This document shows positions 1-64,000 of a stretch of 64,000 bases of DNA, piece by piece. Source of the DNA: Clostridiales bacterium (GTDB lineage: Bacteria > Bacillota > Clostridia > DUPQ01). The stretch lies in the NCBI GenBank assembly GCA_023145435.1, contig JAGLDS010000003.1, positions 64,276 through 128,275 on the forward strand, in the 5' to 3' direction. The position numbers and the translations under genes are program-made. The notes under the pieces were generated by a model, which was given only the letters and a program-made list of their open reading frames with translations, ran no database searches and was not told the origin of the DNA. Numbering within the stretch: position 1 is the stretch's first letter; each line of letters starts with the position of its first letter.

Positions 1-2005
1 TATTACTAATATGTTCGGCTTTATTAAGAGTTAATATATCTTCTAATCCTTTCCATTTGTGATATTTGTGGATGTTTTGGTAACAAACAGAAGACGAGTT
101 ATATAAAAGATATCCAATATTGTTATCCACATTAACATAGTTAATATTTTTTTCGCATAAGGTAAGATTTTCACCTTGATAGTTTCCAAGAAATATTTCT
201 TTATGACTATTGAAATAAATATTTTTATAGCCCTTAGCTTCTGATAGTCCTATAATATGCTCATTGCCAACACCGATTAATCCTGTTTTGATAGATAAAG
301 GAGGTGTTTTTTCTTTTATTCCATGAAGTGACTCTATATATACACAGCTTCCACTTTCTAAGGCTGTAAAAGAACAATGTTGTAACACAGTATTATCTGC
401 TCTATTAAGTTCAACAGTTGATGAAAATCCTTTCTCATAATAAACAACTTGCCTTTTGTTTGCTATTTTAGCTACATCATTCCAATTCATTAAACCTTCT
501 GATATACCATTATTCTGGCTTTTTAAGCTAATAATACCTGTAAAACTTTGAAAAGTTGGAGTTATGTCAAGTTCTGAATTTTTTGGTAAAGATAATCCCA
601 TAATAGTTCCTCTTGTTGAAAAACTAGAAAAACTATCTTTAGTTCGATAAACACTAATATTTCCATATGGATAATCATAATTTCCTTCTAATTTTTTTAA
701 AGCATCTTCATTTGAAATAGTAGGGGAATCACTTGCCATGTATAAATGCAATATATAACCAAGGACAATACTTCTAACATATCCATATTCCATATCTTGT
801 GCACTTTGTATCCCTGGATTAACCCATAGAGAATCACCATCTTTTTCAATAAGACAACCATTACCGTTAGTGTTTTGTTTTTTCTCAGTTATTGATAAAC
901 TATTAAGTTTCATAAGCTTAGCAATTGGATCTTTAAAAAACAAATCCATGGTGCTATGAATTAAAAACTTATTACCATGTCGATGATAAAACCAATCTTG
1001 TCCTTCGATGGAAATTGAGTTTCCGTTAATGGTTGACCAAGGTTTAATAACTTGATCATATAGTTCTTTATTATTATATAAAACGCTTTCATACACTTTT
1101 TTTCCTAAAATTAAAGGAAAGATTGCAGAAGATATTCTAAGACCAATACCTGAGCCAATATAGTCAGGATGAATATAACCATGGTTTTCAGCAGTATAAT
1201 CAGGATGGAATGTTATACTTGAAAACCCATATTTGTTTTCATCAATTACAATACCATTTCTGACTTTATAGCTTACTTTATCCCATTCATTTTCTAATTT
1301 ATCTTTAGGAGTAACCACTGTATTAAGAGACCACTTAATATAACCTTGCTTCCATTTTTCGTGATTAGGATGATTGGGAAATAAATATAACGCAGCAGAA
1401 ATTCCCACAGAAGTCCAAGCATTTTCTTCACATTGAGTATCGTTATATACTCCCGTTCCAGGAATCATGGATGAATACTTATCAGCGTAGAAACAAAGAA
1501 CTTTAGCTACAAGAACTTTTGTTTGCTCACTTAATTCATTCCATAATAATAATGCTGATAAACCAATCATAGAAACAGATACTCCTGTTTGTGAAGACAT
1601 GAAGAAATTGTCTTTAGTGTAACCCCATTTTTTTTGACTAGTCATTGGGTTTTTACTAATATCTCTTTTTAGATGTGAAGGGCCAGTATGATGTGTGTAA
1701 CAAAGATAGCGAATGGAATTACTAACCATAGTTATTGATTGTTCTTTTGAAACTCCTATAGTTGTTTCATCATATGTGCCAATGGTAGCAAGAACAGCAA
1801 GAACTGTCATTGTGCTTGATGTTTCTATTTCATAATTGTATACTCCACCAAAAAAATGACCACAATCTGGCATGGACTCCCATGAATTATAATGTTTGAC
1901 TGCAAAATTTGCCCACTTAGACAAGAGGCTTGTTAATCTATTTGTTTCGAAGGTGTTTTTATAAGGTGGTTGTTTTATAATTGGTGTATAAAATTTACTA
2001 TCCAT
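1..2005 (-). CDS. Large hypothetical cytoplasmic protein whose 3' end runs off the window (at least 668 aa). Possibly a helical-toroid plus beta-sandwich glycan-active enzyme; family not recognised.
   Basis: Absent from the ORF track because there is no stop inside the window. I checked all 668 minus-frame triplets (forward triplets starting at positions 2 mod 3) and found no tta/cta/tca. ATG is at comp(2003-2005), with a GAGGT SD at comp(2011-2015). It starts MDSKFYTPIIKQPPYKNTFETNRL and has no signal peptide. Confidence 0.8.
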   Translation of the reverse strand, partial: MDSKFYTPIIKQPPYKNTFETNRLTSLLSKWANFAVKHYNSWESMPDCGHFFGGVYNYEIETSSTMTVLAVLATIGTYDETTIGVSKEQSITMVSNSIRYLCYTHHTGPSHLKRDISKNPMTSQKKWGYTKDNFFMSSQTGVSVSMIGLSALLLWNELSEQTKVLVAKVLCFYADKYSSMIPGTGVYNDTQCEENAWTSVGISAALYLFPNHPNHEKWKQGYIKWSLNTVVTPKDKLENEWDKVSYKVRNGIVIDENKYGFSSITFHPDYTAENHGYIHPDYIGSGIGLRISSAIFPLILGKKVYESVLYNNKELYDQVIKPWSTINGNSISIEGQDWFYHRHGNKFLIHSTMDLFFKDPIAKLMKLNSLSITEKKQNTNGNGCLIEKDGDSLWVNPGIQSAQDMEYGYVRSIVLGYILHLYMASDSPTISNEDALKKLEGNYDYPYGNISVYRTKDSFSSFSTRGTIMGLSLPKNSELDITPTFQSFTGIISLKSQNNGISEGLMNWNDVAKIANKRQVVYYEKGFSSTVELNRADNTVLQHCSFTALESGSCVYIESLHGIKEKTPPLSIKTGLIGVGNEHIIGLSEAKGYKNIYFNSHKEIFLGNYQGENLTLCEKNINYVNVDNNIGYLLYNSSSVCYQNIHKYHKWKGLEDILTLNKAEHISN

Positions 2006-2159
2006 TAATTACCTCTTTATATCTTAGTTATAGTATACTGTATTTTCATGTAACTTGTATTTCATTATTAATTACATTGGTTAATTTGAAAGTTTGTGGT
2101 AATATAAGAGAATGAAAGTTATGACCAGGTAATAAAATCAAACATTAGGAGGAATTACA

Positions 2160-2735
2160 ATGTTTAAGAAAGAATACTTAACAATACCAAATTTTCTATC
2201 AATATCAAGGGCACTATTTTTACCTATACTAATTGTATTTGCCGTTAAGGATATGAGATTAGCGTTTTTAGTCGGGTATATTATATTAGGATCAACTGAC
2301 TTTTTTGATGGGAAGATTGCTAGGAGATTTAATCAAAAAACAGATATTGGGAAAACACTTGATTCAGTTGCAGACTTGTTCTTCTACATTGCTTCTGCCT
2401 ATTTTTTGTCAACCTTATATCCAGCATACTTGTCACCAAATAGTACTTTGTTAATTATTTTCTTTTCAATATTGTTATTGTCATTTATTGTATCTGCTAT
2501 TTTATGTAAGAAACCTATTATGATGCATACATCACTTCTTCGATTTAATGCAGTGCTTGTTTACTTAGTAGTTATATTATCGTATTTTATGAACACCACT
2601 TATTTTATCGCAGGAATTTTAATACTGTACTTAATTGCTTTCACAGAAGAGATTATTATATTTATTAAGTATGGAGAAGTTGATCCTGATTCAAAATCAA
2701 TTTTTCATATACAGGAAAAAGTTAAAAAGAAATAG
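2160..2735 (+). CDS. CDP-alcohol phosphatidyltransferase family membrane protein
   Basis: Exact D-G-x2-A-R-x8-G-x3-D-x3-D signature in DGKIARRFNQKTDIGKTLDSVAD. Polytopic and hydrophobic. AGGAGG lies 7 nt upstream of the ATG. Confidence 0.85.
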   Translation: MFKKEYLTIPNFLSISRALFLPILIVFAVKDMRLAFLVGYIILGSTDFFDGKIARRFNQKTDIGKTLDSVADLFFYIASAYFLSTLYPAYLSPNSTLLIIFFSILLLSFIVSAILCKKPIMMHTSLLRFNAVLVYLVVILSYFMNTTYFIAGILILYLIAFTEEIIIFIKYGEVDPDSKSIFHIQEKVKKK

Positions 2736-2793
2736 AATAATTATATTTTTTTTGGTATATATTCTTCATAGGAAAATATTAATCGAATTTTAT

Positions 2794-2830
2794 AAGAAGA
2801 AGGGAAATCCCCTTCTTCTTATATTTCTTA
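2794..2830 (+). terminator. Rho-independent terminator after the phosphatidyltransferase gene
   Basis: aagaagaaggg / loop aaat / cccttcttctt forms an 11-bp stem, followed by a T-rich tail (atatttctt). Confidence 0.6.
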
Positions 2831-2905
2831 TAACATAATTGTGATACTCATTTTTCATATTGTATGATAAAATAAATAATAGTTAATTTATAAATAGGGG
2901 GTAGT

Positions 2906-4411
2906 ATGAGGGTTTCTTTTGACCATGAAAAGTATTTAAATGAACAGACAAAATATATTTTAGAAAGAGCAGAAAAGTTTAATAACAAATTATACTTAGA
3001 ATTTGGAGGTAAACTTTTTTATGATTATCATGCATCAAGAGTATTACCGGGATTTGATGTTAATGCTAAAGTGAAATTATTAAGAAAAATGAAAGACCAA
3101 GCGGAAATTATTATTTGTGTTTATGCAGGCGACATTGAAAAAAATAAGATTAGAGCTGATTTTGGAATAACATATGATTTAGATGTAATGCGTTTGATTG
3201 ATGATTTAAGAAATTGGGATCTTAATATTAATAGTGTAGTAATTACACGATATAAAGAACAAGCCGCTGCTAAAATATTTAAACAAAAGTTAGAAAGAAG
3301 AGGAATAAAAACATATATTCATCGTTTTACAAAAGGTTATCCAACTGATGTTGATTTGATTGTTAGTGAAGAAGGATATGGACAAAATGAATATATTAAA
3401 ACAACAAGACCTGTTGTGGTAGTTGCTGCTCCTGGACCAGGTAGCGGAAAATTAGCTACATGTCTTTCACAACTGTATCATGAATTTAAACGAGAGGTAA
3501 AAGCTGGATATTCTAAATTTGAAACCTTTCCTATATGGAACCTACCTTTAAAACATCCGGTTAATATTGCGTATGAGGCTGCAACTGTTGATTTAAATGA
3601 TAAAAATATGATTGATTCATTTCATCTTGAGCAACGGGGAGAAATCTCTGTAAATTATAATAGAGACATTGAAGTGTTTCCTGTACTTGAAAGAATTATT
3701 GAAAAGATTACTGGAGAAAGTTCAATGTACAAATCTCCAACAGATATGGGAGTTAACAGAGCAGGCTTTGCAATTATTGATGATGAAGGTACTAAAGAAG
3801 CGGCGAAGCAAGAAGTCATAAGGCGTCTATTTAAAACAGATTGTGCCTATAAATCAGGTGAATTAGAAGAAGTAACTACAGAGAGAATCAGATTAATTAT
3901 GGATAGATTAGATCTTAAACCTGAAGATAGACAAGTAGTCATTCCTGCGCGATTAGCGGCGAAGCAAGCATGTATAAAATTTGACAGTGAAAACCAAACA
4001 GGTGCTGCTATTATGTTACATGATGGTAGAATTATCACAGGTAAAGGATCTTTATTAATGAATTCTTCTGCTTGCTTAATTATAAATGCTATTAAAGAAA
4101 TTGAAGGAATTGATGATAAAATTCATTTAATTGAACCAACAATTTTAAAACCAATTATGACATTAAAGAAAAATTCTCTTGGTAGTAGAAATCCAATTTT
4201 AAATATGGAAGAAGTACTTATTGCTTTAAGTATTAGTGCTAGTACAAAAAGCGAAGCGAAACAAGCCTTTGACAACTTACATAAATTAAAAGGGTGTGAA
4301 GCTCATACGACACATATTCAAAGCAAAGCAGATGAAGAAATATATAGAACACTAGGAATTAATATTACATCTGATCCTGTTTTTAAAAGTAAAGAATTAT
4401 ACTATGTGTAA
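2906..4411 (+). CDS. UPF0371 / DUF1846 family protein (function unknown)
   Basis: 501 aa. The N-terminus, [46 protein letters not shown], matches my memory of streptococcal UPF0371 proteins. It contains a P-loop-like [11 protein letters not shown]. Confidence 0.7.
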
Positions 4412-4452
4412 AAATAAATTAATGTAAAGATAAATCAATTTATGGAGTAGTA

Positions 4453-5742
4453 ATGGATAAACAAAAAATTATTGACATTATGAATAAAGAGATGGTTGTT
4501 GCATTAGGCTGTACAGACCCAATGGCTATTTCTTATGCAGCTGCAGCAGCTAGAAAGATAGCTCATACTGGAGATATTAAAAGTATCAATATCCAACTTA
4601 GTAAAAGTATTATTAAAAGTGCTTCATCAGTAATAATTCCAGGAACTAATGAAAGTGGCGTTAAAATGGCAGCTGTTTTAGGTGCTTTATTTGGTAACTC
4701 AGATAAAAAGTTAATGGTTCTTGAAGGTGTTAATAAGAAAAGTGTAAAAGTGGCTAAAGAATTTCTTGCTAACAAGGAGTGTACTGTTTCTGAGGTGAAA
4801 AATGATATTCTATTATATCTTGAAGTTTTTATTGAAACCACAAAAGATACAGCTAGAACTATTCTAATTGATGATTATAGTAATTGGGTTTATGCTGAAA
4901 AAAATGGAGTAGTTTTATTTGATCAACGAGTGAAAAGAACGAGTATAGATATTGAAAACATTACACCAGTATTAACACTTGAAGAAATATGGGAGTTTAT
5001 TAATAAAGCAGATATTAATAAAGATTTTTCTATAGTTAAAGAAAGTATATTACTAAATAGCAATATTTCAAAAGAAGGTATTTTACATGAGTATGGATTA
5101 CAAGTTGGAAAAACATTAAAAGATCGAATGGACGATAATAAATTATATAAAGATATAACAAATTGTGCTATTTCTAGAGCAGCAGCAGGTGCTGATGCTA
5201 GAATGGCTGGGTCACCTATGCCAGTAATTAGTAATTCAGGCAGTGGAAATCAAGGGATAACAGCAACAATGCCTGTTGTAGCTGTAGCTGAGCTATTAGA
5301 TATAGATGAAGAAAAAACAATAAGAGGAGTTGCTTTAAGTAACTTAGTGACTATTTATGCTAAAGAATATTTTGGAAGAGTTTCAGCCTTATGTGGAGCT
5401 AATATTGCTGCAATGGGGGCTAGCTGTGGAGTGACTTTTTTACTTGGGGGAAAATTAAAAGAAATAGAAAATGCTATACAAAATATGGCAGGAGATGTGA
5501 TTGGTATGTTTTGTGATGGAGCAAAAGCTGGATGTGCCTTAAAGGTTTCTACTTCGGTATCAGCTGCTATGCAATCAGCTTTCTTAGCTGTTAAGGGAAT
5601 TAATATTAAAGAAACAGACGGTATTATTGAGCACAATGTAGAAGACACCTTAAAAAACATTGGTAAGATGTCCTCAAGTTGCTCATATATGATTAATAAT
5701 ATGATTGTAGATATTATGATGCATAAGAAAAAAGGAGAATAA
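4453..5742 (+). CDS. UPF0597 / YhaM(CyuA)-type L-cysteine desulfidase (serine dehydratase alpha-like)
   Basis: 429 aa. The N-terminal ALGCTDPMAISYAAAAA motif is typical of the YhaM/CdsAB family, along with the SNSGSGNQG glycine-rich segment. Confidence 0.7.
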   Translation: MDKQKIIDIMNKEMVVALGCTDPMAISYAAAAARKIAHTGDIKSINIQLSKSIIKSASSVIIPGTNESGVKMAAVLGALFGNSDKKLMVLEGVNKKSVKVAKEFLANKECTVSEVKNDILLYLEVFIETTKDTARTILIDDYSNWVYAEKNGVVLFDQRVKRTSIDIENITPVLTLEEIWEFINKADINKDFSIVKESILLNSNISKEGILHEYGLQVGKTLKDRMDDNKLYKDITNCAISRAAAGADARMAGSPMPVISNSGSGNQGITATMPVVAVAELLDIDEEKTIRGVALSNLVTIYAKEYFGRVSALCGANIAAMGASCGVTFLLGGKLKEIENAIQNMAGDVIGMFCDGAKAGCALKVSTSVSAAMQSAFLAVKGINIKETDGIIEHNVEDTLKNIGKMSSSCSYMINNMIVDIMMHKKKGE

Positions 5743-5747
5743 CAATT

Positions 5748-6122
5748 ATGAAAAAAATTATTAGTACATCAAAAGCACCAGGAGCTATTGGACCATACTC
5801 ACAAGGAGTTGAAACTAGTCAAATGTTGTTTATATCAGGGCAATTACCAATTAATGTTGAAACAAATCAAATGGAACAAGGAATCGTAATGCAAACAAAT
5901 AGATCATTAGCTAATGCAAAAGCAATTGTAGAAAAAGCTGGATATAAAATGAATGATGTAGTGAAAGCAACTGTTTTTTTAAGTGATATGAATAATTTTA
6001 GTGAAATGAATGAAGTGTATAAAACATATTTTGAGAAAGACTTTCCTGCTAGAAGTGCTGTAGAGGTAGCAAGATTGCCAAAAGATGCTTTGGTTGAAAT
6101 AGAATTAATTGTAATGAAATGA
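5748..6122 (+). CDS. ridA: RidA/YjgF-family reactive enamine/imine deaminase
   Basis: 124 aa. Motifs APGAIGPYSQG, PARSAVEVARLPKDALVEIE. Only 5 nt after the desulfidase stop. Confidence 0.85.
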   Translation: MKKIISTSKAPGAIGPYSQGVETSQMLFISGQLPINVETNQMEQGIVMQTNRSLANAKAIVEKAGYKMNDVVKATVFLSDMNNFSEMNEVYKTYFEKDFPARSAVEVARLPKDALVEIELIVMK

Positions 6123-6162
6123 TTATAAATAATTGTACTAACTGACATTTTAAAGGGAGATA

Positions 6163-7086
6163 ATGAAAAATAAACTTTGTGTATTTGGAAGTTTCTTTGA
6201 AGATTTATGTGGGAGAGGTCCCTATTTACCAAAACCAGGGGAAACATTGATTGGATCAGATTTTACTTATGGACCAGGAGGAAAAGGTTCTAATCAAGCT
6301 GTGGCTGCAAAGCGTGCTATGGCTGATGTGACCATGATAACTAAAATAGGAAATGATCCGTATGGTGAATTGGTTTTAAAGTTTTATGAACAAGAAGGTA
6401 TTAATAAAGAATATATTTTTATTGATAAAGATAATCCTACAGGGATTGCACTAATTTTAGTAGATGAAAATACAGCAGAAAATGTTATTTTAGTAGTACC
6501 TGGGGCTTGTCATAATATCACTACAGAAAATGTAGAAAGCGTGAAAGAGGTTATTTCACAATCGTCTTTTTTAATCACACAACTTGAAATAAATATTGAT
6601 GCTACTTATCAAGCAATTGATGTAGCTTATAAAAACAATGTTTCTGTTATTTTAAACCCAGCTCCAGCACAGAAACTTTTAGAAGAAGTTTATAAAAAAA
6701 TAGATTATATTACCCCAAATGAAACAGAAGCAGAGATTTTAACAGGTATAAAAACTGACTCAATGGAAAACATAAAAAAAGCTGCAGATTGGTTGTTTAA
6801 TAGAGGGGTTAAAAATGTAATTATTACTTTAGGTAAAACAGGTGTCTTTATAAAGACTGCTAATATAGAGCAATTAGTACCTTCATTTACAGTTAAAGCA
6901 ATTGATACAACTGGAGCTGGTGATTCTTTTAATGGATGCTTAGCAGTTGCGTTATTAGAAGGAAAAGACATATTAGAAGCAACTCTATTTGCACAAGCAG
7001 GTGCTGCTCTTTCAGTTACAAGAACAGGTGCAGCTCAATCAATGGCTTACCGAGAAGAAATTGAAAAATTCTTAAAACAGTTATAA
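6163..7086 (+). CDS. rbsK: Ribokinase (PfkB family)
   Basis: LPKPGETLIGSDFTYGPGGKGSNQAVAAKR and the DTTGAGDSFNG anion-hole motif. Confidence 0.8.
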   Translation: MKNKLCVFGSFFEDLCGRGPYLPKPGETLIGSDFTYGPGGKGSNQAVAAKRAMADVTMITKIGNDPYGELVLKFYEQEGINKEYIFIDKDNPTGIALILVDENTAENVILVVPGACHNITTENVESVKEVISQSSFLITQLEINIDATYQAIDVAYKNNVSVILNPAPAQKLLEEVYKKIDYITPNETEAEILTGIKTDSMENIKKAADWLFNRGVKNVIITLGKTGVFIKTANIEQLVPSFTVKAIDTTGAGDSFNGCLAVALLEGKDILEATLFAQAGAALSVTRTGAAQSMAYREEIEKFLKQL

Positions 7087-7090
7087 TTAT

Positions 7091-8815
7091 TTATTTTTTT
7101 CTATCCACATATTTCGTATGTAATAAGTGATGTGATTTTTCACCTAATGGTTCTATTAGGAATTCTTTATAAAGTTTATTTACTGCAGGATTTTCATGGG
7201 ATTTACGAATAGGTAATTCTTTATCAGCTTCATAGATTGCATTTATACGTTTTATACGTAATTCATCAGTACCTCCAAAGGGTTGGCCTCCTCCGCCGAT
7301 ACAACCCCCAGGGCAACACATAATTTCAATAAATGAGTAATCAGCTTTACCTTCTTTAATAAGTTCCATAATTTTTTTAGCTTTTGATAGTGAATGGACA
7401 ATTGCAACCTTTACTATAGTTCCGTCTAAATCGATTTTGGCTTCTTTTATTCCCTCAAGCCCACGTACAGCTTTAAAATCAAGATTTTCTAAAGTTTTAC
7501 CTGTAACAACTTCATAAACAGTACGTAAAGCAGCTTCCATAACTCCTCCAGTAGCACCAAAAATTACTCCTGCGCCTGATGATAATCCAAAAGGTGCATC
7601 ATATTTTTCTTCCTCAATCATATTAAAATCCACACCTGCTTGTCGTAACATTTTTGCTAATTCTCTAGTAGTTAATACTACGTCAACATCAAAATTTTTA
7701 CCATCTATACTCATTTCCTCTCGTTTAGCTTCAAACTTTTTAGCAGTACATGGCATAATTGAAACACTAAAAATATCTTCAGGAGATTTTCCAATTTTTT
7801 CAGCATAATATCCTTTAACAAGAGCTCCAAACATTTGTTGAGGTGATTTACATGAAGACAAATGTGGTAAAAGGTTTGGATAATATTGTTCAATAAAGTT
7901 TATCCATCCGGGACTACAGGATGTAAGCATAGGTAATGTTCCACCCTCATTTAACCTTTTTAATAATTCATGACCTTCTTCAATGATAGTAAGGTCAGCT
8001 GTAAAATCAGTATCAAATATTTTATCAAAACCAAGAGCTCTTAAAGAAGCAACTAATTTACCTGTAACAATTTTTCCAGGTTCCATTCCAAATTCTTCTC
8101 CAAGTGAAACTCTTACAGCAGGAGCGGTTTGAACAATAACAGTTTTATTTGGATTGTTAATGGCTTCCCATACTTGTTCAATATCCTCTTTTTCAGTTAT
8201 TGCAGCTACTGGACAAACTACTGAACATTGTCCACATGCTACACAGGCAGTATTATTAAGATACATTCCAAAAGCGGGTTTTATATCAACTAATCCACCT
8301 CTACCAACATAATCTAGTATTGCTAACCCTTGTACTTCAGTACACATTTGTATACACCTACCACAGCGTATACATTTGTTTGGATCACGCTCAATGGCAG
8401 GACTTGAAGTATCAATTTCTTGTTTTTCAAGTACGTTTTCAAAACGACTTTCTCGAACTCCAATATTTGCAGCAATTTCTTGAAGTCCACATTGATTATT
8501 TTTCTTACAAGAAGTACAGTCCATATCATGATTAGCAAGTAATAATTCTATGACAACTTTACGAGCTTGTCTTACTTTTTGAGTGTTTGTTCGAATAACC
8601 ATCCCTTCTTTAACTTCAGTTGCACAAGAGGCTTGTAAGGTTTTTGCCCCATGTACCTCTACAACACATACTCTACAGTTAGCTTTCACTTCTTGATCAG
8701 GATGGTAACACAAATTTGGAATATTAATTCCAACTTCTTTAGCTGCGTTTAAAATAGAGGTGCCTTTTGCAACTTTTATTTCTTTATTATTAATCTTAAT
8801 ATTTAACATATTCAT
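7091..8815 (-). CDS. hydA: [FeFe] hydrogenase catalytic subunit (CpI/HydA-like; N-terminal 2Fe-2S and multiple 4Fe-4S domains)
   Basis: H-cluster motifs L2 MPCTAKKFE and L3 EIMCCPGGCIGGGGQP are present. L1 reads TSCSPGW, not TSCCPxW (see findings). The N-terminal ferredoxin-like Cys clusters are present. Confidence 0.9.
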   Translation of the reverse strand: MNMLNIKINNKEIKVAKGTSILNAAKEVGINIPNLCYHPDQEVKANCRVCVVEVHGAKTLQASCATEVKEGMVIRTNTQKVRQARKVVIELLLANHDMDCTSCKKNNQCGLQEIAANIGVRESRFENVLEKQEIDTSSPAIERDPNKCIRCGRCIQMCTEVQGLAILDYVGRGGLVDIKPAFGMYLNNTACVACGQCSVVCPVAAITEKEDIEQVWEAINNPNKTVIVQTAPAVRVSLGEEFGMEPGKIVTGKLVASLRALGFDKIFDTDFTADLTIIEEGHELLKRLNEGGTLPMLTSCSPGWINFIEQYYPNLLPHLSSCKSPQQMFGALVKGYYAEKIGKSPEDIFSVSIMPCTAKKFEAKREEMSIDGKNFDVDVVLTTRELAKMLRQAGVDFNMIEEEKYDAPFGLSSGAGVIFGATGGVMEAALRTVYEVVTGKTLENLDFKAVRGLEGIKEAKIDLDGTIVKVAIVHSLSKAKKIMELIKEGKADYSFIEIMCCPGGCIGGGGQPFGGTDELRIKRINAIYEADKELPIRKSHENPAVNKLYKEFLIEPLGEKSHHLLHTKYVDRKK

Positions 8816-8833
8816 AATATCCTCCTACACCAC

Positions 8834-10102
8834 TTATGAATCAGTTGAACAAATCTTATTTGTAAATTCTTCTCTGAAATATTCCAAAACTTTTTGTGTG
8901 GCAATGGGAGCTGCTTGCCCAAGACCACAAATAGATGCTTGATTCATTGTTTCCATTAGAATTTCAAGTAAAGCTAAATCATTAGTAGTTGCTATACCAT
9001 CAGTGAATCTATCAAGTAAAATCAACATTTGTGTAAGTCCTTCACGACAAGGAGTACATTTACCACATGATTCATGGTGAAAAAATTCAGTAATTCGTTT
9101 TAAAATATCTAATACATCGATTCTATCATCCATTACAATAATTGCGCCAGAACCAAAACAAAGATCTAGTTTTTTCATTTCTTTTGTATCTAATTTAATA
9201 TCAAGCATATTTTCTGGAATTATTGGACCAGAAGCTCCTCCTATTTGTACCATTTTGATTTTCCTATTATTAGGTATACCATTTCCTAATTTGTTAATAA
9301 TGTCTCTTATGGAAGTGCCTAATTCAACTTCATATAAACCAGGAGATATAATATTTCCACTAAGAGATATAAGTTTAGTTCCAGTAGATGAAGATGTACC
9401 TATTTTAGAAAATTCTTCTCCACCCATATTTATAATATGTGGAATGTTACAAAAGGTTTCTACGTTATTGATTTGTGTTGGTTTATTATATAAACCTGAA
9501 GTAGTAGGAAAAGGAGGTTTATATGTTGAACGACCTGGCTTCCCTTCAATTGTAACCAAAAGAGCAAACTCTTCTCCACAGACATAAGAACCTGCTCCTG
9601 TATATATTTCTATATCAAAGCTATAACCACTATCAAGGATATTATCTCCAAGATATCCTTTGACTCGTGCTTGTTCTAAAGCTTTTCTCATAATATTTAT
9701 TGCATTAATATATTCTCCACGGATAAATATATACCCATGTTTAATGTCTGTAGCATAAGCGCATATTATAATCCCTTCAATTATTTGATGAGGATCTTTT
9801 TCCATAAGATATCTATCTTTAAAATTTCCAGGTTCTCCTTCATCGGCATTACATATAATATATTTAGGAGAACCATAAGCCTTTAAAACTGCTTCCATTT
9901 TTATTCCAGTTGGAAAAGCTGCACCACCACGTCCTCTTAAATTTGAAGTTTTTATATCATTAATTATCTCTTCCCCGGTTTTTAATAAAGATTTTTTTAA
10001 TGCAGAATAACCATTGTGTGAAATATATTCATCAATTGAATCAGGGTTTATTGCATCAAATCTTGCAGTTAATATGTTTTTGGTTATTTCAATATTACTC
10101 AT
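8834..10102 (-). CDS. hydB: NuoF-like flavoprotein subunit of the hydrogenase (HydB/HndC core only)
   Basis: GRGGAAFPTG (NADH site), GAGSYVCGEE (FMN), CGKCTPCREG (N3-type 4Fe-4S). 422 aa, with no extra N- or C-terminal Fe-S domains. Confidence 0.85.
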   Translation of the reverse strand: MSNIEITKNILTARFDAINPDSIDEYISHNGYSALKKSLLKTGEEIINDIKTSNLRGRGGAAFPTGIKMEAVLKAYGSPKYIICNADEGEPGNFKDRYLMEKDPHQIIEGIIICAYATDIKHGYIFIRGEYINAINIMRKALEQARVKGYLGDNILDSGYSFDIEIYTGAGSYVCGEEFALLVTIEGKPGRSTYKPPFPTTSGLYNKPTQINNVETFCNIPHIINMGGEEFSKIGTSSSTGTKLISLSGNIISPGLYEVELGTSIRDIINKLGNGIPNNRKIKMVQIGGASGPIIPENMLDIKLDTKEMKKLDLCFGSGAIIVMDDRIDVLDILKRITEFFHHESCGKCTPCREGLTQMLILLDRFTDGIATTNDLALLEILMETMNQASICGLGQAAPIATQKVLEYFREEFTNKICSTDS

Positions 10103-10559
10103 CTTTTTTCCCCCTATAGGTTGATAAAATAGAAGAAATTTTCTCTGGTGTTAAATTCCCATATAGAGTTGCACCAATTTGCAGCGCAGGTGCTTTGTCA
10201 CAGCAACCAAGGCAACTTGAATACTCTATGGTAAAAAGTTTATCAGTAGTAGTTTGACCCATTTTTATTTCTAATATTTTTTCTAATTCATTCACAACAT
10301 TAACAGAACCATTAATATAGCATGGAACATCATAACAAACCATAACTATGTACTTTCCTCTTTCTTTCATAGATAGAAGAGAGTAAAAAGATGCGATACT
10401 ATAAATCCGGCTTTCAGGTATTTTTGTTTCTTTTGCAAATTCCTTGATATCTTCCTCAGTAAGATAATTGCATAGTGTGCTTTTTTGATAAGCAAGCATT
10501 GCACCTATTAACTTATCAGGTGTTTTACCATATTTATCAAGAGCTTCTTTGACTAACAT
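10095..10559 (-). CDS. hydC: NuoE-like [2Fe-2S] thioredoxin-fold subunit of the hydrogenase (HydC/HndA)
   Basis: CYDVPC ... CLGCCDKAP cysteine pattern. Overlaps hydB by 8 nt. GGAGG SD upstream. Confidence 0.85.
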   Translation of the reverse strand: MLVKEALDKYGKTPDKLIGAMLAYQKSTLCNYLTEEDIKEFAKETKIPESRIYSIASFYSLLSMKERGKYIVMVCYDVPCYINGSVNVVNELEKILEIKMGQTTTDKLFTIEYSSCLGCCDKAPALQIGATLYGNLTPEKISSILSTYRGKKDE

Positions 10560-10898
10560 TTTTGATACCTCCTAGGACAAATTTTACTAATATATAAAAA
10601 TAATATTGTTTAAAATAAGGTGTTTAACACAAAGCAGGTATATTACATTATTATTATGGAAGTCCTAAAGTGAGATTCAAAGTAGATACAATCGATCAAA
10701 AACTTAAATTGTACAAACTAAATATTTTTGACAACACTATAGTACACCAAAGGTAATAGTATTTTCAAGAGTTTTTGTTATTTTTTTAACATACTTTTCA
10801 ATTTTCATGGTTTGCTTCTATCTAAATTACTATTTTTATAAAAAAATGATGTATAATAAAAAGTGTAGGGGGGATGTTCTTTATGAATATAAAAACTC

Positions 10899-12425
10899 AT
10901 GATAAAAAATAATAAAAAGAAATTAATTCATATATATATATTCATTTATGGCATAGTTAATCTTTTGTTTTTAACAACATTTCCCATGATGCATTCTGAT
11001 GAATCTTGGCTGTCAGGGTTAACTAGTTCAATGATAGAAAACGGATTATCATCAACAGAAAGTTTTTTTAATTTGTTCCCACGTTTTCCACATGCAATTA
11101 AGATTGTATATCATTTGATTCAAATGGTATTTTTGAAAGTATTTGGGAATTCATTATTTTCTTTTAGATTAATAAGTATATTGTTTGGATTAGCATCAAT
11201 ATATTTAAGCTATCTAATAGCTAAAAAATTATTATCTAGTGAGTTATTTGCTTTATTATTTGCAATAATTGTGTCATTGGATATTCAATTTATATATTCT
11301 TCTCATTTTGCAAGACAAGAAATTATAATTCTAACTGGACTACTATTATGTTTTTATCTATTAATTACCAAGAAAGAGAGTTTTACAGTAAAGCACAATA
11401 TTCTAATTGGGAGTTTAATTGGTTTACTTATAGGTATACACCCAAATAGTTTTATTGTAGCTCTTGTTATTGGTAGTTGTTACATGTATTACATCTTTGT
11501 TGAAATGAAACTAAAATTTTCAGATTTGTTATGGTTAATAATAACTGTTACAGGGTTTGCCATACTATTTATTGGAATGAGCTACTTATTAGATGGTAAC
11601 TTTATTAACAATTATTTAGCTTATGGAAATGAATTAGGGGTTACTAGTTCTATAATAACTAAAAGTAGCGGTTTATTTACTTTTTATCAAAAACTATTTT
11701 TTCAAATAAGTGGCACATATTTTACTCCTTATATTATTATTTCACTTTCGCTATTCTTTATAAGTTTTATTATAGGATGTATATCTTTAATTAAAGATAA
11801 ATCGTTTTGGTTATTTATTATTCCATTAATTGCGATTAATATTGGTTATATAGTTATTGGTCGTTATTCACAACCGTCAATTTTATTTATCTTTCCTTTT
11901 GGATATCTACTACTATTTAAGATAGTAAAAGAATATATAAAAAGTAGAAAAACTATTGTTATTTTAATTATAATAATTGCAATTTTCATTAACAGCTTAA
12001 TAGCTATTATACCAAACAACAATAATGACTATAAAAATTATATTAATATATTGCAAAGAGAAATTGGACAAGAAGAAAAAGTATTGATAAACCTTAATGG
12101 GTTATATGCTTTTTCTTCTGAGAATATATTTGATTATCGAAATTTACATTATCTTGATGACTACAATTTATCATTTAAAGAGTATATAATAGAAAATGAC
12201 ATTACATATATTGTGTATCCAGAAGAAATAGACTTTATATATGATAATAGACCAACTTGGAATATTATATATGGAAATGTATATCCATATTATGAAGATA
12301 TGATAACATTTTTAAACGATCAATGTGAATTAGTAAGTATATTTACTTCACCATATTCTATGAGAATTATTAGGTATAGTGAACAACAAAATTGGTTTAT
12401 AAAAATATATAAAGTGAAAAGGTAA
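10899..12425 (+). CDS. GT-C fold membrane glycosyltransferase (ArnT/PMT_2/YfhO-like)
   Basis: 508 aa with about a dozen hydrophobic segments by eye. There is an acidic DE motif after TM1 (MMHSDESWLSG), as in ArnT/PMT loop 1, and a soluble C-terminal about 130 aa. Confidence 0.6.
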   Translation: MIKNNKKKLIHIYIFIYGIVNLLFLTTFPMMHSDESWLSGLTSSMIENGLSSTESFFNLFPRFPHAIKIVYHLIQMVFLKVFGNSLFSFRLISILFGLASIYLSYLIAKKLLSSELFALLFAIIVSLDIQFIYSSHFARQEIIILTGLLLCFYLLITKKESFTVKHNILIGSLIGLLIGIHPNSFIVALVIGSCYMYYIFVEMKLKFSDLLWLIITVTGFAILFIGMSYLLDGNFINNYLAYGNELGVTSSIITKSSGLFTFYQKLFFQISGTYFTPYIIISLSLFFISFIIGCISLIKDKSFWLFIIPLIAINIGYIVIGRYSQPSILFIFPFGYLLLFKIVKEYIKSRKTIVILIIIIAIFINSLIAIIPNNNNDYKNYINILQREIGQEEKVLINLNGLYAFSSENIFDYRNLHYLDDYNLSFKEYIIENDITYIVYPEEIDFIYDNRPTWNIIYGNVYPYYEDMITFLNDQCELVSIFTSPYSMRIIRYSEQQNWFIKIYKVKR

Positions 12426-12428
12426 GTA

Positions 12429-13550
12429 ATGAAAGTACCATTTAATCAACCATACATTGCTAAGAATCAGGATAAATATTTAAAAGAAGCTGCTAGGTTA
12501 GAAACTGATTACCTTAGTAAAGTACATGGGATATTTAAACAAGACTACCAAGTCGAAGATGTTATTTTAACAACTTCAGCTTCTAATGCTATTGAATTAA
12601 TTTTATTAGCTCTTGATTTACCTAAAGGTAGTGAAGTTATTATGCCTTCGTATACCTATCCTGCTGCATGTAATACTATTATTCGTTATGGTTACCAACT
12701 GGTTTTATGTGATAGTAATAGAAATACTTTAACAATGGAAGTAGAAGATATTATAGATAAGATTAGTAGAAAAACTTCTTGTATTATTCCCTGCCATTAT
12801 GGAGGGGCTTCATGTAATATGGATAAACTAATGGAAATTTGCCACAAAAAAAACATAAAAGTAATTGAAGATGCTGCACTTTCTTTTGGTGCAAAGTATA
12901 AAGATAGATACCTAGGAACTATTGGACATGCTGGAGTTATTAGTTTTGATAAAACAAAAAACATATCAGCTGAAACAGGAGGGATACTCTTGTTAAATAG
13001 TTTAAGTGATAAAACTGTAAAAAGATTACATTATTTGTATGATAATGGAACAAATAAATATGAGTTTTTACAAGGTGAAGTTAAAAATTATTCCTGGAAG
13101 TTAGCAGGATTAAGTGCTAAAATGTCCAATCTTCATGGGGCGTTATTATTTGCACAGTTAGAATATAAAGATGAAATATTTTTTAGAAGAAAAGTATTAT
13201 TTGAACAATATAAAAAAGGGTTAAAAAATGTATGTGTTAGGAATCATTGGCACTTACCTATAATTAATAGTTATAACGAAAATAACTATCATGTGTTTTA
13301 TTTAGTCTTAAATAATAATGCAAGGCGAGAAAAATTACGTATATATTTATTAGATAGAGAAATAAAAGCACAAACACATTATCAACCATTGCACTCTTCT
13401 TCAATGGGAGAAAATATAGGTTATAATTTTGTTGATTTTCCTAACACAAATCATATTACAAATTGTGTATTAAGGTTACCTCTTAACCCTATGTTATCAT
13501 CGGAGCAAATTGACTATGTCATAGAAAGTATCAAGGAATTTGCTTCATGA
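12429..13550 (+). CDS. DegT/WecE-family PLP aminotransferase (NDP-4-keto-6-deoxyhexose aminotransferase-like)
   Basis: ISFDKTKNISAETGG (PLP lysine block), NGTNKYEFLQGEVKNYSW, HYQPLHSS. All resemble WecE/ArnB-type enzymes. Confidence 0.75.
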   Translation: MKVPFNQPYIAKNQDKYLKEAARLETDYLSKVHGIFKQDYQVEDVILTTSASNAIELILLALDLPKGSEVIMPSYTYPAACNTIIRYGYQLVLCDSNRNTLTMEVEDIIDKISRKTSCIIPCHYGGASCNMDKLMEICHKKNIKVIEDAALSFGAKYKDRYLGTIGHAGVISFDKTKNISAETGGILLLNSLSDKTVKRLHYLYDNGTNKYEFLQGEVKNYSWKLAGLSAKMSNLHGALLFAQLEYKDEIFFRRKVLFEQYKKGLKNVCVRNHWHLPIINSYNENNYHVFYLVLNNNARREKLRIYLLDREIKAQTHYQPLHSSSMGENIGYNFVDFPNTNHITNCVLRLPLNPMLSSEQIDYVIESIKEFAS

Positions 13551-14275
13551 GAGAGAAGATATCTGTAGTTGTACCAATCTATAATAGTGAAAAAACAATT
13601 AGAAAGTTATTAAACAGATTACATCTTGTTCTTTATAATTTTAATGATTATGAAATTATTTTAATTGATGACTGTAGTCATGACCAAAGTTATAAAGTTA
13701 TTAAGGAAAGCAATATAACTAATACTACATATATACGATTGTCAAAAAACGTGGGACAACAGCTAGCTACCTTCTATGGATTAATGCAAACATCAGGTGA
13801 TTATGTAATTATTATTGATGATGATTTAGAACAAAATCCTGAAGATATTGTGAAACTGTATAGTGAAATAAAAAAAGGGTTTCATGTAGTTTATGGTATT
13901 GATACAAAGGTTAAACAAAAAAAACTAATTAGATCAATTGGTTCATCATTAAGAGATTGGTTGTTTAACAGACTAACAAATAAACAAAAAAACATTTTAG
14001 TTAGTAGTTTTAGAATTATGGATAGACAATTGGTTAATAAAGTACTTTTAGCAGATTGCAAATTTATTTACCTGTCCATGGAAATATTAAAAAACACTAA
14101 TCTTGTTGGAAATGTAGCTATAACATATGAGAAAAACAAGGAATCTAATTATCACTTGTTATCATTAATAAAAATTTGGTGGATGATTTATCTATATTAT
14201 GGCAAGTGTAATATGTTAAAAATATTTAGAAAAAAATTACAACCATTTATTATTGAAGAAAGAAGCATATCATGA
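13547..14275 (+). CDS. Family-2 glycosyltransferase (polyprenyl-phosphate sugar synthase-like: ArnC/GtrB/CsbB type)
   Basis: VVVPIYNSEKTI N-terminus, the DxD in IIIDDDLEQNPEDI, and a hydrophobic C-terminal segment. The start overlaps the upstream stop (ATGA). Confidence 0.7.
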   Translation: MREKISVVVPIYNSEKTIRKLLNRLHLVLYNFNDYEIILIDDCSHDQSYKVIKESNITNTTYIRLSKNVGQQLATFYGLMQTSGDYVIIIDDDLEQNPEDIVKLYSEIKKGFHVVYGIDTKVKQKKLIRSIGSSLRDWLFNRLTNKQKNILVSSFRIMDRQLVNKVLLADCKFIYLSMEILKNTNLVGNVAITYEKNKESNYHLLSLIKIWWMIYLYYGKCNMLKIFRKKLQPFIIEERSIS

Positions 14276-15546
14276 AAATTATGGTATTAGGTGGTGGTAG
14301 TTGCCAGTTAAACTTAATCAAAGAGCTAAAAAAAAGAAACCACTATGTTATTTTAATTGATTATCTTGTTAGTCCATTAGCAAAACTACTAGTTGACATA
14401 CACCTTCAAATTAGCACATTTGATAATGAAGGGGTTTATTTAGTAGCAAAGAAATATAATATTGAGGGAATAGTTACTTTAGGAACTGATCAACCAGTTC
14501 TTACTTGTGCATATGTAGCTAAACGATTACACCTTCCATTCTATTTAACAGAGCAACAAGCTTTAGAAGTAACAAATAAATTACATATGAAAAAGATTTT
14601 TACAAAGAACCAAATACCCACAGTAAAGTATGTCTTGCTACCAAGTGATTTTAGAGATGAAATGATAAAAAAACTAGTTTTTCCCGTTATCATGAAACCA
14701 GTTGATTCACAAGGACAGAGAGGTATTTTTAAGTGTGAATCAATTAATGATATTAGAGAAAAGATAAAAAAAACATTAGTATATAGCCGTGAAAATGTAG
14801 TGCTTATTGAAGAGTATTACCCAAATGATGAGATTACAATTAATGGTTGGTTAGAAAATGACCAACTTACTATATTATCTGTTGTAGATAGAGTGACAAT
14901 AAATAATACAAGAAGTGTTGGAGTATGTTTGTGTCATAATTTTCCCTCTGTCCATTTAAAAACAAATTATGACCAAATAGAAAAGTTAACAAAGAAAATC
15001 ATAAAAGCATTTTTACTAAAAAATGGACCAATCTACTTTCAATATTTGTTAGGGGATAAGGGAATCAAAGTAAATGAAATTGCCATGAGAATTGGTGGAG
15101 CATATGAAGATTTAACCATGCCTATTATTAGTCAAATTGATATACTTGAATTACTAATTACAAAATTAGAAAAAAAAGATTATAATACCTCACTTTTAAA
15201 AAAATATAATTTGGCAGAGAATCAACAATTTATTTCAACACAACTATTTTTCTGCCATGCTGGACAGGTTAAATCGATGACACCAATAGAGCAAATCAAA
15301 AAAGAAATTGGTGTTACATATGCTGATTACATAATAAAACCTGGAGATGAAATCGGATCAATTAATAATGCTACAGCAAGGGTTGGGTATTTTATTGTAA
15401 CTGGAACATCCTATACTGACCTTATTAAAAATATTAATAATACTTTTGACAAATTACAAGTTTTAGACCAAAATGGACATAATCTGATTATTAAGTATAA
15501 AGACTATAATCAAAAATATATGTTTTTTAGTGAGGATTCAAGTTGA
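14272..15546 (+). CDS. ATP-grasp family ligase
   Basis: MKIMVLGGGSCQ Rossmann-like start, VIMKPVDSQGQRGIF (ATP lysine plus flexible loop), VLIEEYY, NEIAMRIGG. ATGA overlap with the upstream gene. Confidence 0.7.
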   Translation: MKIMVLGGGSCQLNLIKELKKRNHYVILIDYLVSPLAKLLVDIHLQISTFDNEGVYLVAKKYNIEGIVTLGTDQPVLTCAYVAKRLHLPFYLTEQQALEVTNKLHMKKIFTKNQIPTVKYVLLPSDFRDEMIKKLVFPVIMKPVDSQGQRGIFKCESINDIREKIKKTLVYSRENVVLIEEYYPNDEITINGWLENDQLTILSVVDRVTINNTRSVGVCLCHNFPSVHLKTNYDQIEKLTKKIIKAFLLKNGPIYFQYLLGDKGIKVNEIAMRIGGAYEDLTMPIISQIDILELLITKLEKKDYNTSLLKKYNLAENQQFISTQLFFCHAGQVKSMTPIEQIKKEIGVTYADYIIKPGDEIGSINNATARVGYFIVTGTSYTDLIKNINNTFDKLQVLDQNGHNLIIKYKDYNQKYMFFSEDSS

Positions 15547-16943
15547 ATAATAGCAAAAGAGTAATTCACATCATTATTGGTATCTTCTTATTTGTAATTT
15601 GTGTATTTATATTACCAAGAGATTTGTTTGATTTATCAATGAGGTACGTCGTTGCCACTATGATAGTTATGATTTATTGGTGGATAACACGACCTATTCA
15701 CTTAGCTGCTACTGCTCTACTACCAATCTTGGTTAATGCAATTTTTATAATGGCTCCAATGAATACTATTCTTGACGATTACTTTAGTTCGATTGTAGTT
15801 TTAATTATTGGTGCAAATATTTTATTAGCTTCATGGAGTTTGTGGCAATTAGATAAAAGAATTGCGCTAACTTCATTGTCTTTAATTGGAACAAAAGTTA
15901 ATCAACAAATTATAACATGGTTTATTTTATCTGTTATTTTAAGTATGTTTTTACCTAATGTAGTAGTTGTAGCGGCTCTATGTCCTATTGCTTTTTCCAT
16001 GATGAAATACTGCTCAACAGAGCAAGTAGATTACACAAAAAGTAAGACTTTGAATTTATTGCTTATATCTATTGTTTGGGGAGCGGGATTAGGTGGCTTT
16101 GGAACGCCGCTGGGTGGTGCTATGAATTTAGTGGTAATTAGTCATATTGAAGATTTTATTGATAGAGAATTTTTATATATTTCATGGACTGCAAATGTTA
16201 TTGTCTTTTTAGCGCTGATTACAATTGCAATTATTGGTTATTTACTATTATTAAAAAAAGATGTTAAACATTTAGTAGGGTCTAGACAATTCTTCTTAAC
16301 AAAATTACATGACATGGGTAAAATGAGTAAAGGTGAGATAATTTCTCTTGTTTTATTCATACTAGCTTTATTAATGGCATTTACCAGACCGTTATATAGT
16401 AAATTATTACCAAACCTACAACCACAATATGTTTTTTTAATTTTAGCTTTTATTTCGTTTTTTATTAAAATAGATAATAAACGATTAATGACATGGCAAG
16501 TAGCTGTTAAAAATATACACTGGAGTTTAATTATTTTATTTTCAGGAGGATTGGCCATTGGAAAACTATTAGTTAGTAGTGGTGTAGCAACTTCATTAGC
16601 ATCTTTAGTATCAACTTCTGGGATATCAAATGAATTATTGTTATTGGCAGTTTTCATTGCTCTTGGTATGTTTTTGTCTAATACCTCAAGTAATACAGCA
16701 GCTAGTGCAATACTAATTCCTATTGTTATTAGCGTAACAGTTGACTTATCACTTAATACTATGGCTTATATCTTTGTTTCAGCAATTGCCTGTAATATAG
16801 CTTATATATTACCAACATCAATTAGAGCCGTTCCAGTTGATTATGGTTTAGATACTAAGTTCATGCTTAAAAAGGGATTAATGGCTATTGTAATCTCTTA
16901 TGTATTACTTCTTGTAAGTGGGTATATATTTATTTTACTATAA
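15543..16943 (+). CDS. DASS/SLC13-like (ArsB/NhaD superfamily) anion permease
   Basis: 466 aa polytopic protein. C-half hairpin motif FLSNTSSNTAASAILIP (SNT motifs). TTG start overlaps the upstream stop (TTGA). Confidence 0.6.
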   Translation: MNNSKRVIHIIIGIFLFVICVFILPRDLFDLSMRYVVATMIVMIYWWITRPIHLAATALLPILVNAIFIMAPMNTILDDYFSSIVVLIIGANILLASWSLWQLDKRIALTSLSLIGTKVNQQIITWFILSVILSMFLPNVVVVAALCPIAFSMMKYCSTEQVDYTKSKTLNLLLISIVWGAGLGGFGTPLGGAMNLVVISHIEDFIDREFLYISWTANVIVFLALITIAIIGYLLLLKKDVKHLVGSRQFFLTKLHDMGKMSKGEIISLVLFILALLMAFTRPLYSKLLPNLQPQYVFLILAFISFFIKIDNKRLMTWQVAVKNIHWSLIILFSGGLAIGKLLVSSGVATSLASLVSTSGISNELLLLAVFIALGMFLSNTSSNTAASAILIPIVISVTVDLSLNTMAYIFVSAIACNIAYILPTSIRAVPVDYGLDTKFMLKKGLMAIVISYVLLLVSGYIFILL

Positions 16944-16980
16944 ACAGTAGAATGTACTAAATAAAAAAAGAATAGATGGT

Positions 16981-17205
16981 TTGAAAATGAAAATTATTGA
17001 TTGTTTTGGAGAAATATGTCCTATTCCAGTATTAAGAATAGAAGAAGAAATTAAAAAGGCAAATGCTGGTGATTTTTTCATGATTGTTGTTAATCATAGT
17101 TGTGTTGTACAGTCAATTAAGGATAAGTACAGCAGTCCAAATATAAAAATGAAAATAGATGAAGTAATGAATGGGGTATGGGAGATTACTTTTGAGATTA
17201 CATAA
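16981..17205 (+). CDS. TusA/SirA-like sulfur-carrier protein
   Basis: DCFGEICPIPVL (the conserved Cys-Pro-x-Pro of TusA). 74 aa; the start may instead be ATG 16987. Confidence 0.75.
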   Translation: MKMKIIDCFGEICPIPVLRIEEEIKKANAGDFFMIVVNHSCVVQSIKDKYSSPNIKMKIDEVMNGVWEITFEIT

Positions 17206-18108
17206 TTAACAAAAACTATTTGACCCTTTTTCAGCAAACCATTTAACAAATGCTTTAACGTGATTACTAGGATTCTTTTTAAATATAAGGGCTACTTCTA
17301 AATCCATATCAAAGTCTGGAACAGTAATTTCTTTGAACTGTTTCTTATATAATTCTTCTTTAACAGAGATATATGGTAAAAATGCTATTCCATATTTTCT
17401 AGCTACTAGCATTTTTGCTCCTTCTATTCCTTCAACTTCTAATTTACAGTTTAAGCTACTTTTACTATAGCCTAAACTTTTTAAATTTCTTGTTAAATTA
17501 TTAGTGATTTCACTTCTACTAGTAAAGGTTATAATACAAGCATTAAGTAATTGATCAACAGACATACTGTCAGGAACTTCACTATCGTTAAGACCAATAA
17601 GAACTATTCGATTTACTCCTGTTTCAGTTGATAATACATCGATATTTCCTTTCATCTCAAAATGAGATTTATAGGAAAATCCAATATCGCATATATTATT
17701 TTCAACATCAGTTATTATTTCGTCAGAAAAACTAGTTAGTAATTCATATTTTAAATATGGATTTTCTCGCTTAGCTTCAATTAGAGTACAAGGAAGTGCA
17801 TAATCAGCAATTGAGGGGCAGGCTTCTATTTTTAAAGTAATATTTTCTTTATCATTATTTTCAATTTCTGTAAGCATTTCGTCATAAGTCCGTAAAATAT
17901 TTTTAGCATACAAAAGTACTACTTCTCCGGTTTTTGTCAGAGCAACACCTTTATTACTTCGTTCTAAAAGTTTTTTTCCTAAATCTATTTCTAATTTTTG
18001 AAGTTGCTGGCTTAATGCAGATTGGGAAATATGCTCTTGCTTAGCTACTTTACTTATACTACCAGCCTTAGCTATTAAATAGAAAAATCTCATTGACTCA
18101 GTATTCAT
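17206..18108 (-). CDS. LysR-family transcriptional regulator
   Basis: N-terminal wHTH FFYLIAKAGSISKVAKQEHISQSALSQQLQKLE, 300 aa. Divergent from the YeeE operon; its stop abuts the tusA-like stop with a 0-nt gap. Confidence 0.85.
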   Translation of the reverse strand: MNTESMRFFYLIAKAGSISKVAKQEHISQSALSQQLQKLEIDLGKKLLERSNKGVALTKTGEVVLLYAKNILRTYDEMLTEIENNDKENITLKIEACPSIADYALPCTLIEAKRENPYLKYELLTSFSDEIITDVENNICDIGFSYKSHFEMKGNIDVLSTETGVNRIVLIGLNDSEVPDSMSVDQLLNACIITFTSRSEITNNLTRNLKSLGYSKSSLNCKLEVEGIEGAKMLVARKYGIAFLPYISVKEELYKKQFKEITVPDFDMDLEVALIFKKNPSNHVKAFVKWFAEKGSNSFC

Positions 18109-18135
18109 AGATACCCTTTCTTGTTTGTTTCTTAC

Positions 18136-18162
18136 GCTATATTATAGCATAAGTTTTGCTAT
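18136..18162. promoter_or_regulatory. Three GCTAT/ATAGC half-sites in the lysR / yeeE divergent intergenic region (candidate LysR operator)
   Basis: GCTATA-t-TATAGC is a perfect palindrome (18136-18148). ATAGCA-N7-TGCTAT is a perfect inverted repeat (18144-18162). The two share the central half-site. Confidence 0.4.
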
Positions 18163-18276
18163 TAAAAAATCTTATACTGCATTATAAAGTGTAATGGAAC
18201 AATAGGTCAATAAAGTGTTAGAATAAATGAGAGTGTTAAATAATTAACAATTGAATTATAGAAAGGATGTGAAATA

Positions 18277-18966
18277 GTGACAACGGGTATTCAAAGATCT
18301 TCAAGTAGTACAAGAAGAAGTCCTAGAAAGAAAAAGAAAAATCAAATTCCATTTGCTATTGGATTATTAATTGTGATTATCCTAATTGGCATATGGTTAG
18401 CAACAAAAGAAAATCACCAGGCACTTTATTGGATGTTAGGATTGGCTTTTGGTTTTATTCTTCAACGTTCAAGATTTTGTTTTACAGCATCAATGAGAGA
18501 CCCTTATCTTACTAGAAGCACATCAGTAACAAAGTCTGTACTTATTGCTTTTGCTATTACTACAATTGGTTTTGCTGCAATTAAGTATGGTTACTTTATA
18601 CAAGAGTTAGCAATTCCAGGACAAAGTTATATAGCACCAATTAGTATTGCGACAGCAGTGGGTGCTTTTATGTTTGGTATTGGAATGGTAATTGCTGGTG
18701 GTTGTGCATCTGGAACTCTTATGAGAATTGGCGAAGGATTTTGGATGCAAGTGTTGGCTTTATTCTTTTTCGTAGTTGGATCCCTTTGGGGAGCTCATGA
18801 CTATGGATGGTGGATGAGGAATTTCATGCTTGCAGGAAAAAGAGTATTTCTACCTGACTACTTAGGTTGGTTTGGAGGAGTATTGTGTAATTTATTGATT
18901 ATAGCTGTTATTTATGTAATTGCACATAAATATGGAAATAAGAAAAGTGAAAGCGAATTACATTAA
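18277..18966 (+). CDS. YeeE/YedE-family sulfur (thiosulfate/selenium) transporter, N-terminal half-protein
   Basis: GTG start 8 nt after AAAGGATG. Conserved cysteine loops RSRFCFTAS and AGGCASGTLMR. Basic Ser/Arg/Lys-rich N-tail. Confidence 0.75.
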   Translation: MTTGIQRSSSSTRRSPRKKKKNQIPFAIGLLIVIILIGIWLATKENHQALYWMLGLAFGFILQRSRFCFTASMRDPYLTRSTSVTKSVLIAFAITTIGFAAIKYGYFIQELAIPGQSYIAPISIATAVGAFMFGIGMVIAGGCASGTLMRIGEGFWMQVLALFFFVVGSLWGAHDYGWWMRNFMLAGKRVFLPDYLGWFGGVLCNLLIIAVIYVIAHKYGNKKSESELH

Positions 18967-18988
18967 TAGTTAAATGGAGGAAAGTAAA

Positions 18989-19219
18989 ATGAGTAAAGAA
19001 GTAGTATTAGATTGTTTTGGAGAAGCGTGTCCAGTTCCATTGGTAAAAGCTGAAAAAGCACTGGAAAAATTAGAGATTAACGATATATTAATCGTGCAGA
19101 TAGACCATAGTTGTGCAATGAAAAATGTACCAGAGTGGGCTAGAAAACAAGGACATAACGTTGAAATCGAAGAAATCGATGATGGCGAATGGGAAGTAAT
19201 TATTGAAAAAGTAAAATAA
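18989..19219 (+). CDS. TusA/YeeD-like sulfur-carrier protein
   Basis: DCFGEACPVPLV motif. I prefer ATG 18989 (GGAGG at 18976-18980, 8-nt spacing) over the track's ATG 18974, which overlaps the SD. Confidence 0.8.
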   Translation: MSKEVVLDCFGEACPVPLVKAEKALEKLEINDILIVQIDHSCAMKNVPEWARKQGHNVEIEEIDDGEWEVIIEKVK

Positions 19220-19253
19220 TATATTTTATTTTTAAGTAGGAGGTTTTACAATT

Positions 19254-19802
19254 TTGAAAGCGTTTTTTGATAAAATAAAACAAAATGAATTTTATAAAAT
19301 GTGGTTTAAAGATGCTTTGCCATATATTACTGGTGCTATTTTATTATCAGTATTTCAAATTGTCACTTTTGCAACAACAAAAAATCCTTGGGGTGTTTCA
19401 GGTGTATTTGCTAATTGGGGTGCATGGTTATATCAATTAATTGGTGGATCTGTGGATAATTGGTATTATTTCAGTTCTCCAGGAGCTCAAGCAACACTAG
19501 AAGCTGGTATTATCAATCATGGGTCTACATGGAGAAACATTGGAATTATTTTTGGAGCATTATTTGCAACTTTGGCAGCATCTGGATTTAAAATTAAGAA
19601 GTTAAAATCATATAAACAAGTAATTGCAGCAAGCTTAGGTGGTTTACTAATGGGCTATGGAGCTAGAATAGCATTTGGATGTAATATTGGTGCTTTATTT
19701 AGTGGGATATCCTCTATGTCTTTATCAGGATGGGTATTTGGGGCATTTATGTTTATAGGTGCAATTGTTGGAAGCAAGTTATTAGTTAAGTACTTTATGT
19801 AA
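19254..19802 (+). CDS. YeeE/YedE-family transporter, C-terminal half-protein
   Basis: TTG start 9 nt after AGGAGG. Conserved RIAFGCNIGALFSG cysteine loop. 182 aa membrane protein. Confidence 0.75.
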   Translation: MKAFFDKIKQNEFYKMWFKDALPYITGAILLSVFQIVTFATTKNPWGVSGVFANWGAWLYQLIGGSVDNWYYFSSPGAQATLEAGIINHGSTWRNIGIIFGALFATLAASGFKIKKLKSYKQVIAASLGGLLMGYGARIAFGCNIGALFSGISSMSLSGWVFGAFMFIGAIVGSKLLVKYFM

Positions 19803-19820
19803 TAGAAAAGGAAATTAAAA

Positions 19821-21062
19821 ATGGCAAGAGAAAAAAAAGTAGAACAATATGATGTAGTTATTATAGGAGGAGGAGCCTCTGGATTAACTGCAGGTATATA
19901 TTGTGGGAGAGCACGTTTAAAGACATTAATAATCGAACAAGCATTAGTTGGTGGAATTGCCACAAATACTAATGATATTGAGAATTATCCAGGCTTCCCT
20001 GAAGGAATTACAGGAATAGGGTTAATGAATCTTTTTCATCAGCAAGCAAAAAAATTCGATGTTAAATTTAAATTAACAAATGTAAAAACTATCGATTTAA
20101 GTGGAGACATAAAAATAGTTGAAACATTTAGAAATAGATTTGAAGCAAAAACTGTAATAATTTGTAACGGAAGTGTTCCGCGATTAACAGGAGCAATTAA
20201 CGAAGAAAAGTTTTTAGGAAAAGGTATTGCTTTTTGTGCAACTTGTGATGCTGCTGCTAATACTGATAAGGAAGTCTTAGTTATAGGATCAGGAGACGCT
20301 GCAATTGAAGAAGGTATATTCTTAACTAAATTTGCAAGTAAAGTTATGGTGTCAATTATACATGATGAAGGTAAATTTGATTGTAATGAAATTGCAAAAG
20401 CTGCAGCATTAGCTAATCCAAAAATGGAATTTTATCACAACACAGTAGTTGAGAGTTATGAAGGAGATAATGAATTAGATAAAGTTATTCTAAAGAACTT
20501 AAAAACAGGTGAAAAAAAAGCAATTGAATGTGCTACTTGTTTTCTATTCATTGGTTATCTTCCTAATACTAGTTTATACAAAGATATTATAGATATGACA
20601 GATAGAGGTTATATAATAACTGATGAAAATATGAAGACGAATATCCCAGGTGTTTTTGCAGCAGGAGATGTGAGGGACAAACTTCTAAGACAAGTTGCAA
20701 CTTGCGTTGGTGATGCATCAATTGCTGGAGTTATGGCTGAAAAACACATTGCTGAAAGTGAAATATTTGAAGAGCAAATCATGGCAAAAGATGGAATTGC
20801 TTATGTTTATAATGCTATTGAATCAGATCAGAGATATTTTTTATCGTTTATAGAAGAAATTGAAGAAGTCTATAAAGATTATTGTTACCACAGAGTTGAC
20901 ACATATAAGTCAGAAGGTATAGCTGATAGATTAGGTGTTGAATCGTGTCCATCAGTTGTATTTATTAAAGATGGAAAAGTAGAAAAAATTATCTGTGGTG
21001 ATAAATGTAATAAAGACGAAGTACGAGATATTATTAAAAACAATGAAGAAACTAAGAAATAG
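19821..21062 (+). CDS. Thioredoxin-reductase-like flavoprotein fused to a C-terminal Cys-less thioredoxin-fold domain
   Basis: DVVIIGGGASGLTAG (FAD), the redox pair in FCATCDAA, and a second dinucleotide site VIGSGDAAIEEG followed by IIHDEG rather than HRR. The C-terminal about 100 aa have a Trx-like layout but no CxxC. Confidence 0.7.
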   Translation: MAREKKVEQYDVVIIGGGASGLTAGIYCGRARLKTLIIEQALVGGIATNTNDIENYPGFPEGITGIGLMNLFHQQAKKFDVKFKLTNVKTIDLSGDIKIVETFRNRFEAKTVIICNGSVPRLTGAINEEKFLGKGIAFCATCDAAANTDKEVLVIGSGDAAIEEGIFLTKFASKVMVSIIHDEGKFDCNEIAKAAALANPKMEFYHNTVVESYEGDNELDKVILKNLKTGEKKAIECATCFLFIGYLPNTSLYKDIIDMTDRGYIITDENMKTNIPGVFAAGDVRDKLLRQVATCVGDASIAGVMAEKHIAESEIFEEQIMAKDGIAYVYNAIESDQRYFLSFIEEIEEVYKDYCYHRVDTYKSEGIADRLGVESCPSVVFIKDGKVEKIICGDKCNKDEVRDIIKNNEETKK

Positions 21063-21063
21063 T

Positions 21064-21981
21064 ATGAAAGGATGGGTTACAGTGAAAAAAATTATCATTT
21101 ATATACTTATTATAGTAATGATTTCATCGATATTAACAGGTTGTGTTAATTATGATTTTAATGAAACTAACCAGTATATAGTTACACCAAAAGAGGCACT
21201 TAACCTACTAGAAGAAGGCGCAATATTAATTGATGTAGAATCTAGTGAAGATTATGGACTAGTTCATATTGATGGAGCTATTAATATACCTATGGCGTCG
21301 TTAGTTATTAACGAACCATATAACAATATGTTACCAGAGGCTTTTCAAATTGAGCAAGTTATGGGAAAAGCGGGAGTCAGCGAAAATGACACTATTTTAG
21401 TTTATGATCATGGCTCAAATATGAAAGCTGCCAGAGTTCAATGGACAATCAATATGTATGGTAATTTTAATGTTTTTGTTGTTAGCGGTGGCTTAGATGC
21501 ATTAAAAGATGAAAAAGTAAAAACATCTATGGTAGCATCTACTTTACCTTTAACAACTTACCAAACATCTGATAAACAAAAATCATTAATTGTTACATTA
21601 GAGTATGTTAAATCGATTATTAATATACCAGAAGATAAAACAATCATTATAGACACAAGAAGTGTTGAAGAATTCATGGAAGGGACTATTCCCGGAGCAT
21701 GTAACATTGAATATACCTGGAATAACTATGGAAGTGGACAGTATAAATCATCTAGAGATATTCAAATAACATATCTAGACAAAGATATTACTCCTGATAT
21801 GAAAATTATTGTTTTTTGTAAAACATCTATCAGAGCAGCACAAACTTATACGGCACTAAAAGATGCTGGTTATAAAGATGTCAGAGTTTATGATGGTGCA
21901 TGGTTAGAATTTGTAGAAAAAGAAACCCCACAAGTTCCAGCTGATGATATTGTGTCACCATCTTCAAACGACGCTTCATAA
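21064..21981 (+). CDS. Tandem-rhodanese (thiosulfate sulfurtransferase-like) lipoprotein
   Basis: Lipobox ILTGC after a hydrophobic h-region. Domain 1 lacks the Cys (VYDHGSNMKAAR); domain 2 has the active loop FCKTSIRAAQ. The start is ATG 21064 or GTG 21082; the track's 20995 start overlaps the upstream gene. Confidence 0.75.
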   Translation: MKGWVTVKKIIIYILIIVMISSILTGCVNYDFNETNQYIVTPKEALNLLEEGAILIDVESSEDYGLVHIDGAINIPMASLVINEPYNNMLPEAFQIEQVMGKAGVSENDTILVYDHGSNMKAARVQWTINMYGNFNVFVVSGGLDALKDEKVKTSMVASTLPLTTYQTSDKQKSLIVTLEYVKSIINIPEDKTIIIDTRSVEEFMEGTIPGACNIEYTWNNYGSGQYKSSRDIQITYLDKDITPDMKIIVFCKTSIRAAQTYTALKDAGYKDVRVYDGAWLEFVEKETPQVPADDIVSPSSNDAS

Positions 21982-21997
21982 AGAAAGGTAGGGAGAT

Positions 21998-23587
21998 ATG
22001 AAAAGGTTTACGGCTATATTAATTACCGTATTATTGGTAGTAGCACTTGTTAGTTGTTCTGGAGGAACAGCTTTAGAAGATGCTGCAACAAACTGTTTTG
22101 CAGACTTTCCAGGATCAAGAATTGTTACATGGGTAGATGTAGCTGCAAAAATTGATGCAGGAGAGGAACCATTTATCTTAAGTATCAGGCAAACAGCAGA
22201 TTATGAAACTAGTCATATAACAGGAGCCTATAATGCAGCTTGGGGAACAGATTTAGCAGAAAAAGTTGATCAGCTTCCAACAGATGAAACTGTATATGTA
22301 TACTGCTATTCAGGACAAACAGCAGGACAAACAGTTGCTTTATTAAATATGATGGGTGTTGATGCTGTATCTATTAAATCAGGTTTTAATCTTGGAATTA
22401 AAGTAACTGAAGGTTATGAGACATATGTAGATACTGTAACTGTAGAATTACCAGATGCAGGTGCTAAATTTGATAAAACAGTATTAGAATATGTACAAGA
22501 TTACTTTAATGCTATTCCAGATAGTGGAAGTAATATTGTGGTTTCTAACATTATTGCACCAAAAATTGATGCAGGCGATGTGGTAGTTGTTGATATTAGA
22601 AAAGCAGATGATTATACAATTTCACATATTGATGGTGCAGTAAATATTCCATTTGGCGAAAATATGCAAGAAAATTTTGAAAACTTACCAACTGACAAAC
22701 AAATAGTTGTTACATGTTATTCAGGACAAACAGCAGGACAAACAGTTGCAGTTATGAGAGCACTAGGCTATGATGCCATTTCATTAAAATCAGGAATGAA
22801 AGGTTGGGTTCCTTATGTAACTTCAGTAGCTGCTAATAATTATTTTGCAGACTATCCAGGTTCTAGAATCATAACTTGGACTGACTTATTTACAAAAATT
22901 GATAATGGAGAAAATCCATATATTTTAAGTATTAGACAAGAAGACGTATATAGTGAAAGCCATATTGTAGGTGCAAAACTTGCAGGATGGGGACCAGATC
23001 TAGCAGCCGCTGTATCAATGTTACCAACAGATGAAACTGTATATGTTTATTGTTATTCAGGACAAACAGCAGGACAGACAGTTGCCTTATTAAACATGTT
23101 AGGAATTGAAGCTGTTTCTATAAAATCAGGTTATAATAAAGGTGCAATAAAGACTGAAGGCTATGAAGCATATGTTGAAACTACATCTAATTCGTTAGAA
23201 GATGCAGGTGCTACATTTGATTCAGTTATGTTAAAAGAAGTAAAAGCTTACTTTGAGGCTGTAGCTGATAATGGCAACTTTAAAATTGGATGGGATGATA
23301 CGCAAACAGCAGTTGAAGCTAATGAAGCTACTGTAATAGATATTAGGACAGCAGATGATTTTGCTTTAGGACATATTGCTGGAGCAATTAGTATTCCATT
23401 TGGCGAAAACATGCAAGAAAACTTTATAGATTTACCAGATGGTAAATTAATAATTGCTTGTTATTCAGGCCAAACAGCAGGACAAGCTACTGCAGTATTA
23501 AAAATGTTAGGATATGATGCAGTTTCATTACATTATGGAATGAAAGTTGGTTGGATTCCTAATGGATATCCAGTGGTAACAGACTAA
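21998..23587 (+). CDS. Lipoprotein with four catalytic rhodanese domains
   Basis: Lipobox ALVSC. There are four CYSGQTAGQ active-site loops (YVYCYSGQTAGQTVALL, VVTCYSGQTAGQTVAVM, YVYCYSGQTAGQTVALL, IIACYSGQTAGQATAVL). Confidence 0.8.
   Translation: MKRFTAILITVLLVVALVSCSGGTALEDAATNCFADFPGSRIVTWVDVAAKIDAGEEPFILSIRQTADYETSHITGAYNAAWGTDLAEKVDQLPTDETVYVYCYSGQTAGQTVALLNMMGVDAVSIKSGFNLGIKVTEGYETYVDTVTVELPDAGAKFDKTVLEYVQDYFNAIPDSGSNIVVSNIIAPKIDAGDVVVVDIRKADDYTISHIDGAVNIPFGENMQENFENLPTDKQIVVTCYSGQTAGQTVAVMRALGYDAISLKSGMKGWVPYVTSVAANNYFADYPGSRIITWTDLFTKIDNGENPYILSIRQEDVYSESHIVGAKLAGWGPDLAAAVSMLPTDETVYVYCYSGQTAGQTVALLNMLGIEAVSIKSGYNKGAIKTEGYEAYVETTSNSLEDAGATFDSVMLKEVKAYFEAVADNGNFKIGWDDTQTAVEANEATVIDIRTADDFALGHIAGAISIPFGENMQENFIDLPDGKLIIACYSGQTAGQATAVLKMLGYDAVSLHYGMKVGWIPNGYPVVTD
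22091..23584 (+). repeat. Internal tandem duplication (2 x about 745 nt, each encoding a rhodanese domain pair) inside the four-rhodanese gene
   Basis: Unit 1 (about 22091-22835) starts NCFADFPGSRIVTW; unit 2 (about 22836-23584) starts NNYFADYPGSRIITW. Near-identical about 38-nt cores (tattcaggacaaacagcaggacaaacagttgc) lie at 22301-22338, 22711-22749, 23048-23085 and 23457-23493. Confidence 0.85.
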
Positions 23588-23607
23588 TTATAGAAAATTT
23601 ATAGAAA

Positions 23608-23641
23608 AGAGCTTTCTGTTTTAAGAAGGCTCTTTTTTTTT
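23608..23641 (+). terminator. Rho-independent terminator after the rhodanese genes
   Basis: agagctttc / 8-nt loop / gaaggctct (9 bp with one G-U), followed by a T9 run. Confidence 0.75.
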
Positions 23642-23827
23642 GTAATTCATTGTTTAACTTTATTATCATATACTTTATTATTTTTCTACTAACTATTATT
23701 TTTTGTATAACAAATTTACTTTAAAAGAATTTTAGGTACGTACAAAATAAAGTTGTTTCAAAAGAAAGTTAATGATAAACTCAAATAAATGAAGTGACAA
23801 ACCAATAAGACAAAATGGGGGGAAAGT

Positions 23828-25831
23828 ATGATTGTATCAAAAAATCAAGATTTTATTCCAAAGAAAATTTCAAGTTGGTGGTGTACTATTGAAGATATTT
23901 TATGGTCTGAAAAAAAGATTGTAGATAAAATAAAAAGAAATGCGGAAGCGTTTGCTAAAGCAGATATTGATACTGCTATAAATTTCGGATTTCATGTACG
24001 GTTTGATTTTTCGAATTATTTTGGACAGCTCCATGGTTATTACGCTAATGTGTGTGAAGAGTTACATAAATATGGTATTAGATTCATGGATCATTATTCT
24101 TGTAATCATGTACAACGGCCTAGGAATATTGATGAGTTTAATAAAGTACATAAAAATCATAGACACCATGTTTTGCTTTTTCACGACCAAGTTGCAGCAA
24201 AACATGCCCAATACGAGGGACATTATTTTAATGATTTATGCGAGGTTGATTTAAGAGATGGTAGTAGAGGTTATTCAAAAACTTATCAATTAGAAGTATT
24301 TTGCCATAATAACCCAGGATTTTTAGACATGCATCAAAAGTATCTAAAAAGGCTACTTAGCGAAGTTCCAATGGATGGAATAGAAGTTGATGATATGTGT
24401 GATTATGCAGGATTGGTTACTTGTGGATGTAAATATTGTAGAGATAGATTTAAAAAAGAATATGGTCAAGAAATCCCGTCTTACGATGATAAAAGTTTTT
24501 GGGGAGATATATCAAATAATAATGAATATATGTGGGGTAATTATAATAACCATATTTTTAGAGATTGGTTAAGAATGAAATCCGATTCTGTTGCAGAGCA
24601 TCTAAAAATGATTAAAGAAACAGTAGGAGAAATACCTTTGATGACGTGTTGTTCAAGTTCTGGTCCAATAATACTTAATAGTTTATCTTTAAATCTTGAA
24701 AAGATGGCTCCTCATCTTGATTTCTTTGTTCTAGAAAATTGTGGAATTGACATTAGTAGTGTTAATTGGACTAAAATGGATGCTGAAGCATTACATCAAA
24801 AAGATATTGCAACAAAAAATAAAGCTCCTGCACTAGCAATAAGTTATTCGATTTATGAACAAAGTGCATATTTAGGATGGGCTCTTAGTAGATTTTGGGG
24901 TGTTGGTAGTTGGAGTAGTACTTTAAATCAAAGACTGGAAAAAGACCCTGATGATGCAAAAGAAATTTTTGATATTATAAGTAAATATAATAATTGGGAA
25001 ACTGCAAATAGCAATTATGATTGTAACGAGGGCGTAGACATTGAAGAAGTAAGGTTAGTTAGCAATAAATATTGTAGAGAAAATGGATGGCGAGACGACA
25101 GTGGATTTGAGCAATGGGACAAAATAAAAAAATGGTCTGATTATCTAATGAAGAGAAATATAGGTTATAGGGTTTTAAGAGCAAATGAATTATCAAACGC
25201 AAAAGAGTTATGTAGTAATGCTTCTCCACTGATTCTTGATGGATTAGGCTGTTTATCAGATGATCAATATGTGGCAATTTCTAAATATTTACAACTAGGA
25301 GGGATTGCATATATATCACTTCCTTTTGGAACACATGATGAAAAAGGTTTTAAAAGAAGTAAATCATTATTTCATAAAATTGACGAAAGTAATTTTGAAA
25401 ACTTAACAATTATTGAGACATCAACTATATCTAATCCACTTGATAAAATAATTGAAAAAAAATTACTAGAACCACTTATATGGCAAATCAAGGGAGATGA
25501 TAGATGGGTATTAAGAGCAAGGAAACATGGTTCTAAAATAATGATTCATTTATTAAATAGCGCTTTAAAAGCTAAAGAACATCCCACTTTAAAAGACAGA
25601 AATGGTAATTCGATTTTAAAAGAATTTGAGTCAGATATAACAGAAAATAAATTAGTATATAGATTTAATTCATCAATATTAAAATTGACTAATATAGAAC
25701 TTTTAAGTCCAGAGTTAGGAAGTAAAAGAATAGATGTAAACATCATTGAGATTAGTAAAGAAATTTCTGAAATACACTTAGATTTATCTAATATTAAATT
25801 ATATGCTGTAATACAAGAAAAAGAACAATAA
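23828..25831 (+). CDS. Hypothetical cytoplasmic TIM-barrel glycoside-hydrolase-like protein (distantly GH42-like)
   Basis: 667 aa, no signal peptide. The CGCKYC (C-x-C-x2-C) cluster resembles the GH42 zinc site. NNPGFLDMHQKYLKRLLSEVPMDGIEVDD is typical of GH-like TIM barrels. The family assignment is tentative. Confidence 0.4.
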   Translation: MIVSKNQDFIPKKISSWWCTIEDILWSEKKIVDKIKRNAEAFAKADIDTAINFGFHVRFDFSNYFGQLHGYYANVCEELHKYGIRFMDHYSCNHVQRPRNIDEFNKVHKNHRHHVLLFHDQVAAKHAQYEGHYFNDLCEVDLRDGSRGYSKTYQLEVFCHNNPGFLDMHQKYLKRLLSEVPMDGIEVDDMCDYAGLVTCGCKYCRDRFKKEYGQEIPSYDDKSFWGDISNNNEYMWGNYNNHIFRDWLRMKSDSVAEHLKMIKETVGEIPLMTCCSSSGPIILNSLSLNLEKMAPHLDFFVLENCGIDISSVNWTKMDAEALHQKDIATKNKAPALAISYSIYEQSAYLGWALSRFWGVGSWSSTLNQRLEKDPDDAKEIFDIISKYNNWETANSNYDCNEGVDIEEVRLVSNKYCRENGWRDDSGFEQWDKIKKWSDYLMKRNIGYRVLRANELSNAKELCSNASPLILDGLGCLSDDQYVAISKYLQLGGIAYISLPFGTHDEKGFKRSKSLFHKIDESNFENLTIIETSTISNPLDKIIEKKLLEPLIWQIKGDDRWVLRARKHGSKIMIHLLNSALKAKEHPTLKDRNGNSILKEFESDITENKLVYRFNSSILKLTNIELLSPELGSKRIDVNIIEISKEISEIHLDLSNIKLYAVIQEKEQ

Positions 25832-25846
25832 AAAGGAGAAGCACTA

Positions 25847-26863
25847 ATGAAGAGTTATATATATAAAGACAATGTGTTTGAAATTGAAGGAGCATTATCA
25901 ATTTATGATGGTAATGATTTTACACAACCATGGCGAATTGATTTTAATAGAAAACAATTGTTTCCATATTTAAATGATGATTTTCAAGGAGGTGCTTGTT
26001 CAGGTGTTAGAATTGCTTTTGTATCTGACTGCACTCTATTGGCTATTGATATTGTAGAAACCCATGAAAGGGATACGGGTTTTCATGATGTCATGTTAAT
26101 TGATCTTGTTATTGATGGAAAGTTGATTGAAACACTACCTCTTAATCAAGGTAAAGGAGTCTATACATTTGCAAAATTATCAATTGGATTTAAGAAAGTG
26201 GAATTATGGCTTGATCATGCTTTTCCAGTTAAGTTTACTAAATTATTGATTAATGATAATGCTATGATGAAAAAAAGCAAAAGTCCAAAATATCGTTGGG
26301 TTCACTATGGTAGTTCTATTAGCCATTCTGTGCGGGCAAAAACTCCTGCTACAATCTGGCCGGGTATTGTTGCATTGCAAGAAAAAATTCATGTTACAAA
26401 TTTAGGATTTGGTGGAAATTGTATATTAGATCCAATAATAGGTCATGAAATGAGTCAACTAAATGCTGATATATTTACTTTAAAGTTAGGGATTAATGTC
26501 CATGGCGGCCGACTAAATATACGAAGTTTTGAGCCATGTATTATTGGATTAATTGAAACAATTAGGCAAAATCATATAAAAACACCAATTGTGTTAATTT
26601 CACCTATTATTGCTCCTGAATATGAAAATACTAAGGGATTATCTGAGATGAGTCTATCTGATATGAGAGATATTTTACAATTAGTTGTTACAAATTATAA
26701 TAATCTAGGAGATAAAAATATCTATTATGTAGATGGATTGGAAATTATGGGACAAGAAGGGCTGAAATATATGCCAGATAATGTTCACCCTGACGGACCG
26801 GGTCAATTTATACTGGCAGATAATTTTATTAAGAATGTTGTGAATAAATATTTTTATAGATAG
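25847..26863 (+). CDS. SGNH/GDSL-type hydrolase (carbohydrate esterase-like) with an N-terminal beta-sandwich domain
   Basis: Block I VHYGSSISHS (Ser nucleophile), block III GINV, block V DNVHPDG (DxxH). Confidence 0.65.
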   Translation: MKSYIYKDNVFEIEGALSIYDGNDFTQPWRIDFNRKQLFPYLNDDFQGGACSGVRIAFVSDCTLLAIDIVETHERDTGFHDVMLIDLVIDGKLIETLPLNQGKGVYTFAKLSIGFKKVELWLDHAFPVKFTKLLINDNAMMKKSKSPKYRWVHYGSSISHSVRAKTPATIWPGIVALQEKIHVTNLGFGGNCILDPIIGHEMSQLNADIFTLKLGINVHGGRLNIRSFEPCIIGLIETIRQNHIKTPIVLISPIIAPEYENTKGLSEMSLSDMRDILQLVVTNYNNLGDKNIYYVDGLEIMGQEGLKYMPDNVHPDGPGQFILADNFIKNVVNKYFYR

Positions 26864-27023
26864 GAATATTTAATGAAATTTAGAAATATATATCAAATAA
26901 AAGAAATAAATGGATTAAGAAACAAATAGATGAAATTATGGTATATTATCAATGGATGGGTTGATGATGTTGATAAACAAACAACCTATCTAGAATCTAT
27001 ATGTGATGTGGGGTGAATAAACA

Positions 27024-28046
27024 ATGTTTGAAAAACTATATCAACCTAGTAATTTTATAGCTAAAAGAGAAAGTAGTTATGATTTAACAGGAGGCAATGA
27101 AGACAAAAAGGAAATTGCTTCAGGAGAAACCTTGATTTTAGCTAATCTTGAGGGACCAGGAAAAATTGTTCACATCTGGTGTACTATTGCAGCTGAGCAA
27201 TTGCCTTTATTTAATAGAATGCTAGTGTTACGGTTTTATTGGGATAATGAAGAAACGCCTAGTGTAGAGTGTCCTATTGGTGATTTTTTTGGAGCAGGTC
27301 ATGGGATGGAAGCTGATTGTAAAGCGTTACCGATTAATTCGGTTAATGGTGGAAAAGGAAGAAATATATTCTTTGAAATGCCATTTGCTAAAAAGGCACG
27401 ATTAACAGTAACTAATGAAGGAAAATTTCCAGTTCGTTCTTTTTACTATAACATTGATTGGCAACAACATAGTAGTCTTCCTAAAGATATTATGTATTTT
27501 CATGCAATATATAAACAAGAATACCCAACAACAATTGGAAATGATTATATAATCGCTGACATTGTTGGACAAGGAAATTATGTGGGAACAGTACTAAATG
27601 TAGAAAAAGCAGAAAAACCTGGTTGGTATGGTGAAGGTGATGAAAAAATCTATATTGATGGAGAAGATTACCCTTCTATTTGGGGAACAGGAACAGAAGA
27701 CTACTTTTTAACTGCATGGTATCCTCATGTGTACCATTCTGCTTATTCAGGTTTTTCAATATATGAAGGTATTAATAGACCTGGAAACAAGTTGACAGGA
27801 TATCGCTTTCACATACAAGATCCAATTCCTTTTACAAAGAAATTAAAATTTGTAATTGAACATGCTTGGACCATAAAAAATGAAAAATTTTGTGATAATT
27901 ATTCTTCAGTAGCTTATTGGTATCAAATAGAGCCACATAGTATTAGAGAACCTTTTCCAGATGCTAATAGTAGGAGACCAAAATATCCTGAAAATGTCCT
28001 CTATGATGATCATTGGGAAAAAGGGAATAATAAAAAGGGATATTAA
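27024..28046 (+). CDS. DUF2961 / glycoside hydrolase family 172-like protein
   Basis: WYGEGDEKIYIDGE ... GTGTEDYF motif block characteristic of DUF2961. 340 aa, no signal peptide. Confidence 0.65.
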   Translation: MFEKLYQPSNFIAKRESSYDLTGGNEDKKEIASGETLILANLEGPGKIVHIWCTIAAEQLPLFNRMLVLRFYWDNEETPSVECPIGDFFGAGHGMEADCKALPINSVNGGKGRNIFFEMPFAKKARLTVTNEGKFPVRSFYYNIDWQQHSSLPKDIMYFHAIYKQEYPTTIGNDYIIADIVGQGNYVGTVLNVEKAEKPGWYGEGDEKIYIDGEDYPSIWGTGTEDYFLTAWYPHVYHSAYSGFSIYEGINRPGNKLTGYRFHIQDPIPFTKKLKFVIEHAWTIKNEKFCDNYSSVAYWYQIEPHSIREPFPDANSRRPKYPENVLYDDHWEKGNNKKGY

Positions 28047-28111
28047 CTTAATATGGTTGAAGTTTAAATGGCTCTTAGTTTGTGTATAATAAGCATAGTG
28101 GAGGAACATGT

Positions 28112-29584
28112 ATGAACATATCAAATGAAAACGCTATTTTTGTTATATTTGGCGGAACTGGAGATTTAACAAAACGAAAGTTAATACCAGCTTTATACAA
28201 TTTAGAAATAGAAAAAAAATTATCTGAAAAATTTATAATTGTAGCTATTGGGCGACGAGACTATACTACAGAGTTTTATCGCAAGCAAATGAAAGAGGCA
28301 ATAATAGAATTCTCAGGGGATACCTTTAATGAAAAAGATTGGAATAAATTTGTAATAAAAATTTCATATTTACGATTTGATTTTTCACACACTTGTGAAG
28401 GATATACTATTCTTGATAAGTATTTAAGTAAGATTGATAAAGAAAATGGTATTAATGGTAATAGAATTTATTATTTAGCAGTACCTCCTAGTTCTTTTGA
28501 GCCAATTATAAATAATTTGCACTGTCGTAAAATGCTATTAAATAAAGATAATTGGCAGCGAGTTATGGTAGAAAAGCCATTTGGATCAAATTTAAAAAGT
28601 GCTAGAGAATTAAATGAAAATATATCAAAAAGTATTAAAGAGAAAAATCTATTTAGAATTGATCATTATTTAGGAAAAGAAATGATCCAAAATATTATGG
28701 CTATTCGTTTTGGTAATTCCATTTTTGAACCACTGTGGAATCACCAATACATTGAGAATATTCAAATAATTTCTAGTGAGACTATAGGGGTAAAAAGTCG
28801 TGGCTCATATTATGAGGCAACAGGTGTATTAAAAGACATGTTACAAAATCACATTTTACAGATGTTATCACTAATTGCCATGGAACCACCTATTAGTTTG
28901 TTACCAGAAGAAATTAGAGATGAAAAAGTAAAAGCTATTAAATCATTACGAATAGATCATGGAGAAAAAGTTGAAGATACTATTGTATTAGGACAATATG
29001 GTGAATCACCATCACATATAGGTTATCGTGATGAAGATAATGTTAATAGTAAATCTAAAGTGCCAACTTTTATTGCAATGAAAGCTTATATTGATAATTT
29101 TAGATGGAGCGGAGTACCTTTTTATATAAAAGTAGGAAAAGGGCTACCAGAAAAGGAAACAAAAATTATAATACAATTTAAAAAACTACCAGGCATTAAT
29201 CACTATGAAGAATTTAATAATACAAAACCCAATATGTTAGTCATAAGAATACAACCAAATGAAGGGATTTATTTTCAAATCAATGCTAAAACACCTGGTA
29301 ATGAATTTAAAGTAAACAGTGTTGAAATGGATTATTGCCAAAAATCAGCAATATCAAGTAATTCAACAGCTGCATACGAGAGGTTAATTATTGAAGCAAT
29401 TAGAAATAATTCTTCACTATTTACAAGATGGGATGAATTAGAATATTCGTGGAAATATATTGAGAGTATTGAACAAGCTATAAAAAGTTATAACTATCAA
29501 TACCCTAATTATGTTTTTGGGACAGAAGGTCCTACTATGGCAGATAAATTGCTAGAAAGTAATCATAAGTGGTACAAGTCATGA
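28112..29584 (+). CDS. zwf: Glucose-6-phosphate 1-dehydrogenase
   Basis: FGGTGDLTKRKL, EKPFG, RIDHYLGKE. I chose ATG 28112 (GGAGGA at 28100-28105, 6-nt spacing) rather than the track's 28082. Confidence 0.85.
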   Translation: MNISNENAIFVIFGGTGDLTKRKLIPALYNLEIEKKLSEKFIIVAIGRRDYTTEFYRKQMKEAIIEFSGDTFNEKDWNKFVIKISYLRFDFSHTCEGYTILDKYLSKIDKENGINGNRIYYLAVPPSSFEPIINNLHCRKMLLNKDNWQRVMVEKPFGSNLKSARELNENISKSIKEKNLFRIDHYLGKEMIQNIMAIRFGNSIFEPLWNHQYIENIQIISSETIGVKSRGSYYEATGVLKDMLQNHILQMLSLIAMEPPISLLPEEIRDEKVKAIKSLRIDHGEKVEDTIVLGQYGESPSHIGYRDEDNVNSKSKVPTFIAMKAYIDNFRWSGVPFYIKVGKGLPEKETKIIIQFKKLPGINHYEEFNNTKPNMLVIRIQPNEGIYFQINAKTPGNEFKVNSVEMDYCQKSAISSNSTAAYERLIIEAIRNNSSLFTRWDELEYSWKYIESIEQAIKSYNYQYPNYVFGTEGPTMADKLLESNHKWYKS

Positions 29585-30201
29585 AAATATATGATGTTTC
29601 TATGACCATCAATGAACAAATGATGGTCTATAAAAATATAGAAGAGAAAAAACCAAAAATAACGATTTTAAAAACTTATAAAGAGAATCAATATAATGAA
29701 TCATCAATTACGATAGATATACATACAGGAACACATATTGATGCTCCTTTTCATATGATTGATAAAGGTGAAACTATTGAAAGTATTCCATTAGAAAAAT
29801 TAGTTACAAATTGCCAAGTACTAGATTTGACAGAAATAAAGGATGGTATAGAAAAAAAACATTTGCAATCAAGGAAGATAAAAGAAGGTTCATTTATTCT
29901 CTTTAAAACACAAAACTCATATACTGAATTTTTTGATAGTAACTTTATTTACCTTAAAAAAAGTGGTGCTGAGTACTTAGTTGAGAAAAAAATCAAAGGT
30001 GTAGGTATTGACGCTTTGGGAATTGAACGTGGACAGAAAAATCATGATACTCATACTATACTAATGAATCAAAAAATTATTATTGTGGAAGGATTACGGT
30101 TAAAAGATGTTTTAGAAGGAGAGTATAAGATGATTGCTTTACCTCTTAAAATTGAAGGTACAGATGGCGCACCTGCAAGAATTATCTTAATGAGTGAGTG
30201 A
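29581..30201 (+). CDS. Cyclase-family metal-dependent hydrolase (kynurenine formamidase / isatin hydrolase fold)
   Basis: HTGTHIDAPFH motif. ATG 29581 overlaps the zwf stop (ATGA); the track's start at 29569 is less likely. Confidence 0.7.
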   Translation: MKIYDVSMTINEQMMVYKNIEEKKPKITILKTYKENQYNESSITIDIHTGTHIDAPFHMIDKGETIESIPLEKLVTNCQVLDLTEIKDGIEKKHLQSRKIKEGSFILFKTQNSYTEFFDSNFIYLKKSGAEYLVEKKIKGVGIDALGIERGQKNHDTHTILMNQKIIIVEGLRLKDVLEGEYKMIALPLKIEGTDGAPARIILMSE

Positions 30202-30263
30202 AAACAAGAAAAAACGAAAAAAGTAGTTAGTAGGTGAACTTTTTGTTTAACATTTTCTTTAAA

Positions 30264-30272
30264 TGGTATAAT
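30264..30272 (+). promoter_or_regulatory. Extended -10 promoter element upstream of the TrxR / redoxin / ferritin genes
   Basis: Perfect TGgTATAAT (TG 30264-30265, TATAAT 30267-30272), 38 nt upstream of ATG 30310. Confidence 0.45.
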
Positions 30273-30309
30273 ATAATAGAAATAAAAGGTTCGTAAGAAA
30301 GGTAACAAA

Positions 30310-31284
30310 ATGGCAATTGATTTTAGTTTAAATGTAGGAACTACAAAAAGTAAGAGAGTAAAAAGCGATAAGCTTTATGATACTTTGATTATTGGTGGTG
30401 GTCCTGCAGGTTTAAATGCAGCTTTATATGCCAAAAGAAAAGGATTACAGGTTGGCATACTTACACAAAGAATAGGCGGACAAGTATTAGATACAAAAGT
30501 TGTAGAAAACTATTTAGGATATACAAAAATTACTGGTGAAGAACTTATGAGAGAATTTGAAGATCATGTGAATGAATATGATGTTCCTATTTCTGACGAA
30601 ATGCAAGTTAAGCAAATAAAATGCGAAGAATATAAAGAAATCCACACAACAACTGATGAGGTATATAAAGCTAAGACAGTTATTATAGCAACGGGGAGTA
30701 TTCCAAGAATGTTAGGAATACCTGGTGAAAAAGAATTTAATGGAAAAGGTGTTTCTTATTGTGCAATTTGTGATGGCTCATTGTATCAAGACGGTATAGT
30801 CATGGTAATTGGTGGTGGTAATGCAGCTATTGGTAGTGCACTTGATTTATCAAGAATAGCTAAAAAGGTTATGATTGTTCATAGAAGTACATTTAGAGCA
30901 GACCAAATTCTTTTAGATAGGTTAAACGAACAAAAAAACATAGATATATATTTGGAAACTGAGATTAAAGAAATTAAAGGACAATCAAAAATGACTCATG
31001 TTATTACTTATGATAAAGATACAAAATTAGAAAAATCAATTAATGTAGAAGGTTTATTTGTTGAAATAGGACATGTTCCTAGAACAGAATATTTAAACGG
31101 ACTTATTGAATTGGAAAATAATGGTGAAATCATCGTAGATAGCAATGGAGAGACTAGTGAACCTGGTATCTTTGCAGCAGGTGATGTGACCAATGTAAAA
31201 TATAAACAAATTGTTATTGCAGCCGCTGAGGGAGCAAAAGCCGCCTTAAGCGCTACAGAATATATTAATAAAGGAAAACATTAA
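30310..31284 (+). CDS. Thioredoxin-reductase / AhpF-C-terminal-like NAD(P)H disulfide reductase
   Basis: LIIGGGPAGLNAA, redox-active CAICDG, GGGNAAIGSALDLS ... VHRSTFRA. Confidence 0.8.
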   Translation: MAIDFSLNVGTTKSKRVKSDKLYDTLIIGGGPAGLNAALYAKRKGLQVGILTQRIGGQVLDTKVVENYLGYTKITGEELMREFEDHVNEYDVPISDEMQVKQIKCEEYKEIHTTTDEVYKAKTVIIATGSIPRMLGIPGEKEFNGKGVSYCAICDGSLYQDGIVMVIGGGNAAIGSALDLSRIAKKVMIVHRSTFRADQILLDRLNEQKNIDIYLETEIKEIKGQSKMTHVITYDKDTKLEKSINVEGLFVEIGHVPRTEYLNGLIELENNGEIIVDSNGETSEPGIFAAGDVTNVKYKQIVIAAAEGAKAALSATEYINKGKH

Positions 31285-31302
31285 TTAGGAGGAAGAGAAA
31301 AA

Positions 31303-31938
31303 ATGGCAATGATAGACGACAACTCAAAAAATCAAATTAAAACAATTTTTGAGCAACTAAAAGAACAGGTTAACGTGGTTCTTATAGTGAAAAAGGAAGA
31401 ATGTGAAACTTGTTCTGATACACAAACATTTGTAACAGAAATGACTGACATTAGTGAAAAACTAACCTTAGAGGTTCTTGATGAAAGTGATGATAAAGCA
31501 AAAGAATTCGGTGTAACTATGTACCCTGCTATTATATTACTTGATAAGGATAATAAAGATTACGGAATTAAATTTTATGGGATTCCAGCAGGGCATGAAA
31601 TTAACTCATTTATCATGGGATTAATTGAAGTTTCAGGAGCAGGAGAACAATTACCAGAAGATGTTGTTAAAAAAATTGAAGCAATTAACAAACCAATAGA
31701 CATCAAAGTATTTATTACTTTAAGCTGTCCTCACTGCCCAGGTGCAGTTGCAAAAGCACATAAACTAGCTTTTATGAATAAAAACGTTAATGCAGAGATG
31801 ATTGAAGCAAATACATTTGGTGAAATATCAACAAAATATAATGTAAGTGGTGTTCCTAAAATTGTTATCAATGAAGATACAGAATTATTAGGTGACCAAC
31901 CATTAAATGCGTTTTTATCTGCAATTGAAAATTTATAG
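31303..31938 (+). CDS. Glutaredoxin-like / protein-disulfide-oxidoreductase (PDO, AhpF-N-terminal-like) protein with two Trx-fold units
   Basis: Two CxxC sites: CETC in unit 1 and CPHCPGAV in unit 2. 211 aa. Confidence 0.7.
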   Translation: MAMIDDNSKNQIKTIFEQLKEQVNVVLIVKKEECETCSDTQTFVTEMTDISEKLTLEVLDESDDKAKEFGVTMYPAIILLDKDNKDYGIKFYGIPAGHEINSFIMGLIEVSGAGEQLPEDVVKKIEAINKPIDIKVFITLSCPHCPGAVAKAHKLAFMNKNVNAEMIEANTFGEISTKYNVSGVPKIVINEDTELLGDQPLNAFLSAIENL

Positions 31939-31950
31939 AGGAGAAAGAGA

Positions 31951-32454
31951 ATGGATAAACGACTAGTTGATGAAATCAATAAACAGATCACCTATGAATT
32001 TTATTCAGCATTTCTATACTTATCTATGGCATCATATTGTGCTGAAAACAACTTACTAGGATTTGAGAATTGGTTCAAAGTACAAAAAGATGAAGAAGAG
32101 TTTCATGCAAACAAGTTTCTAGATTATTTGCATGAGCGAGATGAACATGTAATTATAACAGGATTTGATAACCCTCCAGAAGAGTTTACTTCTCTACTTG
32201 ACGTTTTAGAGAGATCTTTAGAACATGAAAAATTTGTTACAAGTAGAATAAGTTTATTACTGGATATTGCATATGAAGTAAAAGATTATGCAGCTATTGA
32301 TTTTTTAAATTGGTATATTAAGGAACAAACAGAAGAAGAAAGTTCTTTTAAAACATTAATTGGCCAAGTAAAATTGATGGGTGATATAGGACCTGGTGTA
32401 TTTCAACTAGATAGAGAAGCAGGTACTAGAGTATTTACTCCACCAATTGCGTAA
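31951..32454 (+). CDS. Non-haem ferritin
   Basis: INKQITYEFYSAFLYLSMASY, EEEFHANKF (ExxH), LEHEKFV. 167 aa. Confidence 0.85.
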   Translation: MDKRLVDEINKQITYEFYSAFLYLSMASYCAENNLLGFENWFKVQKDEEEFHANKFLDYLHERDEHVIITGFDNPPEEFTSLLDVLERSLEHEKFVTSRISLLLDIAYEVKDYAAIDFLNWYIKEQTEEESSFKTLIGQVKLMGDIGPGVFQLDREAGTRVFTPPIA

Positions 32455-32474
32455 TAATAAAACTATTTTAAAAG

Positions 32475-32502
32475 CTACACAGGCAACTGTGTAGTTTTTT
32501 TT
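32475..32502 (+). terminator. Rho-independent terminator after ferritin
   Basis: ctacacag / gcaa / ctgtgtag is a perfect 8-bp stem, followed by T8. Confidence 0.85.
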
Positions 32503-32960
32503 ATAAATATTTAGTAAATTAACAAAACATGATAATCTATTTGCTAAGTTTGAGTAACAATATCATTAATTCATACTGAGAATAATTATTATCTTTATCT
32601 GCAGAAAAGTAAAAACTGGATAGTAGGGTATCATTTGCTTGTGATGGTAAGTGCTCTGGTTTAGTAGCAAATACAGGAATAACTAATGAATTTCTTTATA
32701 TTTATCCTATTATTAATTTGCAATTCATGTAAGACTTTATTGAAAGTATAACTTCTTAGAATTTTTCTTTAATTTATATACATATGAAAAAGTATAATGA
32801 GATGAGGTGAATAGCATTTGTTTTATGTTATTATTTAGATAGTTGTCTAAAAAATAGAAATATATACGGATAGTAATATAGGAGGATAAAGTGAAAGTTT
32901 TATTCACAATAGATTATGCTTATATAAAAGATATCATTATTCAATTACAATAAAAAAATA

Positions 32961-32969
32961 TGATATAAT
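32961..32969 (+). promoter_or_regulatory. Extended -10 element upstream of the AEC permease gene
   Basis: Perfect TGaTATAAT (TG 32961-32962, TATAAT 32964-32969). This argues for ATG 32987 rather than TTG 32975 as the start. Confidence 0.4.
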
Positions 32970-32986
32970 ATTAATTGAAGGTGGAA

Positions 32987-33922
32987 ATGGAAAAAATAGA
33001 TGTTATTATTAAAATAATACCGTTAGTTATTACCATTGTAATTGGATATTTTCTCTATAAAAGAAATATCATAAGCGATGGTGTAATTGATTTTCTAAAA
33101 AAACTAGTTGTAACTATCACGTTACCAGCTAGTTTATTATTATCTTTTATTCAAATTAAATTTCAAACAGTTTATGTATTAATTGTAATTGTAATTTTTG
33201 TAGTTTGTTTATTACTTTTATTTATTGGCAAACTAATTGCACGTATTTTTCATATTAAGTCACCATATTTTCCATATTTATTAACAGGCTTTGAAGTAGG
33301 GATGATTGGATTTGCTTTATTTAGTGGTATTTATGGTACTGAGGCTATCTCTTCTTTAGGAATAATTGATATTGGACACGAACTATTTATATTTATAGTA
33401 TTAGTCCCTTCAATTATGCTATCAACAGCAAAAAAGACAAATAAAAGTAAAGCTGTTCAGTCACTAACCCTTGCAAGTAAAGCCCCTGTTGTTTGGGCAA
33501 TTATAGTAGGGGTAAGTCTATCAATTGCTGGTATTTATAAACTAGAAGGTTCCATGATTTATACCACAATTATTGATAGTTTACGATTTATAAGTACTCC
33601 AACAGCATTTATAATATGTTTAGTTATTGGAAGTGGCCTTAAGTTATCACTAAAGGGAATGAAACTAGAGGTTATAACTGCTTTTGTAAAAGTAGCTATT
33701 GCATTAGTATTTGCAATATTATTAAGTAAGTTGTTATTAGCACCACTAAAACTTGATAACCTAGATATAGCTTTATATTCTATGTTTGTTCTACCAGCTC
33801 CATTTGTTATTACAGTATTCATGGATAGAAGCAATAAAGATGAGGTTAATTATGTTTCTAATACCTTATCAATTGGAACAATCATTGGGGTTATTCTGTT
33901 TCTAGTGATTTCTTTATTATAA
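32987..33922 (+). CDS. AEC (auxin efflux carrier) family permease
   Basis: About 10 TM segments. The N-terminus IIPLVITIVIGYFLYKRNIISDGVIDFLKKLVVTITLPASLL is typical of AEC/malate-permease-like proteins. AGGTGG SD just upstream. Confidence 0.6.
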   Translation: MEKIDVIIKIIPLVITIVIGYFLYKRNIISDGVIDFLKKLVVTITLPASLLLSFIQIKFQTVYVLIVIVIFVVCLLLLFIGKLIARIFHIKSPYFPYLLTGFEVGMIGFALFSGIYGTEAISSLGIIDIGHELFIFIVLVPSIMLSTAKKTNKSKAVQSLTLASKAPVVWAIIVGVSLSIAGIYKLEGSMIYTTIIDSLRFISTPTAFIICLVIGSGLKLSLKGMKLEVITAFVKVAIALVFAILLSKLLLAPLKLDNLDIALYSMFVLPAPFVITVFMDRSNKDEVNYVSNTLSIGTIIGVILFLVISLL

Positions 33923-33978
33923 GTTATAAAAAATGTATAATGAATGTGTAAGGTTTATTTCATAAAAAGGAGTAAAAT

Positions 33979-34851
33979 ATGAAAATTATTGAAACAACAA
34001 ATCTGACTAAGTTTTATGGAAAGAATAAAGGGATTGAAGATGTATCTTTATCAATAAACGAAGGAGAGATATTTGGATTTATTGGGCCAAATGGTGCAGG
34101 TAAATCAACTACTATTAGATTATTACTGTCATTAATTTATCCAACTAGTGGTAAAGCTACTATTTTCGGTAAAAACTGTTTCAAATATGGTCATGAAATT
34201 AGAAATGATATTGGTTATTTACCATCTGAAGTATTCTATTACGATAAAATGCGTGTAAAAGAGTTGTTAAAATATTCAGCAAGTTTTTATAAAGGAGACC
34301 ATAGTAAAAGAATAATAGAACTTGCAGATATAATGGAACTTGATTTAAATAGAAAAATAGATGAGCTCTCTTATGGGAACAAGAAAAAGGTTGGAATTGT
34401 GCAAGGGTTACTTCATCAACCTAAATTAATTATATTAGATGAACCTACAAGTGGATTAGATCCGTTAATGCAACAAAAATTCTTTGATCTTATTTTAGAA
34501 GAGAATAAGAAGGGTGCTACTGTCTTTTTCTCATCACATATTTTAGGTGAAGTACAAAAACTATGTAATAGAGTTGCAATTATTAGAGAAGGACATATAG
34601 TAAAGATTGAGGATATCAAGACTTTACGAAATGATAATTATAAAAAGGTATCTATTAGAACAAGTAATCATAATCAGAAAGTATTTGCAATTGAAGGTAT
34701 TAGTAATATTGAGCAAGTTGATGGTGAAATCAATTTCTTTTTCAACGGTGATATAAATGTTTTATTATCATTAATAACTAAGCATAAAGTTAATGATGTT
34801 ATTATAGAAGAGCCAACACTTGAAGAAATATTCATGCATTATTATAAGTAG
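33979..34851 (+). CDS. ABC transporter ATP-binding protein (ABC-2 type exporter)
   Basis: Walker A GPNGAGKST, signature LSYGNKKK, Walker B LIILDEPTSGLD. Confidence 0.9.
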   Translation: MKIIETTNLTKFYGKNKGIEDVSLSINEGEIFGFIGPNGAGKSTTIRLLLSLIYPTSGKATIFGKNCFKYGHEIRNDIGYLPSEVFYYDKMRVKELLKYSASFYKGDHSKRIIELADIMELDLNRKIDELSYGNKKKVGIVQGLLHQPKLIILDEPTSGLDPLMQQKFFDLILEENKKGATVFFSSHILGEVQKLCNRVAIIREGHIVKIEDIKTLRNDNYKKVSIRTSNHNQKVFAIEGISNIEQVDGEINFFFNGDINVLLSLITKHKVNDVIIEEPTLEEIFMHYYK

Positions 34852-34857
34852 GAGGAT

Positions 34858-35664
34858 ATGATGAACATCTATAAACGTGAAATTAAAGATAAATTAAAAT
34901 CAACAATAGTTTGGTCAATATCTATTTTTGCTTTAATTATGCTATTTATGTCAATATTTCCTGTTTTTTCTAGAGATGCAACAACTCTTAAATTAATGAT
35001 GGATAATTACCCAGAAGAAATGTTAAAAGCTTTTGGTATGAGCGGTGTTGATTTAGGATCAGTTGCTGGTTATTTTACAATGACGTTACTTTTCACACAG
35101 ATTTGTTTAGCAATTCAAGCATCTAATTATGGATTTTCAATATTATCATTGGAGGAACGGGAATTAACAGCTGACTTTTTATTAACAAAACCAGTTACAA
35201 GGACAAAAATCTTTTTCTCAAAATTTGCTGCTGCATTTACTGCGTTAACAATCACTAATGTAGCTACATGGGGTAGTACTTACTTATCTATTGAAATGTT
35301 TAGAAATGGTAAAGATTATGATATTGATATATTTATAAAAATGATGGCAACTATTGTTTTGTTCCAACTCTTCTTCTTAGGAGTAGGAATGGTTATTTCA
35401 ATGTTGGTAAAAAAAGTTAAAAGCGTATTAACATTTTCAATGTCACTTTCATTTGGAATGTATATTTTAAGTGCGTTTGGAAGCATTATTGGTGAAGATA
35501 CGTTAGGTTATATAACACCATTTAAATATTTTGAACCAAATACGTTAATAATTAATGGTGCGTATGATAGAACAATGATTTATGTTTGCATAACTGTTAT
35601 TGTTGTTTCGCTACTAGCAAGTTATATTTTGTACAATAAGCGAAATATACATTCAGCCAATTAG
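34858..35664 (+). CDS. ABC-2 family permease
   Basis: 268 aa with 6 predicted TM segments by eye. Begins MMNIYKREIKD. Directly follows the ATPase gene. Confidence 0.7.
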   Translation: MMNIYKREIKDKLKSTIVWSISIFALIMLFMSIFPVFSRDATTLKLMMDNYPEEMLKAFGMSGVDLGSVAGYFTMTLLFTQICLAIQASNYGFSILSLEERELTADFLLTKPVTRTKIFFSKFAAAFTALTITNVATWGSTYLSIEMFRNGKDYDIDIFIKMMATIVLFQLFFLGVGMVISMLVKKVKSVLTFSMSLSFGMYILSAFGSIIGEDTLGYITPFKYFEPNTLIINGAYDRTMIYVCITVIVVSLLASYILYNKRNIHSAN

Positions 35665-35670
35665 GAGGGA

Positions 35671-36468
35671 ATGATGAATATTATATTACGAGAGTTACGA
35701 GCAAGTATAAAATCAATGGCTATTTGGTGTGGTGTTTTTACAGTTCTTATTTTTATGTATATGTCAGAGTTTTCAGCCTATGCAAATAATGAAGAAATGT
35801 TAGCAGTATTAGATGGTATGCCAGAAGCTATGCTAGAAGCATTTCAGATGAATTCATTTAATTTAACAACATTAACAGGATTTTATGGTATTTTATTTAC
35901 ATACTTTATTTTAATGCTTTCTATACATGCTATTTTAAAAGGAAATTCAATTATTTCAAAAGAAGAGAGAGATAGAACAGTTGAATTTACATTAGTACTA
36001 CCAATTAAGAGAAGCAAAGTAGTAATTGGAAAACTTATTGCAGTTATTATTAATTGTATAATCATTGATGTATTTCTATATGGAATAATTCTATTTAGCA
36101 TACAATCTTATTTACCAGAAGAGAATTTTATGGAATTTCTTTTACTTCTCTTTGCTAGTACATTTATTATGCAGATGCTGTTTTTATCATTGGGAATAAT
36201 GTTTGGATGTGCTATGAAACAATATAAAAGAAGTGGGTATCTTGGTATATCAATTATTTTAATTTCATATGTTTTATCAATTGTTAGTGGCTTAAGTAAG
36301 AAACTTGAATTTTTAAAATATATAACACCATTTAAGTTTTTTGATACAGCAGTTATTAAAAATGAAATGGCTCTTGATTGGAAATATATTCTTATCTCTT
36401 TTACGATTATTGTAATTTGCTTAACAATTGGACTTATAACATATAAAAAGAGAGATTTATATATCTAA
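35671..36468 (+). CDS. ABC-2 family permease (paralogue of the preceding gene)
   Basis: 265 aa with the same architecture and the same MMNI start. ITPFKYF/ITPFKFF is conserved in both. Confidence 0.7.
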   Translation: MMNIILRELRASIKSMAIWCGVFTVLIFMYMSEFSAYANNEEMLAVLDGMPEAMLEAFQMNSFNLTTLTGFYGILFTYFILMLSIHAILKGNSIISKEERDRTVEFTLVLPIKRSKVVIGKLIAVIINCIIIDVFLYGIILFSIQSYLPEENFMEFLLLLFASTFIMQMLFLSLGIMFGCAMKQYKRSGYLGISIILISYVLSIVSGLSKKLEFLKYITPFKFFDTAVIKNEMALDWKYILISFTIIVICLTIGLITYKKRDLYI

Positions 36469-36646
36469 ATTAAAATATTAACAACATAAAGAAAAGCCGA
36501 TGAAATTTTGTCTTTTATAAGGTCTAGAAGTAATAAATACTATTATTAACAAAGAAACTATAAATGAACTTAGAAAAATTGGTGAGGATGTTATTAATCA
36601 AGAGAATAAACCTACTAATGAGAATGTAAAGAATTAAGGAATTATT

Positions 36647-37999
36647 TTGAGTAAAAACACAAAACCAAATATTTTATTTATTATGACTGATCAGCAATCA
36701 GCACATATGATGAGTTGTGCTGGTACTTCGTGGGTAAATACACCTAATCTTGATCGTATTGCTAAAAAAGGAATATTATTTAATAGGGCATATTGTAGTA
36801 ATCCTGTGTGTATTCCTTCACGATTTTCACTTTTTACTGGAAAATTACCTGAAGTGATGGGATTACGTTCAAATGCACATAAACATTTACCAATATGTGA
36901 TAAAAAAATATTAGAAAATGGAATGGGACATTTGCTAATTAAAGAAGGATATGAATGTTTTTTTAGCGGGAAACAACATTTCCCGGGTTATAAAGCAGAA
37001 GACTTGGGATTTATGGTTTTAACAAAAGATGAGAGAGATGAACTAGCGAAGGTGGCAAGTGAATTTATAAAAAGAGAACATGATAAACCCTGGTTGCTGG
37101 TAACTTCCTTTATAAATCCCCATGATGTTTGCTACAAAGCTATAGGTGATTATATAATCGACAATGATTTAGATATTGAGACATTTCAAAAATCTATTGA
37201 ATATAAGACATATAGTTTATTTAACAAGATTCCAGAAGGTGTAACATCTGAGGCTTTTTATAAAGATATTTGTCCACCACTACCTATAAATCATAAACCA
37301 CAGAAAGATGAACCTGCTATTTTACAGGATTTTTTAGATCAGCGTTTATTTAAAAAATATATAGCTAGTACTTATACAGAAAAGGACTGGCGATTACATA
37401 GATATATTTATAAAAAGTTAACAGAATTAGTTGATGTGCAAATTGGAAAGGTTTTAGATGCTTTAGAGAATAGTAATTATGCTGAAAATACATTAATTGT
37501 ATTTACGTCAGATCATGGCGATATGGATGGATCTCATAGATTTGAACATAAAACATTGTTTTATGAAGAAGCAATTAAAATTCCTCTTATTATTTCACAC
37601 CCAGGATATTTAAAAGAAGGTATTAAAACTAATATTCTTGCATCAAATGGGCTAGATTTATTTCCGACAATACTTGAATATATAGGTGGTAAAATTCCTA
37701 ATAATCTACAAGGTATAAATTTATTAAACGCAATGAATAACCCACAATATGAGAGATGGTTTATACCAATAGAAAGTGAACTGGGTAGATGTATTGTAAC
37801 AAGAGATGTTAAATATGCAATGTATGATTATAATGAAAACAAGGAACAGTTATATGATTATATAGCTGACCCATTGGAAACTAATAATCATATTAATAGT
37901 CCAAAGCATCAAACTAAAATCAGTAAAATTAAAAAACAATTTGAAAATCAATGGAGTGAAGAGAGCATAATAAAAAATGTCAGCCCACTATTGTTGTAG
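36647..37999 (+). CDS. Cys-type sulfatase (S1 family), cytoplasmic
   Basis: PNILFIMTDQQ and the formylglycine motif CIPSRFSLFTGK. The metal-site DHGD is in TSDHGDMDG. TTG start, no signal peptide. Confidence 0.85.
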   Translation: MSKNTKPNILFIMTDQQSAHMMSCAGTSWVNTPNLDRIAKKGILFNRAYCSNPVCIPSRFSLFTGKLPEVMGLRSNAHKHLPICDKKILENGMGHLLIKEGYECFFSGKQHFPGYKAEDLGFMVLTKDERDELAKVASEFIKREHDKPWLLVTSFINPHDVCYKAIGDYIIDNDLDIETFQKSIEYKTYSLFNKIPEGVTSEAFYKDICPPLPINHKPQKDEPAILQDFLDQRLFKKYIASTYTEKDWRLHRYIYKKLTELVDVQIGKVLDALENSNYAENTLIVFTSDHGDMDGSHRFEHKTLFYEEAIKIPLIISHPGYLKEGIKTNILASNGLDLFPTILEYIGGKIPNNLQGINLLNAMNNPQYERWFIPIESELGRCIVTRDVKYAMYDYNENKEQLYDYIADPLETNNHINSPKHQTKISKIKKQFENQWSEESIIKNVSPLLL

Positions 38000-38044
38000 T
38001 AATTGTTATACATGTTAAAATATGGATATAATAAGGGAAAAAGA

Positions 38045-39116
38045 ATGAAAGTTAAAACTGTCACAACAAAAAAACAAATGAAATTATTTATTAATTTACC
38101 TGGTAAAATTTATGGGGATCATCTGTGTTATATTCCGCCTTTGTGGATTGATAAAAAAAGCATATAAAGGGAAAAACAATCCAATACTTAAAAATGCTCC
38201 ATTTGTATTACTAATGGTAATTGATGATGAGAATGAACCTCTAGGACGTTTGATTGCCTATATTGATAAAATCATAATAAGTACTATAAAGTGAATATAG
38301 GTTTTTTCGTGCATTTGAATGTGTAAATAATAAAAAAGTAGCTGATCTATTAATATCTCATGCTGAAAAATGGGTGTTTTACAAGGAATGGATTGTATAA
38401 GAGGTCCTATTTATCCAGTTGCTGAATATTGGGGATTTGTAATAGAAGGATTTGAAAGTCCACCAGTTTTCATGTCCCCTTGGAATCCGAAATACTATCA
38501 TGAATTTTTTACTAATAGAGATTATATTAAAGCAAAAGATTTATTGGTGTATGAAGCAGATATGGATAAAGGATATACTTCACCTAAAAGATATAAAGAA
38601 TTACCAAAGCGTTTATTAAATAGGTATAAAGAATTATCAATTCAAAAAATGGATATGAAGAATATTAAAAGTGATGCTAAAGCAATATGGGAATTAACTA
38701 ATTTAGCTTTAGCTGATAATTGGGGATATGTCCATTTAGAATTACCAGTGATGGAAGATATGTTTAATAAATTAAAACTAATAGTTGATGATAATGCAGT
38801 TTGGTTGATTGAAACAAAAGATCAAGTTGTTGGTTATTGTTTAGGTTTTCCTGATATAAATATTATATTAAAAAAATAAACGGAAAACTATTTCCATTTG
38901 GGTGGTATCATCTATTATTTAGCACAAAGAAATTAAGAGATTATCGGTTGTTCGGATTAGCAGTTCACCCTGATTGGCACGGGAAAGGATTAGATGCTCT
39001 AATGTATATTAATTTATATAATAGTTTAGCAGAAAAAAATTAGGATGGAAGCTAATTATATTTTAGAAGATGATTTTCATGTAAAAAATGCTTTAGAAAA
39101 ACTTGGAATGAAATAG
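38045..39116 (+). pseudogene. Decayed acyltransferase-like gene (I recall intact homologues of about 360-380 aa annotated as GNAT-family), broken by about six frameshifts
   Basis: Fragments read in three frames: MKVKTVTTKKQMKLFINLPGKIYGDHLCYIPPLWIDKK / AYKGKNNPILKNAPFVLLMVIDDENEPLGRLIAYIDK / NHNKYYKVNIGFF / RAFECVNNKKVADLLISHAEKWV / LQGMDCIRGPIYPV...ILKK / INGKLFPFGWYHLL...AEK / KIRMEANYILEDDFHVKNALEKLGMK. Every junction sits at a homopolymer. Confidence 0.75.
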
Positions 39117-39162
39117 ATTAAAACTTATAGAATCTATGACAAAAAACTAAAATAAAGAAAAT

Positions 39163-39705
39163 TTATTTAATTTCTTCAATAGTTATTTCAACTTTTTCAA
39201 TTAATGCATTAAAATAAACTTTTATTTCTTCTGCTTTAACTTTTAATAATTCAGAGTAACCATCAATGTCTTCTAAGATTGCACCAGTATCAATATTAAA
39301 GATTGTTTTTGATATTATTTCATCATCAAAATAATATAAATAGGTAAAGTTATCTGAAACATAATTATAAGCAAAAACTTCTTGTTCAAATTCATTAGAG
39401 GCAACCCGTACAAAGTTTGTTTTATCAATTGCAAATATTTCTGTCATTTTTATGTCATCTTGTAAAACATTTCTACTATATACACCTGCTACTAAATAAA
39501 AATCTATATTTGCGAATTTTTCATCAAGAGAAATTCCTTGAGATTCTGTTGTTTCAGTTGGGGTTGGGTTCGAAGAATTGATTTCAGAATCCTTTGTTAC
39601 TTCAAACGTGTTAATTGGTTCTTCATCAAGAGGAATAACTAAACTATTAGAACAGCTGGTGAAAATAAGTGTTGAAATCAAACCGATAATTAGTAATTTT
39701 TTCAA
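39163..39705 (-). CDS. Hypothetical lipoprotein
   Basis: MKKLLIIGLISTLIFTSC lipobox. 180 aa; no recognised domain. Confidence 0.7.
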   Translation of the reverse strand: MKKLLIIGLISTLIFTSCSNSLVIPLDEEPINTFEVTKDSEINSSNPTPTETTESQGISLDEKFANIDFYLVAGVYSRNVLQDDIKMTEIFAIDKTNFVRVASNEFEQEVFAYNYVSDNFTYLYYFDDEIISKTIFNIDTGAILEDIDGYSELLKVKAEEIKVYFNALIEKVEITIEEIK

Positions 39706-39750
39706 GATATTCTCCTTCTTCTTTTAATAAAAAAATCGCGATTTAATATA

Positions 39751-40254
39751 TTATAATTCGTCTAATACTTCTGTAGCTTCTTCAACTTCATCTTCTGTTG
39801 GAGCTTCGTCTAGTATACATTCTTGCAAAAGAAATCTTGCTTTTAACTGAGTAGCTACTCTAACTTGAAGATTATATTTATGGGTTGCTTTAATTTGTTG
39901 TACCAATTCAGTAATTTCTTCTCTGTTTTCAGTACGTTGTTCTTCGCTCATGTTTTTATATGCTTCACTCATTGTATGTAATGCTAACTTACTTTCTTTT
40001 GCAAGTAGTAATTGTTGTTGTAGCATAGCTCCGGTTTGGCCTTTTAATTCTGAAGCTTCTAATTTATTTGCAACAAATTTATTCATTGTAGCTTGTTGTG
40101 TTTCAGGTTTTGGAGCAGGATTGTTTCCTTGTGAAGTGGCTGGCATTGGGGCTGTACCTGGATTATTTACTTTTGCACCTCCTGCTAATACAGTTGCTAA
40201 AGATAGACTCATTATAATTAAAATAACAAGTAATATAATTAATAATTTTTTCAT
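39751..40254 (-). CDS. Secreted helical protein with a Pro/Ala/Gln-rich linker (possible Spy/CpxP- or YckD-like envelope protein)
   Basis: Start moved to ATG comp(40252-40254), 7 nt after AAGAGGT. Signal peptide MKKLLIILLVILIIMSLSLATVLA. The mature part is predicted helical and contains MSEEQRTEN. Confidence 0.6.
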   Translation of the reverse strand: MKKLLIILLVILIIMSLSLATVLAGGAKVNNPGTAPMPATSQGNNPAPKPETQQATMNKFVANKLEASELKGQTGAMLQQQLLLAKESKLALHTMSEAYKNMSEEQRTENREEITELVQQIKATHKYNLQVRVATQLKARFLLQECILDEAPTEDEVEEATEVLDEL

Positions 40255-40330
40255 TTCCATGACCTCTTTCATCAATGTTTTATAAAGTATACTCTTATAA
40301 TACAAGCGAATGTTAGGATAATGATGGAAT

Positions 40331-40348
40331 AATTGTGTGAAATTGTGT
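40331..40348. promoter_or_regulatory. Direct repeat AATTGTGT x2 with a 10-bp period (candidate OmpR-family response-regulator site)
   Basis: aattgtgt occurs at 40331-40338 and 40341-40348, between the divergent secreted-protein gene and the RR/HK operon. Confidence 0.4.
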
Positions 40349-40354
40349 AAAGTT

Positions 40355-40383
40355 TTTATATAGCAAACAATTCATGATATAAT
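40355..40383 (+). promoter_or_regulatory. Candidate sigma-A promoter of the RR/HK operon
   Basis: -35 TTTATA (40355-40360), 17-bp spacer containing TGa, -10 TATAAT (40378-40383): an extended -10 reading TGaTATAAT. Confidence 0.45.
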
Positions 40384-40408
40384 TTTCTAGGTTAGCGAGG
40401 GAGATATT

Positions 40409-41065
40409 ATGTACACAATATATATAGTAGATGATGAAAAAGATCTACTTAATCTTGTAAAAAAGTATCTTGAAAAAGAAGGATATAATGTTAGAACTTT
40501 CTTAAATGGTGAAAATGCCATGAAAGCTATTAGTGATAAAGTACATCTTTGGTTACTAGACATTATGCTTGGTGGAGACATAAATGGATATGATTTAATA
40601 AAGCAGATAAAGAAAGAAAATCCAATTCCTACAATATTTATTTCTGCGAGAGATCAAGAGTTTGATAGAGTTATTGGTCTTGAAATGGGAAGTGATGATT
40701 ATATTACAAAGCCATTTTCCATGCGAGAAATGCTACTTCGTGTCAATAATGTTATTAAGAGAGTATATGGGGATAAAGAAAATAATCTTATTCATTATGA
40801 ACCGTATAAAATTGATAAAATAAAAAGAATGATATTTTTTAACACTTTACCTATATCACTTACTTCAAAAGAAACAGACATGGTTTTGTTATTAATAGAA
40901 AATATAAATGTTTCATTTACACGAGATCAACTACTAAATAAAGTATGGGGAGATAATTATTTTGGCTCAGATAGAGTAGTGGACGATTTGATAAAAAGAG
41001 TTAGAAAGAAAATGCCTAAGTTTAATATTGAAACAATATATGGGTATGGATATAGGTTATCATAA
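40409..41065 (+). CDS. OmpR/PhoB-family response regulator
   Basis: Receiver domain IYIVDDE ... LWLLDIMLGG ... FISAR. The C-terminal winged helix ends IYGYGYRLS. Confidence 0.9.
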   Translation: MYTIYIVDDEKDLLNLVKKYLEKEGYNVRTFLNGENAMKAISDKVHLWLLDIMLGGDINGYDLIKQIKKENPIPTIFISARDQEFDRVIGLEMGSDDYITKPFSMREMLLRVNNVIKRVYGDKENNLIHYEPYKIDKIKRMIFFNTLPISLTSKETDMVLLLIENINVSFTRDQLLNKVWGDNYFGSDRVVDDLIKRVRKKMPKFNIETIYGYGYRLS

Positions 41066-42363
41066 TGAAAAAAAAAGGTTTATCATTTCAAATCACTCTA
41101 GTGTTCCTTGTTGCCTTTATTATAACAAGTTTATTATTAGGAGTATTAATTACAAATAGACTTGATGGGTTTTATAAAAATAGTATTTATGAGCGATTAG
41201 AAGCTGAGGGAAAAGCTTTAAAGCAGAATCAAGATTTAAGCGATTATCAACAAGCTGAAGGTATATCCTATATAAAGTATGTAAGCAGTGAAAAGAGTTA
41301 TAGGACGTCAGCTAATATTGATAAGGTTCTAGATGATAAGTCAATTAAACTTTTAATTAATAAAGCTGCCACACAGGAGAAGACCTCAGCACGTTATGTT
41401 AATATCATAGGAGATGATTTAATTTATTATGTAATATTAAATTATCAGGGTTTTTATGATATACAGCAAGAAGATATATTTATTTTAGTTACAGATAATC
41501 AAATGAAAAATACAATGGTTCGTGAAACAACAATACAAATATTAATAGTTTCTATAATTTCTTTCTTTGTTGGATATCTAGTAATTTTATTATGGGTTTT
41601 TAAACTTATTAAAGATACTAAAAAAATATCAGGTTATCTAAGTAAAATTGGCAATTCAAATTATAAAACAAAAATACATACAAATAGACATGATGAAATT
41701 GGAGAGTTAGCAGATAGTATTGAGCTAATGAGAAATAAAATCAGTAAGAATGAAAAACAAAAACAAGAAATAATACAAGGTGTTAGTCATGACCTTAAAA
41801 CACCGATTGCAATTATTCAATCTTATGCAGAAGCATTAAAAGATGGGATGTGTGAAGCAGAAGTAGTAGCGGATATTACAAAAAGAGAGTGTACTCGCTT
41901 AAATGATAAGGTGACAAAATTATTATACTTAACAAGATTAAATTATATTGATATAAGTAGTATTAAAGCTGGACACACAGACATGAAAAAACTAATAGAA
42001 GATATGATTTCTCAATATAATTTTCAAACAGAAGCAGATGTTTTGGTTAAATTAGACGAGAGTAGTTTTTTTGGTGATAAAGAATCATGGAGAATTGTTG
42101 TTGAAAATATTATTGATAATGCCATAAGGTATGCGAAAATTAAAATTTTAATAACACTTAGTAAAGATAAGCTTACAATATATAATGATGGTAGTCATAT
42201 TGATGAGTTACAAGCAAGTAGTATTTTTAATGCTTATGAGAAGAGCAAAGATGGTAAATTTGGTCTTGGATTGTCAATTGTAAAGAAAACCATAGATTTA
42301 TTTGGTTATGAAGTTAAGGTAGAAAATATTGATAATGGAGTAGTATTCATTATATCAAAATAG
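41065..42363 (+). CDS. Sensor histidine kinase (2 TM, about 125-aa extracytoplasmic loop, HAMP, HisKA, HATPase)
   Basis: H-box SHDLKTPIA, N-box DNAIRYA, G-box DGKFGLGLSIV. The ATG overlaps the RR stop (TAATG). Confidence 0.9.
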   Translation: MKKKGLSFQITLVFLVAFIITSLLLGVLITNRLDGFYKNSIYERLEAEGKALKQNQDLSDYQQAEGISYIKYVSSEKSYRTSANIDKVLDDKSIKLLINKAATQEKTSARYVNIIGDDLIYYVILNYQGFYDIQQEDIFILVTDNQMKNTMVRETTIQILIVSIISFFVGYLVILLWVFKLIKDTKKISGYLSKIGNSNYKTKIHTNRHDEIGELADSIELMRNKISKNEKQKQEIIQGVSHDLKTPIAIIQSYAEALKDGMCEAEVVADITKRECTRLNDKVTKLLYLTRLNYIDISSIKAGHTDMKKLIEDMISQYNFQTEADVLVKLDESSFFGDKESWRIVVENIIDNAIRYAKIKILITLSKDKLTIYNDGSHIDELQASSIFNAYEKSKDGKFGLGLSIVKKTIDLFGYEVKVENIDNGVVFIISK

Positions 42364-42385
42364 TAGTATTAAAGGATATAGTTAT

Positions 42386-43489
42386 ATGAAAGTATTATTG
42401 ATAGAACCTTTTTATACGGGTTCGCATAAACAATGGGCAGACCACTTAAAAAAATATAGTATACATCAAATTACATTACTAACATTGGAAGGTAAGTTTT
42501 GGAAATGGCGTATGTATGGAAGTGCTATAACTTTAGCTAGACAATTCAATGAAATAGACAATCAATATGATTTGATTTTAGCTACTGATATGTTGGATGT
42601 TTCAACTTTTATTTCATTAGTAAGGGAAAAACTTGGGGAAACACCTGTCATAACTTATTTTCATGAAAACCAATTTGCATATCCTTGGAGAGAAGAGAGC
42701 GAAGATAAAAAAGAAAAAAGAGATGTTCATTATGGAATGATTAATTACCAATCTGCTTTAGCATCAGATTGTAATTTATATAATTCTGAATATAATATGA
42801 AATCTTTTTTTGAAGGCATATACAAAGTTAATCAATTAATGCCAGATAATAAACATGATAAAATTATAGATGAGTTAAAAAGAAAGTGCCACGTTTTACC
42901 ACTAGGAATGGATCTTTCATCCTTAGATATAAAAGAAGATCTACTAATTAATGAAACACCAATCATACTTTGGAATCACAGGCTAGACCATGATAAAAAA
43001 CCAGAAGAATTTTTTCTTTGTTTGTTAAGAATTAAAAAGGAAAAAATACCTTTTAAATTACTTATTTTAGGAGAACAAACAACTAAACAAAAAAAAACTT
43101 ATTCAGCATATATTGAAAAATTACAATCAAATATTATTCATATGGGATATTGCTCAAAGAATGAATATCGTAAATTTTTACATATGGCAGATATTTTACC
43201 TGTGACATCATCACATGATTTTTTTGGTATTAGTATTGCAGAAGCTATGTATACAGGAGTAATTCCATTATTACCAAAGCGGTTAAGCTATATTAAAATG
43301 TATAATCCGGAGGAAAATCATGAGATATTTTATAATAATGAAGAAGAGCTATATGTAAAACTTAAAAAGCTTTGTAAAGTAAAATCAAGTAATAGAACAA
43401 ATTATAAAAAATTAGTTCAAAAATATGATTGGTCAAATATGATTATTAAATACGATCAGTATTTTGAACAATTCAAAAAAATATTATAA
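42386..43489 (+). CDS. DUF3524 + GT4-type glycosyltransferase, homologue of eukaryotic GTDC1 (tRNA-queuosine alpha-mannosyltransferase family)
   Basis: Block-by-block resemblance to my recollection of human GTDC1: VLLIEPFYTGSHKQWADHL vs ILIIEAFYGGSHKQLVDLL; YFHENQFAYPW vs YFHENQLIYPV; RDVHYGMINYQSALASD vs RDFQYGYNQILSCLVAD; ILWNHRLDHDKKPEEFF vs IVWPHRWEHDKDPESFF; HDFFGISIAEAMYTG vs HEFFGVAMLEAVYCG. Confidence 0.7.
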   Translation: MKVLLIEPFYTGSHKQWADHLKKYSIHQITLLTLEGKFWKWRMYGSAITLARQFNEIDNQYDLILATDMLDVSTFISLVREKLGETPVITYFHENQFAYPWREESEDKKEKRDVHYGMINYQSALASDCNLYNSEYNMKSFFEGIYKVNQLMPDNKHDKIIDELKRKCHVLPLGMDLSSLDIKEDLLINETPIILWNHRLDHDKKPEEFFLCLLRIKKEKIPFKLLILGEQTTKQKKTYSAYIEKLQSNIIHMGYCSKNEYRKFLHMADILPVTSSHDFFGISIAEAMYTGVIPLLPKRLSYIKMYNPEENHEIFYNNEEELYVKLKKLCKVKSSNRTNYKKLVQKYDWSNMIIKYDQYFEQFKKIL

Positions 43490-43508
43490 ATTTAGATTTT
43501 TATTATAT

Positions 43509-44513
43509 TTATATAGAGGTTATTTTTAATTTTAAGGTAAAAGTTTTTTCTTCACCTACTTTTAATTTCACTACTCTATTATTGTCTTTCTCACTTAATC
43601 TACCACTAACTTTACTAGTTGACGGTTCAACACCTAAGGCATAATCACCTGATGCCATGCTTTTCCATTCAATTAGTTGTGGCAATGCTTTTTTATCGTA
43701 GGAGACATCCACTTGTAAACCAAGTTGTTTATTAATAACATATACATGTGCAAATTGATCTTCTTCACAAATGGGATCGTGATAAAACACTTGTTCTTGA
43801 TAGTTGTTAATTGGATTTTCAAAAGTATTCCAAGTTTTAATTCCACTTTGTGCAATAGAATCTCTTGGTTCAACTTTTTTACTGTTAATTTCTAGTTTAG
43901 TTTGATTTGAAAGCATAGGCCAACCAAAATTTACATGATATAGCAACATAATTGATTCATCACTAAATCCTTGGTTTTCAACTTTATCTGTTATAATTAT
44001 TTCATTTCCAAATAAAGGGATTTCTATTTGTCGGTGTAATACAAGGTTATATCCAAAAAGGGCAGACAGTTCAACTTTGCCTTTAATTATGATGTTTTTT
44101 TCATTCCAATTTACAACTGAAGAAACTTCTTTAGCAGGTGTCATACCTAAACGACCATGATAAGGATATTTTCCACTTTCATCAGTATCATTTGGTCCCA
44201 CATTTCTAAGACCACAGGTATAAAGCATTCCACCATGAAAATATCTAGTAAATTCACCAGGTGATACGGAAGTTTGGGTAGAATGTTGTAAGCCTGGTTT
44301 ACCTAAAAAGCTTAAGTTAATACCTTTATAACTTAATTTGGAAATATCTAAGCATCGCCCTTCTAGTATTGTACATGTTAAAGCACCTCCATTATCAATG
44401 TTTATGATTCTTAACCCGTCTGCTTTTCCTTCGCTTAAAACAGAGCGTCTTGCATAAACAATTTGATCAGTATGTCCTATTCTTTCTAAATAGTATTCTT
44501 TGTTTTTAATCAT
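43509..44513 (-). CDS. DUF4432 / aldose-1-epimerase-like family protein
   Basis: Start trimmed to ATG comp(44511-44513), after AAAGGGGA. MIKNKEYYLERIGHTDQIVYARRSVLSEGKADGLRIINIDNGG and YHGRLG, LLYHVNFGWP are typical of the family. Confidence 0.6.
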   Translation of the reverse strand: MIKNKEYYLERIGHTDQIVYARRSVLSEGKADGLRIINIDNGGALTCTILEGRCLDISKLSYKGINLSFLGKPGLQHSTQTSVSPGEFTRYFHGGMLYTCGLRNVGPNDTDESGKYPYHGRLGMTPAKEVSSVVNWNEKNIIIKGKVELSALFGYNLVLHRQIEIPLFGNEIIITDKVENQGFSDESIMLLYHVNFGWPMLSNQTKLEINSKKVEPRDSIAQSGIKTWNTFENPINNYQEQVFYHDPICEEDQFAHVYVINKQLGLQVDVSYDKKALPQLIEWKSMASGDYALGVEPSTSKVSGRLSEKDNNRVVKLKVGEEKTFTLKLKITSI

Positions 44514-44595
44514 GTGATTTCCCCTTTCACTAAGTGCAATACCAATATTATACTGTTGTATAGTGAAAATGACAATTTTCATAAATATGTTTGTT

Positions 44596-44623
44596 TTGAT
44601 GTTTAGAAAAATCAATGTATAAT
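44596..44623 (+). promoter_or_regulatory. Candidate promoter of the opp operon
   Basis: -35 TTGATG (44596-44601), 16-bp spacer ending in TG, -10 TATAAT (44618-44623). It lies in what the track shows as an N-terminal extension of the opposite-strand gene. Confidence 0.35.
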
Positions 44624-44683
44624 AATATAATATATACTATTACTAAAAGTAAAATATATAGTATTTAAAGGAGAAATAGATTT

Positions 44684-45613
44684 ATGAAAAACTATTTTAT
44701 AAAGCGTATAATTTATGCAGTTTTTACAATATTATTAATTGCAACAATTACATTCTTTTTAATGCATTCAATACCTGGTGGTCCTTTCACTAGGGAACGA
44801 CCTGTACCAGATGAAATATTAAAAATACTTAATGAAAAATATCATTTAGACGATCCATTAGTAGTACAGTATTTTGATTATATGAAGGGATTAGTTACTT
44901 TTGACTTAGGTCCCTCTTATTCAAAAATAGGTACAGACGTTGAAGAATTGATTATTGCAGGATTTCCAGCATCGGCAAAAATTGGTGCATTGGCTACATT
45001 CATGATAATAATTATTGGTATCCCGGTAGGTATGATTTCGGCTTTAAAACAAAACCGACCGGTTGACTATATGGTAATGTTCTTTGCGACATTAGGAGTT
45101 ACTGTTCCGAGTTTTGTAATAGCTACACTTATTATTTACTTTTTTGCAGGTATATTAGGGTGGCTGCCAACCTTTGGACTAAACAGTGCTTTAAGTTATA
45201 TTGGCCCTGTAATTGCCCTATCTGGTTATTCTTTGTCATTTGTAGCCAGGCTTACTCGTTCAAGTATGCTTGAAGTTCTTCGTCAAGATTACATAAGAAC
45301 TGCTCGTGCAAATGGATTAAAAGAAAGATCTGTTATAGCAAAACATGCTATGAAAAATGCATTAATTCCAGTTGTTACATACATAGGCCCAATGATAGCA
45401 GCGATTTTAACAGGATCATTTGTTGTTGAGAGGATATTTGCTATTCCTGGTATGGGACGATATTTTGTTGAGAGTGTTACGAACCGTGATTATACAACTA
45501 TTTTAGGAATGACAGTTTTCTATGCTGCTTTCTATGTCATCATGGTTCTTCTAGTTGATGTTGCATATGCCTTCATCGATCCAAGAATTAGATTTGGGAA
45601 AGGTAGTAATTAG
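44684..45613 (+). CDS. oppB: Opp/Dpp-family ABC permease (OppB-like)
   Basis: The MKNYFIKRIIYAVFTILLIATITFFLMHSIPGGPF N-terminus and EAA-loop region RTARANGLKERSVIAKHAMKNALIP. Confidence 0.85.
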   Translation: MKNYFIKRIIYAVFTILLIATITFFLMHSIPGGPFTRERPVPDEILKILNEKYHLDDPLVVQYFDYMKGLVTFDLGPSYSKIGTDVEELIIAGFPASAKIGALATFMIIIIGIPVGMISALKQNRPVDYMVMFFATLGVTVPSFVIATLIIYFFAGILGWLPTFGLNSALSYIGPVIALSGYSLSFVARLTRSSMLEVLRQDYIRTARANGLKERSVIAKHAMKNALIPVVTYIGPMIAAILTGSFVVERIFAIPGMGRYFVESVTNRDYTTILGMTVFYAAFYVIMVLLVDVAYAFIDPRIRFGKGSN

Positions 45614-45614
45614 C

Positions 45615-46805
45615 ATGGATAAAAATAAATTCGTATTTGTAGATAAACAAGAAATAGAAGAAGAAGAATATAGAAAATCATTAACCTATTGGCAAGATGC
45701 ATGGAGAAGACTTAAAAAACACAAATTAGCCATGATTGGATTGATAGGAGTTGTTCTAATAGTATTAATTGGTATATTTGGACCTATGCTTACACAATTT
45801 TCATATTCTGATCAAGTTAACGATTATAAGAATTTACCACCAAAACTTGACTTATATAAAGTAGATGATGATATATATATATATCTTTCTGGAGATTATT
45901 TTTTATTCAGTGTCGCAGAAAATGGTAGATTAATAAAAAGATTAGAACTACCTAAAGAAAATAAAGATATAATTAATAAAGTGTATACATATGTTTTAGA
46001 TGGAGAACCTGTAATATTAGATTTTTCATATAATTTGTTACCAGGTAAAAGGGGTTATGATTATGATTTTACATTAGAATACAAAGGTAATATAACTCAT
46101 GATGTTTATAAAACAGTATTAAATAAGATATATCCATTTGGAACCGACTCATTGGGACGTGATATGTTAACACGTACAATGTATGGAGCTCGAATTTCTT
46201 TGATAGTCGCTTTTGTGGCTACTTTAGTTAATTTTATAATAGGTGTTACATATGGTGCAATAGCAGGATATGAGGGAGGTCGAAAGGATAATATTATGAT
46301 GAGATTTGTAGATATTGTTAATTCAATTCCTCTTGTTCTGTATGTTATTTTGCTTATGGTTTTATTAAGAAATCAAGGGTTATGGACAATTATCTTAGCT
46401 CTTGGTAGTGTTTACTGGGTAGGTATGGCACGATTAGTTAGGGGACAAATACTTGCACTAAAAGAACAAGAATTTGTTCTAGCAGCCAGAACACTTGGCG
46501 TTTCTAAGAAAAAAATTATTATGAGACATCTTATACCAAATGCTATGGGACCTATTATAGTAGCAATGACCATGATGATTCCATCAGCAGTGTTTACAGA
46601 ATCATTTCTAAGTTTTATTGGACTGGGTGTTTCAGCACCAATGGCATCATGGGGAACGCTTGCTAATAATGCATTATCAGGATTAATAACATATCCTTAC
46701 CAGTTGTTCTATCCAGCACTTGCTATTGCAATTACAATGCTTGCATTTAATTTCTTAGGTGATGGATTAAGAGATGCTCTAGATCCTAGATTGAGAAAGG
46801 GTTAA
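45615..46805 (+). CDS. oppC: Opp/Dpp-family ABC permease (OppC-like) with an enlarged extracytoplasmic loop
   Basis: Start at ATG 45615 (MDKNKFVF). TM1, then about 115 aa before the conserved FGTDSLGRDMLTR. EAA loop AARTLGVSKKKIIMRHLIPNA. Confidence 0.8.
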   Translation: MDKNKFVFVDKQEIEEEEYRKSLTYWQDAWRRLKKHKLAMIGLIGVVLIVLIGIFGPMLTQFSYSDQVNDYKNLPPKLDLYKVDDDIYIYLSGDYFLFSVAENGRLIKRLELPKENKDIINKVYTYVLDGEPVILDFSYNLLPGKRGYDYDFTLEYKGNITHDVYKTVLNKIYPFGTDSLGRDMLTRTMYGARISLIVAFVATLVNFIIGVTYGAIAGYEGGRKDNIMMRFVDIVNSIPLVLYVILLMVLLRNQGLWTIILALGSVYWVGMARLVRGQILALKEQEFVLAARTLGVSKKKIIMRHLIPNAMGPIIVAMTMMIPSAVFTESFLSFIGLGVSAPMASWGTLANNALSGLITYPYQLFYPALAIAITMLAFNFLGDGLRDALDPRLRKG

Positions 46806-46816
46806 GGGGGATTATT

Positions 46817-47833
46817 TTGAATAAAATTCTTGAAGTAAAAAATGTAAAAACATCGTTTTATACTCACTTAGGTGAAGTGCAAGCAGTTCGTGGTGCAAAC
46901 TTCACCATGAAAAAAGGTGATATATTAGGTATAGTTGGCGAGTCAGGTAGTGGGAAAAGTGTGACAGCTTTATCTGTAATGCGTCTAATCGATGAACCTG
47001 GAAGAATAAAAGAGGGACAAATTATATTTGATGGTATAGACATTACAACAATGTCAAATAAGGAAATGAATGAAATTCGTGGAAATGATATCTCAATGAT
47101 ATTTCAAGATCCTATGACTTCGTTAAATCCAGTTTATACTATACAAAATCAAATGGTTGAAGTAATAAGACGTCATAAAAAAGTAAGCAAAGCTGAAGCA
47201 ATTAAGCAAGCTGTTAATATGCTTCGGTTAGTTGGTATACCTGAACCTGAAAAAAGAATCAAGTCATATCCTCATGAGTTTTCAGGTGGAATGAGACAAA
47301 GGGTTATGATTGCAACAGCCCTTTCTTGTAATCCAAAGCTACTAATTGCTGATGAACCAACTACAGCACTTGATGTAACTATACAAGCACAGATATTAGA
47401 TTTAATGAAAAATATTAAAAAGGAGCTAGATACATCAATTATTCTTATTACACATGATTTAGCTGTAATAGCAGAAATTTGCACAAATATAATTGTAATG
47501 TATGGTGGAATGATGATGGAAAAAGGGTCTGTTGATGATATTTTCTATAATCCACAAAACCCATATACAGTTGGTTTACATAAATCAGTACCTAAAATGA
47601 ATACAGAGGATGATGAACGACTTATTCCGATAGAAGGTTCACCACCTGATTTACTATCACCACCTAAAGGATGTCCTTTTTCAACTAGATGTCCTAATGT
47701 TATGAAAATTTGTCTAAAACAAATGCCACCAATGTTTAATTTGAGTAAAACTCATTCTTCTGCATGTTGGCTGTTACATAAAGATGCCCCAAAAGTTGAA
47801 GGCTATGAAAAAGGAAGTGGCGAAAATGAGTGA
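46817..47833 (+). CDS. oppD: Opp/Dpp-family ABC ATPase (OppD-like)
   Basis: Walker A GESGSGKS, signature FSGGMRQR, Walker B LLIADEPTTALD. TTG start. Confidence 0.85.
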   Translation: MNKILEVKNVKTSFYTHLGEVQAVRGANFTMKKGDILGIVGESGSGKSVTALSVMRLIDEPGRIKEGQIIFDGIDITTMSNKEMNEIRGNDISMIFQDPMTSLNPVYTIQNQMVEVIRRHKKVSKAEAIKQAVNMLRLVGIPEPEKRIKSYPHEFSGGMRQRVMIATALSCNPKLLIADEPTTALDVTIQAQILDLMKNIKKELDTSIILITHDLAVIAEICTNIIVMYGGMMMEKGSVDDIFYNPQNPYTVGLHKSVPKMNTEDDERLIPIEGSPPDLLSPPKGCPFSTRCPNVMKICLKQMPPMFNLSKTHSSACWLLHKDAPKVEGYEKGSGENE

Positions 47834-48818
47834 GAACACAAAGATGTTAGAGGTTACTAATTTAAAAAAATATTTTGAAATTAATAATAAGTTGTTAAAG
47901 AAAAAGAGATCATATCTTCATGCTGTTGATGGTATTAGTTTTTACATTAATAAAGGTGAAACTTTTGGACTTGTTGGGGAATCAGGTTGTGGAAAATCCA
48001 CAACTGGTCGTTCAATCGTAAGACTATATGAACCTACTGCAGGTGAAATAGTATTTGATGGTACTGATATTACTAAATTATCTGAAAAAGAATTAATACC
48101 ATTTAGGAAAAGAATACAAATGATTTTTCAAGATCCCTATGCTTCGCTAAATGGGCGTATGACTGTAACAGATATAATAGGAGAGGGAATTGAAACTCAC
48201 CAAATAGCTCATGGAAAGGAAAAACAAGAGAGAATATATAAGTTGCTAGATACGGTAGGTTTAAAAAGAGAACATGCTAATAGGTATCCCCATGAATTTT
48301 CCGGGGGACAGCGTCAGAGGATTGGTATTGCACGAGCTTTAGCTGTAGAACCTGAGTTAATAATTTGTGATGAACCAATATCAGCACTTGATGTTTCTAT
48401 TCAAGCACAAGTAGTTAACATGCTTGAAGATCTTCAAGAAGAAAAAGAACTTACATATTTGTTTATTGCTCATGATTTATCTATGGTTAAGCATATTTCA
48501 GATAGAATTGGTGTTATGTATCTTGGACAATTAATGGAAGTTGCTACAAGTAATGAACTTTATAAAACACCATTACATCCATATACACAAGCGTTACTTT
48601 CATCAATCCCTATACCAGATCCAATAGTCACTCGTAAGCAAAAGAGAATTATTTTGCAAGGAGATGTAACAAGTCCAATTGATCCTGTGCCAAGCTGTCC
48701 TTTTAAAATGCGATGTTCTTTATGTGAAGATATATGTAAATCTGTTACTCCAGAGTTAAAAGAAGTAGAACCAGGACATTTTGTTGCATGTCACGTAGTG
48801 AATAGAAATTATAAATAA
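47826..48818 (+). CDS. oppF: Opp/Dpp-family ABC ATPase (OppF-like)
   Basis: Start at ATG 47826 (MSENTKMLEV), overlapping oppD by 8 nt. GESGCGKST, FSGGQRQR, LIICDEPISALD. Confidence 0.85.
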   Translation: MSENTKMLEVTNLKKYFEINNKLLKKKRSYLHAVDGISFYINKGETFGLVGESGCGKSTTGRSIVRLYEPTAGEIVFDGTDITKLSEKELIPFRKRIQMIFQDPYASLNGRMTVTDIIGEGIETHQIAHGKEKQERIYKLLDTVGLKREHANRYPHEFSGGQRQRIGIARALAVEPELIICDEPISALDVSIQAQVVNMLEDLQEEKELTYLFIAHDLSMVKHISDRIGVMYLGQLMEVATSNELYKTPLHPYTQALLSSIPIPDPIVTRKQKRIILQGDVTSPIDPVPSCPFKMRCSLCEDICKSVTPELKEVEPGHFVACHVVNRNYK

Positions 48819-48954
48819 AAGCAATGTAATACTTGAAGGTATTAGGAGGTAGGAGTTTTTTTGTGCTTAATGTAAATTGACTTTATTTAACCTCCATATT
48901 ATAATTAAACAAATATGCTTTTTAAAAAAGTAAAAAAACATAGGAGGAATATAT

Positions 48955-50562
48955 ATGAAACGTTTAATAAGTATTGTAGTTATTTTATGTATGCTTACAG
49001 TTGTTGTTTCTGGTTGCGCAACAGATACTGCTGAAGGTACATTAAATTGGAACATTGGAGCAGACCCTAAAACATTAGACCCAACTTTAAATGGTGCTAG
49101 TGATGGTGGAGATGTTATCAATCAAACTTTTGAAGCACTTGTAAGAGAGCAAAGTGGTGTTATTATCCCAGGGATTGCAAAAACTTGGGAAACATCAGAA
49201 GATGGTCTTACAGTTACTTTTAATTTAAGAAAATCCAAGTGGTCTGATGGATCAGATCTTACTGCTCATGATTTTGAGTATGGATTTAAAAGAGGCATTG
49301 ACCCTGCTACAGCATCAGAATATGCTTGGATTTGGGAATATACAAATATCGTTGGTGCAGCTGCAGCTACTGAATCAGGAGATCTTGATTCTGTGGGTAT
49401 TACAGCAACTGATGATTACACATTAGAAATTACATTAATCTCTCCAACTGATTATTTTGTTAGTTTAATGGCATTCTATCACTTTATGCCTATTAAGCAA
49501 TCTTCAGTTGAAGCCGTAGATGGCGAAGATGGAGCATGGGCAAAAGATCCTGAACTTGTAGTATCAAACGGACCTTTTGTTTTAACCGCTTACACAATTG
49601 GTGAAGGATTAAGACTTGAAAAGAACCAAAACTATTGGAACAAAAAGAATGTTGGATTAGCAGCAATTGACGCAGTATTTATTGATGAAGCTTCAACTGC
49701 TTATACAGCATATCAAGCAGGAGAACTTGATGTTCTTCCATCAGTTCCACCAGCAGAAGTACCTAGATTAATTGCAGAAGACCCTAATTTCTACGTTTTT
49801 GCATTATTAGGAACTTACTATTATAACTTTAACATGGACCTAGAAATTTGGTCAGATGTTAGAGTACGTAAAGCGTTAACTTTAGCAATTGATAGAGATC
49901 TTATTTGTGAAACATTAGGTTCAGGACAAGTTCCAGCATTAGGTATGGTACCTCCAGGAATGCCTGACTCAGATGGAAATGACTTCTTTGAAACAGGTGG
50001 CACTTACGGTTTAGCAATTGATGATAGTATGGTTGCAGAAGCTCAAGCATTACTTGCAGAAGCAGGTTATGCTAATGGAGAAGGATTCCCAGAATTCGTA
50101 TTATTATACAACACATCAGAAGGACATAAGATGGTTGCTGAAATGGTTCAAGAAATGTTCAAAACAAATCTTGGTATTTCATGTACACTTGAAAACCAAG
50201 AATGGGCTGTTTTCCAAGATACAAGAAAAGAAGGCGACTATGAGTTAGCTCGTGGTGGTTGGTTAACAGACTTCTTAGATCCAAGTGGATTACTTGCAAT
50301 ATTCCAAGAAGGAAATGCGTATAATGATCCTAATTACATGAGCGCAGATTACAATGCTCATATGGTAGCAGCACAAACTGCAACTGATTCAGCTACTCAT
50401 TTTGCTGAACTTTATAAAGCACAAGAAATTCTTATGACTGATTTACCAATGATGCCTGTATATCATTACACAGATACATACTTAATTTCAGAAAAAGTTA
50501 TTGGTTGGGAAAGAAGTATGCTAGGTTCACTCGACTTTAGTGGAGTAAGTCTTGCTGACTAG
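48955..50562 (+). CDS. oppA: Family-5 (OppA/DppA-type) substrate-binding lipoprotein
   Basis: Lipobox VVSGC. LNWNIGADPKTLDPTL is typical of SBP_bac_5. 535 aa. Confidence 0.8.
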   Translation: MKRLISIVVILCMLTVVVSGCATDTAEGTLNWNIGADPKTLDPTLNGASDGGDVINQTFEALVREQSGVIIPGIAKTWETSEDGLTVTFNLRKSKWSDGSDLTAHDFEYGFKRGIDPATASEYAWIWEYTNIVGAAAATESGDLDSVGITATDDYTLEITLISPTDYFVSLMAFYHFMPIKQSSVEAVDGEDGAWAKDPELVVSNGPFVLTAYTIGEGLRLEKNQNYWNKKNVGLAAIDAVFIDEASTAYTAYQAGELDVLPSVPPAEVPRLIAEDPNFYVFALLGTYYYNFNMDLEIWSDVRVRKALTLAIDRDLICETLGSGQVPALGMVPPGMPDSDGNDFFETGGTYGLAIDDSMVAEAQALLAEAGYANGEGFPEFVLLYNTSEGHKMVAEMVQEMFKTNLGISCTLENQEWAVFQDTRKEGDYELARGGWLTDFLDPSGLLAIFQEGNAYNDPNYMSADYNAHMVAAQTATDSATHFAELYKAQEILMTDLPMMPVYHYTDTYLISEKVIGWERSMLGSLDFSGVSLAD

Positions 50563-50598
50563 TTAGTGAATTAAAAAGTTAATATTTAAAACAAATAG

Positions 50599-50634
50599 CC
50601 GTTCTCCTTTAAAAGGAGAACGGTTTCTTTTTTT
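50599..50634 (+). terminator. Rho-independent terminator after oppA
   Basis: ccgttctcc ... ggagaacgg forms a perfect 9-bp stem (extendable through the tttaaaa centre), followed by tttcttttttt. Confidence 0.85.
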
Positions 50635-50705
50635 AAATAAATAGTCATGTGTAGATAATTATTACGTATTTTTTTAGTTCGTGATAAAATAGGAGTGTAA
50701 ATAAA

Positions 50706-51716
50706 TTGATGGGTAAATATATGAAAAAACTATTGTTAATATCAACTGGGGGAACCATAAGCTGTAGTGACACTGAACGCGGATTATCTCCCATGTTAAC
50801 TTTTGATGAATTACTTGAAAAAGTACCATATAATGATATGGATGTAATAATAGATGGAATACAATTAATGAGTATTGATAGTGGTAATATTATTCCTAAG
50901 CATTGGCTTGATATCACTAAGGAAATAAACGATAAATATGATATTTATGATGGCTTTTTAGTTACACATGGAACTGATACATTAGCATATACTTCTGCAG
51001 CTTTATCGTATTTAATACAACATTCAAAAAAACCAATAATCGTAACGGGATCACAGAGACCAATTGAATCAAAAGGAAATGATGCGATTAATAATTTAAC
51101 ACAGAGTATAGCATTTGCATGTGAGGGTATTGGTGGTGTATTTGTAGTCTTTAACGGTAAGGTAATTCATGGAACACAGGTTAGAAAAATCAGAACAAAA
51201 GATAATGATGCTTTTATAAGCTTAAACAGATTAGATGTAGCACAGTTTATTGACAAAAAAATAGTATATGATAAAAACTTTCAAAAAGAGTATCGAATTA
51301 AGAGTAAAAATCTTCAATTTTACAACAAGCTCAACACAAATGTACATGTAATAAAACTTTTTCCCGGACTAAATACAAAAGCTTTCAAATATATGTTAAA
51401 TATATATGATGCCATTGTTATTGAGGCATATGGGACAGGATCAATACCATTTGTATTTGGCGATGCTATAGAAGAATTTCACAAACAAAACAAAGAAGAT
51501 TGTTTAATATTAGTTGTATCTCAAGCTATGTTTGAAGGTACAAATATGAAACTCTATGAGATTAGTAATAAGGTTCGTAACTTTCCAAATGTGATTGAAG
51601 GGGGGCTAATGAGCACAGAAAGCGCTGTAACAAAACTAATGTGGGCATTAGCTAAAAGCAAAACAAATCAAGAAGTAATTACATTAATTAAAGAACCTGT
51701 AGATTTTGACTTTTAA
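50706..51716 (+). CDS. ansA: L-asparaginase (type I, cytoplasmic)
   Basis: LLLISTGGTISC (catalytic Thr motif), VTHGTDTLAYT. The start is ambiguous among TTG 50706, ATG 50709 and ATG 50721. Confidence 0.8.
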   Translation: MMGKYMKKLLLISTGGTISCSDTERGLSPMLTFDELLEKVPYNDMDVIIDGIQLMSIDSGNIIPKHWLDITKEINDKYDIYDGFLVTHGTDTLAYTSAALSYLIQHSKKPIIVTGSQRPIESKGNDAINNLTQSIAFACEGIGGVFVVFNGKVIHGTQVRKIRTKDNDAFISLNRLDVAQFIDKKIVYDKNFQKEYRIKSKNLQFYNKLNTNVHVIKLFPGLNTKAFKYMLNIYDAIVIEAYGTGSIPFVFGDAIEEFHKQNKEDCLILVVSQAMFEGTNMKLYEISNKVRNFPNVIEGGLMSTESAVTKLMWALAKSKTNQEVITLIKEPVDFDF

Positions 51717-51773
51717 CTTGATATAACTATGACATAAAATTTTAAATTTAATATAATTACTAGGAGTGTAAAA

Positions 51774-54044
51774 ATGAAGCCAGTACATATAAATATTGCA
51801 GAATCAATTTTTGAACCATTTTGGGATCCAGAATTAAGTGGACTAAATGATTGGGTTATAACAAATAAAAACGCAAGTACAGTACTATTAGAACAAACTT
51901 GGTCTACTGCTCATTTTATCTTTAAAGAAAATGAATTAACAAAATATGCTTTCACCATGAGTAATGAATACGATAATGTTCTTATTGCTGATATGGATTC
52001 AATAATTATATCAGCAGCACTTCAAATAGAAACTATCATTTTAGTAAAAATTAATGATGGGATAAATATTTTAGAAAAAGAATTTATATGTGAAGACGGA
52101 AAAAAACATGAGTACGAGATGGATGTATCTTCTATTAAAAGTATTACTAAATTATCTATTAGTATAGGAAGTGAAAAAAATGTAGATGGTAGTGGTTGGT
52201 TTAATTGGATTGGACTTTTTAATAAAAAATTACTTAATAAACACCTTGAATCAAAAAATGACTTTGATGAAAACACTTGGGATAAGCATTTAGAACCTAA
52301 AGATTATAAACCAAAATTTATTCCTACATATGGTATTTTACTTAACACCGATGAAATATTAAGTTTAAGAAAAAGAGCCAGAAAAGAAAATGAACAAAAT
52401 AAAAAAGGCAGTAAAATTCTTATGGGAAACTTATATAAAGATGACATAAATTTCCCAGAAAAATATATAAGTGACTCCATTAATTTTCTTCATGATACGC
52501 GATTTAATAGAAAGAGAGATGAAAACAAGTATTTACTACAAAAAGGTGATAAAGCTGTTATTGCAGGTATAGTATATAAAGATCCTAAACTATTACGATT
52601 AGCGGCTAGATACGCATTATCTATTGCATCATGTGATAATTGGGATGATAGTTTTATGTGTAACTATAAAACCAGTACATTTAATCATAGGTGTTTTGTA
52701 CAATCACTTTGTTTATATGAATGTGCATTAATACTAGATATCGCAGGTGAAATGTTTACAAATTTAGGAAGAGATTTGATTCTTCGAAAAATGGCTGAAG
52801 AAGGAATAGGATCTATTAATTTTAATACTTGGAAGTATGAGTATATATTCCATAATAATCAAATGGCGTGGTTTAGCCCTGGCAGAATGTATGGATATGC
52901 TGTACTAATGCAAGAATATCCACGTATAGAAAAATATATGGATATTGCTCTTGATGATATAATTGAAAATCTAAATAACACAATTGAAGAAGATGGTGGA
53001 TATGTGGAGGGACCAGGTTATTTTTCCAGTATTGGGAAGGAAGCTCTTTTAACTTTATATATTTACTCTAGGGCTAGAGGTGTTGATATTAATGAGCTTA
53101 TTCCACCTATAGTAAGTAAAACAGTTGATTTCATTGAAATTGTTAAATCAAGTGATGACTTTATAGATTTTATTCCTTTTTGTGACTCTGGTTTTAAAGT
53201 GAAACCAGCATATATAAATCAATTTAAAGTACATCTCTCTTTTATGACGTATTTCTTTCCTGAAAGTGTTTGGCCTGATATTTATTACAAACACTTAAAA
53301 CTATATGGAATGGGTGACAATCCTATCGTATGGATTCTTAATGATAAAATATCTAAAAGTAATTACAAAAAGAAAAACTTTTTAAAACTACCTGTTACAG
53401 GACACGTATCTTCATATAGAAAAGCTAAAAAAGGATACTCAAGGATATTTGTTCCTGGTAATAAAGCAGGAGCAGGACATACCCATGCAGACAAAGGAAG
53501 TTTTGTCTTTGAGTATAATGGTGAAATGTATCTTATGGATTCTGGTATTTGTAACTATGACAATCCAATAAGTCTTGATATGAAATTTCCTGATAGACAT
53601 AACATGCTAATACCATATGGAACTAATGAAATACCATACCCTGATAATCCTCTTATGAATGATATAATTCCTATTGCTTTTGGAAATGATATAAGCTTTA
53701 ACGCAAAATTAAAGTTATCTCCTGGATGGGGAAAATGGTATAAAAACTGGGAACGACAAATTAACAGTCCATCACCTGAAGAAATAATAATTACTGATAC
53801 ATATAGTCTAAAACAAGGAGAAGGAGTTTCTATGATGTTAAACAGTTCTCTAGAAATATCAAGTTTAGAGAAGAAAGCAATTATTAGTGGTAAAAAAGGA
53901 AACCTCATTATTGAAATACCAGATGATTGTAGTATGAAAATTGAAAAATTACCTAATCCTATTTCACCTCACAATCGACTAACAATTTTTAAAAAGGGGA
54001 TGGAAGGAATATTGAATATAAAAATGCATATGGTATTAAAATAA
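51774..54044 (+). CDS. Heparinase II/III-like family protein (polysaccharide-lyase-like) with an extra N-terminal domain, cytoplasmic
   Basis: The C-terminal GAGHTHADKGSFVFEYNGEMYLMDSG block is typical of the heparinase II/III C-domain. The central region is helical. 756 aa, no signal peptide. Confidence 0.55.
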   Translation: MKPVHINIAESIFEPFWDPELSGLNDWVITNKNASTVLLEQTWSTAHFIFKENELTKYAFTMSNEYDNVLIADMDSIIISAALQIETIILVKINDGINILEKEFICEDGKKHEYEMDVSSIKSITKLSISIGSEKNVDGSGWFNWIGLFNKKLLNKHLESKNDFDENTWDKHLEPKDYKPKFIPTYGILLNTDEILSLRKRARKENEQNKKGSKILMGNLYKDDINFPEKYISDSINFLHDTRFNRKRDENKYLLQKGDKAVIAGIVYKDPKLLRLAARYALSIASCDNWDDSFMCNYKTSTFNHRCFVQSLCLYECALILDIAGEMFTNLGRDLILRKMAEEGIGSINFNTWKYEYIFHNNQMAWFSPGRMYGYAVLMQEYPRIEKYMDIALDDIIENLNNTIEEDGGYVEGPGYFSSIGKEALLTLYIYSRARGVDINELIPPIVSKTVDFIEIVKSSDDFIDFIPFCDSGFKVKPAYINQFKVHLSFMTYFFPESVWPDIYYKHLKLYGMGDNPIVWILNDKISKSNYKKKNFLKLPVTGHVSSYRKAKKGYSRIFVPGNKAGAGHTHADKGSFVFEYNGEMYLMDSGICNYDNPISLDMKFPDRHNMLIPYGTNEIPYPDNPLMNDIIPIAFGNDISFNAKLKLSPGWGKWYKNWERQINSPSPEEIIITDTYSLKQGEGVSMMLNSSLEISSLEKKAIISGKKGNLIIEIPDDCSMKIEKLPNPISPHNRLTIFKKGMEGILNIKMHMVLK

Positions 54045-54290
54045 CCAGTTGAATACTTAAATATAATTTTCTAGTAATCTTAGATTATAACGATGATAAA
54101 ATAATTGCAGTTATTTTATATGGTTTAATAAGGTCTCCAAATTGTGGATTTTAGTATGAAGCAACTGGTATGGGAATTCAATCTATTTAGTAATAAACTT
54201 AAATTTATACATAACAGAATAATGGGATTATACTTATATTTTTATAAAGTGGGTATATTATAAATAGAAGAAAATTATGTGAGGGAATTA

Positions 54291-54521
54291 ATGTTAATTG
54301 AAATAAAAAGTACTATGACAATATATGATTTACTAACAACATATCCTAATATAAAAGAAATAATGGTTGAACTAGGATTTCTTGATATAGTTAAACCAGG
54401 TATGTTACAAAGTGTGGGAAGATTCATGACAATTGAAAAAGGGTCCAAAATGAAAAATATTGGTTTGGAATTAATAAAAAAAACATTTTATAACCATGGA
54501 TATCTGATAATAGATAAATAA
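54291..54521 (+). CDS. DUF1858 domain protein
   Basis: MTIYDLLTTYPNIKEIMVELGF resembles the DUF1858 / ScdA-N-type small domain. ATG 54291 lies 4 nt after GAGGGA; the track starts at GTG 54279. Confidence 0.5.
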   Translation: MLIEIKSTMTIYDLLTTYPNIKEIMVELGFLDIVKPGMLQSVGRFMTIEKGSKMKNIGLELIKKTFYNHGYLIIDK

Positions 54522-54621
54522 ATATTAATAATGAAATAAGGTAGTAATTTTATAATGTATAGAATATACTTTTAGTAGGGTAAAAGATATTTTGACGGGT
54601 GTATAGAAAGAGGGTCTTGTA

Positions 54622-56727
54622 ATGAGAGAAAAAGCACACTTTAAAATATTGTTTTTATTTTTAACAATTTTTATTGTAATGTTTCTAAATATAAATCATA
54701 TTTACGCAAGTACAAACAGTAATATTCATTTAATTGTCAATAATAATGATATTACTTCATTCGCAAGTCCAATTATTGAAAATGATCGCACACTAGTTCC
54801 TGTAAGGTTTATAGCTGAAGAAATTGGTGCTACTGTTTATTGGGATGGGATTAACAGAACCGTTACTATAAAAAAAGATGGGAAAAGTATTTTATTATTT
54901 ATAGATAGTAACTTAATATCATATAATAATAATCAATCACATATAATTTCTGATGTTGCTCCTAAAATAATAAATGATAGAACATATGTACCAGTTAGGT
55001 TAATTAGTAATATTTTTGGTATAGGAGTTTCGTGGAATAACGAAACACGAACTGTATATATTAATACAGAGGAACAATCTACAATAACTTCTTTTTTTGA
55101 TATTGATTTTAGTTTTTATAAATCAGGTGATACAATTTCTGGTAAAACAATAATTGATATAGAGATGGGAGATAAAATTAGCAATAAAATTAGCGAAATT
55201 AAACTTGTTTTATTAGATAAAGGAAGCAAAAAAGGGTTTGTAGTATCTAGAGTTGATGATAAAAATAGGATATTAGAATATATCCCAAAAGTTGAAGATA
55301 ATGGTGAAAAAGTTTTAGTTGTAGCTGTATACGATGAATATGGAAAGTTTATTGGGGGTGAGGCCATCACAATAAATATTGATGTAAAACCTGTTGTTGC
55401 TTTATCTAATCTTGATACAACAAAATTAGTAACAGATACTATATATATAAAACCTTCTATTAATTTTTTAGCAACGCAAGTTAAATATGAAATTACTAAT
55501 TATAAAAGCGGAAAAACGATTACAGTCACTGAACAAGATCCATTTGGAAGTTATGCTTTTGTTCCAACAATGGAACTAAATGGTGTATGTGCTATAAAAG
55601 TAATCGCATACGATGGGAACGGACATGCATATGAGAGCCAAATAAAGTATATAACTGTTTTAGTTAATAGGTATTTATCAATTAAAGGTATTAGTGAAGG
55701 AAAAAGTATTACAAAAGCTGTAGTTTTATCAGTTAATAGGAATTTTGATGTCGTTGAAACACAGTTTATTGTAATGAACACAATAACAAAGGAAAAAGAA
55801 ATACTCATGCAATCAGGTCAATATTCGTATGAGTGGTTTCCAAAACCAAGTAATCAAGGAGATATGGAGGTTTATACCATTGTAACTGATACTAATGGAG
55901 TAAACTATGAAAGTGAACATATTAAAGTTATCATTGATGTTGATGCAATTTTGTATATTAAAGGAATCGGTCCAAATCAAATAATAACTAAGGATATAGA
56001 TCTTTTTATTAAAAGCAATGTTGACTTATATAATGTAAGGTATGTTTTAACTAATGTAGATACAAAAATAGTTAGGTACTTAAGTAAAACCTTAAATGAC
56101 GACGATACCTTTATATACTTTCCTATAAATATTGATATAGGAAATATATCTATACATGCAGAGGGGTTCTATCATGGATATAAAATAAAGAGTGAAGCTA
56201 TCATCCTTAAGGTATATCTTGATACTATTTATGGCCCAAAAGCAATTATTGCAAAGAATCGATTCTTAGGTTTCGCATCAAAACTAGCTGTTAATACATG
56301 GAATGAAACAGGTATGTCTGCTGCATTGCAAACCGCACAAGCTATTCTTGAAACCGGCTGGGGGCAAAGTGTACCAGTTGATAAATATACCGGGAAATTA
56401 TCATATAATTTGTTTGGAATAAAAGGAAGTGGTAGTAATGGCTTTGTTATTTCAAATACATGGGAAGTGTATAATGGTGTGGTTTATAGAATAGATGATG
56501 AGTTTAGAGCATATTATGATGTATCTGAAAGTTGGGATGATCACCAGTATTTTTTGTTTAATTCTTCTAGATATAAACCATTTACAGATGTTATGTATGA
56601 TAGCACATTAGGAGCATGGGCAATTAAACGTGCTGGATATGCAACAGACCCACTTTACCCAATTAAATTAATTAGAATTATTAAACAGTATAATTTGGGT
56701 GAGTTGGATAAAATAATGATAAAATAG
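54622..56727 (+). CDS. Secreted cell-wall hydrolase: signal/anchor, two copper-amine-oxidase-N-like repeats, four Ig-like repeats, and a C-terminal GH73 N-acetylglucosaminidase
   Basis: NDRTLVPVRFIAEEIGATVYWDG and NDRTYVPVRLISNIFGIGVSWNN (CuAO-N-like). About 95-aa divergent repeats. GH73 motifs AQAILETGWGQS, LFGIKG, YATDPLYPIKL. Confidence 0.75.
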   Translation: MREKAHFKILFLFLTIFIVMFLNINHIYASTNSNIHLIVNNNDITSFASPIIENDRTLVPVRFIAEEIGATVYWDGINRTVTIKKDGKSILLFIDSNLISYNNNQSHIISDVAPKIINDRTYVPVRLISNIFGIGVSWNNETRTVYINTEEQSTITSFFDIDFSFYKSGDTISGKTIIDIEMGDKISNKISEIKLVLLDKGSKKGFVVSRVDDKNRILEYIPKVEDNGEKVLVVAVYDEYGKFIGGEAITINIDVKPVVALSNLDTTKLVTDTIYIKPSINFLATQVKYEITNYKSGKTITVTEQDPFGSYAFVPTMELNGVCAIKVIAYDGNGHAYESQIKYITVLVNRYLSIKGISEGKSITKAVVLSVNRNFDVVETQFIVMNTITKEKEILMQSGQYSYEWFPKPSNQGDMEVYTIVTDTNGVNYESEHIKVIIDVDAILYIKGIGPNQIITKDIDLFIKSNVDLYNVRYVLTNVDTKIVRYLSKTLNDDDTFIYFPINIDIGNISIHAEGFYHGYKIKSEAIILKVYLDTIYGPKAIIAKNRFLGFASKLAVNTWNETGMSAALQTAQAILETGWGQSVPVDKYTGKLSYNLFGIKGSGSNGFVISNTWEVYNGVVYRIDDEFRAYYDVSESWDDHQYFLFNSSRYKPFTDVMYDSTLGAWAIKRAGYATDPLYPIKLIRIIKQYNLGELDKIMIK

Positions 56728-56758
56728 CATAATAATTTTTCTATAACTTATTTAAATT

Positions 56759-56787
56759 TTGTAAAAAACAGAATATATCACTATAAT
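56759..56787 (+). promoter_or_regulatory. Candidate promoter of the rubredoxin-domain gene pair
   Basis: -35 TTGTAA (56759-56764), 17-bp spacer, -10 TATAAT (56782-56787). AGAGAGG SD before ATG 56808. Confidence 0.4.
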
Positions 56788-56807
56788 ATTAATAGAGAGG
56801 TTTATAT

Positions 56808-57476
56808 ATGAAAAAATATATATGTCCTATTTGTAGTTTTACATATGATGAAGCGGTAGGGATTGAAGAAGAAAACATAAAAAGAGAAACAAAATGGGAA
56901 GATATACCAAGTGAATGGGTTTGTCCATTGTGTGCCACAAATAGAGTAGATTTTTTAGAAGAGAAAAGTGATATAAAACTTAATGAGCAGGTATCATTTA
57001 GTAAAGAGGATGAAGCAAATACATTAAGAGTACTATCTATTGAGGAAATGAGTGCGCTTTGTTCTAATCTTTCTAAAGGTTGTGAAAAACAGTATAGAGA
57101 TGAAGAGGCTAATCTTTTTAAGCAGTTGTCTGAATATTTTAAAAACAAGGGGGACTTTACTAAAGATGCAACTTTTAGCGATTTAAGTAATTTTCTACAA
57201 AAAGACCTAGATACAAATTATAAAAATGCTAAGAATGTAATAACTAAAAGTAATGATAGAGGCGCACTTCGTGCACTAGTATGGGGTGAAAAGGTAACTA
57301 GGATACTTAGTTCAGTTATCAATCGCTATGATAAAAAGAAAAATGAATTATTAGAAAATACAAATATTTATGTTTGCGAGATTTGCGGATTTGTATATAT
57401 CGGAGAAAAAGCTCCAAAAATATGCCCAGTGTGCAAAGTTCCAAACATGAAAATAGCACAGGTAAAAAGGAGGTAA
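56808..57476 (+). CDS. Double rubredoxin-type protein: an N-terminal true rubredoxin domain and a C-terminal rubrerythrin-type CxxC...CxxC domain, joined by a helical His-free core
   Basis: YICPICSFTYDE...WVCPLCATNRVDF (rubredoxin). YVCEICGFVYIGEKAPKICPVCKV (rubrerythrin C-terminal type). There is no histidine anywhere in the 222 aa. Confidence 0.65.
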   Translation: MKKYICPICSFTYDEAVGIEEENIKRETKWEDIPSEWVCPLCATNRVDFLEEKSDIKLNEQVSFSKEDEANTLRVLSIEEMSALCSNLSKGCEKQYRDEEANLFKQLSEYFKNKGDFTKDATFSDLSNFLQKDLDTNYKNAKNVITKSNDRGALRALVWGEKVTRILSSVINRYDKKKNELLENTNIYVCEICGFVYIGEKAPKICPVCKVPNMKIAQVKRR

Positions 57477-57480
57477 TTAG

Positions 57481-57963
57481 ATGCACGCAGTAAGAAATAT
57501 TAGATTATGTACTAAGGATTGTCTTTGTTTATATGTTTGTCCTACTGGAGCTACAGATACAGAAAGTGGACAGATTGATGCTACAAAATGTATAAGTGGA
57601 TGTAGAGCATGTGTTGATGCTTGCCCATCTCATGCAATCTTCCTAATCCCTGATGAGTATCCATTACAACAGAAAAAAACGAATGATGTAGAAAAAGCGT
57701 TACTAACACTATCTGAAAGTAAAACACGACAAGAGCAGTTAGCTTTAACTATTATAAAAACTTCTGATGACCCAATTGTAAGACAGCTTGCACAAGCGTT
57801 AAGTATGTCTAATAGATTGTTAGCTGAAGATGTTTTAAGGGAAGCAGGATACATGTTACCACAAAGTCAGAATGTTAAAGATTTTCTACAATCATTATTA
57901 GATACACCACAACCAGAAGATTTTCCAATAGAAATTGTGGAAAAATTACTAAACATATTATAG
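57481..57963 (+). CDS. Ferredoxin-like 2x[4Fe-4S]-type domain protein with atypical Cys spacing and a Cys-free helical tail
   Basis: CTKDCLCLYVCP (C-x3-C-x-C-x3-CP) and CISGCRACVDACP (C-x3-C-x2-C-x3-CP). 4-nt gap from the upstream gene. Confidence 0.6.
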   Translation: MHAVRNIRLCTKDCLCLYVCPTGATDTESGQIDATKCISGCRACVDACPSHAIFLIPDEYPLQQKKTNDVEKALLTLSESKTRQEQLALTIIKTSDDPIVRQLAQALSMSNRLLAEDVLREAGYMLPQSQNVKDFLQSLLDTPQPEDFPIEIVEKLLNIL

Positions 57964-57987
57964 TTTATAGTTTTTAGGAGAGTACAA

Positions 57988-59535
57988 ATGAAAGAAACAC
58001 TTTTAGCCATAGACGATTTTTCATTACCATTTAAAAAAAATGTAGGTATCTATTTAAGTAAACCAAAAGTTTTAAAAGAACCAGTATTAAGACCGAGTCC
58101 AGTAGGAAGTGGTGCACCTGATGATGCAGCAACTCATTTCTATGGAACGGTTATTTATGATGATGGAATCTATCGTATGTGGTATTATGCTAGCCATTGG
58201 GGTATAAATCACGATTGGCCACCTAAAATGATGCAACAAATAAAAAAAGCAACAACACGAATTATTGGAAAAAAAAGAATGTTTATAGGACCTTTATGTT
58301 ATGCAGAAAGTGACGATGGAATTAATTTTAAAAAACCTAATCTTGGACAAGTGCTTTTTAAAGGAAATAAAAACAATAATGCATTAGCACTCCCACATGC
58401 TATTGTATCAGCCGCAACTGTTATAAAGGATGTAAAAGAGACAGATCCATTACGCAGATATAAGATGGTATATCAATTTTTCCCAGAATTTAGTGATCCT
58501 TCAATTGAAGAGTATGGTACAAAACCATCAATTGCCATAGCAATTTCAGAAGATGGATTAAAATGGAATGTAATTAATATTCCATTTAAGAATCAATTTG
58601 TTGAGCATTCTTCATTTATAAAACATAATAATCAATATATAGTTCACTATCACGCAATGGGTACCTTTGCAGGGCACTATTCAGAAGGTGGAAGCCCTTG
58701 TGGTCGTACAGGGATGGTAAGAATATCACCTGATTTTAAATATTGGCCAGATATAATGGCAGAAGCCTTTGCTCCTAAAGAACCTGAAAAAAGAGAATTA
58801 AGAGGGCAAAGTGGTATATATGACCAAGTTCATCTAGGTGTAGGTGCAACTAGCTTTGGAAATGTATGTATTGGGTTGTACGGGTTATGGCATAATGCTG
58901 AATTTGATAAAAACTTTGGAGAGATATCATGTGATTTAGGCCTTTTAGTTTCAAATGATGGAATACATTTTAGAGAACCTGTTAAAGGATATAGATATAT
59001 AAAAAGAAATGATTCTCTAGCAACAAAAGTTAAAGGCCATAATTTTAATACAATTTTATGTCAAGCAAATGGGATACTTAATGTAGGTGATAAAACCCTT
59101 ATATACCACGGACGATGGCGTAATGTTTCTAAAAACGAACCCGAAGAATTAAGAAAGCACTATAGTGCCGAAGTTGCATTAGCAACTTTACCAAGAGACC
59201 GATTTGGTTCTCTTAGATTAAACCCTAATGAGTTAAAAGGAAGTATTTGCTCAGCACCTATAACCTTACCAGAAAACAACTGTAAAGCAGTTATTAATGC
59301 TGAGGGATTAAATGGCATAACAGTACAAATATTAGATAAAGATTTTAAAACTATAAAAGGATTTGATCAAGGAAAAGCAAGCGAAAAAAGCGGACTTGAT
59401 TGTGTTATTAAATGGTCTAAGCATAAGCTAAAAGAATTAAGTGGGGAAACAGTGAGGATTTTTATTTATATGAAGAAAATTAATGACATTTCACCAAGAG
59501 TATATGCAATTTATGTAGATGGTGAAAAGAGTTAA
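57988..59535 (+). CDS. Hypothetical cytoplasmic beta-propeller glycoside-hydrolase-like protein (GH43/GH32/GH130-like fold)
   Basis: Repeated blade motifs YAESDDGINFKKP, IAISEDGLKWNVI, LLVSNDGIHFREP. 515 aa, no signal peptide. The family is not resolved. Confidence 0.45.
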   Translation: MKETLLAIDDFSLPFKKNVGIYLSKPKVLKEPVLRPSPVGSGAPDDAATHFYGTVIYDDGIYRMWYYASHWGINHDWPPKMMQQIKKATTRIIGKKRMFIGPLCYAESDDGINFKKPNLGQVLFKGNKNNNALALPHAIVSAATVIKDVKETDPLRRYKMVYQFFPEFSDPSIEEYGTKPSIAIAISEDGLKWNVINIPFKNQFVEHSSFIKHNNQYIVHYHAMGTFAGHYSEGGSPCGRTGMVRISPDFKYWPDIMAEAFAPKEPEKRELRGQSGIYDQVHLGVGATSFGNVCIGLYGLWHNAEFDKNFGEISCDLGLLVSNDGIHFREPVKGYRYIKRNDSLATKVKGHNFNTILCQANGILNVGDKTLIYHGRWRNVSKNEPEELRKHYSAEVALATLPRDRFGSLRLNPNELKGSICSAPITLPENNCKAVINAEGLNGITVQILDKDFKTIKGFDQGKASEKSGLDCVIKWSKHKLKELSGETVRIFIYMKKINDISPRVYAIYVDGEKS

Positions 59536-59539
59536 TAAA

Positions 59540-60313
59540 ATGAGCAATAAATATATTAGAGAAGACATTAGTTTCAAAGTGAATAATAGAGAAATAATTG
59601 CTACAGTTATGTCACCACTAAAAGAAAATTTAGCAAAAAATCCTGCAATACTTCTTACTTTTTCCATGGATGGTCAACAATCTTTAAGCGAGTTACCATA
59701 CTGTGTAGGATCAGATATGTTTCTAGAAAAAGGACATAGAAGTGTAAGTTTTGACCTTCCAAATCATGGTAACCGTATTAATCAATATGGAAGTGATATA
59801 GTAGGTTGGCGTAATTCTTTTATTAATGGAAGTGATCCATTTAAAATGTTTATAGAAGATGCAACAATGTTAATTGACGTACTAATTAGTAAAGGTTTTG
59901 TAAAAAAAGGAAAGATATTTATAAGCGGAGTATCAAGAGCAGGATATTTAGCATTACGTTTATTTTCAATTGAAAAACGTATTAAGGCAGTAACAGCTCT
60001 AGCACCTGTAACTGACTGGAGAGAACTTATAGAATTTAAAAATGATATTAGTAATAATGAACTTAAAGATATAAGTATAGAAAATTACATTACAGATATG
60101 GTAGGACGACCAATTTATTTAGCTATAGGAAATAGTGATAAAAGGGTAGGTACTAAAAGTTGTAGTGATTTTTATAATAAACTAATAAATGAAAATAAAA
60201 GAAAAGGATATAATTGTAAAGACTTAATATTATATATTACTAATGATGAAAATCATTCTTTAGATATTTATTTTAGAGAATTAGGAACTAAATTTTTATT
60301 AGAACATCTATAA
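59540..60313 (+). CDS. Alpha/beta hydrolase (esterase/peptidase S9-like)
   Basis: Start at ATG 59540 (MSNKYIRED). Nucleophile elbow ISGVSRAGYLAL (GxSxG); GNSDKRVG and DENHSL supply the Asp/His. Confidence 0.65.
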   Translation: MSNKYIREDISFKVNNREIIATVMSPLKENLAKNPAILLTFSMDGQQSLSELPYCVGSDMFLEKGHRSVSFDLPNHGNRINQYGSDIVGWRNSFINGSDPFKMFIEDATMLIDVLISKGFVKKGKIFISGVSRAGYLALRLFSIEKRIKAVTALAPVTDWRELIEFKNDISNNELKDISIENYITDMVGRPIYLAIGNSDKRVGTKSCSDFYNKLINENKRKGYNCKDLILYITNDENHSLDIYFRELGTKFLLEHL

Positions 60314-60325
60314 AAGGGGAGAAAT

Positions 60326-60379
60326 ATGATTGTTAAATTGTTAGCAAAACTGAAAAAGATTTTAGTAAAAAAATCGTGA
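60326..60379 (+). CDS. 17-aa cationic amphipathic mini-ORF, or a frameshifted 5' remnant of the next gene
   Basis: AAGGGGAG SD 5 nt upstream. MIVKLLAKLKKILVKKS, then a stop. It ends just after an A7 run. Confidence 0.25.
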   Translation: MIVKLLAKLKKILVKKS

Positions 60380-60465
60380 TTTAGTTGAAAAGGATTTAAT
60401 TAAAATAAATAAAAAGCAGATTTTAGGTACCATAGATATAAAGAAGTATAAGAAAGGAATAGACA

Positions 60466-62148
60466 ATGTTATTATCAGCTTTAATAGATTTTCCAGATGA
60501 TGCAGCAAAAATTTATAGCGAAAGCACTATGAATAAGATGTTAGAAAAGTTAAAAGAAACAGGTGTTAGTCGCGTATATTTTCAATACTATGGTAATCGT
60601 GATTATGGACATTTTTGGGACCATAAAGCGCCTTCACATAGAGAAACCGTTGAAACGGCTAACAACATACCAGAATTTAGCCAAGTATTTGTAAAAGCAG
60701 CTAAAGCAAATGGCATAGAACCTGTAGCTGTTATGAGACCACAAGAACAAGGGATATGGTTTACTTTTTCGCCATATTATAAAGAAGCTCGTGGAAATAA
60801 CGGGATACAATACACAGGTGGTAAAATAATGATTGTATCTAAATTTTTGCTAGAAAACCCTCATCTTCGTATTAAGAGGAGAACATGGGATATTGATAAA
60901 GATGCTATTAATAAGAAAATTTGTATGATTAAACTTTATAAGCAAAACAATATACACAGTCGAATCACAAAGCAAAACATAACAATCTATGTATCCAATG
61001 ATAATGCAAATTATAATAAATATGAAGGTGATTTTACTTTAACTTATTCAACTGAAAAAGCTAAAAGTGATGTTATAACTTCAGGGTTTATTATTAATTA
61101 TCCAATTAAAACTATTACAAATTTAGGTGATTCCATAGAAGTTATTACATTAGGTGAGCTATCAATAAACGAGCGATATGTAGCGATAGCTGTTAATTGT
61201 AAAGATAAAGTTAATGATGAAGAATTATTTATTAATACACCAATGCATGCTATTTCCATATTTGATGAAAACAAAAATGAAATATGTGCATCTCCTGGTT
61301 CAGCTAATTGGAAGACGCCAACCAATGAACCACATTTACAAGCTGGATTTAATTTTGATGATGGATTTGGTGAAAATTGGCCAGTAATCCTTGATTCAAA
61401 TGATAAAGAAGAATACTTAGCAATTTGTAAAGGAAAGGATGAATATGTTCATGGAGCACTGTGCGTTTGTGAGCCTAAAGTGCAAGAATATTGGTTGAAG
61501 TGGCTTGATAAAGCTTTAGATGATGGTTATGAAATGGTAGGTAATCGTATTGAGTGTCATTCAGTTCATGTAGATGAACCATTTGCATATGGCTATAACG
61601 ATTGTATTAAAGAAGAATATTTTAGGCGTTTTGGCAAGTGTGGTGAAAAGGATATGGAACTAAGTAAAATATCAAAAATACGTGGTGATGCCTATACTAA
61701 GTTGTTTATAGAGGGAGCAAAGAGAGTAAGAGCAAGAGGTAAAAAAGTTTATCTTACACTTAATGTTGAAATGCTTTATGATCCGATTCCTATTGCTCGC
61801 CATATGGCTTACCCTATGAATGTGGAATGGCAATGGAAGCGGTGGATTGATAAAATACAACCAGATGAAATTAATATTAGAGCATATTATTCTTCTCTTG
61901 ATTTTATTTTAAATGATCCACAATGTAAGAAATTCGTAGAAACTGCTAAGAAATATAATGTTCCCTTAACACTAGAGAGATATGACTATTGGGATTTTGC
62001 AACAGAATTTGAAACAGTAAGAGATTCAGGTGATTTCTCACGTATGACATTATATGAAGTAAATAATATTATTCAAAGCGATGGAAAAGGCGGGATAGTT
62101 GAAATAAAACCTGAACTTTTAGCTAAACTAAAAACTTTAATAAAATAA
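60466..62148 (+). CDS. Hypothetical cytoplasmic glycoside-hydrolase-like (TIM-barrel, GHL/DUF187-like) protein
   Basis: 560 aa. CEPKVQEYWLKWLDKALDDGYEMVGNRIECHS resembles the substrate-barrel segment of GH-like families. AAAGGA SD 8 nt upstream. The assignment is weak. Confidence 0.35.
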   Translation: MLLSALIDFPDDAAKIYSESTMNKMLEKLKETGVSRVYFQYYGNRDYGHFWDHKAPSHRETVETANNIPEFSQVFVKAAKANGIEPVAVMRPQEQGIWFTFSPYYKEARGNNGIQYTGGKIMIVSKFLLENPHLRIKRRTWDIDKDAINKKICMIKLYKQNNIHSRITKQNITIYVSNDNANYNKYEGDFTLTYSTEKAKSDVITSGFIINYPIKTITNLGDSIEVITLGELSINERYVAIAVNCKDKVNDEELFINTPMHAISIFDENKNEICASPGSANWKTPTNEPHLQAGFNFDDGFGENWPVILDSNDKEEYLAICKGKDEYVHGALCVCEPKVQEYWLKWLDKALDDGYEMVGNRIECHSVHVDEPFAYGYNDCIKEEYFRRFGKCGEKDMELSKISKIRGDAYTKLFIEGAKRVRARGKKVYLTLNVEMLYDPIPIARHMAYPMNVEWQWKRWIDKIQPDEINIRAYYSSLDFILNDPQCKKFVETAKKYNVPLTLERYDYWDFATEFETVRDSGDFSRMTLYEVNNIIQSDGKGGIVEIKPELLAKLKTLIK

Positions 62149-62235
62149 ACAATATAAAGTGTGCTATGCTAATAATTAGTAAGATTAAAAAAGGAGTAAT
62201 TATTTATAAAGAAATGTAAATGATTAAAGGTAAAT

Positions 62236-63117
62236 ATGAAAGAAAACATATATGAGATTGGATTAGGTGGATATACTATTTATCAAGCACCTAACATGAC
62301 AAGAACGCAAATGATGTCTTATTTAATAACTACACCAAATAATAAGCTAATTGTTATTGATGGAGGATTACGTGGAGATGCTGCTTATTTAACAGAAAAA
62401 ATACATGAATTTGGCTCAGTTGTTTCAATGTGGATTATTACACATATGCACTATGATCATTATAATGCACTTGTAGAAATTCTTGAACACCCTAACATGA
62501 ACGATATAACCATTGAAAAACTTTGCTATAACTTTCCACCAGAAGAATGGGTTAGTAAAGCTGAACCTCGATTTATAGAAAAGAATAAAATGCTATATGA
62601 TTTTTTACCAAAGCTTTTGGACATAACACAAATACTTGAAGAAAATGATAAGTATGATATTGATGGTGTTATTGTTGATATATTAAAAGTACCAAATGAT
62701 TATAATGATTATGACCCTTCATATAAAGGTGGCTCAACGGTAAATGATACTTCCATAGTTTTTAAATTATTGTTTCCCAATGGAAAAACCGCTTTATATC
62801 TAGGAGATTTAGGATTTCGTGCAGGAGAAAAACTTGCTAAACGATACAAAGAAAAGTTAAAAAGTGATATTGTTCAAATGGCACATCATGGACAAAATGG
62901 TGCAGGAGAAGATGTATATAAATTAATTAAACCAACGTTATGTATGTGGACAGCACCACTTTGGTTATATGACAATAATATGGGACATATAGACAAAGAT
63001 GCAATTAATAGATTTGATTCTCATCATTTTAAAACTGTTACAGTACGACGATGGATGGATAAACTAGGAGTAACAATGCATGCCATTGAAGGAGAAGGTC
63101 TTTCAGTGATTAGATAG
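62236..63117 (+). CDS. Metallo-beta-lactamase-fold hydrolase
   Basis: ITHMHYDHYNAL (HxHxDH), later MAHHGQNG. Confidence 0.75.
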   Translation: MKENIYEIGLGGYTIYQAPNMTRTQMMSYLITTPNNKLIVIDGGLRGDAAYLTEKIHEFGSVVSMWIITHMHYDHYNALVEILEHPNMNDITIEKLCYNFPPEEWVSKAEPRFIEKNKMLYDFLPKLLDITQILEENDKYDIDGVIVDILKVPNDYNDYDPSYKGGSTVNDTSIVFKLLFPNGKTALYLGDLGFRAGEKLAKRYKEKLKSDIVQMAHHGQNGAGEDVYKLIKPTLCMWTAPLWLYDNNMGHIDKDAINRFDSHHFKTVTVRRWMDKLGVTMHAIEGEGLSVIR

Positions 63118-63128
63118 GAGAAAAGGAT

Positions 63129-64000
63129 ATGAGTAAATATGATATTGCAGCATTTGTATGGCCGTCATATACAGGAGATGAGTTAAGAACACGGGTGTTT
63201 TGGCCTGAGGGTAATGGGGAATGGCAGACTGTTAAAAATGCAGTGGCTAAATTTGAAGGACATAGTTGGCCAAGAAAACCATTATGGGGTTATGTTAATG
63301 AAGCTGATTCTAGTATTATGGAAATGCAAATTAATGAAGCCTCTAAGCATGGCGTTAATGTTTTTATTTATGATTGGTATTGGTATGATAGACGACCTTT
63401 TTTAGAAAACTGTTTAAATGACGGATATTTAAAAGCTAAAAACAATGATATGGTTAAATTTTATCTTATGTGGGCTAACCACAGTGCAAGGTATTTATGG
63501 GATATTAGAAATTCACATGATGAAGATACGGTTATTTGGGATGGTGCGGTAAATAGAACCGAGTTTGAGATTATTGCTAATCGATTAATTAATAAATATT
63601 TTAAACATCCATCGTATTATACAATTGATAACAAACCTGCATTTATGATTTTTGATATTGAAACATTAATTCGTGGATTAGGTGGTATTAAAAAAACAGC
63701 TGATGCATTTACATGGTTTAAAAAATTAGCAGTTGGAGAAGGACTAGATGGGCTTCATTTTCAATTGGCACTAAGAAATGATACTAATTTTGATGAATAT
63801 AAAAAAGATGATGATAGTGCATATACATTAAGTGAAGTTGTTGATGAAATTGGTTTTGACAGTTTAACTCATTATCAGGTTAATATGTTTACTGATATTG
63901 ATAGAGATTATAATGAAATAATGAAAGATGTTATAAGCGAATGGAGTAATATAGAGAAAGAGTATAATATTCCATATTATCCACACATTTCATTAGGTTG
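63129..64000 (+). CDS. GH99-like / WbsX-family domain protein whose 3' end runs off the window
   Basis: Not in the track. I verified 290 stop-free codons from ATG 63129 (AGGAG 8 nt upstream). The layout IAAFVWPSY...GEWQTV...HGVNVFIYDWYWYDRRPFLENCL...LMWANHS parallels WbsX/GH99-like proteins. Confidence 0.65.
   Translation, partial: MSKYDIAAFVWPSYTGDELRTRVFWPEGNGEWQTVKNAVAKFEGHSWPRKPLWGYVNEADSSIMEMQINEASKHGVNVFIYDWYWYDRRPFLENCLNDGYLKAKNNDMVKFYLMWANHSARYLWDIRNSHDEDTVIWDGAVNRTEFEIIANRLINKYFKHPSYYTIDNKPAFMIFDIETLIRGLGGIKKTADAFTWFKKLAVGEGLDGLHFQLALRNDTNFDEYKKDDDSAYTLSEVVDEIGFDSLTHYQVNMFTDIDRDYNEIMKDVISEWSNIEKEYNIPYYPHISLG

What the first reader, a model, noticed from the sequence alone, without database searches (positions are those of the whole stretch)
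10899..16943. Translationally coupled five-gene cassette: GT-C, WecE-type aminotransferase, GT2, ATP-grasp ligase and DASS-type permease; a possible novel envelope amino-sugar decoration pathway
Seen: there are five co-directional genes. The first junction is a 3-nt gap. The next three are 4-nt start/stop overlaps: ATGA at 13547-13550, ATGA at 14272-14275 and TTGA at 15543-15546. Supporting motifs:
- a DE motif after TM1 of the GT-C protein (HSDESW);
- the PLP-lysine block SFDKTKN and HYQPLHSS in the aminotransferase;
- DDD in the GT2;
- an ATP-grasp lysine and loop;
- SNT hairpin motifs in the permease.

Established: a cytoplasmic GT2 that makes a polyprenyl-P-sugar, paired with an extracytoplasmic GT-C transferase, decorates teichoic acids, O-antigen or lipid A (CsbB/YfhO, GtrB/GtrC, ArnC/ArnT). 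ArnB is the aminotransferase of the Ara4N route.

Inference: this looks like an Arn-like logic rebuilt in a Gram-positive-type genome. It has two extra parts that I do not know from described versions:
- an ATP-grasp ligase, which could amide-link an amino acid or carboxylate to the amino sugar;
- an anion permease, which could import that acid.

No flippase (GtrA/ArnEF) or NDP-sugar 4,6-dehydratase is present in the window.

Caveat: the permease sits next to the sulfur locus and could instead carry a sulfur oxyanion.
Basis: partly seen in the sequence, partly recalled or inferred. Interest (0 to 1): 0.65.

Follow-up and report, generated by a model that had tools for sequence, protein, structure and literature searches.

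The report
Glycosylation cassette wired to secreted rhodaneses
Four genes that build a lipid-linked modified amino sugar and transfer it outside the cell are, across hundreds of anaerobic bacterial species, a fixed part of a sulfur-handling gene island, and they probably tag the invariant tail of a secreted sulfur-transfer enzyme, a link between glycosylation and sulfur metabolism that I could not find described.

Summary
In detail: all five ORFs, the junctions, the motifs and the family assignments check out. GT-C, the WecE-type aminotransferase, the ArnC/GtrB-type GT2 and the ATP-grasp ligase form a real, conserved module (404 species genomes; present in 53 of 54 long loci). The "missing" dTDP-glucose 4,6-dehydratase is clustered with the module in other genomes. 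The module is not a free-standing envelope pathway next to a sulfur locus; it is part of that locus. Two secreted rhodanese lipoproteins accompany it in 53 of 54 loci, and the reverse holds in 7 of 7 loci picked through the rhodanese. A dyad, TGTTA-N6-TAACA, marks promoters of island genes, including the cassette's in the window. The DASS permease travels with a small TusA and the LysR gene, not with the ATP-grasp gene. Rhodanese A always ends in D-x-S after a variable linker (55/55; 108/120). One clade instead ends in SoxY-type GGCGG, and its two informative loci lack the cassette. My best reading is that GT-C glycosylates this tail. This is a new variant of a known kind, and it can be tested in cultured Halanaerobium, Desulfitobacterium or Clostridium.

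The parts
10776..10791 (+). Dyad TGTTATTTTTTTAACA (TGTTA-N6-TAACA), 108 nt upstream of the GT-C start; candidate LysR operator of the cassette promoter
   Evidence: 3 hits in the window against 0.32 expected, all inside the island. 31 hits in 1.4 Mb of related loci against 4.4 expected, 27 of them just upstream of island genes.
10899..12425 (+). GT-C fold membrane glycosyltransferase (508 aa), with the invariant H-S-D-E-S-W motif in the first outer loop and a conserved C-terminal soluble domain
   Evidence: Pfam PMT/PMT_2. AF2 pLDDT 90. Foldseek matches STT3, PglB, AglB, ALG12, ArnT and Pmt4 at TM 0.5-0.6. Invariant residues. Lies within 600 bp of a rhodanese gene in 60 of 72 loci.
12429..13550 (+). 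WecE/VioA-type PLP sugar 4-aminotransferase (373 aa)
   Evidence: DegT_DnrJ_EryC1 239 bits; NF008687 340 bits against a 375 cutoff. RmlA and RmlB genes lie directly upstream in other loci.
13547..14275 (+). GT2 polyprenyl-phosphate sugar synthase (242 aa, no TM segment)
   Evidence: Glycos_transf_2. Best PDB matches are ArnC, GtrB and DPMS. No TM-like segment.
14272..15546 (+). ATP-grasp carboxylate-amine ligase (424 aa) of the L-amino-acid-ligase architecture; proposed N-acylase of the 4-amino sugar
   Evidence: ATP-grasp_4 plus LAL_C2. AF2 pLDDT 93. Foldseek matches 4dim, BL00235, BacD, RizA, PurT and PurK. 404 species genomes carry a relative.
15543..16943 (+). DASS/CitMHS anion permease (466 aa); an island component that travels with the small TusA and LysR
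   Evidence: Pfam and TIGR00785. 42-50% identical orthologues sit beside TusA/LysR in L016, L088, L089, L098, L100 and L102.
16724..16739 (+). Second copy of the dyad (TGTTATTAGCGTAACA), inside the 3' end of the DASS gene and 248 nt upstream of the small TusA
   Evidence: Conserved in L004.
16987..17205 (+). Small TusA paralogue (72 aa, CPIP motif); co-varies with the cassette and with the island-type LysR
   Evidence: Pfam TusA. 46-76% identical copies lie next to LysR in D-x-S loci and are absent from GGCGG loci.
17206..18108 (-). LysR-family regulator of the island
   Evidence: HTH_1 and LysR_substrate. Best NCBIfam hit is the selenium-metabolism LysR, 145 bits against a 250 cutoff. Present in 48 of 54 long loci.
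18234..18249 (+). Third copy of the dyad (TGTTAAATAATTAACA), 28 nt upstream of the YeeE-half gene
   Evidence: The same position in L003, L004, L009, L010, L014, L016 and L018.
18277..19802 (+). Split YeeE/YedE-type sulfur (or selenium) transporter: two halves (18277-18966 and 19254-19802) flanking a TusA/YeeD-like gene (18974-19219)
   Evidence: Pfam Sulf_transp, TusA, Sulf_transp. NCBIfam YedE/TsuA and YedF/YeeD hits, all below cutoff. Present in 43 of 54 loci.
19821..21062 (+). Thioredoxin-reductase-like flavoprotein (413 aa, CATC motif read from the translation) with a C-terminal extension
   Evidence: TIGR01292 313 bits against a 343 cutoff. Present in 40 of 54 loci.
21082..21981 (+). Rhodanese A: secreted two-domain rhodanese lipoprotein (lipobox LTGC; active loop CKTSIRAA) ending in the invariant D-A-S (codons 21970-21978); proposed acceptor of the GT-C enzyme
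   Evidence: D-x-S terminus in 55 of 55 and 108 of 120 family members, against 0.25% of other ORFs.
21998..23587 (+). Rhodanese B: secreted lipoprotein (lipobox LVSC) with four single rhodanese domains, each with a C-Y-S-G cysteine

Best explanation
The finding is four-fifths of a lipid-linked monosaccharide glycosylation module that belongs to a larger, LysR-controlled island for handling sulfur outside the cytoplasmic membrane.

Proposed mechanism:
(1) dTDP-glucose is converted by RmlB to dTDP-4-keto-6-deoxyglucose. RmlB is clustered in other genomes and must be encoded elsewhere here.
(2) The WecE-type aminotransferase makes dTDP-4-amino-4,6-dideoxyhexose.
(3) The ATP-grasp ligase N-acylates the 4-amino group with a carboxylic acid, using ATP. 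This is the role that the ArnA formyltransferase domain or WecD plays in known pathways. The acid is unknown.
(4) The TM-less GT2 transfers the sugar to undecaprenyl phosphate.
(5) An unidentified flippase moves the lipid-linked sugar across the membrane.
(6) The GT-C enzyme transfers the sugar to an extracytoplasmic acceptor. I propose this is the invariant C-terminal D-x-S tail, on a flexible Pro/Ser/Thr-rich tether, of the co-encoded rhodanese A lipoprotein.

Together with rhodanese B, the split YeeE/TusA importer and the TrxR-like reductase, this enzyme takes sulfane sulfur from thiosulfate or polysulfide outside the cell and passes it inward. The DASS permease belongs to the small-TusA/LysR arm of the island and probably carries a sulfur oxyanion or another island substrate; it is not a fixed supplier of the ATP-grasp enzyme.

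Shown: the gene families, the folds, the synteny in both directions, secretion signals on the rhodaneses, the invariant tail, enrichment of the dyad, and absence of the cassette in GGCGG-tail loci. Inferred: every chemical step, the order of steps 3 and 4, the acceptor, and the sulfur flow.
For: - Module identity: Pfam and NCBIfam assignments; GT2 nearest to ArnC, GtrB and DPMS; GT-C fold with an invariant acidic outer-loop motif; ATP-grasp ligase fold nearest to the L-amino-acid ligases, PurT and PurK; clustered rmlB passes its equivalog cutoff at 424 and 456 bits against 365.
- Possible fusions: a GT2+ATP-grasp protein (P0033) and a GT-C+DegT protein (P0212).
- Island membership: among 54 loci of at least 17 kb found through the ATP-grasp protein, GT-C, AT, GT2 and rhodanese genes are each present in 53, LysR in 48, YeeE-like in 43, TusA in 40 and the flavoprotein in 40. 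The hosts span Clostridia, Halanaerobiales, Christensenellales, Erysipelotrichaceae, Anaerolineales and Calditrichales.
- Reverse direction: 7 of 7 loci picked through rhodanese A alone carry the cassette. Of 35 rhodanese A homologues on contigs of at least 20 kb, 27 share a contig with the cassette, either seen directly or by my manual match of contig lengths between hit lists.
- GT-C lies within 600 bp of a rhodanese gene in 60 of 72 loci.
- Same compartment: both window rhodaneses have lipoboxes, and almost all neighbouring ones have a lipobox or signal peptide.
- Co-regulation: the TGTTA-N6-TAACA dyad occurs 3 times in the window against 0.32 expected, and 31 times against 4.4 expected across the loci; 27 of those 31 lie upstream of island genes, including GT-C.
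- Acceptor: rhodanese A ends in D-x-S in 55 of 55 and 108 of 120 cases, against 0.25% of other ORFs. Six of 120 end in SoxY-type GGCGG or GGGGC. Both informative GGCGG loci keep the sulfur genes in order but lack GT-C, AT, GT2, ATP-grasp, the small TusA and DASS.
- A deliberate falsification attempt (P0334) found the cassette.
- Precedents: glycosylation of a C-terminal Ser or Thr by TfpO and TfpM (PMC9829042); protein glycosylation involving the GT-C enzyme TfpW (bioRxiv 10.1101/2020.04.19.049825); the SoxY GGCGG sulfur-carrier cysteine (PMC6067878).
- Physiology: gene IDs Ga0073283_11115 and 11116 are among the rhodanese queries in Table S2 of a study that found rhodaneses more abundant in Halanaerobium grown with thiosulfate, and both are abundant in the one readable proteome sample. 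Sequences in that paper's supplement begin with the same N-termini as the cassette-adjacent pair in L052 and L054 (PMC5497025).
Against: - No experiment shows a glycan on any rhodanese.
- The tail-versus-cassette correlation rests on one GGCGG clade, which is effectively a single evolutionary event, and on only two informative loci.
- The fold of the GT-C enzyme does not discriminate between protein and lipid or polymer acceptors: OSTs, ArnT, ALG12 and Pmt4 all score similarly.
- Most loci were collected through the ATP-grasp gene, which biases the forward association.
- No flippase gene was found in any locus.
- L087 and L088 lack the aminotransferase, and the ATP-grasp gene of L088 is split, so the pathway is not uniform.
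- The regulator, YedE and YedF score best against selenium-associated models, all below cutoff.
- In the window itself the cassette is about 4 kb from the rhodanese operon rather than adjacent to it.
Confidence: 0.5

Rival explanations
1. The cassette decorates an envelope polymer or lipid (teichoic acid, another wall polymer, or a glycolipid) with an amino sugar that the ATP-grasp enzyme has amide-linked to an acid imported by the adjacent transporter. The sulfur genes are co-regulated neighbours because envelope chemistry must change when cells handle sulfide, polysulfide or thiosulfate. The rhodanese is not the acceptor.
For: The GT2 plus GT-C logic is the one used for teichoic acid and lipid A decoration (established knowledge: CsbB/YfhO, GtrB/GtrC, ArnC/ArnT). 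The GT2 is nearest to ArnC and ArnT is among the fold matches. A transporter gene directly follows the ATP-grasp gene in most loci: SsuA-like in 50, DASS in 3, BrnQ in L087. In the window the junction is a 4-nt overlap.
Against: Three unrelated transporter families occupy that slot, and 16 or more loci have none of them there, so a single imported acid is unlikely. DASS sits next to TusA/LysR, away from the ATP-grasp gene, in L088, L089, L098, L100 and L102. This model does not explain the invariant D-x-S tail, the loss of the cassette in the GGCGG clade, or why GT-C in particular abuts the rhodanese genes.
Confidence: 0.25
2. The island handles selenium rather than sulfur. YedE, YedF, the LysR and the secreted rhodaneses capture and import selenite or another selenium species, and the glycan serves that process.
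For: The best NCBIfam hits for the regulator (NF040786, 145 bits), the YedE half (NF033796, 101 bits) and the middle TusA (YedF TIGR03527, 47 bits) are the selenium-associated models. Rhodanese A also hits ExtH, the rhodanese-like protein model of the selenite/tellurite reduction operon, below cutoff. Comparative genomics has linked YedE, YedF and a LysR subfamily to selenium use (PMC5322559).
Against: All these scores are far below the model cutoffs, and the thiosulfate models TsuA and YeeD score about as well. No selD or other selenium gene lies in the window. Rhodanese abundance in Halanaerobium rose with thiosulfate (PMC5497025). The SoxY-type GGCGG variant points to sulfur chemistry.
Confidence: 0.15
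3. Neighbourhood without shared function. The cassette is a general surface-glycan pathway that sits in a syntenic block with sulfur genes by descent, and the D-x-S tail has an unrelated role, for example docking to rhodanese B or to YeeE.
For: Synteny alone does not prove function. Most loci come from related anaerobic Bacillota. The GGCGG contrast is a single clade.
Against: The block has been rearranged into at least three architectures, yet the genes stay together. It occurs in different phyla: Bacillota, Chloroflexota (Anaerolineales) and Calditrichota. Sugar genes and sulfur genes are interleaved: the ABC transporter lies between the ATP-grasp and GT-C genes, GT2 lies between DASS and TusA in L088, and RmlB lies next to DASS in L102. 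A shared dyad marks their promoters.
Confidence: 0.07

Closest known systems
Arn pathway (ArnB, ArnA, ArnC, ArnD, ArnE/F, ArnT): lipid A aminoarabinose modification
   Same: A PLP 4-aminotransferase acts on an NDP-4-keto sugar. The amine is N-acylated before transfer. An ArnC-like GT2 makes the undecaprenyl-phosphate sugar. A GT-C enzyme then transfers it outside the membrane. The GT2's best solved-structure matches are ArnC entries, and ArnT is among the GT-C fold matches.
   Different: The sugar is a dTDP-6-deoxyhexose made through RmlB, not a UDP-pentose made through ArnA. N-acylation is by an ATP-grasp ligase rather than a formyltransferase. No ArnD deformylase or ArnE/F flippase is present. 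The hosts are mostly Gram-positive-type anaerobes. The module is embedded in a sulfur island, and the acceptor is probably not lipid A.
Ppm1/Pmt protein O-mannosylation of secreted lipoproteins in Actinobacteria, and the PgfS/PgfM system of Streptococcus mutans (recalled from my own knowledge)
   Same: A GT2 polyprenyl-phosphate sugar synthase is paired with a PMT-type GT-C enzyme that glycosylates secreted or lipid-anchored proteins on flexible Ser/Thr-rich regions. The GT-C protein hits Pfam PMT and PMT_2, and the GT2 hits the PgfS model at 78 bits, far below cutoff.
   Different: The sugar is a modified 4-amino-6-deoxyhexose, not mannose or HexNAc. The proposed site is one defined C-terminal D-x-S motif on one dedicated substrate encoded in the same island.
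TfpO/TfpM (C-terminal Ser/Thr O-glycosylation of pilins) and TfpW (GT-C pilin arabinosylation)
   Same: A dedicated transferase is encoded next to its single protein substrate. TfpO and TfpM glycosylate the very last Ser or Thr (PMC9829042). TfpW is a GT-C enzyme whose loss abolishes pilin glycosylation with D-arabinofuranose (bioRxiv 10.1101/2020.04.19.049825).
   Different: TfpO and TfpM are Wzy_C-type O-oligosaccharyltransferases (recalled from my own knowledge) that transfer preassembled oligosaccharides from lipid-linked precursors, not GT-C enzymes. The substrates are pilins, not sulfurtransferases.
SoxYZ sulfur-carrier protein
   Same: A C-terminal flexible arm carries the reactive group for covalent sulfur intermediates outside the cytoplasm. 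A clade of rhodanese A orthologues ends in exactly the SoxY motif GGCGG.
   Different: SoxY is a separate carrier protein of sulfur oxidisers. Here the arm is fused to a rhodanese in fermentative or sulfur-reducing anaerobes, and in most lineages it ends in D-x-S, which has no cysteine.
WecE/WecD (dTDP-Fuc4NAc for enterobacterial common antigen) and VioA/VioB
   Same: A 4-aminotransferase acts on dTDP-4-keto-6-deoxyglucose and the product is then N-acylated. The window protein scores 340 bits on the WecE-type equivalog model.
   Different: The score is below the cutoff of 375. Acylation is ATP-dependent (ATP-grasp) rather than acyl-CoA-dependent. The product goes onto a polyprenyl monophosphate through a GT2 rather than into a repeat unit.

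Membership tests
GT-C superfamily glycosyltransferases | Multi-pass membrane protein with the GT-C fold | tested here: met
   The AF2 model has pLDDT 90 and pTM 0.91. Foldseek probability is 1.00 to STT3, PglB, AglB, ALG12, ArnT, AftA and Pmt4, at TM 0.5-0.6.
GT-C superfamily glycosyltransferases | Acidic catalytic motif (DxD, ExD or DE) in the first extracytoplasmic loop | tested here: met
   H32, S33, D34, E35 and W37 are invariant in 32 family members and lie just after TM1.
GT-C superfamily glycosyltransferases | Uses a polyprenyl-phosphate-linked sugar donor | not testable with these tools
   Inferred only from the adjacent ArnC/GtrB-type GT2.
ArnT / GT83 (lipid A Ara4N transferase) | Sequence membership in the ArnT family and lipid A as acceptor | tested here: not met
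   Only weak Pfam PMT/PMT_2 hits at 31 bits. No NCBIfam ArnT model was hit. The family profile has no sequence-level match to any PDB chain, including ArnT. ArnT is not the top fold match. Database labels of 'ArnT family' are automatic names.
DegT/DnrJ/EryC1 sugar aminotransferases, WecE-type | Pfam PF01041 above cutoff with the PLP-lysine region | tested here: met
   239 bits against a cutoff of 19.8. SFDKTKN at aa 172.
DegT/DnrJ/EryC1 sugar aminotransferases, WecE-type | Equivalog-level identity with dTDP-4-amino-4,6-dideoxygalactose transaminase | tested here: not met
   NF008687 scores 340 bits, below the cutoff of 375; TIGR02379 scores 265 bits, below 435. The protein is WecE-like, but the C4 stereochemistry is undetermined.
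Polyprenyl-phosphate glycosyltransferases (ArnC/GtrB/DPMS-type GT2) | GT-A catalytic domain with DxD, closest to ArnC, GtrB and DPMS | tested here: met
   PF00535 at 90 bits. DDD at aa 91. Top PDB hits are 9hwj, 9bhc and 8vxh (ArnC), 5ekp (GtrB) and 5mlz (DPMS).
Polyprenyl-phosphate glycosyltransferases (ArnC/GtrB/DPMS-type GT2) | C-terminal transmembrane helices anchoring the enzyme, as in ArnC and GtrB | tested here: not met
   The protein is 242 aa with no TM-like segment. The alignments to ArnC end at about residue 175-212. It resembles the short, TM-less members such as PpgS or Ppm1 (the resemblance is recalled from my own knowledge); the PpgS model hit is E 7.6e-4.
ATP-grasp L-amino-acid-ligase-like enzymes | ATP-grasp fold plus the LAL C-terminal domain | tested here: met
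   ATP-grasp_4 at 40.7 bits against 27, and LAL_C2 at 43.9 bits against 29.4. Foldseek TM 0.72-0.76 to BL00235, BacD and RizA.
ATP-grasp L-amino-acid-ligase-like enzymes | Ligates two free L-amino acids | not testable with these tools
   The fold is equally close to PurT (formate), PurK (bicarbonate) and the uncharacterised 4dim. The gene context argues that an amino sugar is the amine partner.
DASS (divalent anion:Na+ symporter) family | Family HMMs and about 14 TM segments with SNT hairpin motifs | tested here: inconclusive
   Pfam CitMHS at 124 bits and Na_sulph_symp at 103 bits are above cutoff. TIGR00785 scores 135 bits, below its cutoff of 198.6. There are 14 TM-like segments, but SNT occurs only at aa 379 and 383, in a single hairpin.
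Complete Arn-type pathway | Presence of ArnA (dehydrogenase/formyltransferase), ArnD deformylase and ArnE/F flippase | tested here: not met
   None of these is in the window or in the annotated related loci.
Rhodanese (thiosulfate sulfurtransferase) lipoproteins | Rhodanese domain with a catalytic Cys loop, and a secretion or lipoprotein signal | tested here: met
   Pfam Rhodanese. Loop CKTSIRAA in rhodanese A and four C-Y-S-G loops in rhodanese B. Lipoboxes LTGC and LVSC.
NCBIfam NF045521 'rhoda_near_glyco' | Score above the curated cutoff of 145 bits | tested here: not met
   Scores are 39-102 bits for seven rhodaneses from four loci.

The most novel reading that the evidence does not exclude
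The glycan is a prosthetic group. The module builds a thiol-bearing or otherwise sulfur-reactive N-acyl-4-amino-4,6-dideoxyhexose, for example N-cysteinyl as in bacillithiol and mycothiol, or a sugar thiolated through the small TusA. GT-C installs it on the last serine of rhodanese A. This would turn the flexible tail into a SoxY-like swinging arm that carries sulfane sulfur from the rhodanese active site to rhodanese B or the YeeE importer. Lineages that encode GGCGG at the tail have the thiol built in and have dispensed with the cassette, the small TusA and the permease. It would be a new kind of post-translational cofactor: a glycan-borne thiol on an extracytoplasmic enzyme.
Probability: 0.2. 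Interest if true: 0.92.

Novelty: new variant of a known kind. Interest (0 to 1): 0.74.

Why it matters
How fermentative and sulfur-reducing Gram-positive-type anaerobes take sulfur from thiosulfate, polysulfide or elemental sulfur outside the cell is poorly understood. The Halanaerobium species responsible for souring and corrosion in shale wells are one example. The rhodaneses implicated in that process (PMC5497025) turn out to be secreted lipoproteins, encoded in an island that always carries a dedicated glycosylation module. If the glycan sits on the rhodanese tail, this would be a substrate-specific protein glycosylation system with a defined C-terminal site in Bacillota and other phyla. 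It would also give an ATP-grasp enzyme a new job, N-acylating a nucleotide amino sugar, and would suggest a functional parallel with the SoxY carrier arm of sulfur oxidisers. The hypothesis can be tested directly by mass spectrometry of one protein in organisms that are already in culture.

Tried and rejected
- Rfam scan of the whole window: no hits, so there is no riboswitch or leader RNA to explain regulation.
- Consensus promoter scan: not above shuffled expectation in this AT-rich DNA, so uninformative. The only two terminator-like sites are on the - strand.
- Sequence search of the GT-C family profile against the PDB: no hit even at E = 1, so fold search was needed.
- NCBIfam model 'rhoda_near_glyco' looked like prior recognition of the association, but none of seven rhodaneses reaches its cutoff. 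Rejected as evidence.
- Halanaerobium proteomics supplement: the stored table is cut to one sample, so no comparison with and without thiosulfate was possible for the cassette proteins. IDs that by my inferred gene order would be AT, ATP-grasp, the binding protein, the ATPase and GT-C are detected at only 1-5 spectra.
- Flippase search: the small unannotated ORFs after the ATP-grasp gene (L088 92 aa, L089 157 aa) and the L084 58-aa, L087 141-aa and L087 326-aa ORFs show no GtrA-like set of membrane helices. A 272-aa ORF in L087 has two TM-like segments and was not pursued.
- Metagenome scan for more GGCGG-tailed loci: only 9 short loci, none adding an informative GGCGG context.
- Literature searches combining rhodanese, YeeE, glycosyltransferase, ATP-grasp, ArnT, Firmicutes and 4-amino sugar terms found no description of this system.
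- Using the fold to name the ATP-grasp enzyme's acid: rejected, because LALs, PurT, PurK and biotin carboxylase are equally close.
- 'The DASS permease feeds the ATP-grasp enzyme' as a general rule: rejected on synteny, though not excluded for the window clade.

Full report
**1. The observation**

An independent gene call on the source metagenome scaffold, labelled a Clostridiales/Clostridia MAG, gives the same products. The junctions are a 3-nt gap, then ATGA, ATGA and TTGA overlaps, at the stated coordinates. All quoted peptide motifs are present.

- GT-C protein: PMT/PMT_2.
- Aminotransferase: DegT_DnrJ_EryC1, with a near-equivalog WecE-type score of 340 bits against a 375 cutoff.
- GT2: Glycos_transf_2, with ArnC and PgfS as the best NCBIfam models, far below cutoff.
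- Ligase: ATP-grasp_4 plus the L-amino-acid-ligase C-terminal domain.
- Permease: CitMHS/Na_sulph_symp/DASS.

No + strand terminator interrupts the cassette and no Rfam family is present in the window.

**2. Structures and nearest relatives**

The GT2's closest solved structures are ArnC, GtrB and DPMS, all of them polyprenyl-phosphate sugar synthases. It has no transmembrane segment.

The GT-C family profile has no sequence-level match in the PDB. An AlphaFold model built from 32 homologues (pLDDT 90) has the GT-C fold. It is about equally distant from the protein-glycosylating OSTs (STT3, PglB, AglB), ALG12, ArnT, AftA and Pmt4, at TM 0.5-0.6. H32, S33, D34, E35 and W37 in the first outer loop are invariant, and many residues of the C-terminal soluble domain are too.

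The ATP-grasp model (pLDDT 93) is closest to an uncharacterised structural-genomics protein (4dim), to the L-amino-acid ligases BL00235, BacD and RizA, and equally to PurT, PurK and biotin carboxylase. The fold says carboxylate-amine ligase. It does not say which acid.

**3. Synteny**

A profile of the ATP-grasp family found relatives in 404 of the species-representative genomes, and 80 loci were fetched. tblastn with the window proteins, and with neighbour proteins annotated in two reference loci, gave the following for the 54 loci of at least 17 kb:

| Gene family | Loci with it (of 54) |
|---|---|
| ATP-grasp | 54 |
| Aminotransferase | 53 |
| GT2 | 53 |
| GT-C | 53 |
| Rhodanese | 53 |
| LysR | 48 |
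| YeeE/YedE-type transporter | 43 |
| TusA | 40 |
| Flavoprotein disulfide reductase | 40 |
| ABC ATPase | 39 |
| ABC permease | 37 |
| SsuA-like binding protein | 36 |
| RmlB-like | 25 |
| RmlA-like | 10 |
| DASS | 2 |

The hosts span Clostridia, Halanaerobiales, Christensenellales, Erysipelotrichaceae, Peptococcaceae, Eubacteriaceae, Anaerolineales (Chloroflexota) and Calditrichales.

The clustered RmlB-like proteins pass the dTDP-glucose 4,6-dehydratase equivalog cutoff, at 424 and 456 bits against 365.

Two main architectures exist:
- Rh > Rh > GT-C > AT > GT2 > AG, in 21 loci.
- AT > GT2 > AG > [ABC] followed by GT-C on the opposite strand, divergent from Rh > Rh, in 44 loci.

The window clade is a third architecture, in which the cassette sits upstream of DASS-TusA. 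GT-C lies within 600 bp of a rhodanese gene in 60 of 72 loci. Two database proteins are possible fusions, GT2+ATP-grasp (P0033) and GT-C+DegT (P0212). Each is a single observation and could be an assembly artefact.

**4. The permease**

The gene directly after the ATP-grasp gene is an SsuA-like binding protein in 50 loci, DASS in 3, RmlB in 4, GT-C on the opposite strand in 7, and other or unlabelled in 16. In L087 it is a BrnQ-type transporter.

DASS orthologues at 42-50% identity, the same divergence as the other island genes, recur beside the small TusA and the LysR gene, away from the ATP-grasp gene. This is seen in L088, L089, L098, L100 and L102, and DASS is also present in L016. The AG/DASS overlap in the window therefore reflects where the cassette sits in this clade. 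It is not a general enzyme-transporter pairing.

**5. The sulfur side**

Both window rhodaneses are lipoproteins, with lipoboxes LTGC and LVSC. Almost all rhodaneses next to the cassette in other loci carry a lipobox or a type I signal peptide. A strict pattern caught 83 of 129. Most of the rest visibly have one. The exceptions are the cytoplasmic 565-aa flavoprotein-rhodanese fusions.

The rhodaneses therefore act on the same side of the membrane as the GT-C active site.

The rest of the island comprises a split YeeE/YedE-type transporter with a TusA/YeeD-like gene between the halves, a TrxR-like flavoprotein, a LysR regulator and a second small TusA.

In Halanaerobium, rhodaneses were reported as more abundant with thiosulfate. 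Gene IDs Ga0073283_11115 and 11116 are among the rhodanese queries in that paper's Table S2, and both are abundant in the one proteome sample I could read. Sequences in the paper's supplement begin with the same N-termini as the cassette-adjacent pair in L052 and L054. The paper never mentions the adjacent glycosylation genes (PMC5497025).

**6. Regulation**

A dyad, TGTTA-N6-TAACA, occurs three times in the 64-kb window against 0.32 expected, and all three copies are in the island:
- 108 nt upstream of GT-C.
- 248 nt upstream of the small TusA.
- 28 nt upstream of the YeeE-half gene.

Across 1.4 Mb of related loci it occurs 31 times against 4.4 expected, with a shuffle maximum of 7. Of these, 27 sit just upstream of island genes: rhodanese 10, YeeE-type 9, GT-C 3, LysR 3, TusA 2. 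This is a candidate operator that places the cassette and the sulfur genes in one regulon.

**7. The reverse association and the tail**

Starting from rhodanese A instead, every context examined for a D-x-S or N-x-S protein had GT-C, GT2 and ATP-grasp genes beside it. These were L087-L090, L096 and L098 and L102. L102 was chosen as a falsification attempt because its contig did not appear in the cassette hit lists.

Of 35 rhodanese A homologues on contigs of at least 20 kb, 27 share a contig with the cassette, 2 do not, and 6 are undetermined. This count comes from direct look-ups plus my manual matching of contig lengths between the hit lists.

All 55 rhodanese A proteins in the loci end in D-x-S (DAS 25, DNS 14, DGS 13, three others). 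The motif follows a Pro/Ser/Thr-rich linker that runs 20-90 residues from the GAWxEW motif to the C-terminus, measured on the independent homologue set. Of those 120 independent database homologues, 108 end in D-x-S, 6 in N-[GA]-S, and 6 in GGCGG or GGGGC. Only 3 of 1,180 other ORFs (0.25%) end in D-x-S.

GGCGG at the C-terminus is the SoxY motif, whose cysteine binds the sulfur substrate (PMC6067878). I predicted that GGCGG-tailed loci would lack the cassette. Both informative loci, L091 and L092, keep LysR-YeeE-TusA-YeeE-TrxR-RhA-RhB in order. They lack GT-C, AT, GT2, ATP-grasp, the small TusA and DASS. Their LysR is only 27% identical to the window's, against 46-59% in D-x-S loci.

Over all loci with adequate flanks, D/N-x-S tails go with the cassette in 61 of 61 cases. 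The GGCGG proteins form one clade, so this contrast amounts to one evolutionary event.

**8. Interpretation**

The best-supported reading has two parts:
- The four glyco genes build an N-acylated dTDP-4-amino-4,6-dideoxyhexose and move it to undecaprenyl phosphate.
- After flipping, GT-C transfers the sugar to the C-terminal D-x-S tail of rhodanese A.

There are precedents for glycosylation of a terminal Ser or Thr (TfpO and TfpM; PMC9829042) and for protein glycosylation involving a GT-C enzyme (TfpW). The Actinobacterial Ppm1/Pmt system that O-mannosylates lipoproteins is the closest analogy I know from memory.

I hold membership of the module in the island at about 0.85 and the tail as acceptor at about 0.45. 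Envelope-polymer decoration remains a serious rival. A role in selenium rather than sulfur cannot be excluded, because the regulator, YedE and YedF score best, though below cutoff, on selenium-associated models (PMC5322559).

**9. Novelty**

I found no paper linking secreted rhodaneses with a GT-C/GT2/aminotransferase/ATP-grasp module. The NCBIfam model named 'rhoda_near_glyco' does not cover these proteins. The machinery is a new variant of the known GT2/GT-C three-component glycosylation logic. Its obligate tie to extracytoplasmic sulfur trafficking, the ATP-grasp step and the invariant tail are the new elements.

The most novel reading still open is a glycan-borne thiol that acts as a SoxY-like swinging arm. 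I give that about 0.2.

Noticed in passing
window 10870-10912: A 9-codon upstream ORF (MNIKTHDKK*, 10883-10912) with a strong Shine-Dalgarno run (GGGGGG at 10870-10875) overlaps the GT-C start codon at 10899, which itself has no obvious ribosome-binding site. This may be a leader peptide or translational coupling.
   Followed up: no
L091 10001-10903; L092 8240-9139; proteins P0336, P0343, P0344, P0345, P0347, P0348: A clade of rhodanese A orthologues ends in the SoxY-type GGCGG (or GGGGC) motif instead of D-x-S. The two informative loci lack the glyco cassette, the small TusA and DASS, and have a different LysR (27% identity).
   Followed up: yes
L087 12676-17504 (protein P0327): A variant island: rhodanese A ends in ...SNGS, the cassette lacks the aminotransferase, the GT-C gene is shorter (473 aa), and a BrnQ-type branched-chain amino-acid transporter follows the ATP-grasp gene. 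Five other homologues share the N-[GA]-S tail.
   Followed up: partly
L088 3680-6115 and 12660-15536: A rearranged island: DASS-GT2-TusA lie upstream of LysR and GT-C-ATP-grasp lie downstream of the rhodaneses. There is no aminotransferase, and the ATP-grasp gene is split into 336 + 92 aa, which could be a frameshift or decay.
   Followed up: partly
proteins P0033 (665 aa) and P0212 (884 aa): Apparent fusions of GT2 with ATP-grasp and of GT-C with the DegT aminotransferase. Each is a single observation on a short contig (2.9 and 15 kb). They could be real Rosetta-stone fusions or single-base assembly errors at overlapping gene junctions.
   Followed up: partly
window 7091-10559 (- strand): A three-gene cluster that looks like an electron-bifurcating HydABC-type [FeFe] hydrogenase lies divergent from the cassette: Fe_hyd_lg_C/NADH-G (574 aa), Complex1_51K (422 aa) and 2Fe-2S thioredoxin-like (154 aa).
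   Followed up: no
window 23828-28046: Directly after the rhodaneses comes a 667-aa protein with no Pfam hit, then a GDSL-type lipase/SsfX3-like protein and a GH172-like protein. These were not among the families I probed in related loci, so they are probably not part of the island.
   Followed up: no
window 30310-32454: A second redox trio: a Pyr_redox_2 (thioredoxin-reductase-like) protein of 324 aa, a thioredoxin-like protein of 211 aa and a ferritin of 167 aa. A sulfatase-family gene lies further on at 36647-37999.
   Followed up: no
window 10001-16000: G+C content of the cassette region (0.26-0.28) is slightly below that of the flanks (0.29-0.33). In this clade the cassette sits at a different place in the island from the two common architectures, which suggests relocation within the island.
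   Followed up: no
L020-L023, L029, L030, L042, L079, L083 (about 565-aa proteins): Many Clostridium- and Halanaerobium-type islands carry a cytoplasmic CoA-disulfide-reductase-like flavoprotein fused to a rhodanese domain (Npsr-like) and a 432-aa fused YeeE-type protein. The window has a TrxR-like protein and a split YeeE instead.
   Followed up: partly
PDB 4dim (Anaerococcus prevotii): The closest solved structure to the ATP-grasp ligase is deposited as 'phosphoribosylglycinamide synthetase', yet it aligns full-length with this family (98 bits). It is probably a misnamed member of a related uncharacterised ligase family.
   Followed up: no

Follow-up and report, generated by a model that had tools for sequence, protein, structure and literature searches.

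Here we report that the 64,000-nucleotide stretch of DNA analysed (the window) contains a two-operon locus spanning 10899-23638 (~12.7 kb; Table 1), a larger unit than the one outlined in a preliminary description of the same DNA. ORF and domain analysis verified all eight genes of that description, together with their cysteine motifs and lipoboxes. Its sulfur genes stand as described, but it overlooked a co-conserved glycosylation and transporter operon, and the TusA gene that it had treated as a separate flanking gene instead closes this six-gene upstream operon of the same conserved locus (10899-17205: GT-C glycosyltransferase, WecE-like aminotransferase, GT2, ATP-grasp ligase, DASS transporter and TusA). 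In the sulfur (YeeE) operon the genes are spaced by 1-34 nt. Between 18277 and 23587 the + strand showed no terminator-like site, and the terminator that ends the operon is the only such site returned by a scan of that strand across 10000-24500. Co-directional and co-conserved, the sulfur genes probably form a single transcript.

Table 1. Genes and regulatory features of the locus (window positions)
Feature	Position	Strand	Basis and remarks
Weak Rex-like box TTGTTATTTTTTTAACAT	10775-10792	+	2 mismatches; divergent region between hydrogenase operon and GT-C operon
GT-C fold membrane glycosyltransferase (PMT/PMT_2, ArnT-like)	10899-12425	+	Pfam PMT and PMT_2 above gathering score
WecE-like dTDP-4-keto-6-deoxyhexose 4-aminotransferase (DegT family)	12429-13550	+	NCBIfam NF008687, 340 bits vs cut-off 375
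GT2 glycosyltransferase	13547-14275	+	Pfam Glycos_transf_2; 4-nt overlap with each neighbouring gene
ATP-grasp ligase, L-amino-acid-ligase C-terminal domain	14272-15546	+	Pfam ATP-grasp_4, LAL_C2
DASS-family Na+-coupled anion symporter	15543-16943	+	Pfam Na_sulph_symp, CitMHS; TIGR00785 135 bits, under cut-off
TusA-family protein 1 (TusA1)	16981-17205	+	Pfam TusA, 45.7 bits; motif CPIP; convergent with LysR
LysR-type regulator	17206-18108	-	Pfam HTH_1, LysR_substrate; divergent from YeeE operon
Candidate Rex-type palindromic operator GTGTTAAATAATTAACAA	18233-18250	+	26 nt 5' of YeeE start codon
YeeE/TsuA-like channel, N-terminal half	18277-18966	+	Pfam Sulf_transp profile positions 1-152; motifs RSRFCF, GGCASG
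TusA/YeeD-like carrier (TusA2)	18989-19219	+	ORF also opens at 18974; Pfam TusA, 85 bits; motif CPVP
YeeE/TsuA-like channel, C-terminal half	19254-19802	+	Pfam Sulf_transp profile positions 163-310; motif FGCNIG
Low-Mr TrxR-type flavoprotein with fused thioredoxin-fold domain	19821-21062	+	CATC retained; Trx domain without redox cysteines
Two-domain rhodanese lipoprotein	~21064-21981	+	Pfam Rhodanese, two stretches; lipobox LTGC
Four-domain rhodanese lipoprotein	21998-23587	+	Pfam Rhodanese, four stretches; lipobox LVSC
Intrinsic terminator	23603-23638	+	15-pair stem then T-run; ends sulfur operon

The core order of YeeE half, TusA, YeeE half and TrxR-Trx was unchanged in 60 of 60 loci of other genomes, which came from Clostridia, Erysipelotrichaceae, Acholeplasmataceae and Spirochaetales genome bins (MAGs); the co-conservation for which a synteny search had been proposed holds. 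Cultured carriers include Clostridium homopropionicum, Geosporobacter ferrireducens and Wukongibacter. Conservation of this order, of the channel, TusA and CATC cysteines, and of the rhodanese loops is far beyond chance. Among the 26 loci having full flanks, from which presence of the flanking genes was counted, LysR occurs in 22, the ATP-grasp ligase in 21, the GT-C gene in 20, and a DASS or ABC binding protein in 18, while the TusA1/LysR pair is retained in most loci. Four full-flank loci carry the core genes alone, indicating that the rhodaneses and sugar genes are not obligatory. Full-text literature searches returned no paper describing this architecture or locus, in keeping with the earlier view of it; the locus is widespread among anaerobic Firmicutes and previously undescribed.

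The reading of the two YeeE genes as a split channel is borne out by alignment to PDB 6LEO, in which the N-terminal half supplies the equivalents of StYeeE C22 and C91 and the C-terminal half that of C293. These residues are kept almost without exception (N-half C68 and C143 in 55-56 of 56 sequences; C-half C143 in 63 of 63). TusA2, whose position holds one to three tandem copies in other loci, has C14, C19 and C47 in all 70 sequences, and TusA1 likewise has three invariant cysteines (DCxGxxCPxP plus NHSC; C8, C13 and C41 in 43-44 of 44).

The flavoprotein is TrxR-like, as first described, with an invariant CATC pair and further invariant cysteines at C188 and C240, but the loss of its NADPH site had been overlooked. 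At the position of the TrxR motif HRRxxxRA the window protein reads HDEGKFDC and the family consensus HDEGKMDC (52-60 of 60 sequences); by sequence, the NADPH-binding arginines are gone, and NADH, not NADPH, is the probable electron donor. A profile built from the tail covers thioredoxins from end to end. The tail had been called "Cys-less", which is apt functionally, with the CGPC position reading D-x-x-S/Q and no conserved cysteine, but not literally, as the window protein has four cysteines there. A separate housekeeping TrxR at 30310-31284 supports the earlier idea of a reductase dedicated to the locus. TrxR-Trx is replaced at this locus in Sporosalibacterium and Clostridium sp. DL1XJH146 by a CoADR-rhodanese protein that matches 3ICR at 3.6e-144 and also Npsr and CoAPR structures. 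Npsr reduces persulfides to H2S (PMC7969121), and a persulfide reductase of the Npsr/CoAPR type in this place in two genera agrees with the proposed reductive release.

Nearly every homologue of either rhodanese has a lipoprotein signal peptide. The active loop of the two-domain protein, CKTSIRA, lies in its second domain, and its catalytic cysteine is present in all 31 sequences; the four-domain protein has four CYSGQTAGQ loops, and all 77 homologue loops recovered by pattern search read CY(S/T)GQT(A/S). Conserved lipoboxes and invariant catalytic cysteines uphold their description as surface rhodanese lipoproteins. In other loci their genes mostly adjoin the GT-C gene.

That gene opens the sugar-modifying module, which is present in ~20 of the 26 full-flank loci in several arrangements and accompanies the sulfur genes across at least three of them; a search seeded with the ATP-grasp ligase met sulfur genes in four of five new contexts. 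Judging from hydropathy and conserved residues, the GT-C protein crosses the membrane with ~10-12 helices and ends in a conserved C-terminal domain, ~135 aa long. The aminotransferase matches the PDB WecE structures 6blg and 4piw (~1e-59), and RmlA and RmlB lie upstream of it in two loci (L022, L066), with an RmlB-like gene alone in a third (L069). GT2 is closest to ArnC, a polyprenyl-phosphate sugar transferase (best NCBIfam match, 91 bits, under cut-off), and the ATP-grasp ligase has weak PDB relatives only. One GT2-ATP-grasp fusion (P0153) was seen, from a single read set. The DASS position is taken by an SsuA/TauT-type ABC importer in many other loci. The probable product of the module is a polyprenyl-phosphate-linked, N-modified 4-amino-4,6-dideoxyhexose, which would then be transferred to an acceptor in the envelope.

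The divergent LysR gene was recognized from the start, but a Rex-type operator beside it was overlooked. The box 5' of YeeE has one mismatch to the clostridial Rex box, TTGTTAANNNNTTAACAA (PMC9600882). Matches with at most two mismatches occur in 20 of 44 LysR-YeeE intergenic regions, where 0.33 would be expected (~60-fold enrichment), most of them no more than ~50 nt from the YeeE start codon; ~24 of the 44 are without a good box. Rex-type boxes also precede rhodanese genes in variant loci. A comparable box precedes GT-C in six loci, the window's own copy being by itself within the window's chance level. The palindrome 5' of YeeE could instead be a LysR site.

We lean slightly towards a reading in which the locus imports inorganic sulfur in an oxidised or zero-valent state (thiosulfate, polysulfide or sulfane sulfur) from outside the cell and reduces it to sulfide inside. 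The two membrane-anchored rhodaneses, with five catalytic cysteines, would bind or mobilise sulfur at the outer face, perhaps in cooperation with the sugar module; the two-piece TsuA-like channel, through its three relay cysteines, would pass sulfur inward to the TsuB/YeeD-like TusA carrier; and the dedicated flavoprotein would release the TusA-bound sulfur as H2S via its CATC dithiol, the degenerate Trx domain probably serving as a docking module. LysR would act on the YeeE operon. A Rex-type operator would couple expression to the NADH/NAD+ ratio, which would make the pathway not only a supplier of sulfide but also, at least in part, an electron sink for fermentation. The substrate, transport direction and electron donor that we infer here, like every step proposed, derive from sequence and context. 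Counted against this reading are the intergenic regions without a good box, the core-only loci and the selenium-associated top models discussed below.

An unlikely but serious alternative is that the locus serves sulfur assimilation only, a CysB- or Cbl-like LysR activating the scavenging of thiosulfate, sulfonate or sulfane sulfur at scarcity and the reductase merely freeing sulfide for cysteine synthesis. E. coli TsuA/TsuB is an assimilatory thiosulfate route of this kind (PMC11073785), and both the LysR regulator and the SsuA/TauT-type or DASS Na+/anion importer belong to the locus. Yet the Rex-type operator suggests redox rather than sulfur control, cysteine-synthesis genes are missing from the locus, and five external catalytic cysteines with up to three tandem TusA genes seem excessive for a trace need; the Npsr-type enzyme found in two genera is, moreover, linked to dissimilatory sulfur reduction (PMC7969121).

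The same enzyme bears on a reading that we regard as distinctly improbable, in which a cst-operon-like system for the homeostasis or detoxification of reactive sulfur species clears persulfides or polysulfides entering or arising in the cell while rhodaneses shield the surface. CoA-persulfide reductase occurs alongside sulfurtransferases and YeeE/YedE transporters in known sulfur-stress operons (PMC13467558), and variant loci have a CoAPR-type enzyme of exactly that sort. However, the locus has no CstR/BigR/SqrR-type sensor, sulfide:quinone reductase or persulfide dioxygenase, its carriers are strict anaerobes of sulfidic habitats, and cst operons have neither the lipoprotein rhodaneses nor the envelope sugar module seen here.

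Tight co-localisation of the sulfur and sugar modules despite rearrangements, a TusA gene between them in every arrangement, and an importer immediately 3' of the ATP-grasp gene in many loci might suggest that the relay supplies a sulfur-bearing envelope glycoconjugate (e.g., a thiol- or sulfo-acylated amino sugar), sulfide not being the aim. We consider this very unlikely, as the locus lacks any known C-S bond-forming enzyme, its reductases resemble persulfide- or disulfide-reducing enzymes, and sugar genes are missing from core-only loci (L024, L032, L034) and from those of wall-less Mariniplasma.

Selenium acquisition, which the preliminary description had left as an option, would have the rhodaneses bind selenium outside and the reductase deliver selenide. 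The best NCBIfam matches are indeed YedE/FdhT for both channel halves, the YedF N-terminal domain for the TusA proteins (TusA2 tied with YeeD/TsuB) and LysR_Sec_metab for LysR, and YedE, YedF and LysR_Se-type families are tied to the selenium trait (PMC5322559). This reading is nonetheless the least credible of all: every score falls far under its curated cut-off (101 and 95 vs 350, 33 vs 200, 47 vs 110 and, for LysR, 145 vs 250 bits), the TusA proteins lack the second, DsrE-like domain of YedF, the channel is colinear with, and has all three cysteines of, thiosulfate-carrying StYeeE, the trait genes proposed as a check (selD, selA, selB, with tRNA-Sec) are absent from the 64-kb window and from seven annotated related loci, and a trace element fits poorly with a high-capacity design under redox control.

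Uptake and reduction of inorganic sulfur, the reading that we favour, can be set against known YeeE systems. The two-piece channel is colinear with StYeeE and retains all three functional TsuA cysteines, and YeeE/YeeD imports and decomposes thiosulfate (PMC11073785). The demonstrated cargo of YeeE is the thiosulfate ion and not a protein-bound persulfide, which counts against the proposed relay. In fermenting Thermotoga maritima, thiosulfate and S0 induce yeeE/dsrE/tusA together with a cytoplasmic NAD(P)H polysulfide/thiosulfate reductase (PMC9431562).

The genes singled out in the preliminary description were recovered exactly in our ORF list and by Pfam and NCBIfam scans, and the co-directional set among them has intergenic gaps of 1-34 nt (see table). 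It closes with the only terminator-like site on the + strand within 10000-24500, just 3' of the last rhodanese gene. The first TusA gene (TusA1) had been taken for a flanking gene; it is present, but it forms the end of an upstream operon in which the aminotransferase, GT2, ATP-grasp and DASS transporter genes are joined by 4-nt overlaps. The locus is 98% identical to that of the Clostridia MAG CSMAG_185. G+C of the window is about 30%, and no Rfam family reached its gathering score anywhere in it, giving no sign of a riboswitch or known RNA control.

Features of the locus and its surroundings (positions in the window)
Feature	Position	Strand	Motif or remark
Hydrogenase operon, three genes	7091-10559	-	divergent from GT-C operon
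Weak Rex-like box	10775-10792		
Sugar/transporter operon	10899-17205	+	ends with TusA1
TusA (TusA1)	16981-17205	+	CPIP
LysR regulator	17206-18108	-	divergent from YeeE operon
Second perfect palindrome	18136-18148		GCTATA-T-TATAGC
Putative Rex operator	18233-18250		GTGTTAAATAATTAACAA
YeeE N-half	18277-18966	+	RSRFCF, GGCASG
TusA (TusA2)	ORF 18974-19219, likely start 18989	+	CPVP
YeeE C-half	19254-19802	+	FGCNIG
TrxR-like flavoprotein (TrxR-Trx)	19821-21062	+	CATC
Two-domain rhodanese	about 21064-21981	+	lipobox LTGC, loop CKTSIRA
Four-domain rhodanese	21998-23587	+	lipobox LVSC, four CYSGQTAGQ loops
Terminator-like site	23603-23638	+	15-pair hairpin and T-run
667-aa protein, esterase, DUF2961 protein	23828-28046	+	
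Thioredoxin genes and ferritin-like gene	30310-32454	+	TrxR and thioredoxin-domain protein at 30310-31938
Sulfatase-family protein	36647-37999	+	
tRNA-queuosine alpha-mannosyltransferase homologue	42386-43489	+	QTMAN_N and GT1 domain
ORF of 756 aa	51774-54044	+	
ORF of 515 aa	57988-59535	+	
Rex-like box	60330-60347		one mismatch
ORF of 560 aa	60466-62148	+	

Adjoining the locus is an operon for an NADH-dependent group A6 [FeFe]-hydrogenase (908 bits, above the model cut-off) with NuoF- and NuoE-like subunits, a second redox-balancing system; this adjacency is not kept in other genomes. Directly past the terminator lie genes for a 667-aa protein with no Pfam or NCBIfam match, a GDSL/SsfX3-like esterase and a DUF2961 protein, which are not co-conserved with the locus in other genomes. 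The window also holds the sulfatase-family and mannosyltransferase-like genes listed in the table and three large ORFs (756, 515 and 560 aa) with no Pfam match at E <= 1e-6.

The core of the locus is shared well beyond this contig. A scan with the flavoprotein, limited to a single genome for each species, gave 60 loci, in Christensenellaceae, Christensenellales, Oscillospiraceae, Peptostreptococcaceae, Limiplasma, Erysipelotrichaceae, Mariniplasma/Acholeplasmataceae and Spirochaetales MAGs. Isolates with the locus include Wukongibacter sp., Hominibacterium faecale, Marasmitruncus massiliensis and Clostridium homopropionicum, and Geosporobacter ferrireducens was found separately through a protein search. 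When thirteen window proteins were mapped onto all loci (L001-L071 denote loci and contigs from other genomes), the order YeeE half, TusA in one to three tandem copies, YeeE half, TrxR-Trx (the flavoprotein with its degenerate thioredoxin-fold tail) appeared in every locus of sufficient length, a positive outcome for channel, carrier and reductase of the synteny check suggested in the preliminary description. TusA2, the carrier encoded between the channel halves, is duplicated or triplicated in tandem in L004, L017, L021-L023, L027, L030, L035, L040, L045, L061, L064 and L065, and in L021 a further TusA-TusA-TrxR-like set, 56% identical, follows some 8 kb downstream.

Nearly always, a second gene set lies near this core, encoding a GT-C glycosyltransferase, a DegT aminotransferase, a GT2, an ATP-grasp ligase and an anion importer. 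In the 26 loci whose sequence extends 9 kb or more to both sides of the flavoprotein gene, LysR was present in 22, ATP-grasp in 21, GT-C, GT2 and the first TusA in 20 each, a DASS or SsuA-like ABC importer in 18, a lipoprotein rhodanese of any kind in 18 and the aminotransferase in 15. The sugar module takes at least three arrangements relative to the sulfur genes (downstream of the rhodaneses, divergently upstream of TusA/LysR, or, as in the window, upstream and co-directional), and because the co-localisation survives this rearrangement it is good evidence of a functional link between the two. The rhodanese genes usually adjoin GT-C directly, either co-directionally or divergently, the window being an exception. 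A reverse search with ATP-grasp as query found the sulfur genes on four of five new contigs with enough context (L066, L068, L069 and L070, and not L067). On L067, near the ATP-grasp homologue, positions 5704-6747 encode a metallo-beta-lactamase/rhodanese fusion, the architecture of a persulfide dioxygenase-rhodanese.

Both YeeE halves match Sulf_transp (PF04143), at profile positions 1-152 and 163-310 with 105 and 114 bits, and joined together they are colinear with the thiosulfate channel StYeeE (PDB 6LEO), the split falling in the central region of the single-chain protein. Their cysteines stand at the positions of StYeeE C22, C91 and C293 and are invariant in 55-63 homologues. Throughout the 60 loci the channel is made by two genes, and split relatives have been reported before: the short PmpAB proteins (PMC11582611) and archaeal YedE, also encoded by two genes (PMC5322559). 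The two halves score 79 and 51 bits with NF052577 (cut-off 400) and 66 and 31 bits with NF041049 (cut-off 645), and the TsuB/YeeD model NF041048 (cut-off 147.5) gives 45.9 bits for the TusA-family partner. Both TusA proteins have three invariant cysteines, in D-C-x-G-x-x-C-P-x-P and (D/N)-H-S-C, the CPVP cysteine of TusA2 (C19) being found in 70 of 70 sequences. E. coli YeeD requires two, C13 in CPxP and C39 (PMC11073785); the cysteine five residues before CPxP is extra by comparison. Thiosulfate is a candidate substrate of the locus channel.

TrxR-Trx matches Pyr_redox_2 (146 bits), has Deinococcus TrxR as its closest structure (PDB 2q7v, 2e-83) and carries CATC in 59 of 60 family sequences; with TIGR01292 it reaches 313.4 bits, short of the cut-off of 343.45. 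At the position of the TrxR motif HRRxxxRA, whose arginines bind the 2'-phosphate group of NADPH in the E. coli enzyme, family members share the consensus H-D-E-G-K-M-D-C, the window protein itself having H-D-E-G-K-F-D-C. These acidic residues suggest that the enzyme uses NADH, or at least not NADPH. Two cysteines that ordinary TrxR lacks, C188 (inside the altered motif) and C240, both in the pyridine-nucleotide domain, are kept invariantly by 59-60 of 60 members. When 29 tails were combined into a profile, it matched thioredoxins along their entire length, the best match that is not a de novo design being an ancestral reconstruction (E = 4e-8), with D-x-x-S/Q at the C-G-P-C position and no conserved cysteine anywhere in the tail. 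Searching a library of 1.84 billion representatives with the tail alone returned 49 matches, mostly short fragments and uninformative on family size. Elsewhere in the window, genes for a canonical 324-aa TrxR, a 211-aa Thioredoxin_3 protein and a ferritin-like protein follow one another, the thioredoxin genes likely forming a housekeeping system separate from the locus enzyme. Given this normal TrxR and its thioredoxin-domain neighbor, TrxR-Trx can be understood as an extra, dedicated enzyme, as had been proposed.

The best available clue to the role of TrxR-Trx is its exchange for an enzyme that is unrelated and whose chemistry is known. In Sporosalibacterium faouarense and in Clostridium sp. 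DL1XJH146, the locus is without TrxR-Trx and without the TusA gene between the halves; in their place stand a YeeE gene of full length and, after it, one for a 565-aa fusion of CoA-disulfide reductase and rhodanese, whose matches are Bacillus anthracis CoADR-RHD (3.6e-144), Npsr of Shewanella and CoA-persulfide reductase. Enzymes of the Npsr type use NADH to turn persulfides into H2S (PMC7969121). Both variant loci keep the split YeeE, LysR, TusA, aminotransferase, GT2, ATP-grasp, ABC importer, GT-C and two rhodaneses, together with an RmlB-like gene and, in Sporosalibacterium, RmlA.

The Pfam Rhodanese family matches two stretches of the two-domain protein and four of the four-domain protein. 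Both window proteins and almost all homologues have a predicted signal peptide and lipobox, and are predicted to be exported and lipid-anchored. The catalytic cysteine of the two-domain protein is kept in 31 of 31 sequences; in the multi-domain family, all 77 active-site loops found by pattern read CY(S/T)GQT(A/S), and all homologues but one have two or four such domains. NCBIfam "rhoda_near_glyco" (NF045521) was considered for these proteins, and the scores of the window protein and three homologues (28-102 bits, below the cut-off of 145) place the window rhodanese in a different family.

Based on these observations, we infer a relay in three steps, each of which would follow from the makeup of the proteins. 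External lipoprotein rhodaneses would mobilise thiosulfate, polysulfide or sulfane sulfur; the two-piece channel would hand this sulfur to the TusA carrier, as in TsuA/TsuB; and the TrxR-type enzyme, driven by NADH, would reduce the carrier-bound sulfur to sulfide, its cysteine-free Trx domain probably acting as a docking element. On balance we think this sequence of mobilisation, import and reduction somewhat more likely than not.

Regulation bears on what such a relay would be for. Rex represses NADH-consuming pathways until NADH rises, and a Rex-type operator at the locus would point to a role in redox balancing. The YeeE start codon is preceded, at a distance of 26 nt, by the perfect 6-4-6 palindrome GTGTTAAATAATTAACAA, which departs at one position from TTGTTAANNNNTTAACAA, the motif given for typical Rex sites in Clostridiaceae (PMC9600882). 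Sites with at most 2 mismatches occur in 20 of 44 LysR-YeeE intergenic regions of other genomes (0.33 in shuffles), mostly no farther than about 50 nt from the start codon. Such sites number 64 in 1.09 Mb of locus DNA, 21 directly upstream of YeeE and 6 upstream of GT-C; in the variant loci they precede rhodanese genes, with tandem pairs in L068 and L070. As the locus proteins share no more than 59-78% identity, the recurring sites are not explained by DNA of common origin. Over the whole window, Rex-like boxes number 5 against 2.7 expected, which is not significant, and the cross-locus test alone is convincing. We conclude that the operon is probably under Rex control through this putative operator; it is possible that the palindrome is a LysR site instead. 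The second perfect palindrome, close to the LysR start codon, could be a binding site for LysR. Of two further boxes in the window, the weak one lies in the intergenic region shared by the hydrogenase and GT-C operons, and the other lies 119 nt upstream of the 560-aa ORF.

Other purposes for the imported sulfur can be weighed against this redox role. Pure sulfur assimilation appears unlikely to us. Defence against sulfur stress is more doubtful still, as Pfam and NCBIfam scans found no CstR/BigR/SqrR-type sensor, SQR or persulfide dioxygenase in the locus.

In the sugar module, the aminotransferase is closest to WecE, a dTDP-4-amino-4,6-dideoxygalactose transaminase (340 bits, cut-off 375; PDB 6blg and 4piw at about 1e-59). 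RmlA and RmlB precede it in Wukongibacter and Sporosalibacterium, RmlB scoring above its curated cut-off, and this combination points to dTDP-4-amino-4,6-dideoxyhexose as the precursor. The GT2 is nearest to ArnC, a polyprenyl-phosphate sugar transferase (91 bits, cut-off 529), and GT-C, of the PMT/ArnT family, has about 10-12 membrane helices and a conserved C-terminal domain. By analogy with these folds, all present and co-conserved, the module would follow the logic of Arn-/Gtr-type envelope glycosylation. The ATP-grasp ligase carries an L-amino-acid-ligase C-terminal domain and probably acylates the sugar amino group. Sequence searches of the PDB gave no match for GT-C and weak matches alone for ATP-grasp, and revealed no substrate specificity. 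Contig L071 (2.9 kb, from one read set) encodes at 771-2768 a 665-aa GT2-ATP-grasp fusion, P0153, which could be a true fusion, and would then back a common pathway, or else the product of a frameshift where the two genes normally overlap by 4 nt. For the ABC importer of other loci, SaoA, SaoP and SaoX of the Sao transporter were the top matches, far below their cut-offs; it is simply a NitT/TauT-type system.

The distribution of the module may be informative. Wall-less Mariniplasma (Mollicutes; L018-L020, L057 and L059) keep both rhodaneses with no sugar genes within reach, while walled carriers have the rhodaneses beside GT-C, some (L024, L032 and L034) having neither. This correlation suggests that the sugar is not carried by the external rhodaneses but serves them from a wall or envelope polymer. 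The sulfur might alternatively be destined for a sulfur-bearing glycan, which we regard as very unlikely.

We also put forward, as a speculative extension unlikely to hold in full, that sulfur relay and envelope-sugar module form one machine, a Rex-controlled NADH sink drawing on external thiosulfate, polysulfide or S0. GT-C would attach to a polymer of wall or membrane a 4-amino-4,6-dideoxyhexose modified by the ATP-grasp ligase, and this sugar chemistry, which could supply a charge-neutralising or carrier group, would let the lipoprotein rhodaneses catch anionic or insoluble sulfur through the Gram-positive wall. The pairing of rhodaneses with GT-C in walled carriers, and their persistence without sugar genes in Mariniplasma, fit this proposal. 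If true, it would add an unrecognised NADH-sink route to fermenting Firmicutes. Many fermenting anaerobes of guts, digesters and sediments form H2S from thiosulfate or sulfur without a known respiratory sulfur reductase, and the locus offers a compact, testable genetic basis for this in its carriers among Christensenellaceae, Oscillospiraceae, clostridia, Erysipelotrichaceae, Acholeplasmataceae and spirochaetes. With several of these in culture, the substrate of TrxR-Trx, the handover from rhodanese to channel and the coupling of sugar to sulfur are directly addressable.

Selenium uptake, the other option raised in the preliminary description, is the least probable reading. YedE, YedF and LysR_Se were rightly named there as selenium-linked (PMC5322559), and they are the top or near-top curated models for the locus proteins, but all scores fall far under the cut-offs: the YedE models TIGR04112 (33 bits against 200) and NF033796 (101 and 95 against 350), and LysR_Sec_metab NF040786, the best LysR model (145 against 250). 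The TusA proteins (74-81 aa) match positions 1-68 of the YedF profile alone and lack the DsrE-like domain that follows the SirA-like one in the reference architecture of about 194 aa, and the channel equals the thiosulfate channel cysteine for cysteine. The selenium genes proposed as a check were looked for in the window and in related loci: there is no selD, selA, selB, Sec-lyase gene or tRNA-Sec in the 64-kb window or in the annotated loci L001-L004 and L066-L070. The locus shares with the YedE/YedF/LysR_Se group three superfamilies, for channel, TusA and LysR, and differs in its scores, in lacking the second YedF domain and in having no selenium genes nearby.

Every part of the locus belongs to a known family, and its logic of import, carrier and flavoprotein reduction has precedents. 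Unusual are the channel with three cysteines made in two pieces, a TrxR whose Trx domain is dead and which lacks an NADPH site, the multi-domain surface rhodaneses, the probable Rex control and what looks like an obligate partnership with an amino-sugar envelope pathway. The architecture had not been recognised as a described system, and full-text literature searches combining YeeE, TusA, rhodanese, lipoprotein, thioredoxin reductase and glycosyltransferase likewise yielded no description of it.

The closest relatives of the import step are TsuA/TsuB of E. coli and Spirochaeta thermophila, with a Sulf_transp channel bearing the same three cysteines and, as in EcYeeD, a small adjoining TusA-family partner with the CPxP cysteine and a second conserved one. 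The locus differs in that its channel is split into 229 and 182 aa with the carrier gene in the middle (single-chain forms have about 330-350 aa), in the third invariant cysteine and one to three copies of the carrier, in the added flavoprotein and external rhodaneses, and in scoring below the TsuA/TsuB NCBIfam cut-offs. In Sud/Psr of Wolinella, periplasmic PspE and ExtH, which presents selenium or tellurium, a rhodanese-type protein outside the cytoplasmic membrane likewise feeds a membrane system; those of the locus are Gram-positive-type lipoproteins with up to four active domains, and their acceptor would be a channel and then a cytoplasmic reductase, in place of a molybdoenzyme of the membrane or of cytochromes.

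Npsr/CoAPR and cst-like operons similarly combine a flavoprotein disulfide reductase that uses NADH with rhodanese chemistry and with transporters of the YeeE type, and an enzyme of this type stands in for TrxR-Trx in the two variant loci. The window enzyme is of the low-Mr TrxR class, with a CATC pair and degenerate Trx domain and without the CoA-dependent single-cysteine site, and the regulator is LysR, probably with Rex, rather than CstR. Like NTRC-type TrxR-Trx fusions and AhpF, it joins a TrxR module to a thioredoxin fold; unlike them, it has no redox cysteines in that fold, Asp/Glu for the NADPH arginines, and the extra C188 and C240. The sugar module shares its DegT sugar aminotransferase, ArnC-like GT2 and PMT/ArnT-family GT-C with Arn (ArnB/ArnC/ArnT) and GtrB/GT-C systems, and departs from them in its likely precursor, in the ATP-grasp ligase and in being bound to a sulfur-trafficking operon.

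Physiologically, the nearest parallel is Thermotoga maritima, also a fermenting anaerobe, in which YeeE/TusA-type import goes together with a cytoplasmic NAD(P)H flavoprotein whose reduction of thiosulfate or polysulfide to H2S is an electron sink (PMC9431562). There, thiosulfate induces yeeE 42.6-fold, within a yeeE/dsrE/tusA cluster; this NAD(P)H-using polysulfide/thiosulfate reductase is induced as well, and redox pressure is eased by the reduction (PMC9431562). The T. maritima genes, unlike those of the locus, are unlinked, their reductase is of the CoADR/NSR class, and the system works without external rhodaneses, LysR or a sugar module.

Follow-up and report, generated by a model that had tools for sequence, protein, structure and literature searches.

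Do some bacteria attach a sugar to the queuosine (Q) of their tRNAs? The question is raised by a gene in a 64,000-nucleotide stretch of DNA from a Clostridiales bacterium (the window) whose product, P0001, resembles vertebrate QTMAN (GTDC1). The vertebrate protein is the tRNA-queuosine alpha-mannosyltransferase (Zhao et al., Cell 2023, as cited in PMC11755703). Together with QTGAL (B3GNTL1), the vertebrate tRNA-queuosine beta-galactosyltransferase that glycosylates Q34 of tRNA-Tyr, it makes up the only two known RNA-base glycosyltransferases (PMC11755703, PMC12518689). The roles of manQ and galQ in translation speed and in guarding tRNA against cleavage are just beginning to emerge (PMC12518689). 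An earlier note on this DNA had placed glycosyl-Q in eukaryotes and gluQ in bacteria; this background agrees, for vertebrate glycosyl-Q and for gluQ as a bacterial Q derivative (PMC10690763), with PMC10690763 and PMC11755703.

Both manQ and galQ have so far been treated as vertebrate or animal tRNA features. If bacterial homologues glycosylate Q34, a new bacterial tRNA modification would follow, and the animal enzyme would gain a traceable prokaryotic relative; if their acceptor differs, the family would show an RNA-base glycosyltransferase evolving from a metabolite glycosyltransferase. Here, we report that P0001 is intact and related to the animal queuosine mannosyltransferase, which suggests that some bacteria may glycosylate queuosine too. 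Hexosylation of queuosine-34 in tRNA is its most likely function, a reading that we favor with modest confidence.

The gene and its neighborhood

The glycosyltransferase gene lies downstream of genes for an OmpR-type response regulator and a sensor histidine kinase (table). The stop codon of the regulator overlaps the start of the kinase, and the spacing between kinase and glycosyltransferase is the 22 nt that the earlier note had read. This spacer carries a Shine-Dalgarno-like AAAGGA at 42371-42376, 9 nt upstream of the glycosyltransferase ATG, and no terminator-like site was found within 40200-44800, hence none in the spacer. The three genes probably form an operon with the regulator gene first, and their arrangement points to co-transcription. 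The same gene order is found at two related loci, L012 (gap of 13 nt) and L013 (one inserted gene), and the synteny regulator-kinase-glycosyltransferase-DUF4432-opp is kept in relatives. The gene inserted at L013, between kinase and glycosyltransferase, is an epimerase-like SDR gene.

Features of the locus and of the queuosine pathway (positions in the window, or with contig prefix C15 or C6)
Feature	Position	Strand	Basis or remark
OmpR-type response regulator (Response_reg + Trans_reg_C)	40409..41065	+	Pfam; ORF coordinates
Sensor histidine kinase (HAMP, HisKA, HATPase_c)	41065..42363	+	Pfam
Kinase-glycosyltransferase spacer, 22 nt	42364..42385	+	Sequence
QTMAN/GTDC1-family glycosyltransferase gene (P0001)	42386..43489	+	ORF, ATG start, 367 aa
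QTMAN_N domain, putative acceptor-binding half, residues 2-175	42389..42910	+	PF12038
GT4 Glycos_transf_1 domain, predicted nucleotide-sugar binding, residues 183-333	42932..43384	+	PF00534
queA	C15:18188-19198
tgt	C15:19264-20322		Adjacent to queA
queH	C6:385-867

To survey the neighborhood more widely, we predicted the ORFs that lie within 6 kb at 84 related loci from about 12 phyla and grouped them by clustering. The two-component linkage proved confined to this genus, no partner gene was conserved across phyla at these loci, and no polysaccharide or lipid gene cluster surrounded the glycosyltransferase gene here or at any of the 84. Recurrent neighbors were clade-specific: Saprospiraceae share an alpha/beta hydrolase, Balneolaceae a 74-aa protein and Marinimicrobia tyrS-smpB. 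Gene context gives no functional support. Genes for tRNA modification usually have no conserved neighbors.

Membership, fold and spread of the family

Pfam places P0001 in the family by its N-terminal half. PF12038 (QTMAN_N, formerly DUF3524) matches along the entire profile (positions 1-168 of 168) with E 5.1e-58 and 196 bits (cut-off 25), and PF00534 follows with E 5.9e-17 and 62 bits (cut-off 26.4). None of the generic GT4 N-domain families matched at E<=0.01 in Pfam, the Pfam scan gave no similarity to QTGAL, and the equivalog cut-offs of NCBIfam were not reached (the best match, confined to the C-domain, scored 40 bits where 550 are required).

Direct comparison with macaque QTMAN (P0272, the Macaca nemestrina 'tRNA-queuosine alpha-mannosyltransferase', 96% identical to our bait sequence, which is itself a 100% match to the database protein P0271) gave two BLASTP segments. 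Residues 1-171 align with macaque 1-163 at 36% identity (E 3e-29), and residues 194-356 with macaque 286-446 at 36% identity (E 5e-30). When P0272 was searched back against the whole metagenome-assembled genome (MAG) by tblastn, the P0001 ORF was the sole match (E 4e-25 and 2e-22; next E 1.6). Judged by sequence comparison, the match to the QTMAN family is far beyond chance. The homology to GTDC1 that the earlier note had proposed is borne out at family level by QTMAN_N, by similarity across both domains, by 40 invariant residues and by the reverse search; poor or non-reciprocal similarity, which that note had named as one refutation, was looked for, and the alignment is good and reciprocal. 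Its six conserved blocks are all present in both proteins, and vertebrate residues ~164-285, the long insert it had described as missing, have no counterpart in P0001 by BLASTP.

Four of the blocks fall in the N-domain (P0001/macaque: FYTGSHKQ/FYGGSHKQ, KFWKWR/KKWHWR, YFHENQFAYP/YFHENQLIYP and RDVHYGMIN/RDFQYGYNQ) and two in the C-domain (WNHRLDHDKKPEEFF/WPHRWEHDKDPESFF and HDFFGISIAEAMYTG/HEFFGVAMLEAVYCG). In the pair RDVHYGMIN/RDFQYGYNQ the last N is displaced by one position. The first C-domain block of P0001 contains R199 and K204, and the second contains D278-x7-E286, which is the E/D-x7-E motif of the family. Family alignments show R199, K204, F279, F280 and G281 as invariant, E286 as near-invariant and D278 as conserved. 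By analogy with the GT4 models PimA and MshA, R199 and K204 would contact the donor diphosphate and the E/D-x7-E motif would act in catalysis. Aligning 16 bacterial with 5 vertebrate proteins gave 40 invariant columns, 21 of them in the N-domain; P0001 keeps all 40, whereas a divergent paralogue in Balneolaceae has lost about 17 of them in at least one member and 7 in all eight.

The AlphaFold model of P0001 (pLDDT 90, pTM 0.86) is a two-Rossmann GT-B fold of retaining type, and a Foldseek search of the PDB with it returned GT-B enzymes as all of the best 50 matches, at probability 1.0. Such a retaining-type fold fits the alpha-linkage that QTMAN forms (PMC12518689). QTGAL, by contrast, comes from a glycosyltransferase family with no relation to this one, inverts configuration (beta-linkage) and acts on another hydroxyl. 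The closest solved structures found by Foldseek are the GT4/GT5 enzymes BshA, MshA, PimA, GlgM and SPS. BshA, MshA and PimA (PDB 6n1x, 3c48 and 2gej) share the GT-B fold and the donor-binding C-domain with P0001 (Foldseek probability 1.0, TM 0.65-0.73, identity 11-15%), but have N-domains of other Pfam families, without the QTMAN_N motifs, and the weak sequence match of P0001 to solved GT4 structures is limited to residues 217-295. The acceptors of these three enzymes are malate, inositol-phosphate or phosphatidylinositol.

P0001 and vertebrate QTMAN thus have in common a QTMAN_N domain followed by a GT4 Glycos_transf_1 domain and a soluble, cytoplasmic nature, which for P0001 is predicted from the lack of any transmembrane segment (max KD19 = 1.37). 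They differ in the ~120-aa low-complexity interdomain insert, present in the vertebrate protein only, and in setting: expression of P0001, unlike that of vertebrate QTMAN, probably comes from a two-component-system operon, and the host of P0001 is predicted to make Q de novo through QueA and QueH, whereas the hosts of vertebrate QTMAN salvage queuine.

Databases already list the bacterial family, of which P0001 is a further member: Pfam covers it with PF12038, and NCBI and UniRef name its proteins 'DUF3524 domain-containing' or 'tRNA-queuosine alpha-mannosyltransferase domain-containing protein'. Our literature search, which did not take in the founding Cell 2023 paper, found no experiments on bacterial members. 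At least 591 bacterial species carry the family. Cultured carriers include Wukongibacter baidiensis DY30321, Thermohalobacter berrensis CTT3, Geomonas paludis Red736, Geothermobacter hydrogeniphilus HR-1, Portibacter marinus, Phaeodactylibacter xiamenensis KD52 and Acidaminobacter sp. JC074. The family is near-core in Balneolaceae (75 of 81 genomes), yet none of 400 other genomes from the phylum of P0001 had it, a very patchy distribution that marks the gene as dispensable. The branch between bacteria and vertebrates is long, at about 1.3-1.8 changes per column, in a tree that samples eukaryotes by vertebrate QTMANs only and from which the direction of transfer between bacteria and eukaryotes is not readable. 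Searches of IMG/VR contigs, GenBank phages and plasmids returned no homologue, which led us to reject a phage role or one in DNA 7-deazaguanine modification. A genus relative, G002, appeared to hold two paralogues; their contigs differ in coverage (67x and 10.7x) and share the same synteny, which more likely reflects two populations in one bin.

Candidate substrate tRNA and sugar donor

The check for Q pathway genes proposed in the earlier note turned up queA, tgt and queH (table) along with tRNA-Asp(GTC), tRNA-Tyr(GTA) and tRNA-His(GTG) on contig C15, all with GUN anticodons; the anticodon loop of tRNA-Asp GTC reads CUGUCAC. A genome lacking queuosine salvage or synthesis, another refutation named in that note, is therefore not what we found. 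As queA, tgt, queH and tRNA-Asp(GUC) are all encoded, the Q34-tRNA substrate can be made. Among 26 other carrier genomes, 25 have TGT and 25 encode QueG or QueH or hold a QueG-like gene that scores below cut-off, the remaining one being a small MAG with a fragment only. With the Q pathway nearly universal, its co-occurrence with QTMAN homologues discriminates little.

The donor is less uniform. We gauged GDP-mannose supply by TIGR01479 (ManC-type GDP-mannose pyrophosphorylase) alone, among the guanylyltransferase families, and found a match to its N-part in 22 of the 26 other carriers. The source genome G000 (69% complete) and the genus relatives G001 and G003 had no TIGR01479 match, nor had the carriers G043 and G066 or the complete chromosome of carrier G044. 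A complete Wukongibacter genome bearing a QTMAN homologue is among the genomes without a match. With ManC absent from several carriers, it is uncertain which sugar donor the bacterial enzyme uses; it may be one other than GDP-mannose.

To our knowledge, the sole bacterial enzyme that decorates the Q34 cyclopentenediol is GluQRS (YadB), the glutamyl-queuosine tRNA-Asp synthetase. It acts on Q34 of tRNA-Asp, the same site as animal QTMAN, and is dispensable and patchily distributed, as is the gene for the QTMAN homologue. The two are otherwise dissimilar: GluQRS has a class I aaRS catalytic domain and makes an aminoacyl ester, whereas P0001 has an unrelated fold and a predicted glycoside product. 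A search of the MAG for GluQRS found a full-length GltX-like gene only. GluQRS coexists, above cut-off, with a QTMAN homologue in at least three carrier genomes (G051, G052 and G060), refuting the idea that the two exclude each other; in such genomes the target tRNA or the hydroxyl may differ.

Proposed reaction and competing explanations

In the reaction that we propose, P0001 would work in the cytoplasm as a functional member of the QTMAN/GTDC1 family, with the retaining mechanism of a GT-B (GT4) glycosyltransferase. By extrapolation from the animal enzyme, its QTMAN_N domain would bind the anticodon loop of a queuosine-containing tRNA, most likely tRNA-Asp(QUC), while the C-domain would bind an NDP-hexose; this could be GDP-mannose, the donor in animals, or a different one. 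Transfer of the sugar to a hydroxyl of the Q34 cyclopentenediol, with configuration retained, would yield hexosyl-queuosine. On this account the gene was acquired horizontally in this genus; it lies behind the OmpR-type two-component system and is probably co-transcribed with it. We only infer the acceptor, the sugar and the regulation by the two-component system.

Several observations count toward Q34 hexosylation: the QTMAN match across both domains, unique in this genome, and the retaining-type GT-B fold; the share of invariant columns in the N-domain and their full retention in P0001; the Q pathway and tRNA-Asp in this genome and the Q pathway in other carriers; the soluble protein, purifying selection and freedom from polysaccharide clusters or a cross-phylum neighbor; and the near-core status in Balneolaceae together with absence from phage and plasmid collections. 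Against it, we know of no report of glycosyl-Q in bacteria. The lack of ManC in several carriers, the coexistence with GluQRS and the patchiness count against it as well, and linkage to a two-component system of envelope type could hint at a role outside tRNA.

The same scaffold might instead serve another acceptor. That could be a free metabolite resembling 7-deazaguanine or queuine, a different modified nucleoside or RNA, or, as with BshA and MshA, a small molecule of the cytoplasm; animals would then have recruited the scaffold for tRNA later. We take this seriously while finding it on the whole unlikely. It draws on the same variation in donor pathway, GluQRS coexistence and patchiness, on the long branch to vertebrates, on the fact that no bacterial activity is known, and on the nearest solved structures being enzymes with small-molecule or sugar acceptors. 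Those structural matches, however, are at 11-15% identity only, and no cross-phylum metabolic neighbor suggests a small-molecule pathway. In GT-B enzymes, the N-domain usually diverges when the acceptor changes; that of P0001 is conserved with vertebrate QTMAN as much as the donor side is (36% and 36%) and matches no other glycosyltransferase N-domain family. The position directly behind the regulator-kinase pair, with no intervening terminator, could also suit an envelope or glycolipid glycosyltransferase that makes a membrane glycolipid or cell-wall precursor in an envelope-stress response, as could the epimerase-like gene at L013, weak NCBIfam matches to EPS and glycolipid GT4 enzymes, and the JGI name of relatives, 'glycosyltransferase involved in cell wall biosynthesis'. 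Yet the linkage is limited to one genus, 0 of the 84 loci lie in polysaccharide or lipid clusters, P0001 has no membrane-association segment, the NCBIfam matches are all far below cut-offs and span the generic donor domain only, and the JGI name is a generic COG0438 label; we consider this role improbable. That the gene is a decaying, inactive remnant of horizontal transfer, or a binning contaminant, without function is very improbable indeed. Its absence from the 400 other genomes and the incompleteness of the MAG would fit such an origin, but the reading frame is intact with every family-invariant residue present, a dN/dS of 0.19-0.20 (against relatives at 89% and 71% identity) places the gene under purifying selection, its GC content (26.6%) resembles that of the adjoining genes (27.5% and 26.9%) and the genome (29.8%), it sits inside contig C13, which continues past 128,275, rather than at an edge, and the synteny is kept in relatives.

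Returning to Q34 hexosylation, a bolder form of it, which we hold to be unlikely, is that bacteria of a dozen phyla hexosylate their own Q34 with this enzyme family and that animal QTMAN descends from it. In this genus the sugar, possibly not mannose, would then be added conditionally, with the kinase and regulator relaying a signal from outside the cell or from the envelope, recoding the reading of GAY and possibly other NAY codons.

What P0001 itself contributes is the two-component-system linkage and a hint of a donor other than GDP-mannose, with little else beyond family level, and cultured carriers offer a better experimental entry than the source MAG. Sequence and fold searches of the PDB found generic GT-B enzymes only and no QTMAN structure, so the small, insert-free and easily expressed bacterial proteins, if they do glycosylate Q34, would be well suited to a first one.

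A bacterial homologue of QTMAN

The protein P0001 is encoded by an ORF preceded by AAAGGA 9 nt before its start codon, within the spacer that separates it from an upstream histidine kinase gene. Pfam recovered a complete QTMAN_N domain (PF12038, formerly DUF3524; residues 2–175, E 5.1e-58, 196 bits) and a Glycos_transf_1 domain (residues 183–333, E 5.9e-17), while all models in an NCBIfam scan fell far from their cut-offs. A human GTDC1 sequence, used as bait only, retrieved a 100%-identical 458-aa database protein (P0271) along with many entries named tRNA-queuosine alpha-mannosyltransferase, and a named macaque protein (P0272) served as reference for the animal comparisons. BLASTP aligned P0001 with P0272 at 36% identity in both the N-domain (E 3e-29) and the C-domain (E 5e-30) and left the vertebrate segment ~164–285 without equivalent, bearing out the earlier note's remark that the long vertebrate insert is absent. 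All six motifs on which that note had based the homology recur in an alignment of 21 sequences (16 bacterial, 5 vertebrate) with 40 invariant columns. The homology also holds reciprocally, as P0272 searched against the whole MAG matched the P0001 ORF alone. We conclude that P0001 genuinely belongs to the QTMAN family in bacteria, that its gene is intact and under selection, and that it adds a new member to a family already known and catalogued.

The AlphaFold model of P0001 (28-sequence alignment, mean pLDDT 90, pTM 0.86) consists of two Rossmann-like halves. Foldseek against the PDB matched it to GT-B enzymes only, at 11–15% identity (glycogen synthase, GlgM, sucrose-phosphate synthase, BshA, MshA and PimA), and a PDB sequence search found no QTMAN relative. 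The protein has no hydrophobic segment (maximum KD19 1.37) and a pI of 8.5. In the C-domain, the R199/K204 pair and D278-x7-E286 would, by analogy, match the residues that bind the donor diphosphate and the E-x7-E motif in GT4 enzymes. Acceptor specificity in GT-B enzymes is carried by the N-domain. This domain of P0001, which matched no other GT N-domain family, holds 21 of the 40 vertebrate-shared columns (E7, G12-S13-H14, W39, W41, R42, Y91-Q96, Y99, P100, D113, N133, S134, S140, P153 and D154). Being conserved as strongly as the donor domain, it offers the best in-silico argument that P0001 may share the acceptor of vertebrate QTMAN.

Features of the window and of related loci (locus identifier precedes the coordinates where a feature lies outside the window)
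Feature	Coordinates	Strand	Remarks
ORF upstream of two-component system	38370-38879		no Pfam match
ORF upstream of two-component system	39163-39705		no Pfam match
ORF upstream of two-component system	39751-40305		no Pfam match
OmpR-type response regulator	40409-41065		first of regulator-kinase-GT order
HAMP/HisKA/HATPase histidine kinase	41065-42363		22 nt before GT start
QTMAN homologue (P0001), GT	42386-43489	+	ATG-initiated ORF, 367 aa
DUF4432 gene	43509-44615	-	convergent with GT; listed 368 aa from TTG
SDR/NAD-dependent epimerase-dehydratase-like gene	L013:3909-4913		weak HpnA-like match
Second-type Balneolaceae QTMAN_N gene	L098:2389-3498
Second-type Balneolaceae QTMAN_N gene	L100:1944-3053
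Second-type Balneolaceae QTMAN_N gene	L105:2086-3366

Locus organisation and distribution

The spacing of 22 nt from the kinase stop, as first noticed, agrees with the gene coordinates. Downstream of the GT, the convergent DUF4432 gene is followed by oppBCDFA, and we found no terminator-like sites across 40200–44800. The regulator-kinase-GT order recurs on two contigs from the MAG CSMAG_202: the L012 GT shares 89% identity with P0001 and has a kinase-GT gap of 13 nt, and the L013 GT shares 71%, with an SDR gene lying between it and the kinase. Coverage of these contigs is 67x and 10.7x; they probably stem from two related populations binned together, which makes the apparent paralogues a likely artefact. 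Against these two relatives, GT dN/dS is 0.19 and 0.20. No two-component system was found beside a homologue outside the window's genus, and co-transcription of the GT with this one is plausible.

Several smaller features accompany the locus. The L013 SDR gene, missing in the window's genome and all other loci, could encode a sugar-nucleotide tailoring enzyme. At 334 aa, the DUF4432 orthologues of L012 and L013 are shorter than the listed protein, and the true start in the window is probably an internal ATG (MIKNKEYY...). Two of the three ORFs upstream of the regulator gene are divergent from it and have signal-peptide-like N-termini.

A word-indexed search at E<=1e-5 gave 3351 clusters of P0001 relatives, some of them named 'DUF3524 domain-containing protein' or 'tRNA-queuosine alpha-mannosyltransferase domain-containing protein'. 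When 50%-identity representatives were searched exhaustively, 2762 clusters passed E<=1e-3, 800 of them reaching E<=1e-30. At least 591 species-representative genomes carry a relative, spanning, among the matches listed, Bacteroidota (Saprospiraceae, Chitinophagales), Balneolota, Marinimicrobia, KSB1, Thermodesulfobacteriota, Myxococcota, Acidobacteriota, Chloroflexota, Planctomycetota, Fibrobacterota and some Clostridia. The distribution is very patchy: a homologue is near-core in Balneolaceae (75 of 81 genomes), present in 2 of 41 close relatives of the window's genome and found in none of 400 other genomes of its phylum, nor in phage and plasmid collections. The tree places P0001 beside its genus relatives and then with Fibrobacterales and Vallitaleaceae (98–99 SH-aLRT), and vertebrate QTMANs form a separate long branch. 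From this patchiness and placement we conclude that the window's copy is an old, ameliorated horizontal acquisition; its GC of 26.6% is in line with neighbours and genome.

Queuosine, acceptor and donor

The window is part of contig C13 in a MAG (1.44 Mb, 19 contigs, 69% complete; nearest relatives labelled Clostridia bacterium at NCBI). In this MAG, queA and tgt are neighbours on contig C15, queH is on C6, and genes for tRNA-Asp(GTC), tRNA-Tyr(GTA) and tRNA-His(GTG) are present. The earlier note's proposed genome check thus yielded tgt and queA, plus queH, and with the target tRNAs also encoded, the organism can be predicted to make mature Q34. Its tRNA-Asp anticodon loop is CUGUCAC, a heptamer that is identical in E. 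coli and human tRNA-Asp. Among 26 other carriers, TGT occurs in 25 (the exception is a 1.6-Mb MAG), QueH in 5 and QueG above cut-off in 18, with a QueG-like gene below cut-off in 2 and a fragment only in 1. This co-occurrence is consistent with hexosylation of Q34, weakly so because Q is, to our knowledge, almost universal.

No neighbouring partner is conserved across phyla. GluQRS was not found in the MAG, which has a full-length GltX-like gene only; mutual exclusion of GluQRS and the homologue was ruled out by their coexistence (TIGR03838 above cut-off) in three carriers: Geothermobacter, Geomonas and a Thermodesulfobacteriota MAG. The Q34 diol of tRNA-Asp may be a target of both enzymes, in which case they would compete or share the work. 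Of 26 carriers, 22 have a ManC-like gene; it is lacking in three carriers from Clostridia, one of them the complete Wukongibacter chromosome. Neither the 69%-complete MAG nor two of its three genus relatives yielded a match to ManC-type GDP-mannose pyrophosphorylase (TIGR01479). Given these gaps, the transferred sugar may differ among lineages.

We regard hexosylation of tRNA Q34 as the most likely putative function of P0001, with moderate confidence. Its main rival, in which the same scaffold serves a different acceptor, seems less likely. The tests of TGT and Que genes, neighbourhood, GluQRS and ManC neither refute nor prove Q34 hexosylation. The earlier view of glycosylated queuosine as eukaryotic and of gluQ as bacterial accords with the literature, which assigns manQ and galQ to vertebrates or animals, as products of QTMAN and QTGAL (PMC11755703, PMC12518689), and gluQ to bacteria (PMC10690763). 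In the papers searched, 'DUF3524' occurs nowhere, the mentions of QTMAN all concern animals, and neither a report of bacterial glycosyl-Q nor an assay of a bacterial homologue was found. Glycosyl-queuosine in bacteria would, if shown, be new biology, for which cultured carriers are better test material than the window's MAG.

A second Balneolaceae type and clade-specific neighbours

A pair of QTMAN_N genes is found in about 20 of 81 Balneolaceae genomes. Proteins of the second type share only 28–35% identity with P0001 and make up a separate clade (100 SH-aLRT). Of the 40 positions shared by bacteria and vertebrates, about 17 are changed in at least one member and seven in all eight sampled (F92M, Y99R/Q, N133S/T/P, S140D, H198Q, K204R and G281C). 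This type may represent a second specificity, for another tRNA, hydroxyl or sugar.

In seven Balneolaceae loci (L034, L035, L045, L047 and others), the type-1 homologue is directly followed, on the opposite strand, by the gene for a conserved 74-aa protein (MSKEQPNNPLHGIKLKQIVENL...). The Marinimicrobia neighbourhood is translation-related and clade-specific: in five loci, genes recognised by eye as tyrosyl-tRNA-synthetase-like and SmpB-like adjoin the homologue on the opposite strand, 0.2–3 kb upstream (L043, L049, L055, L062).
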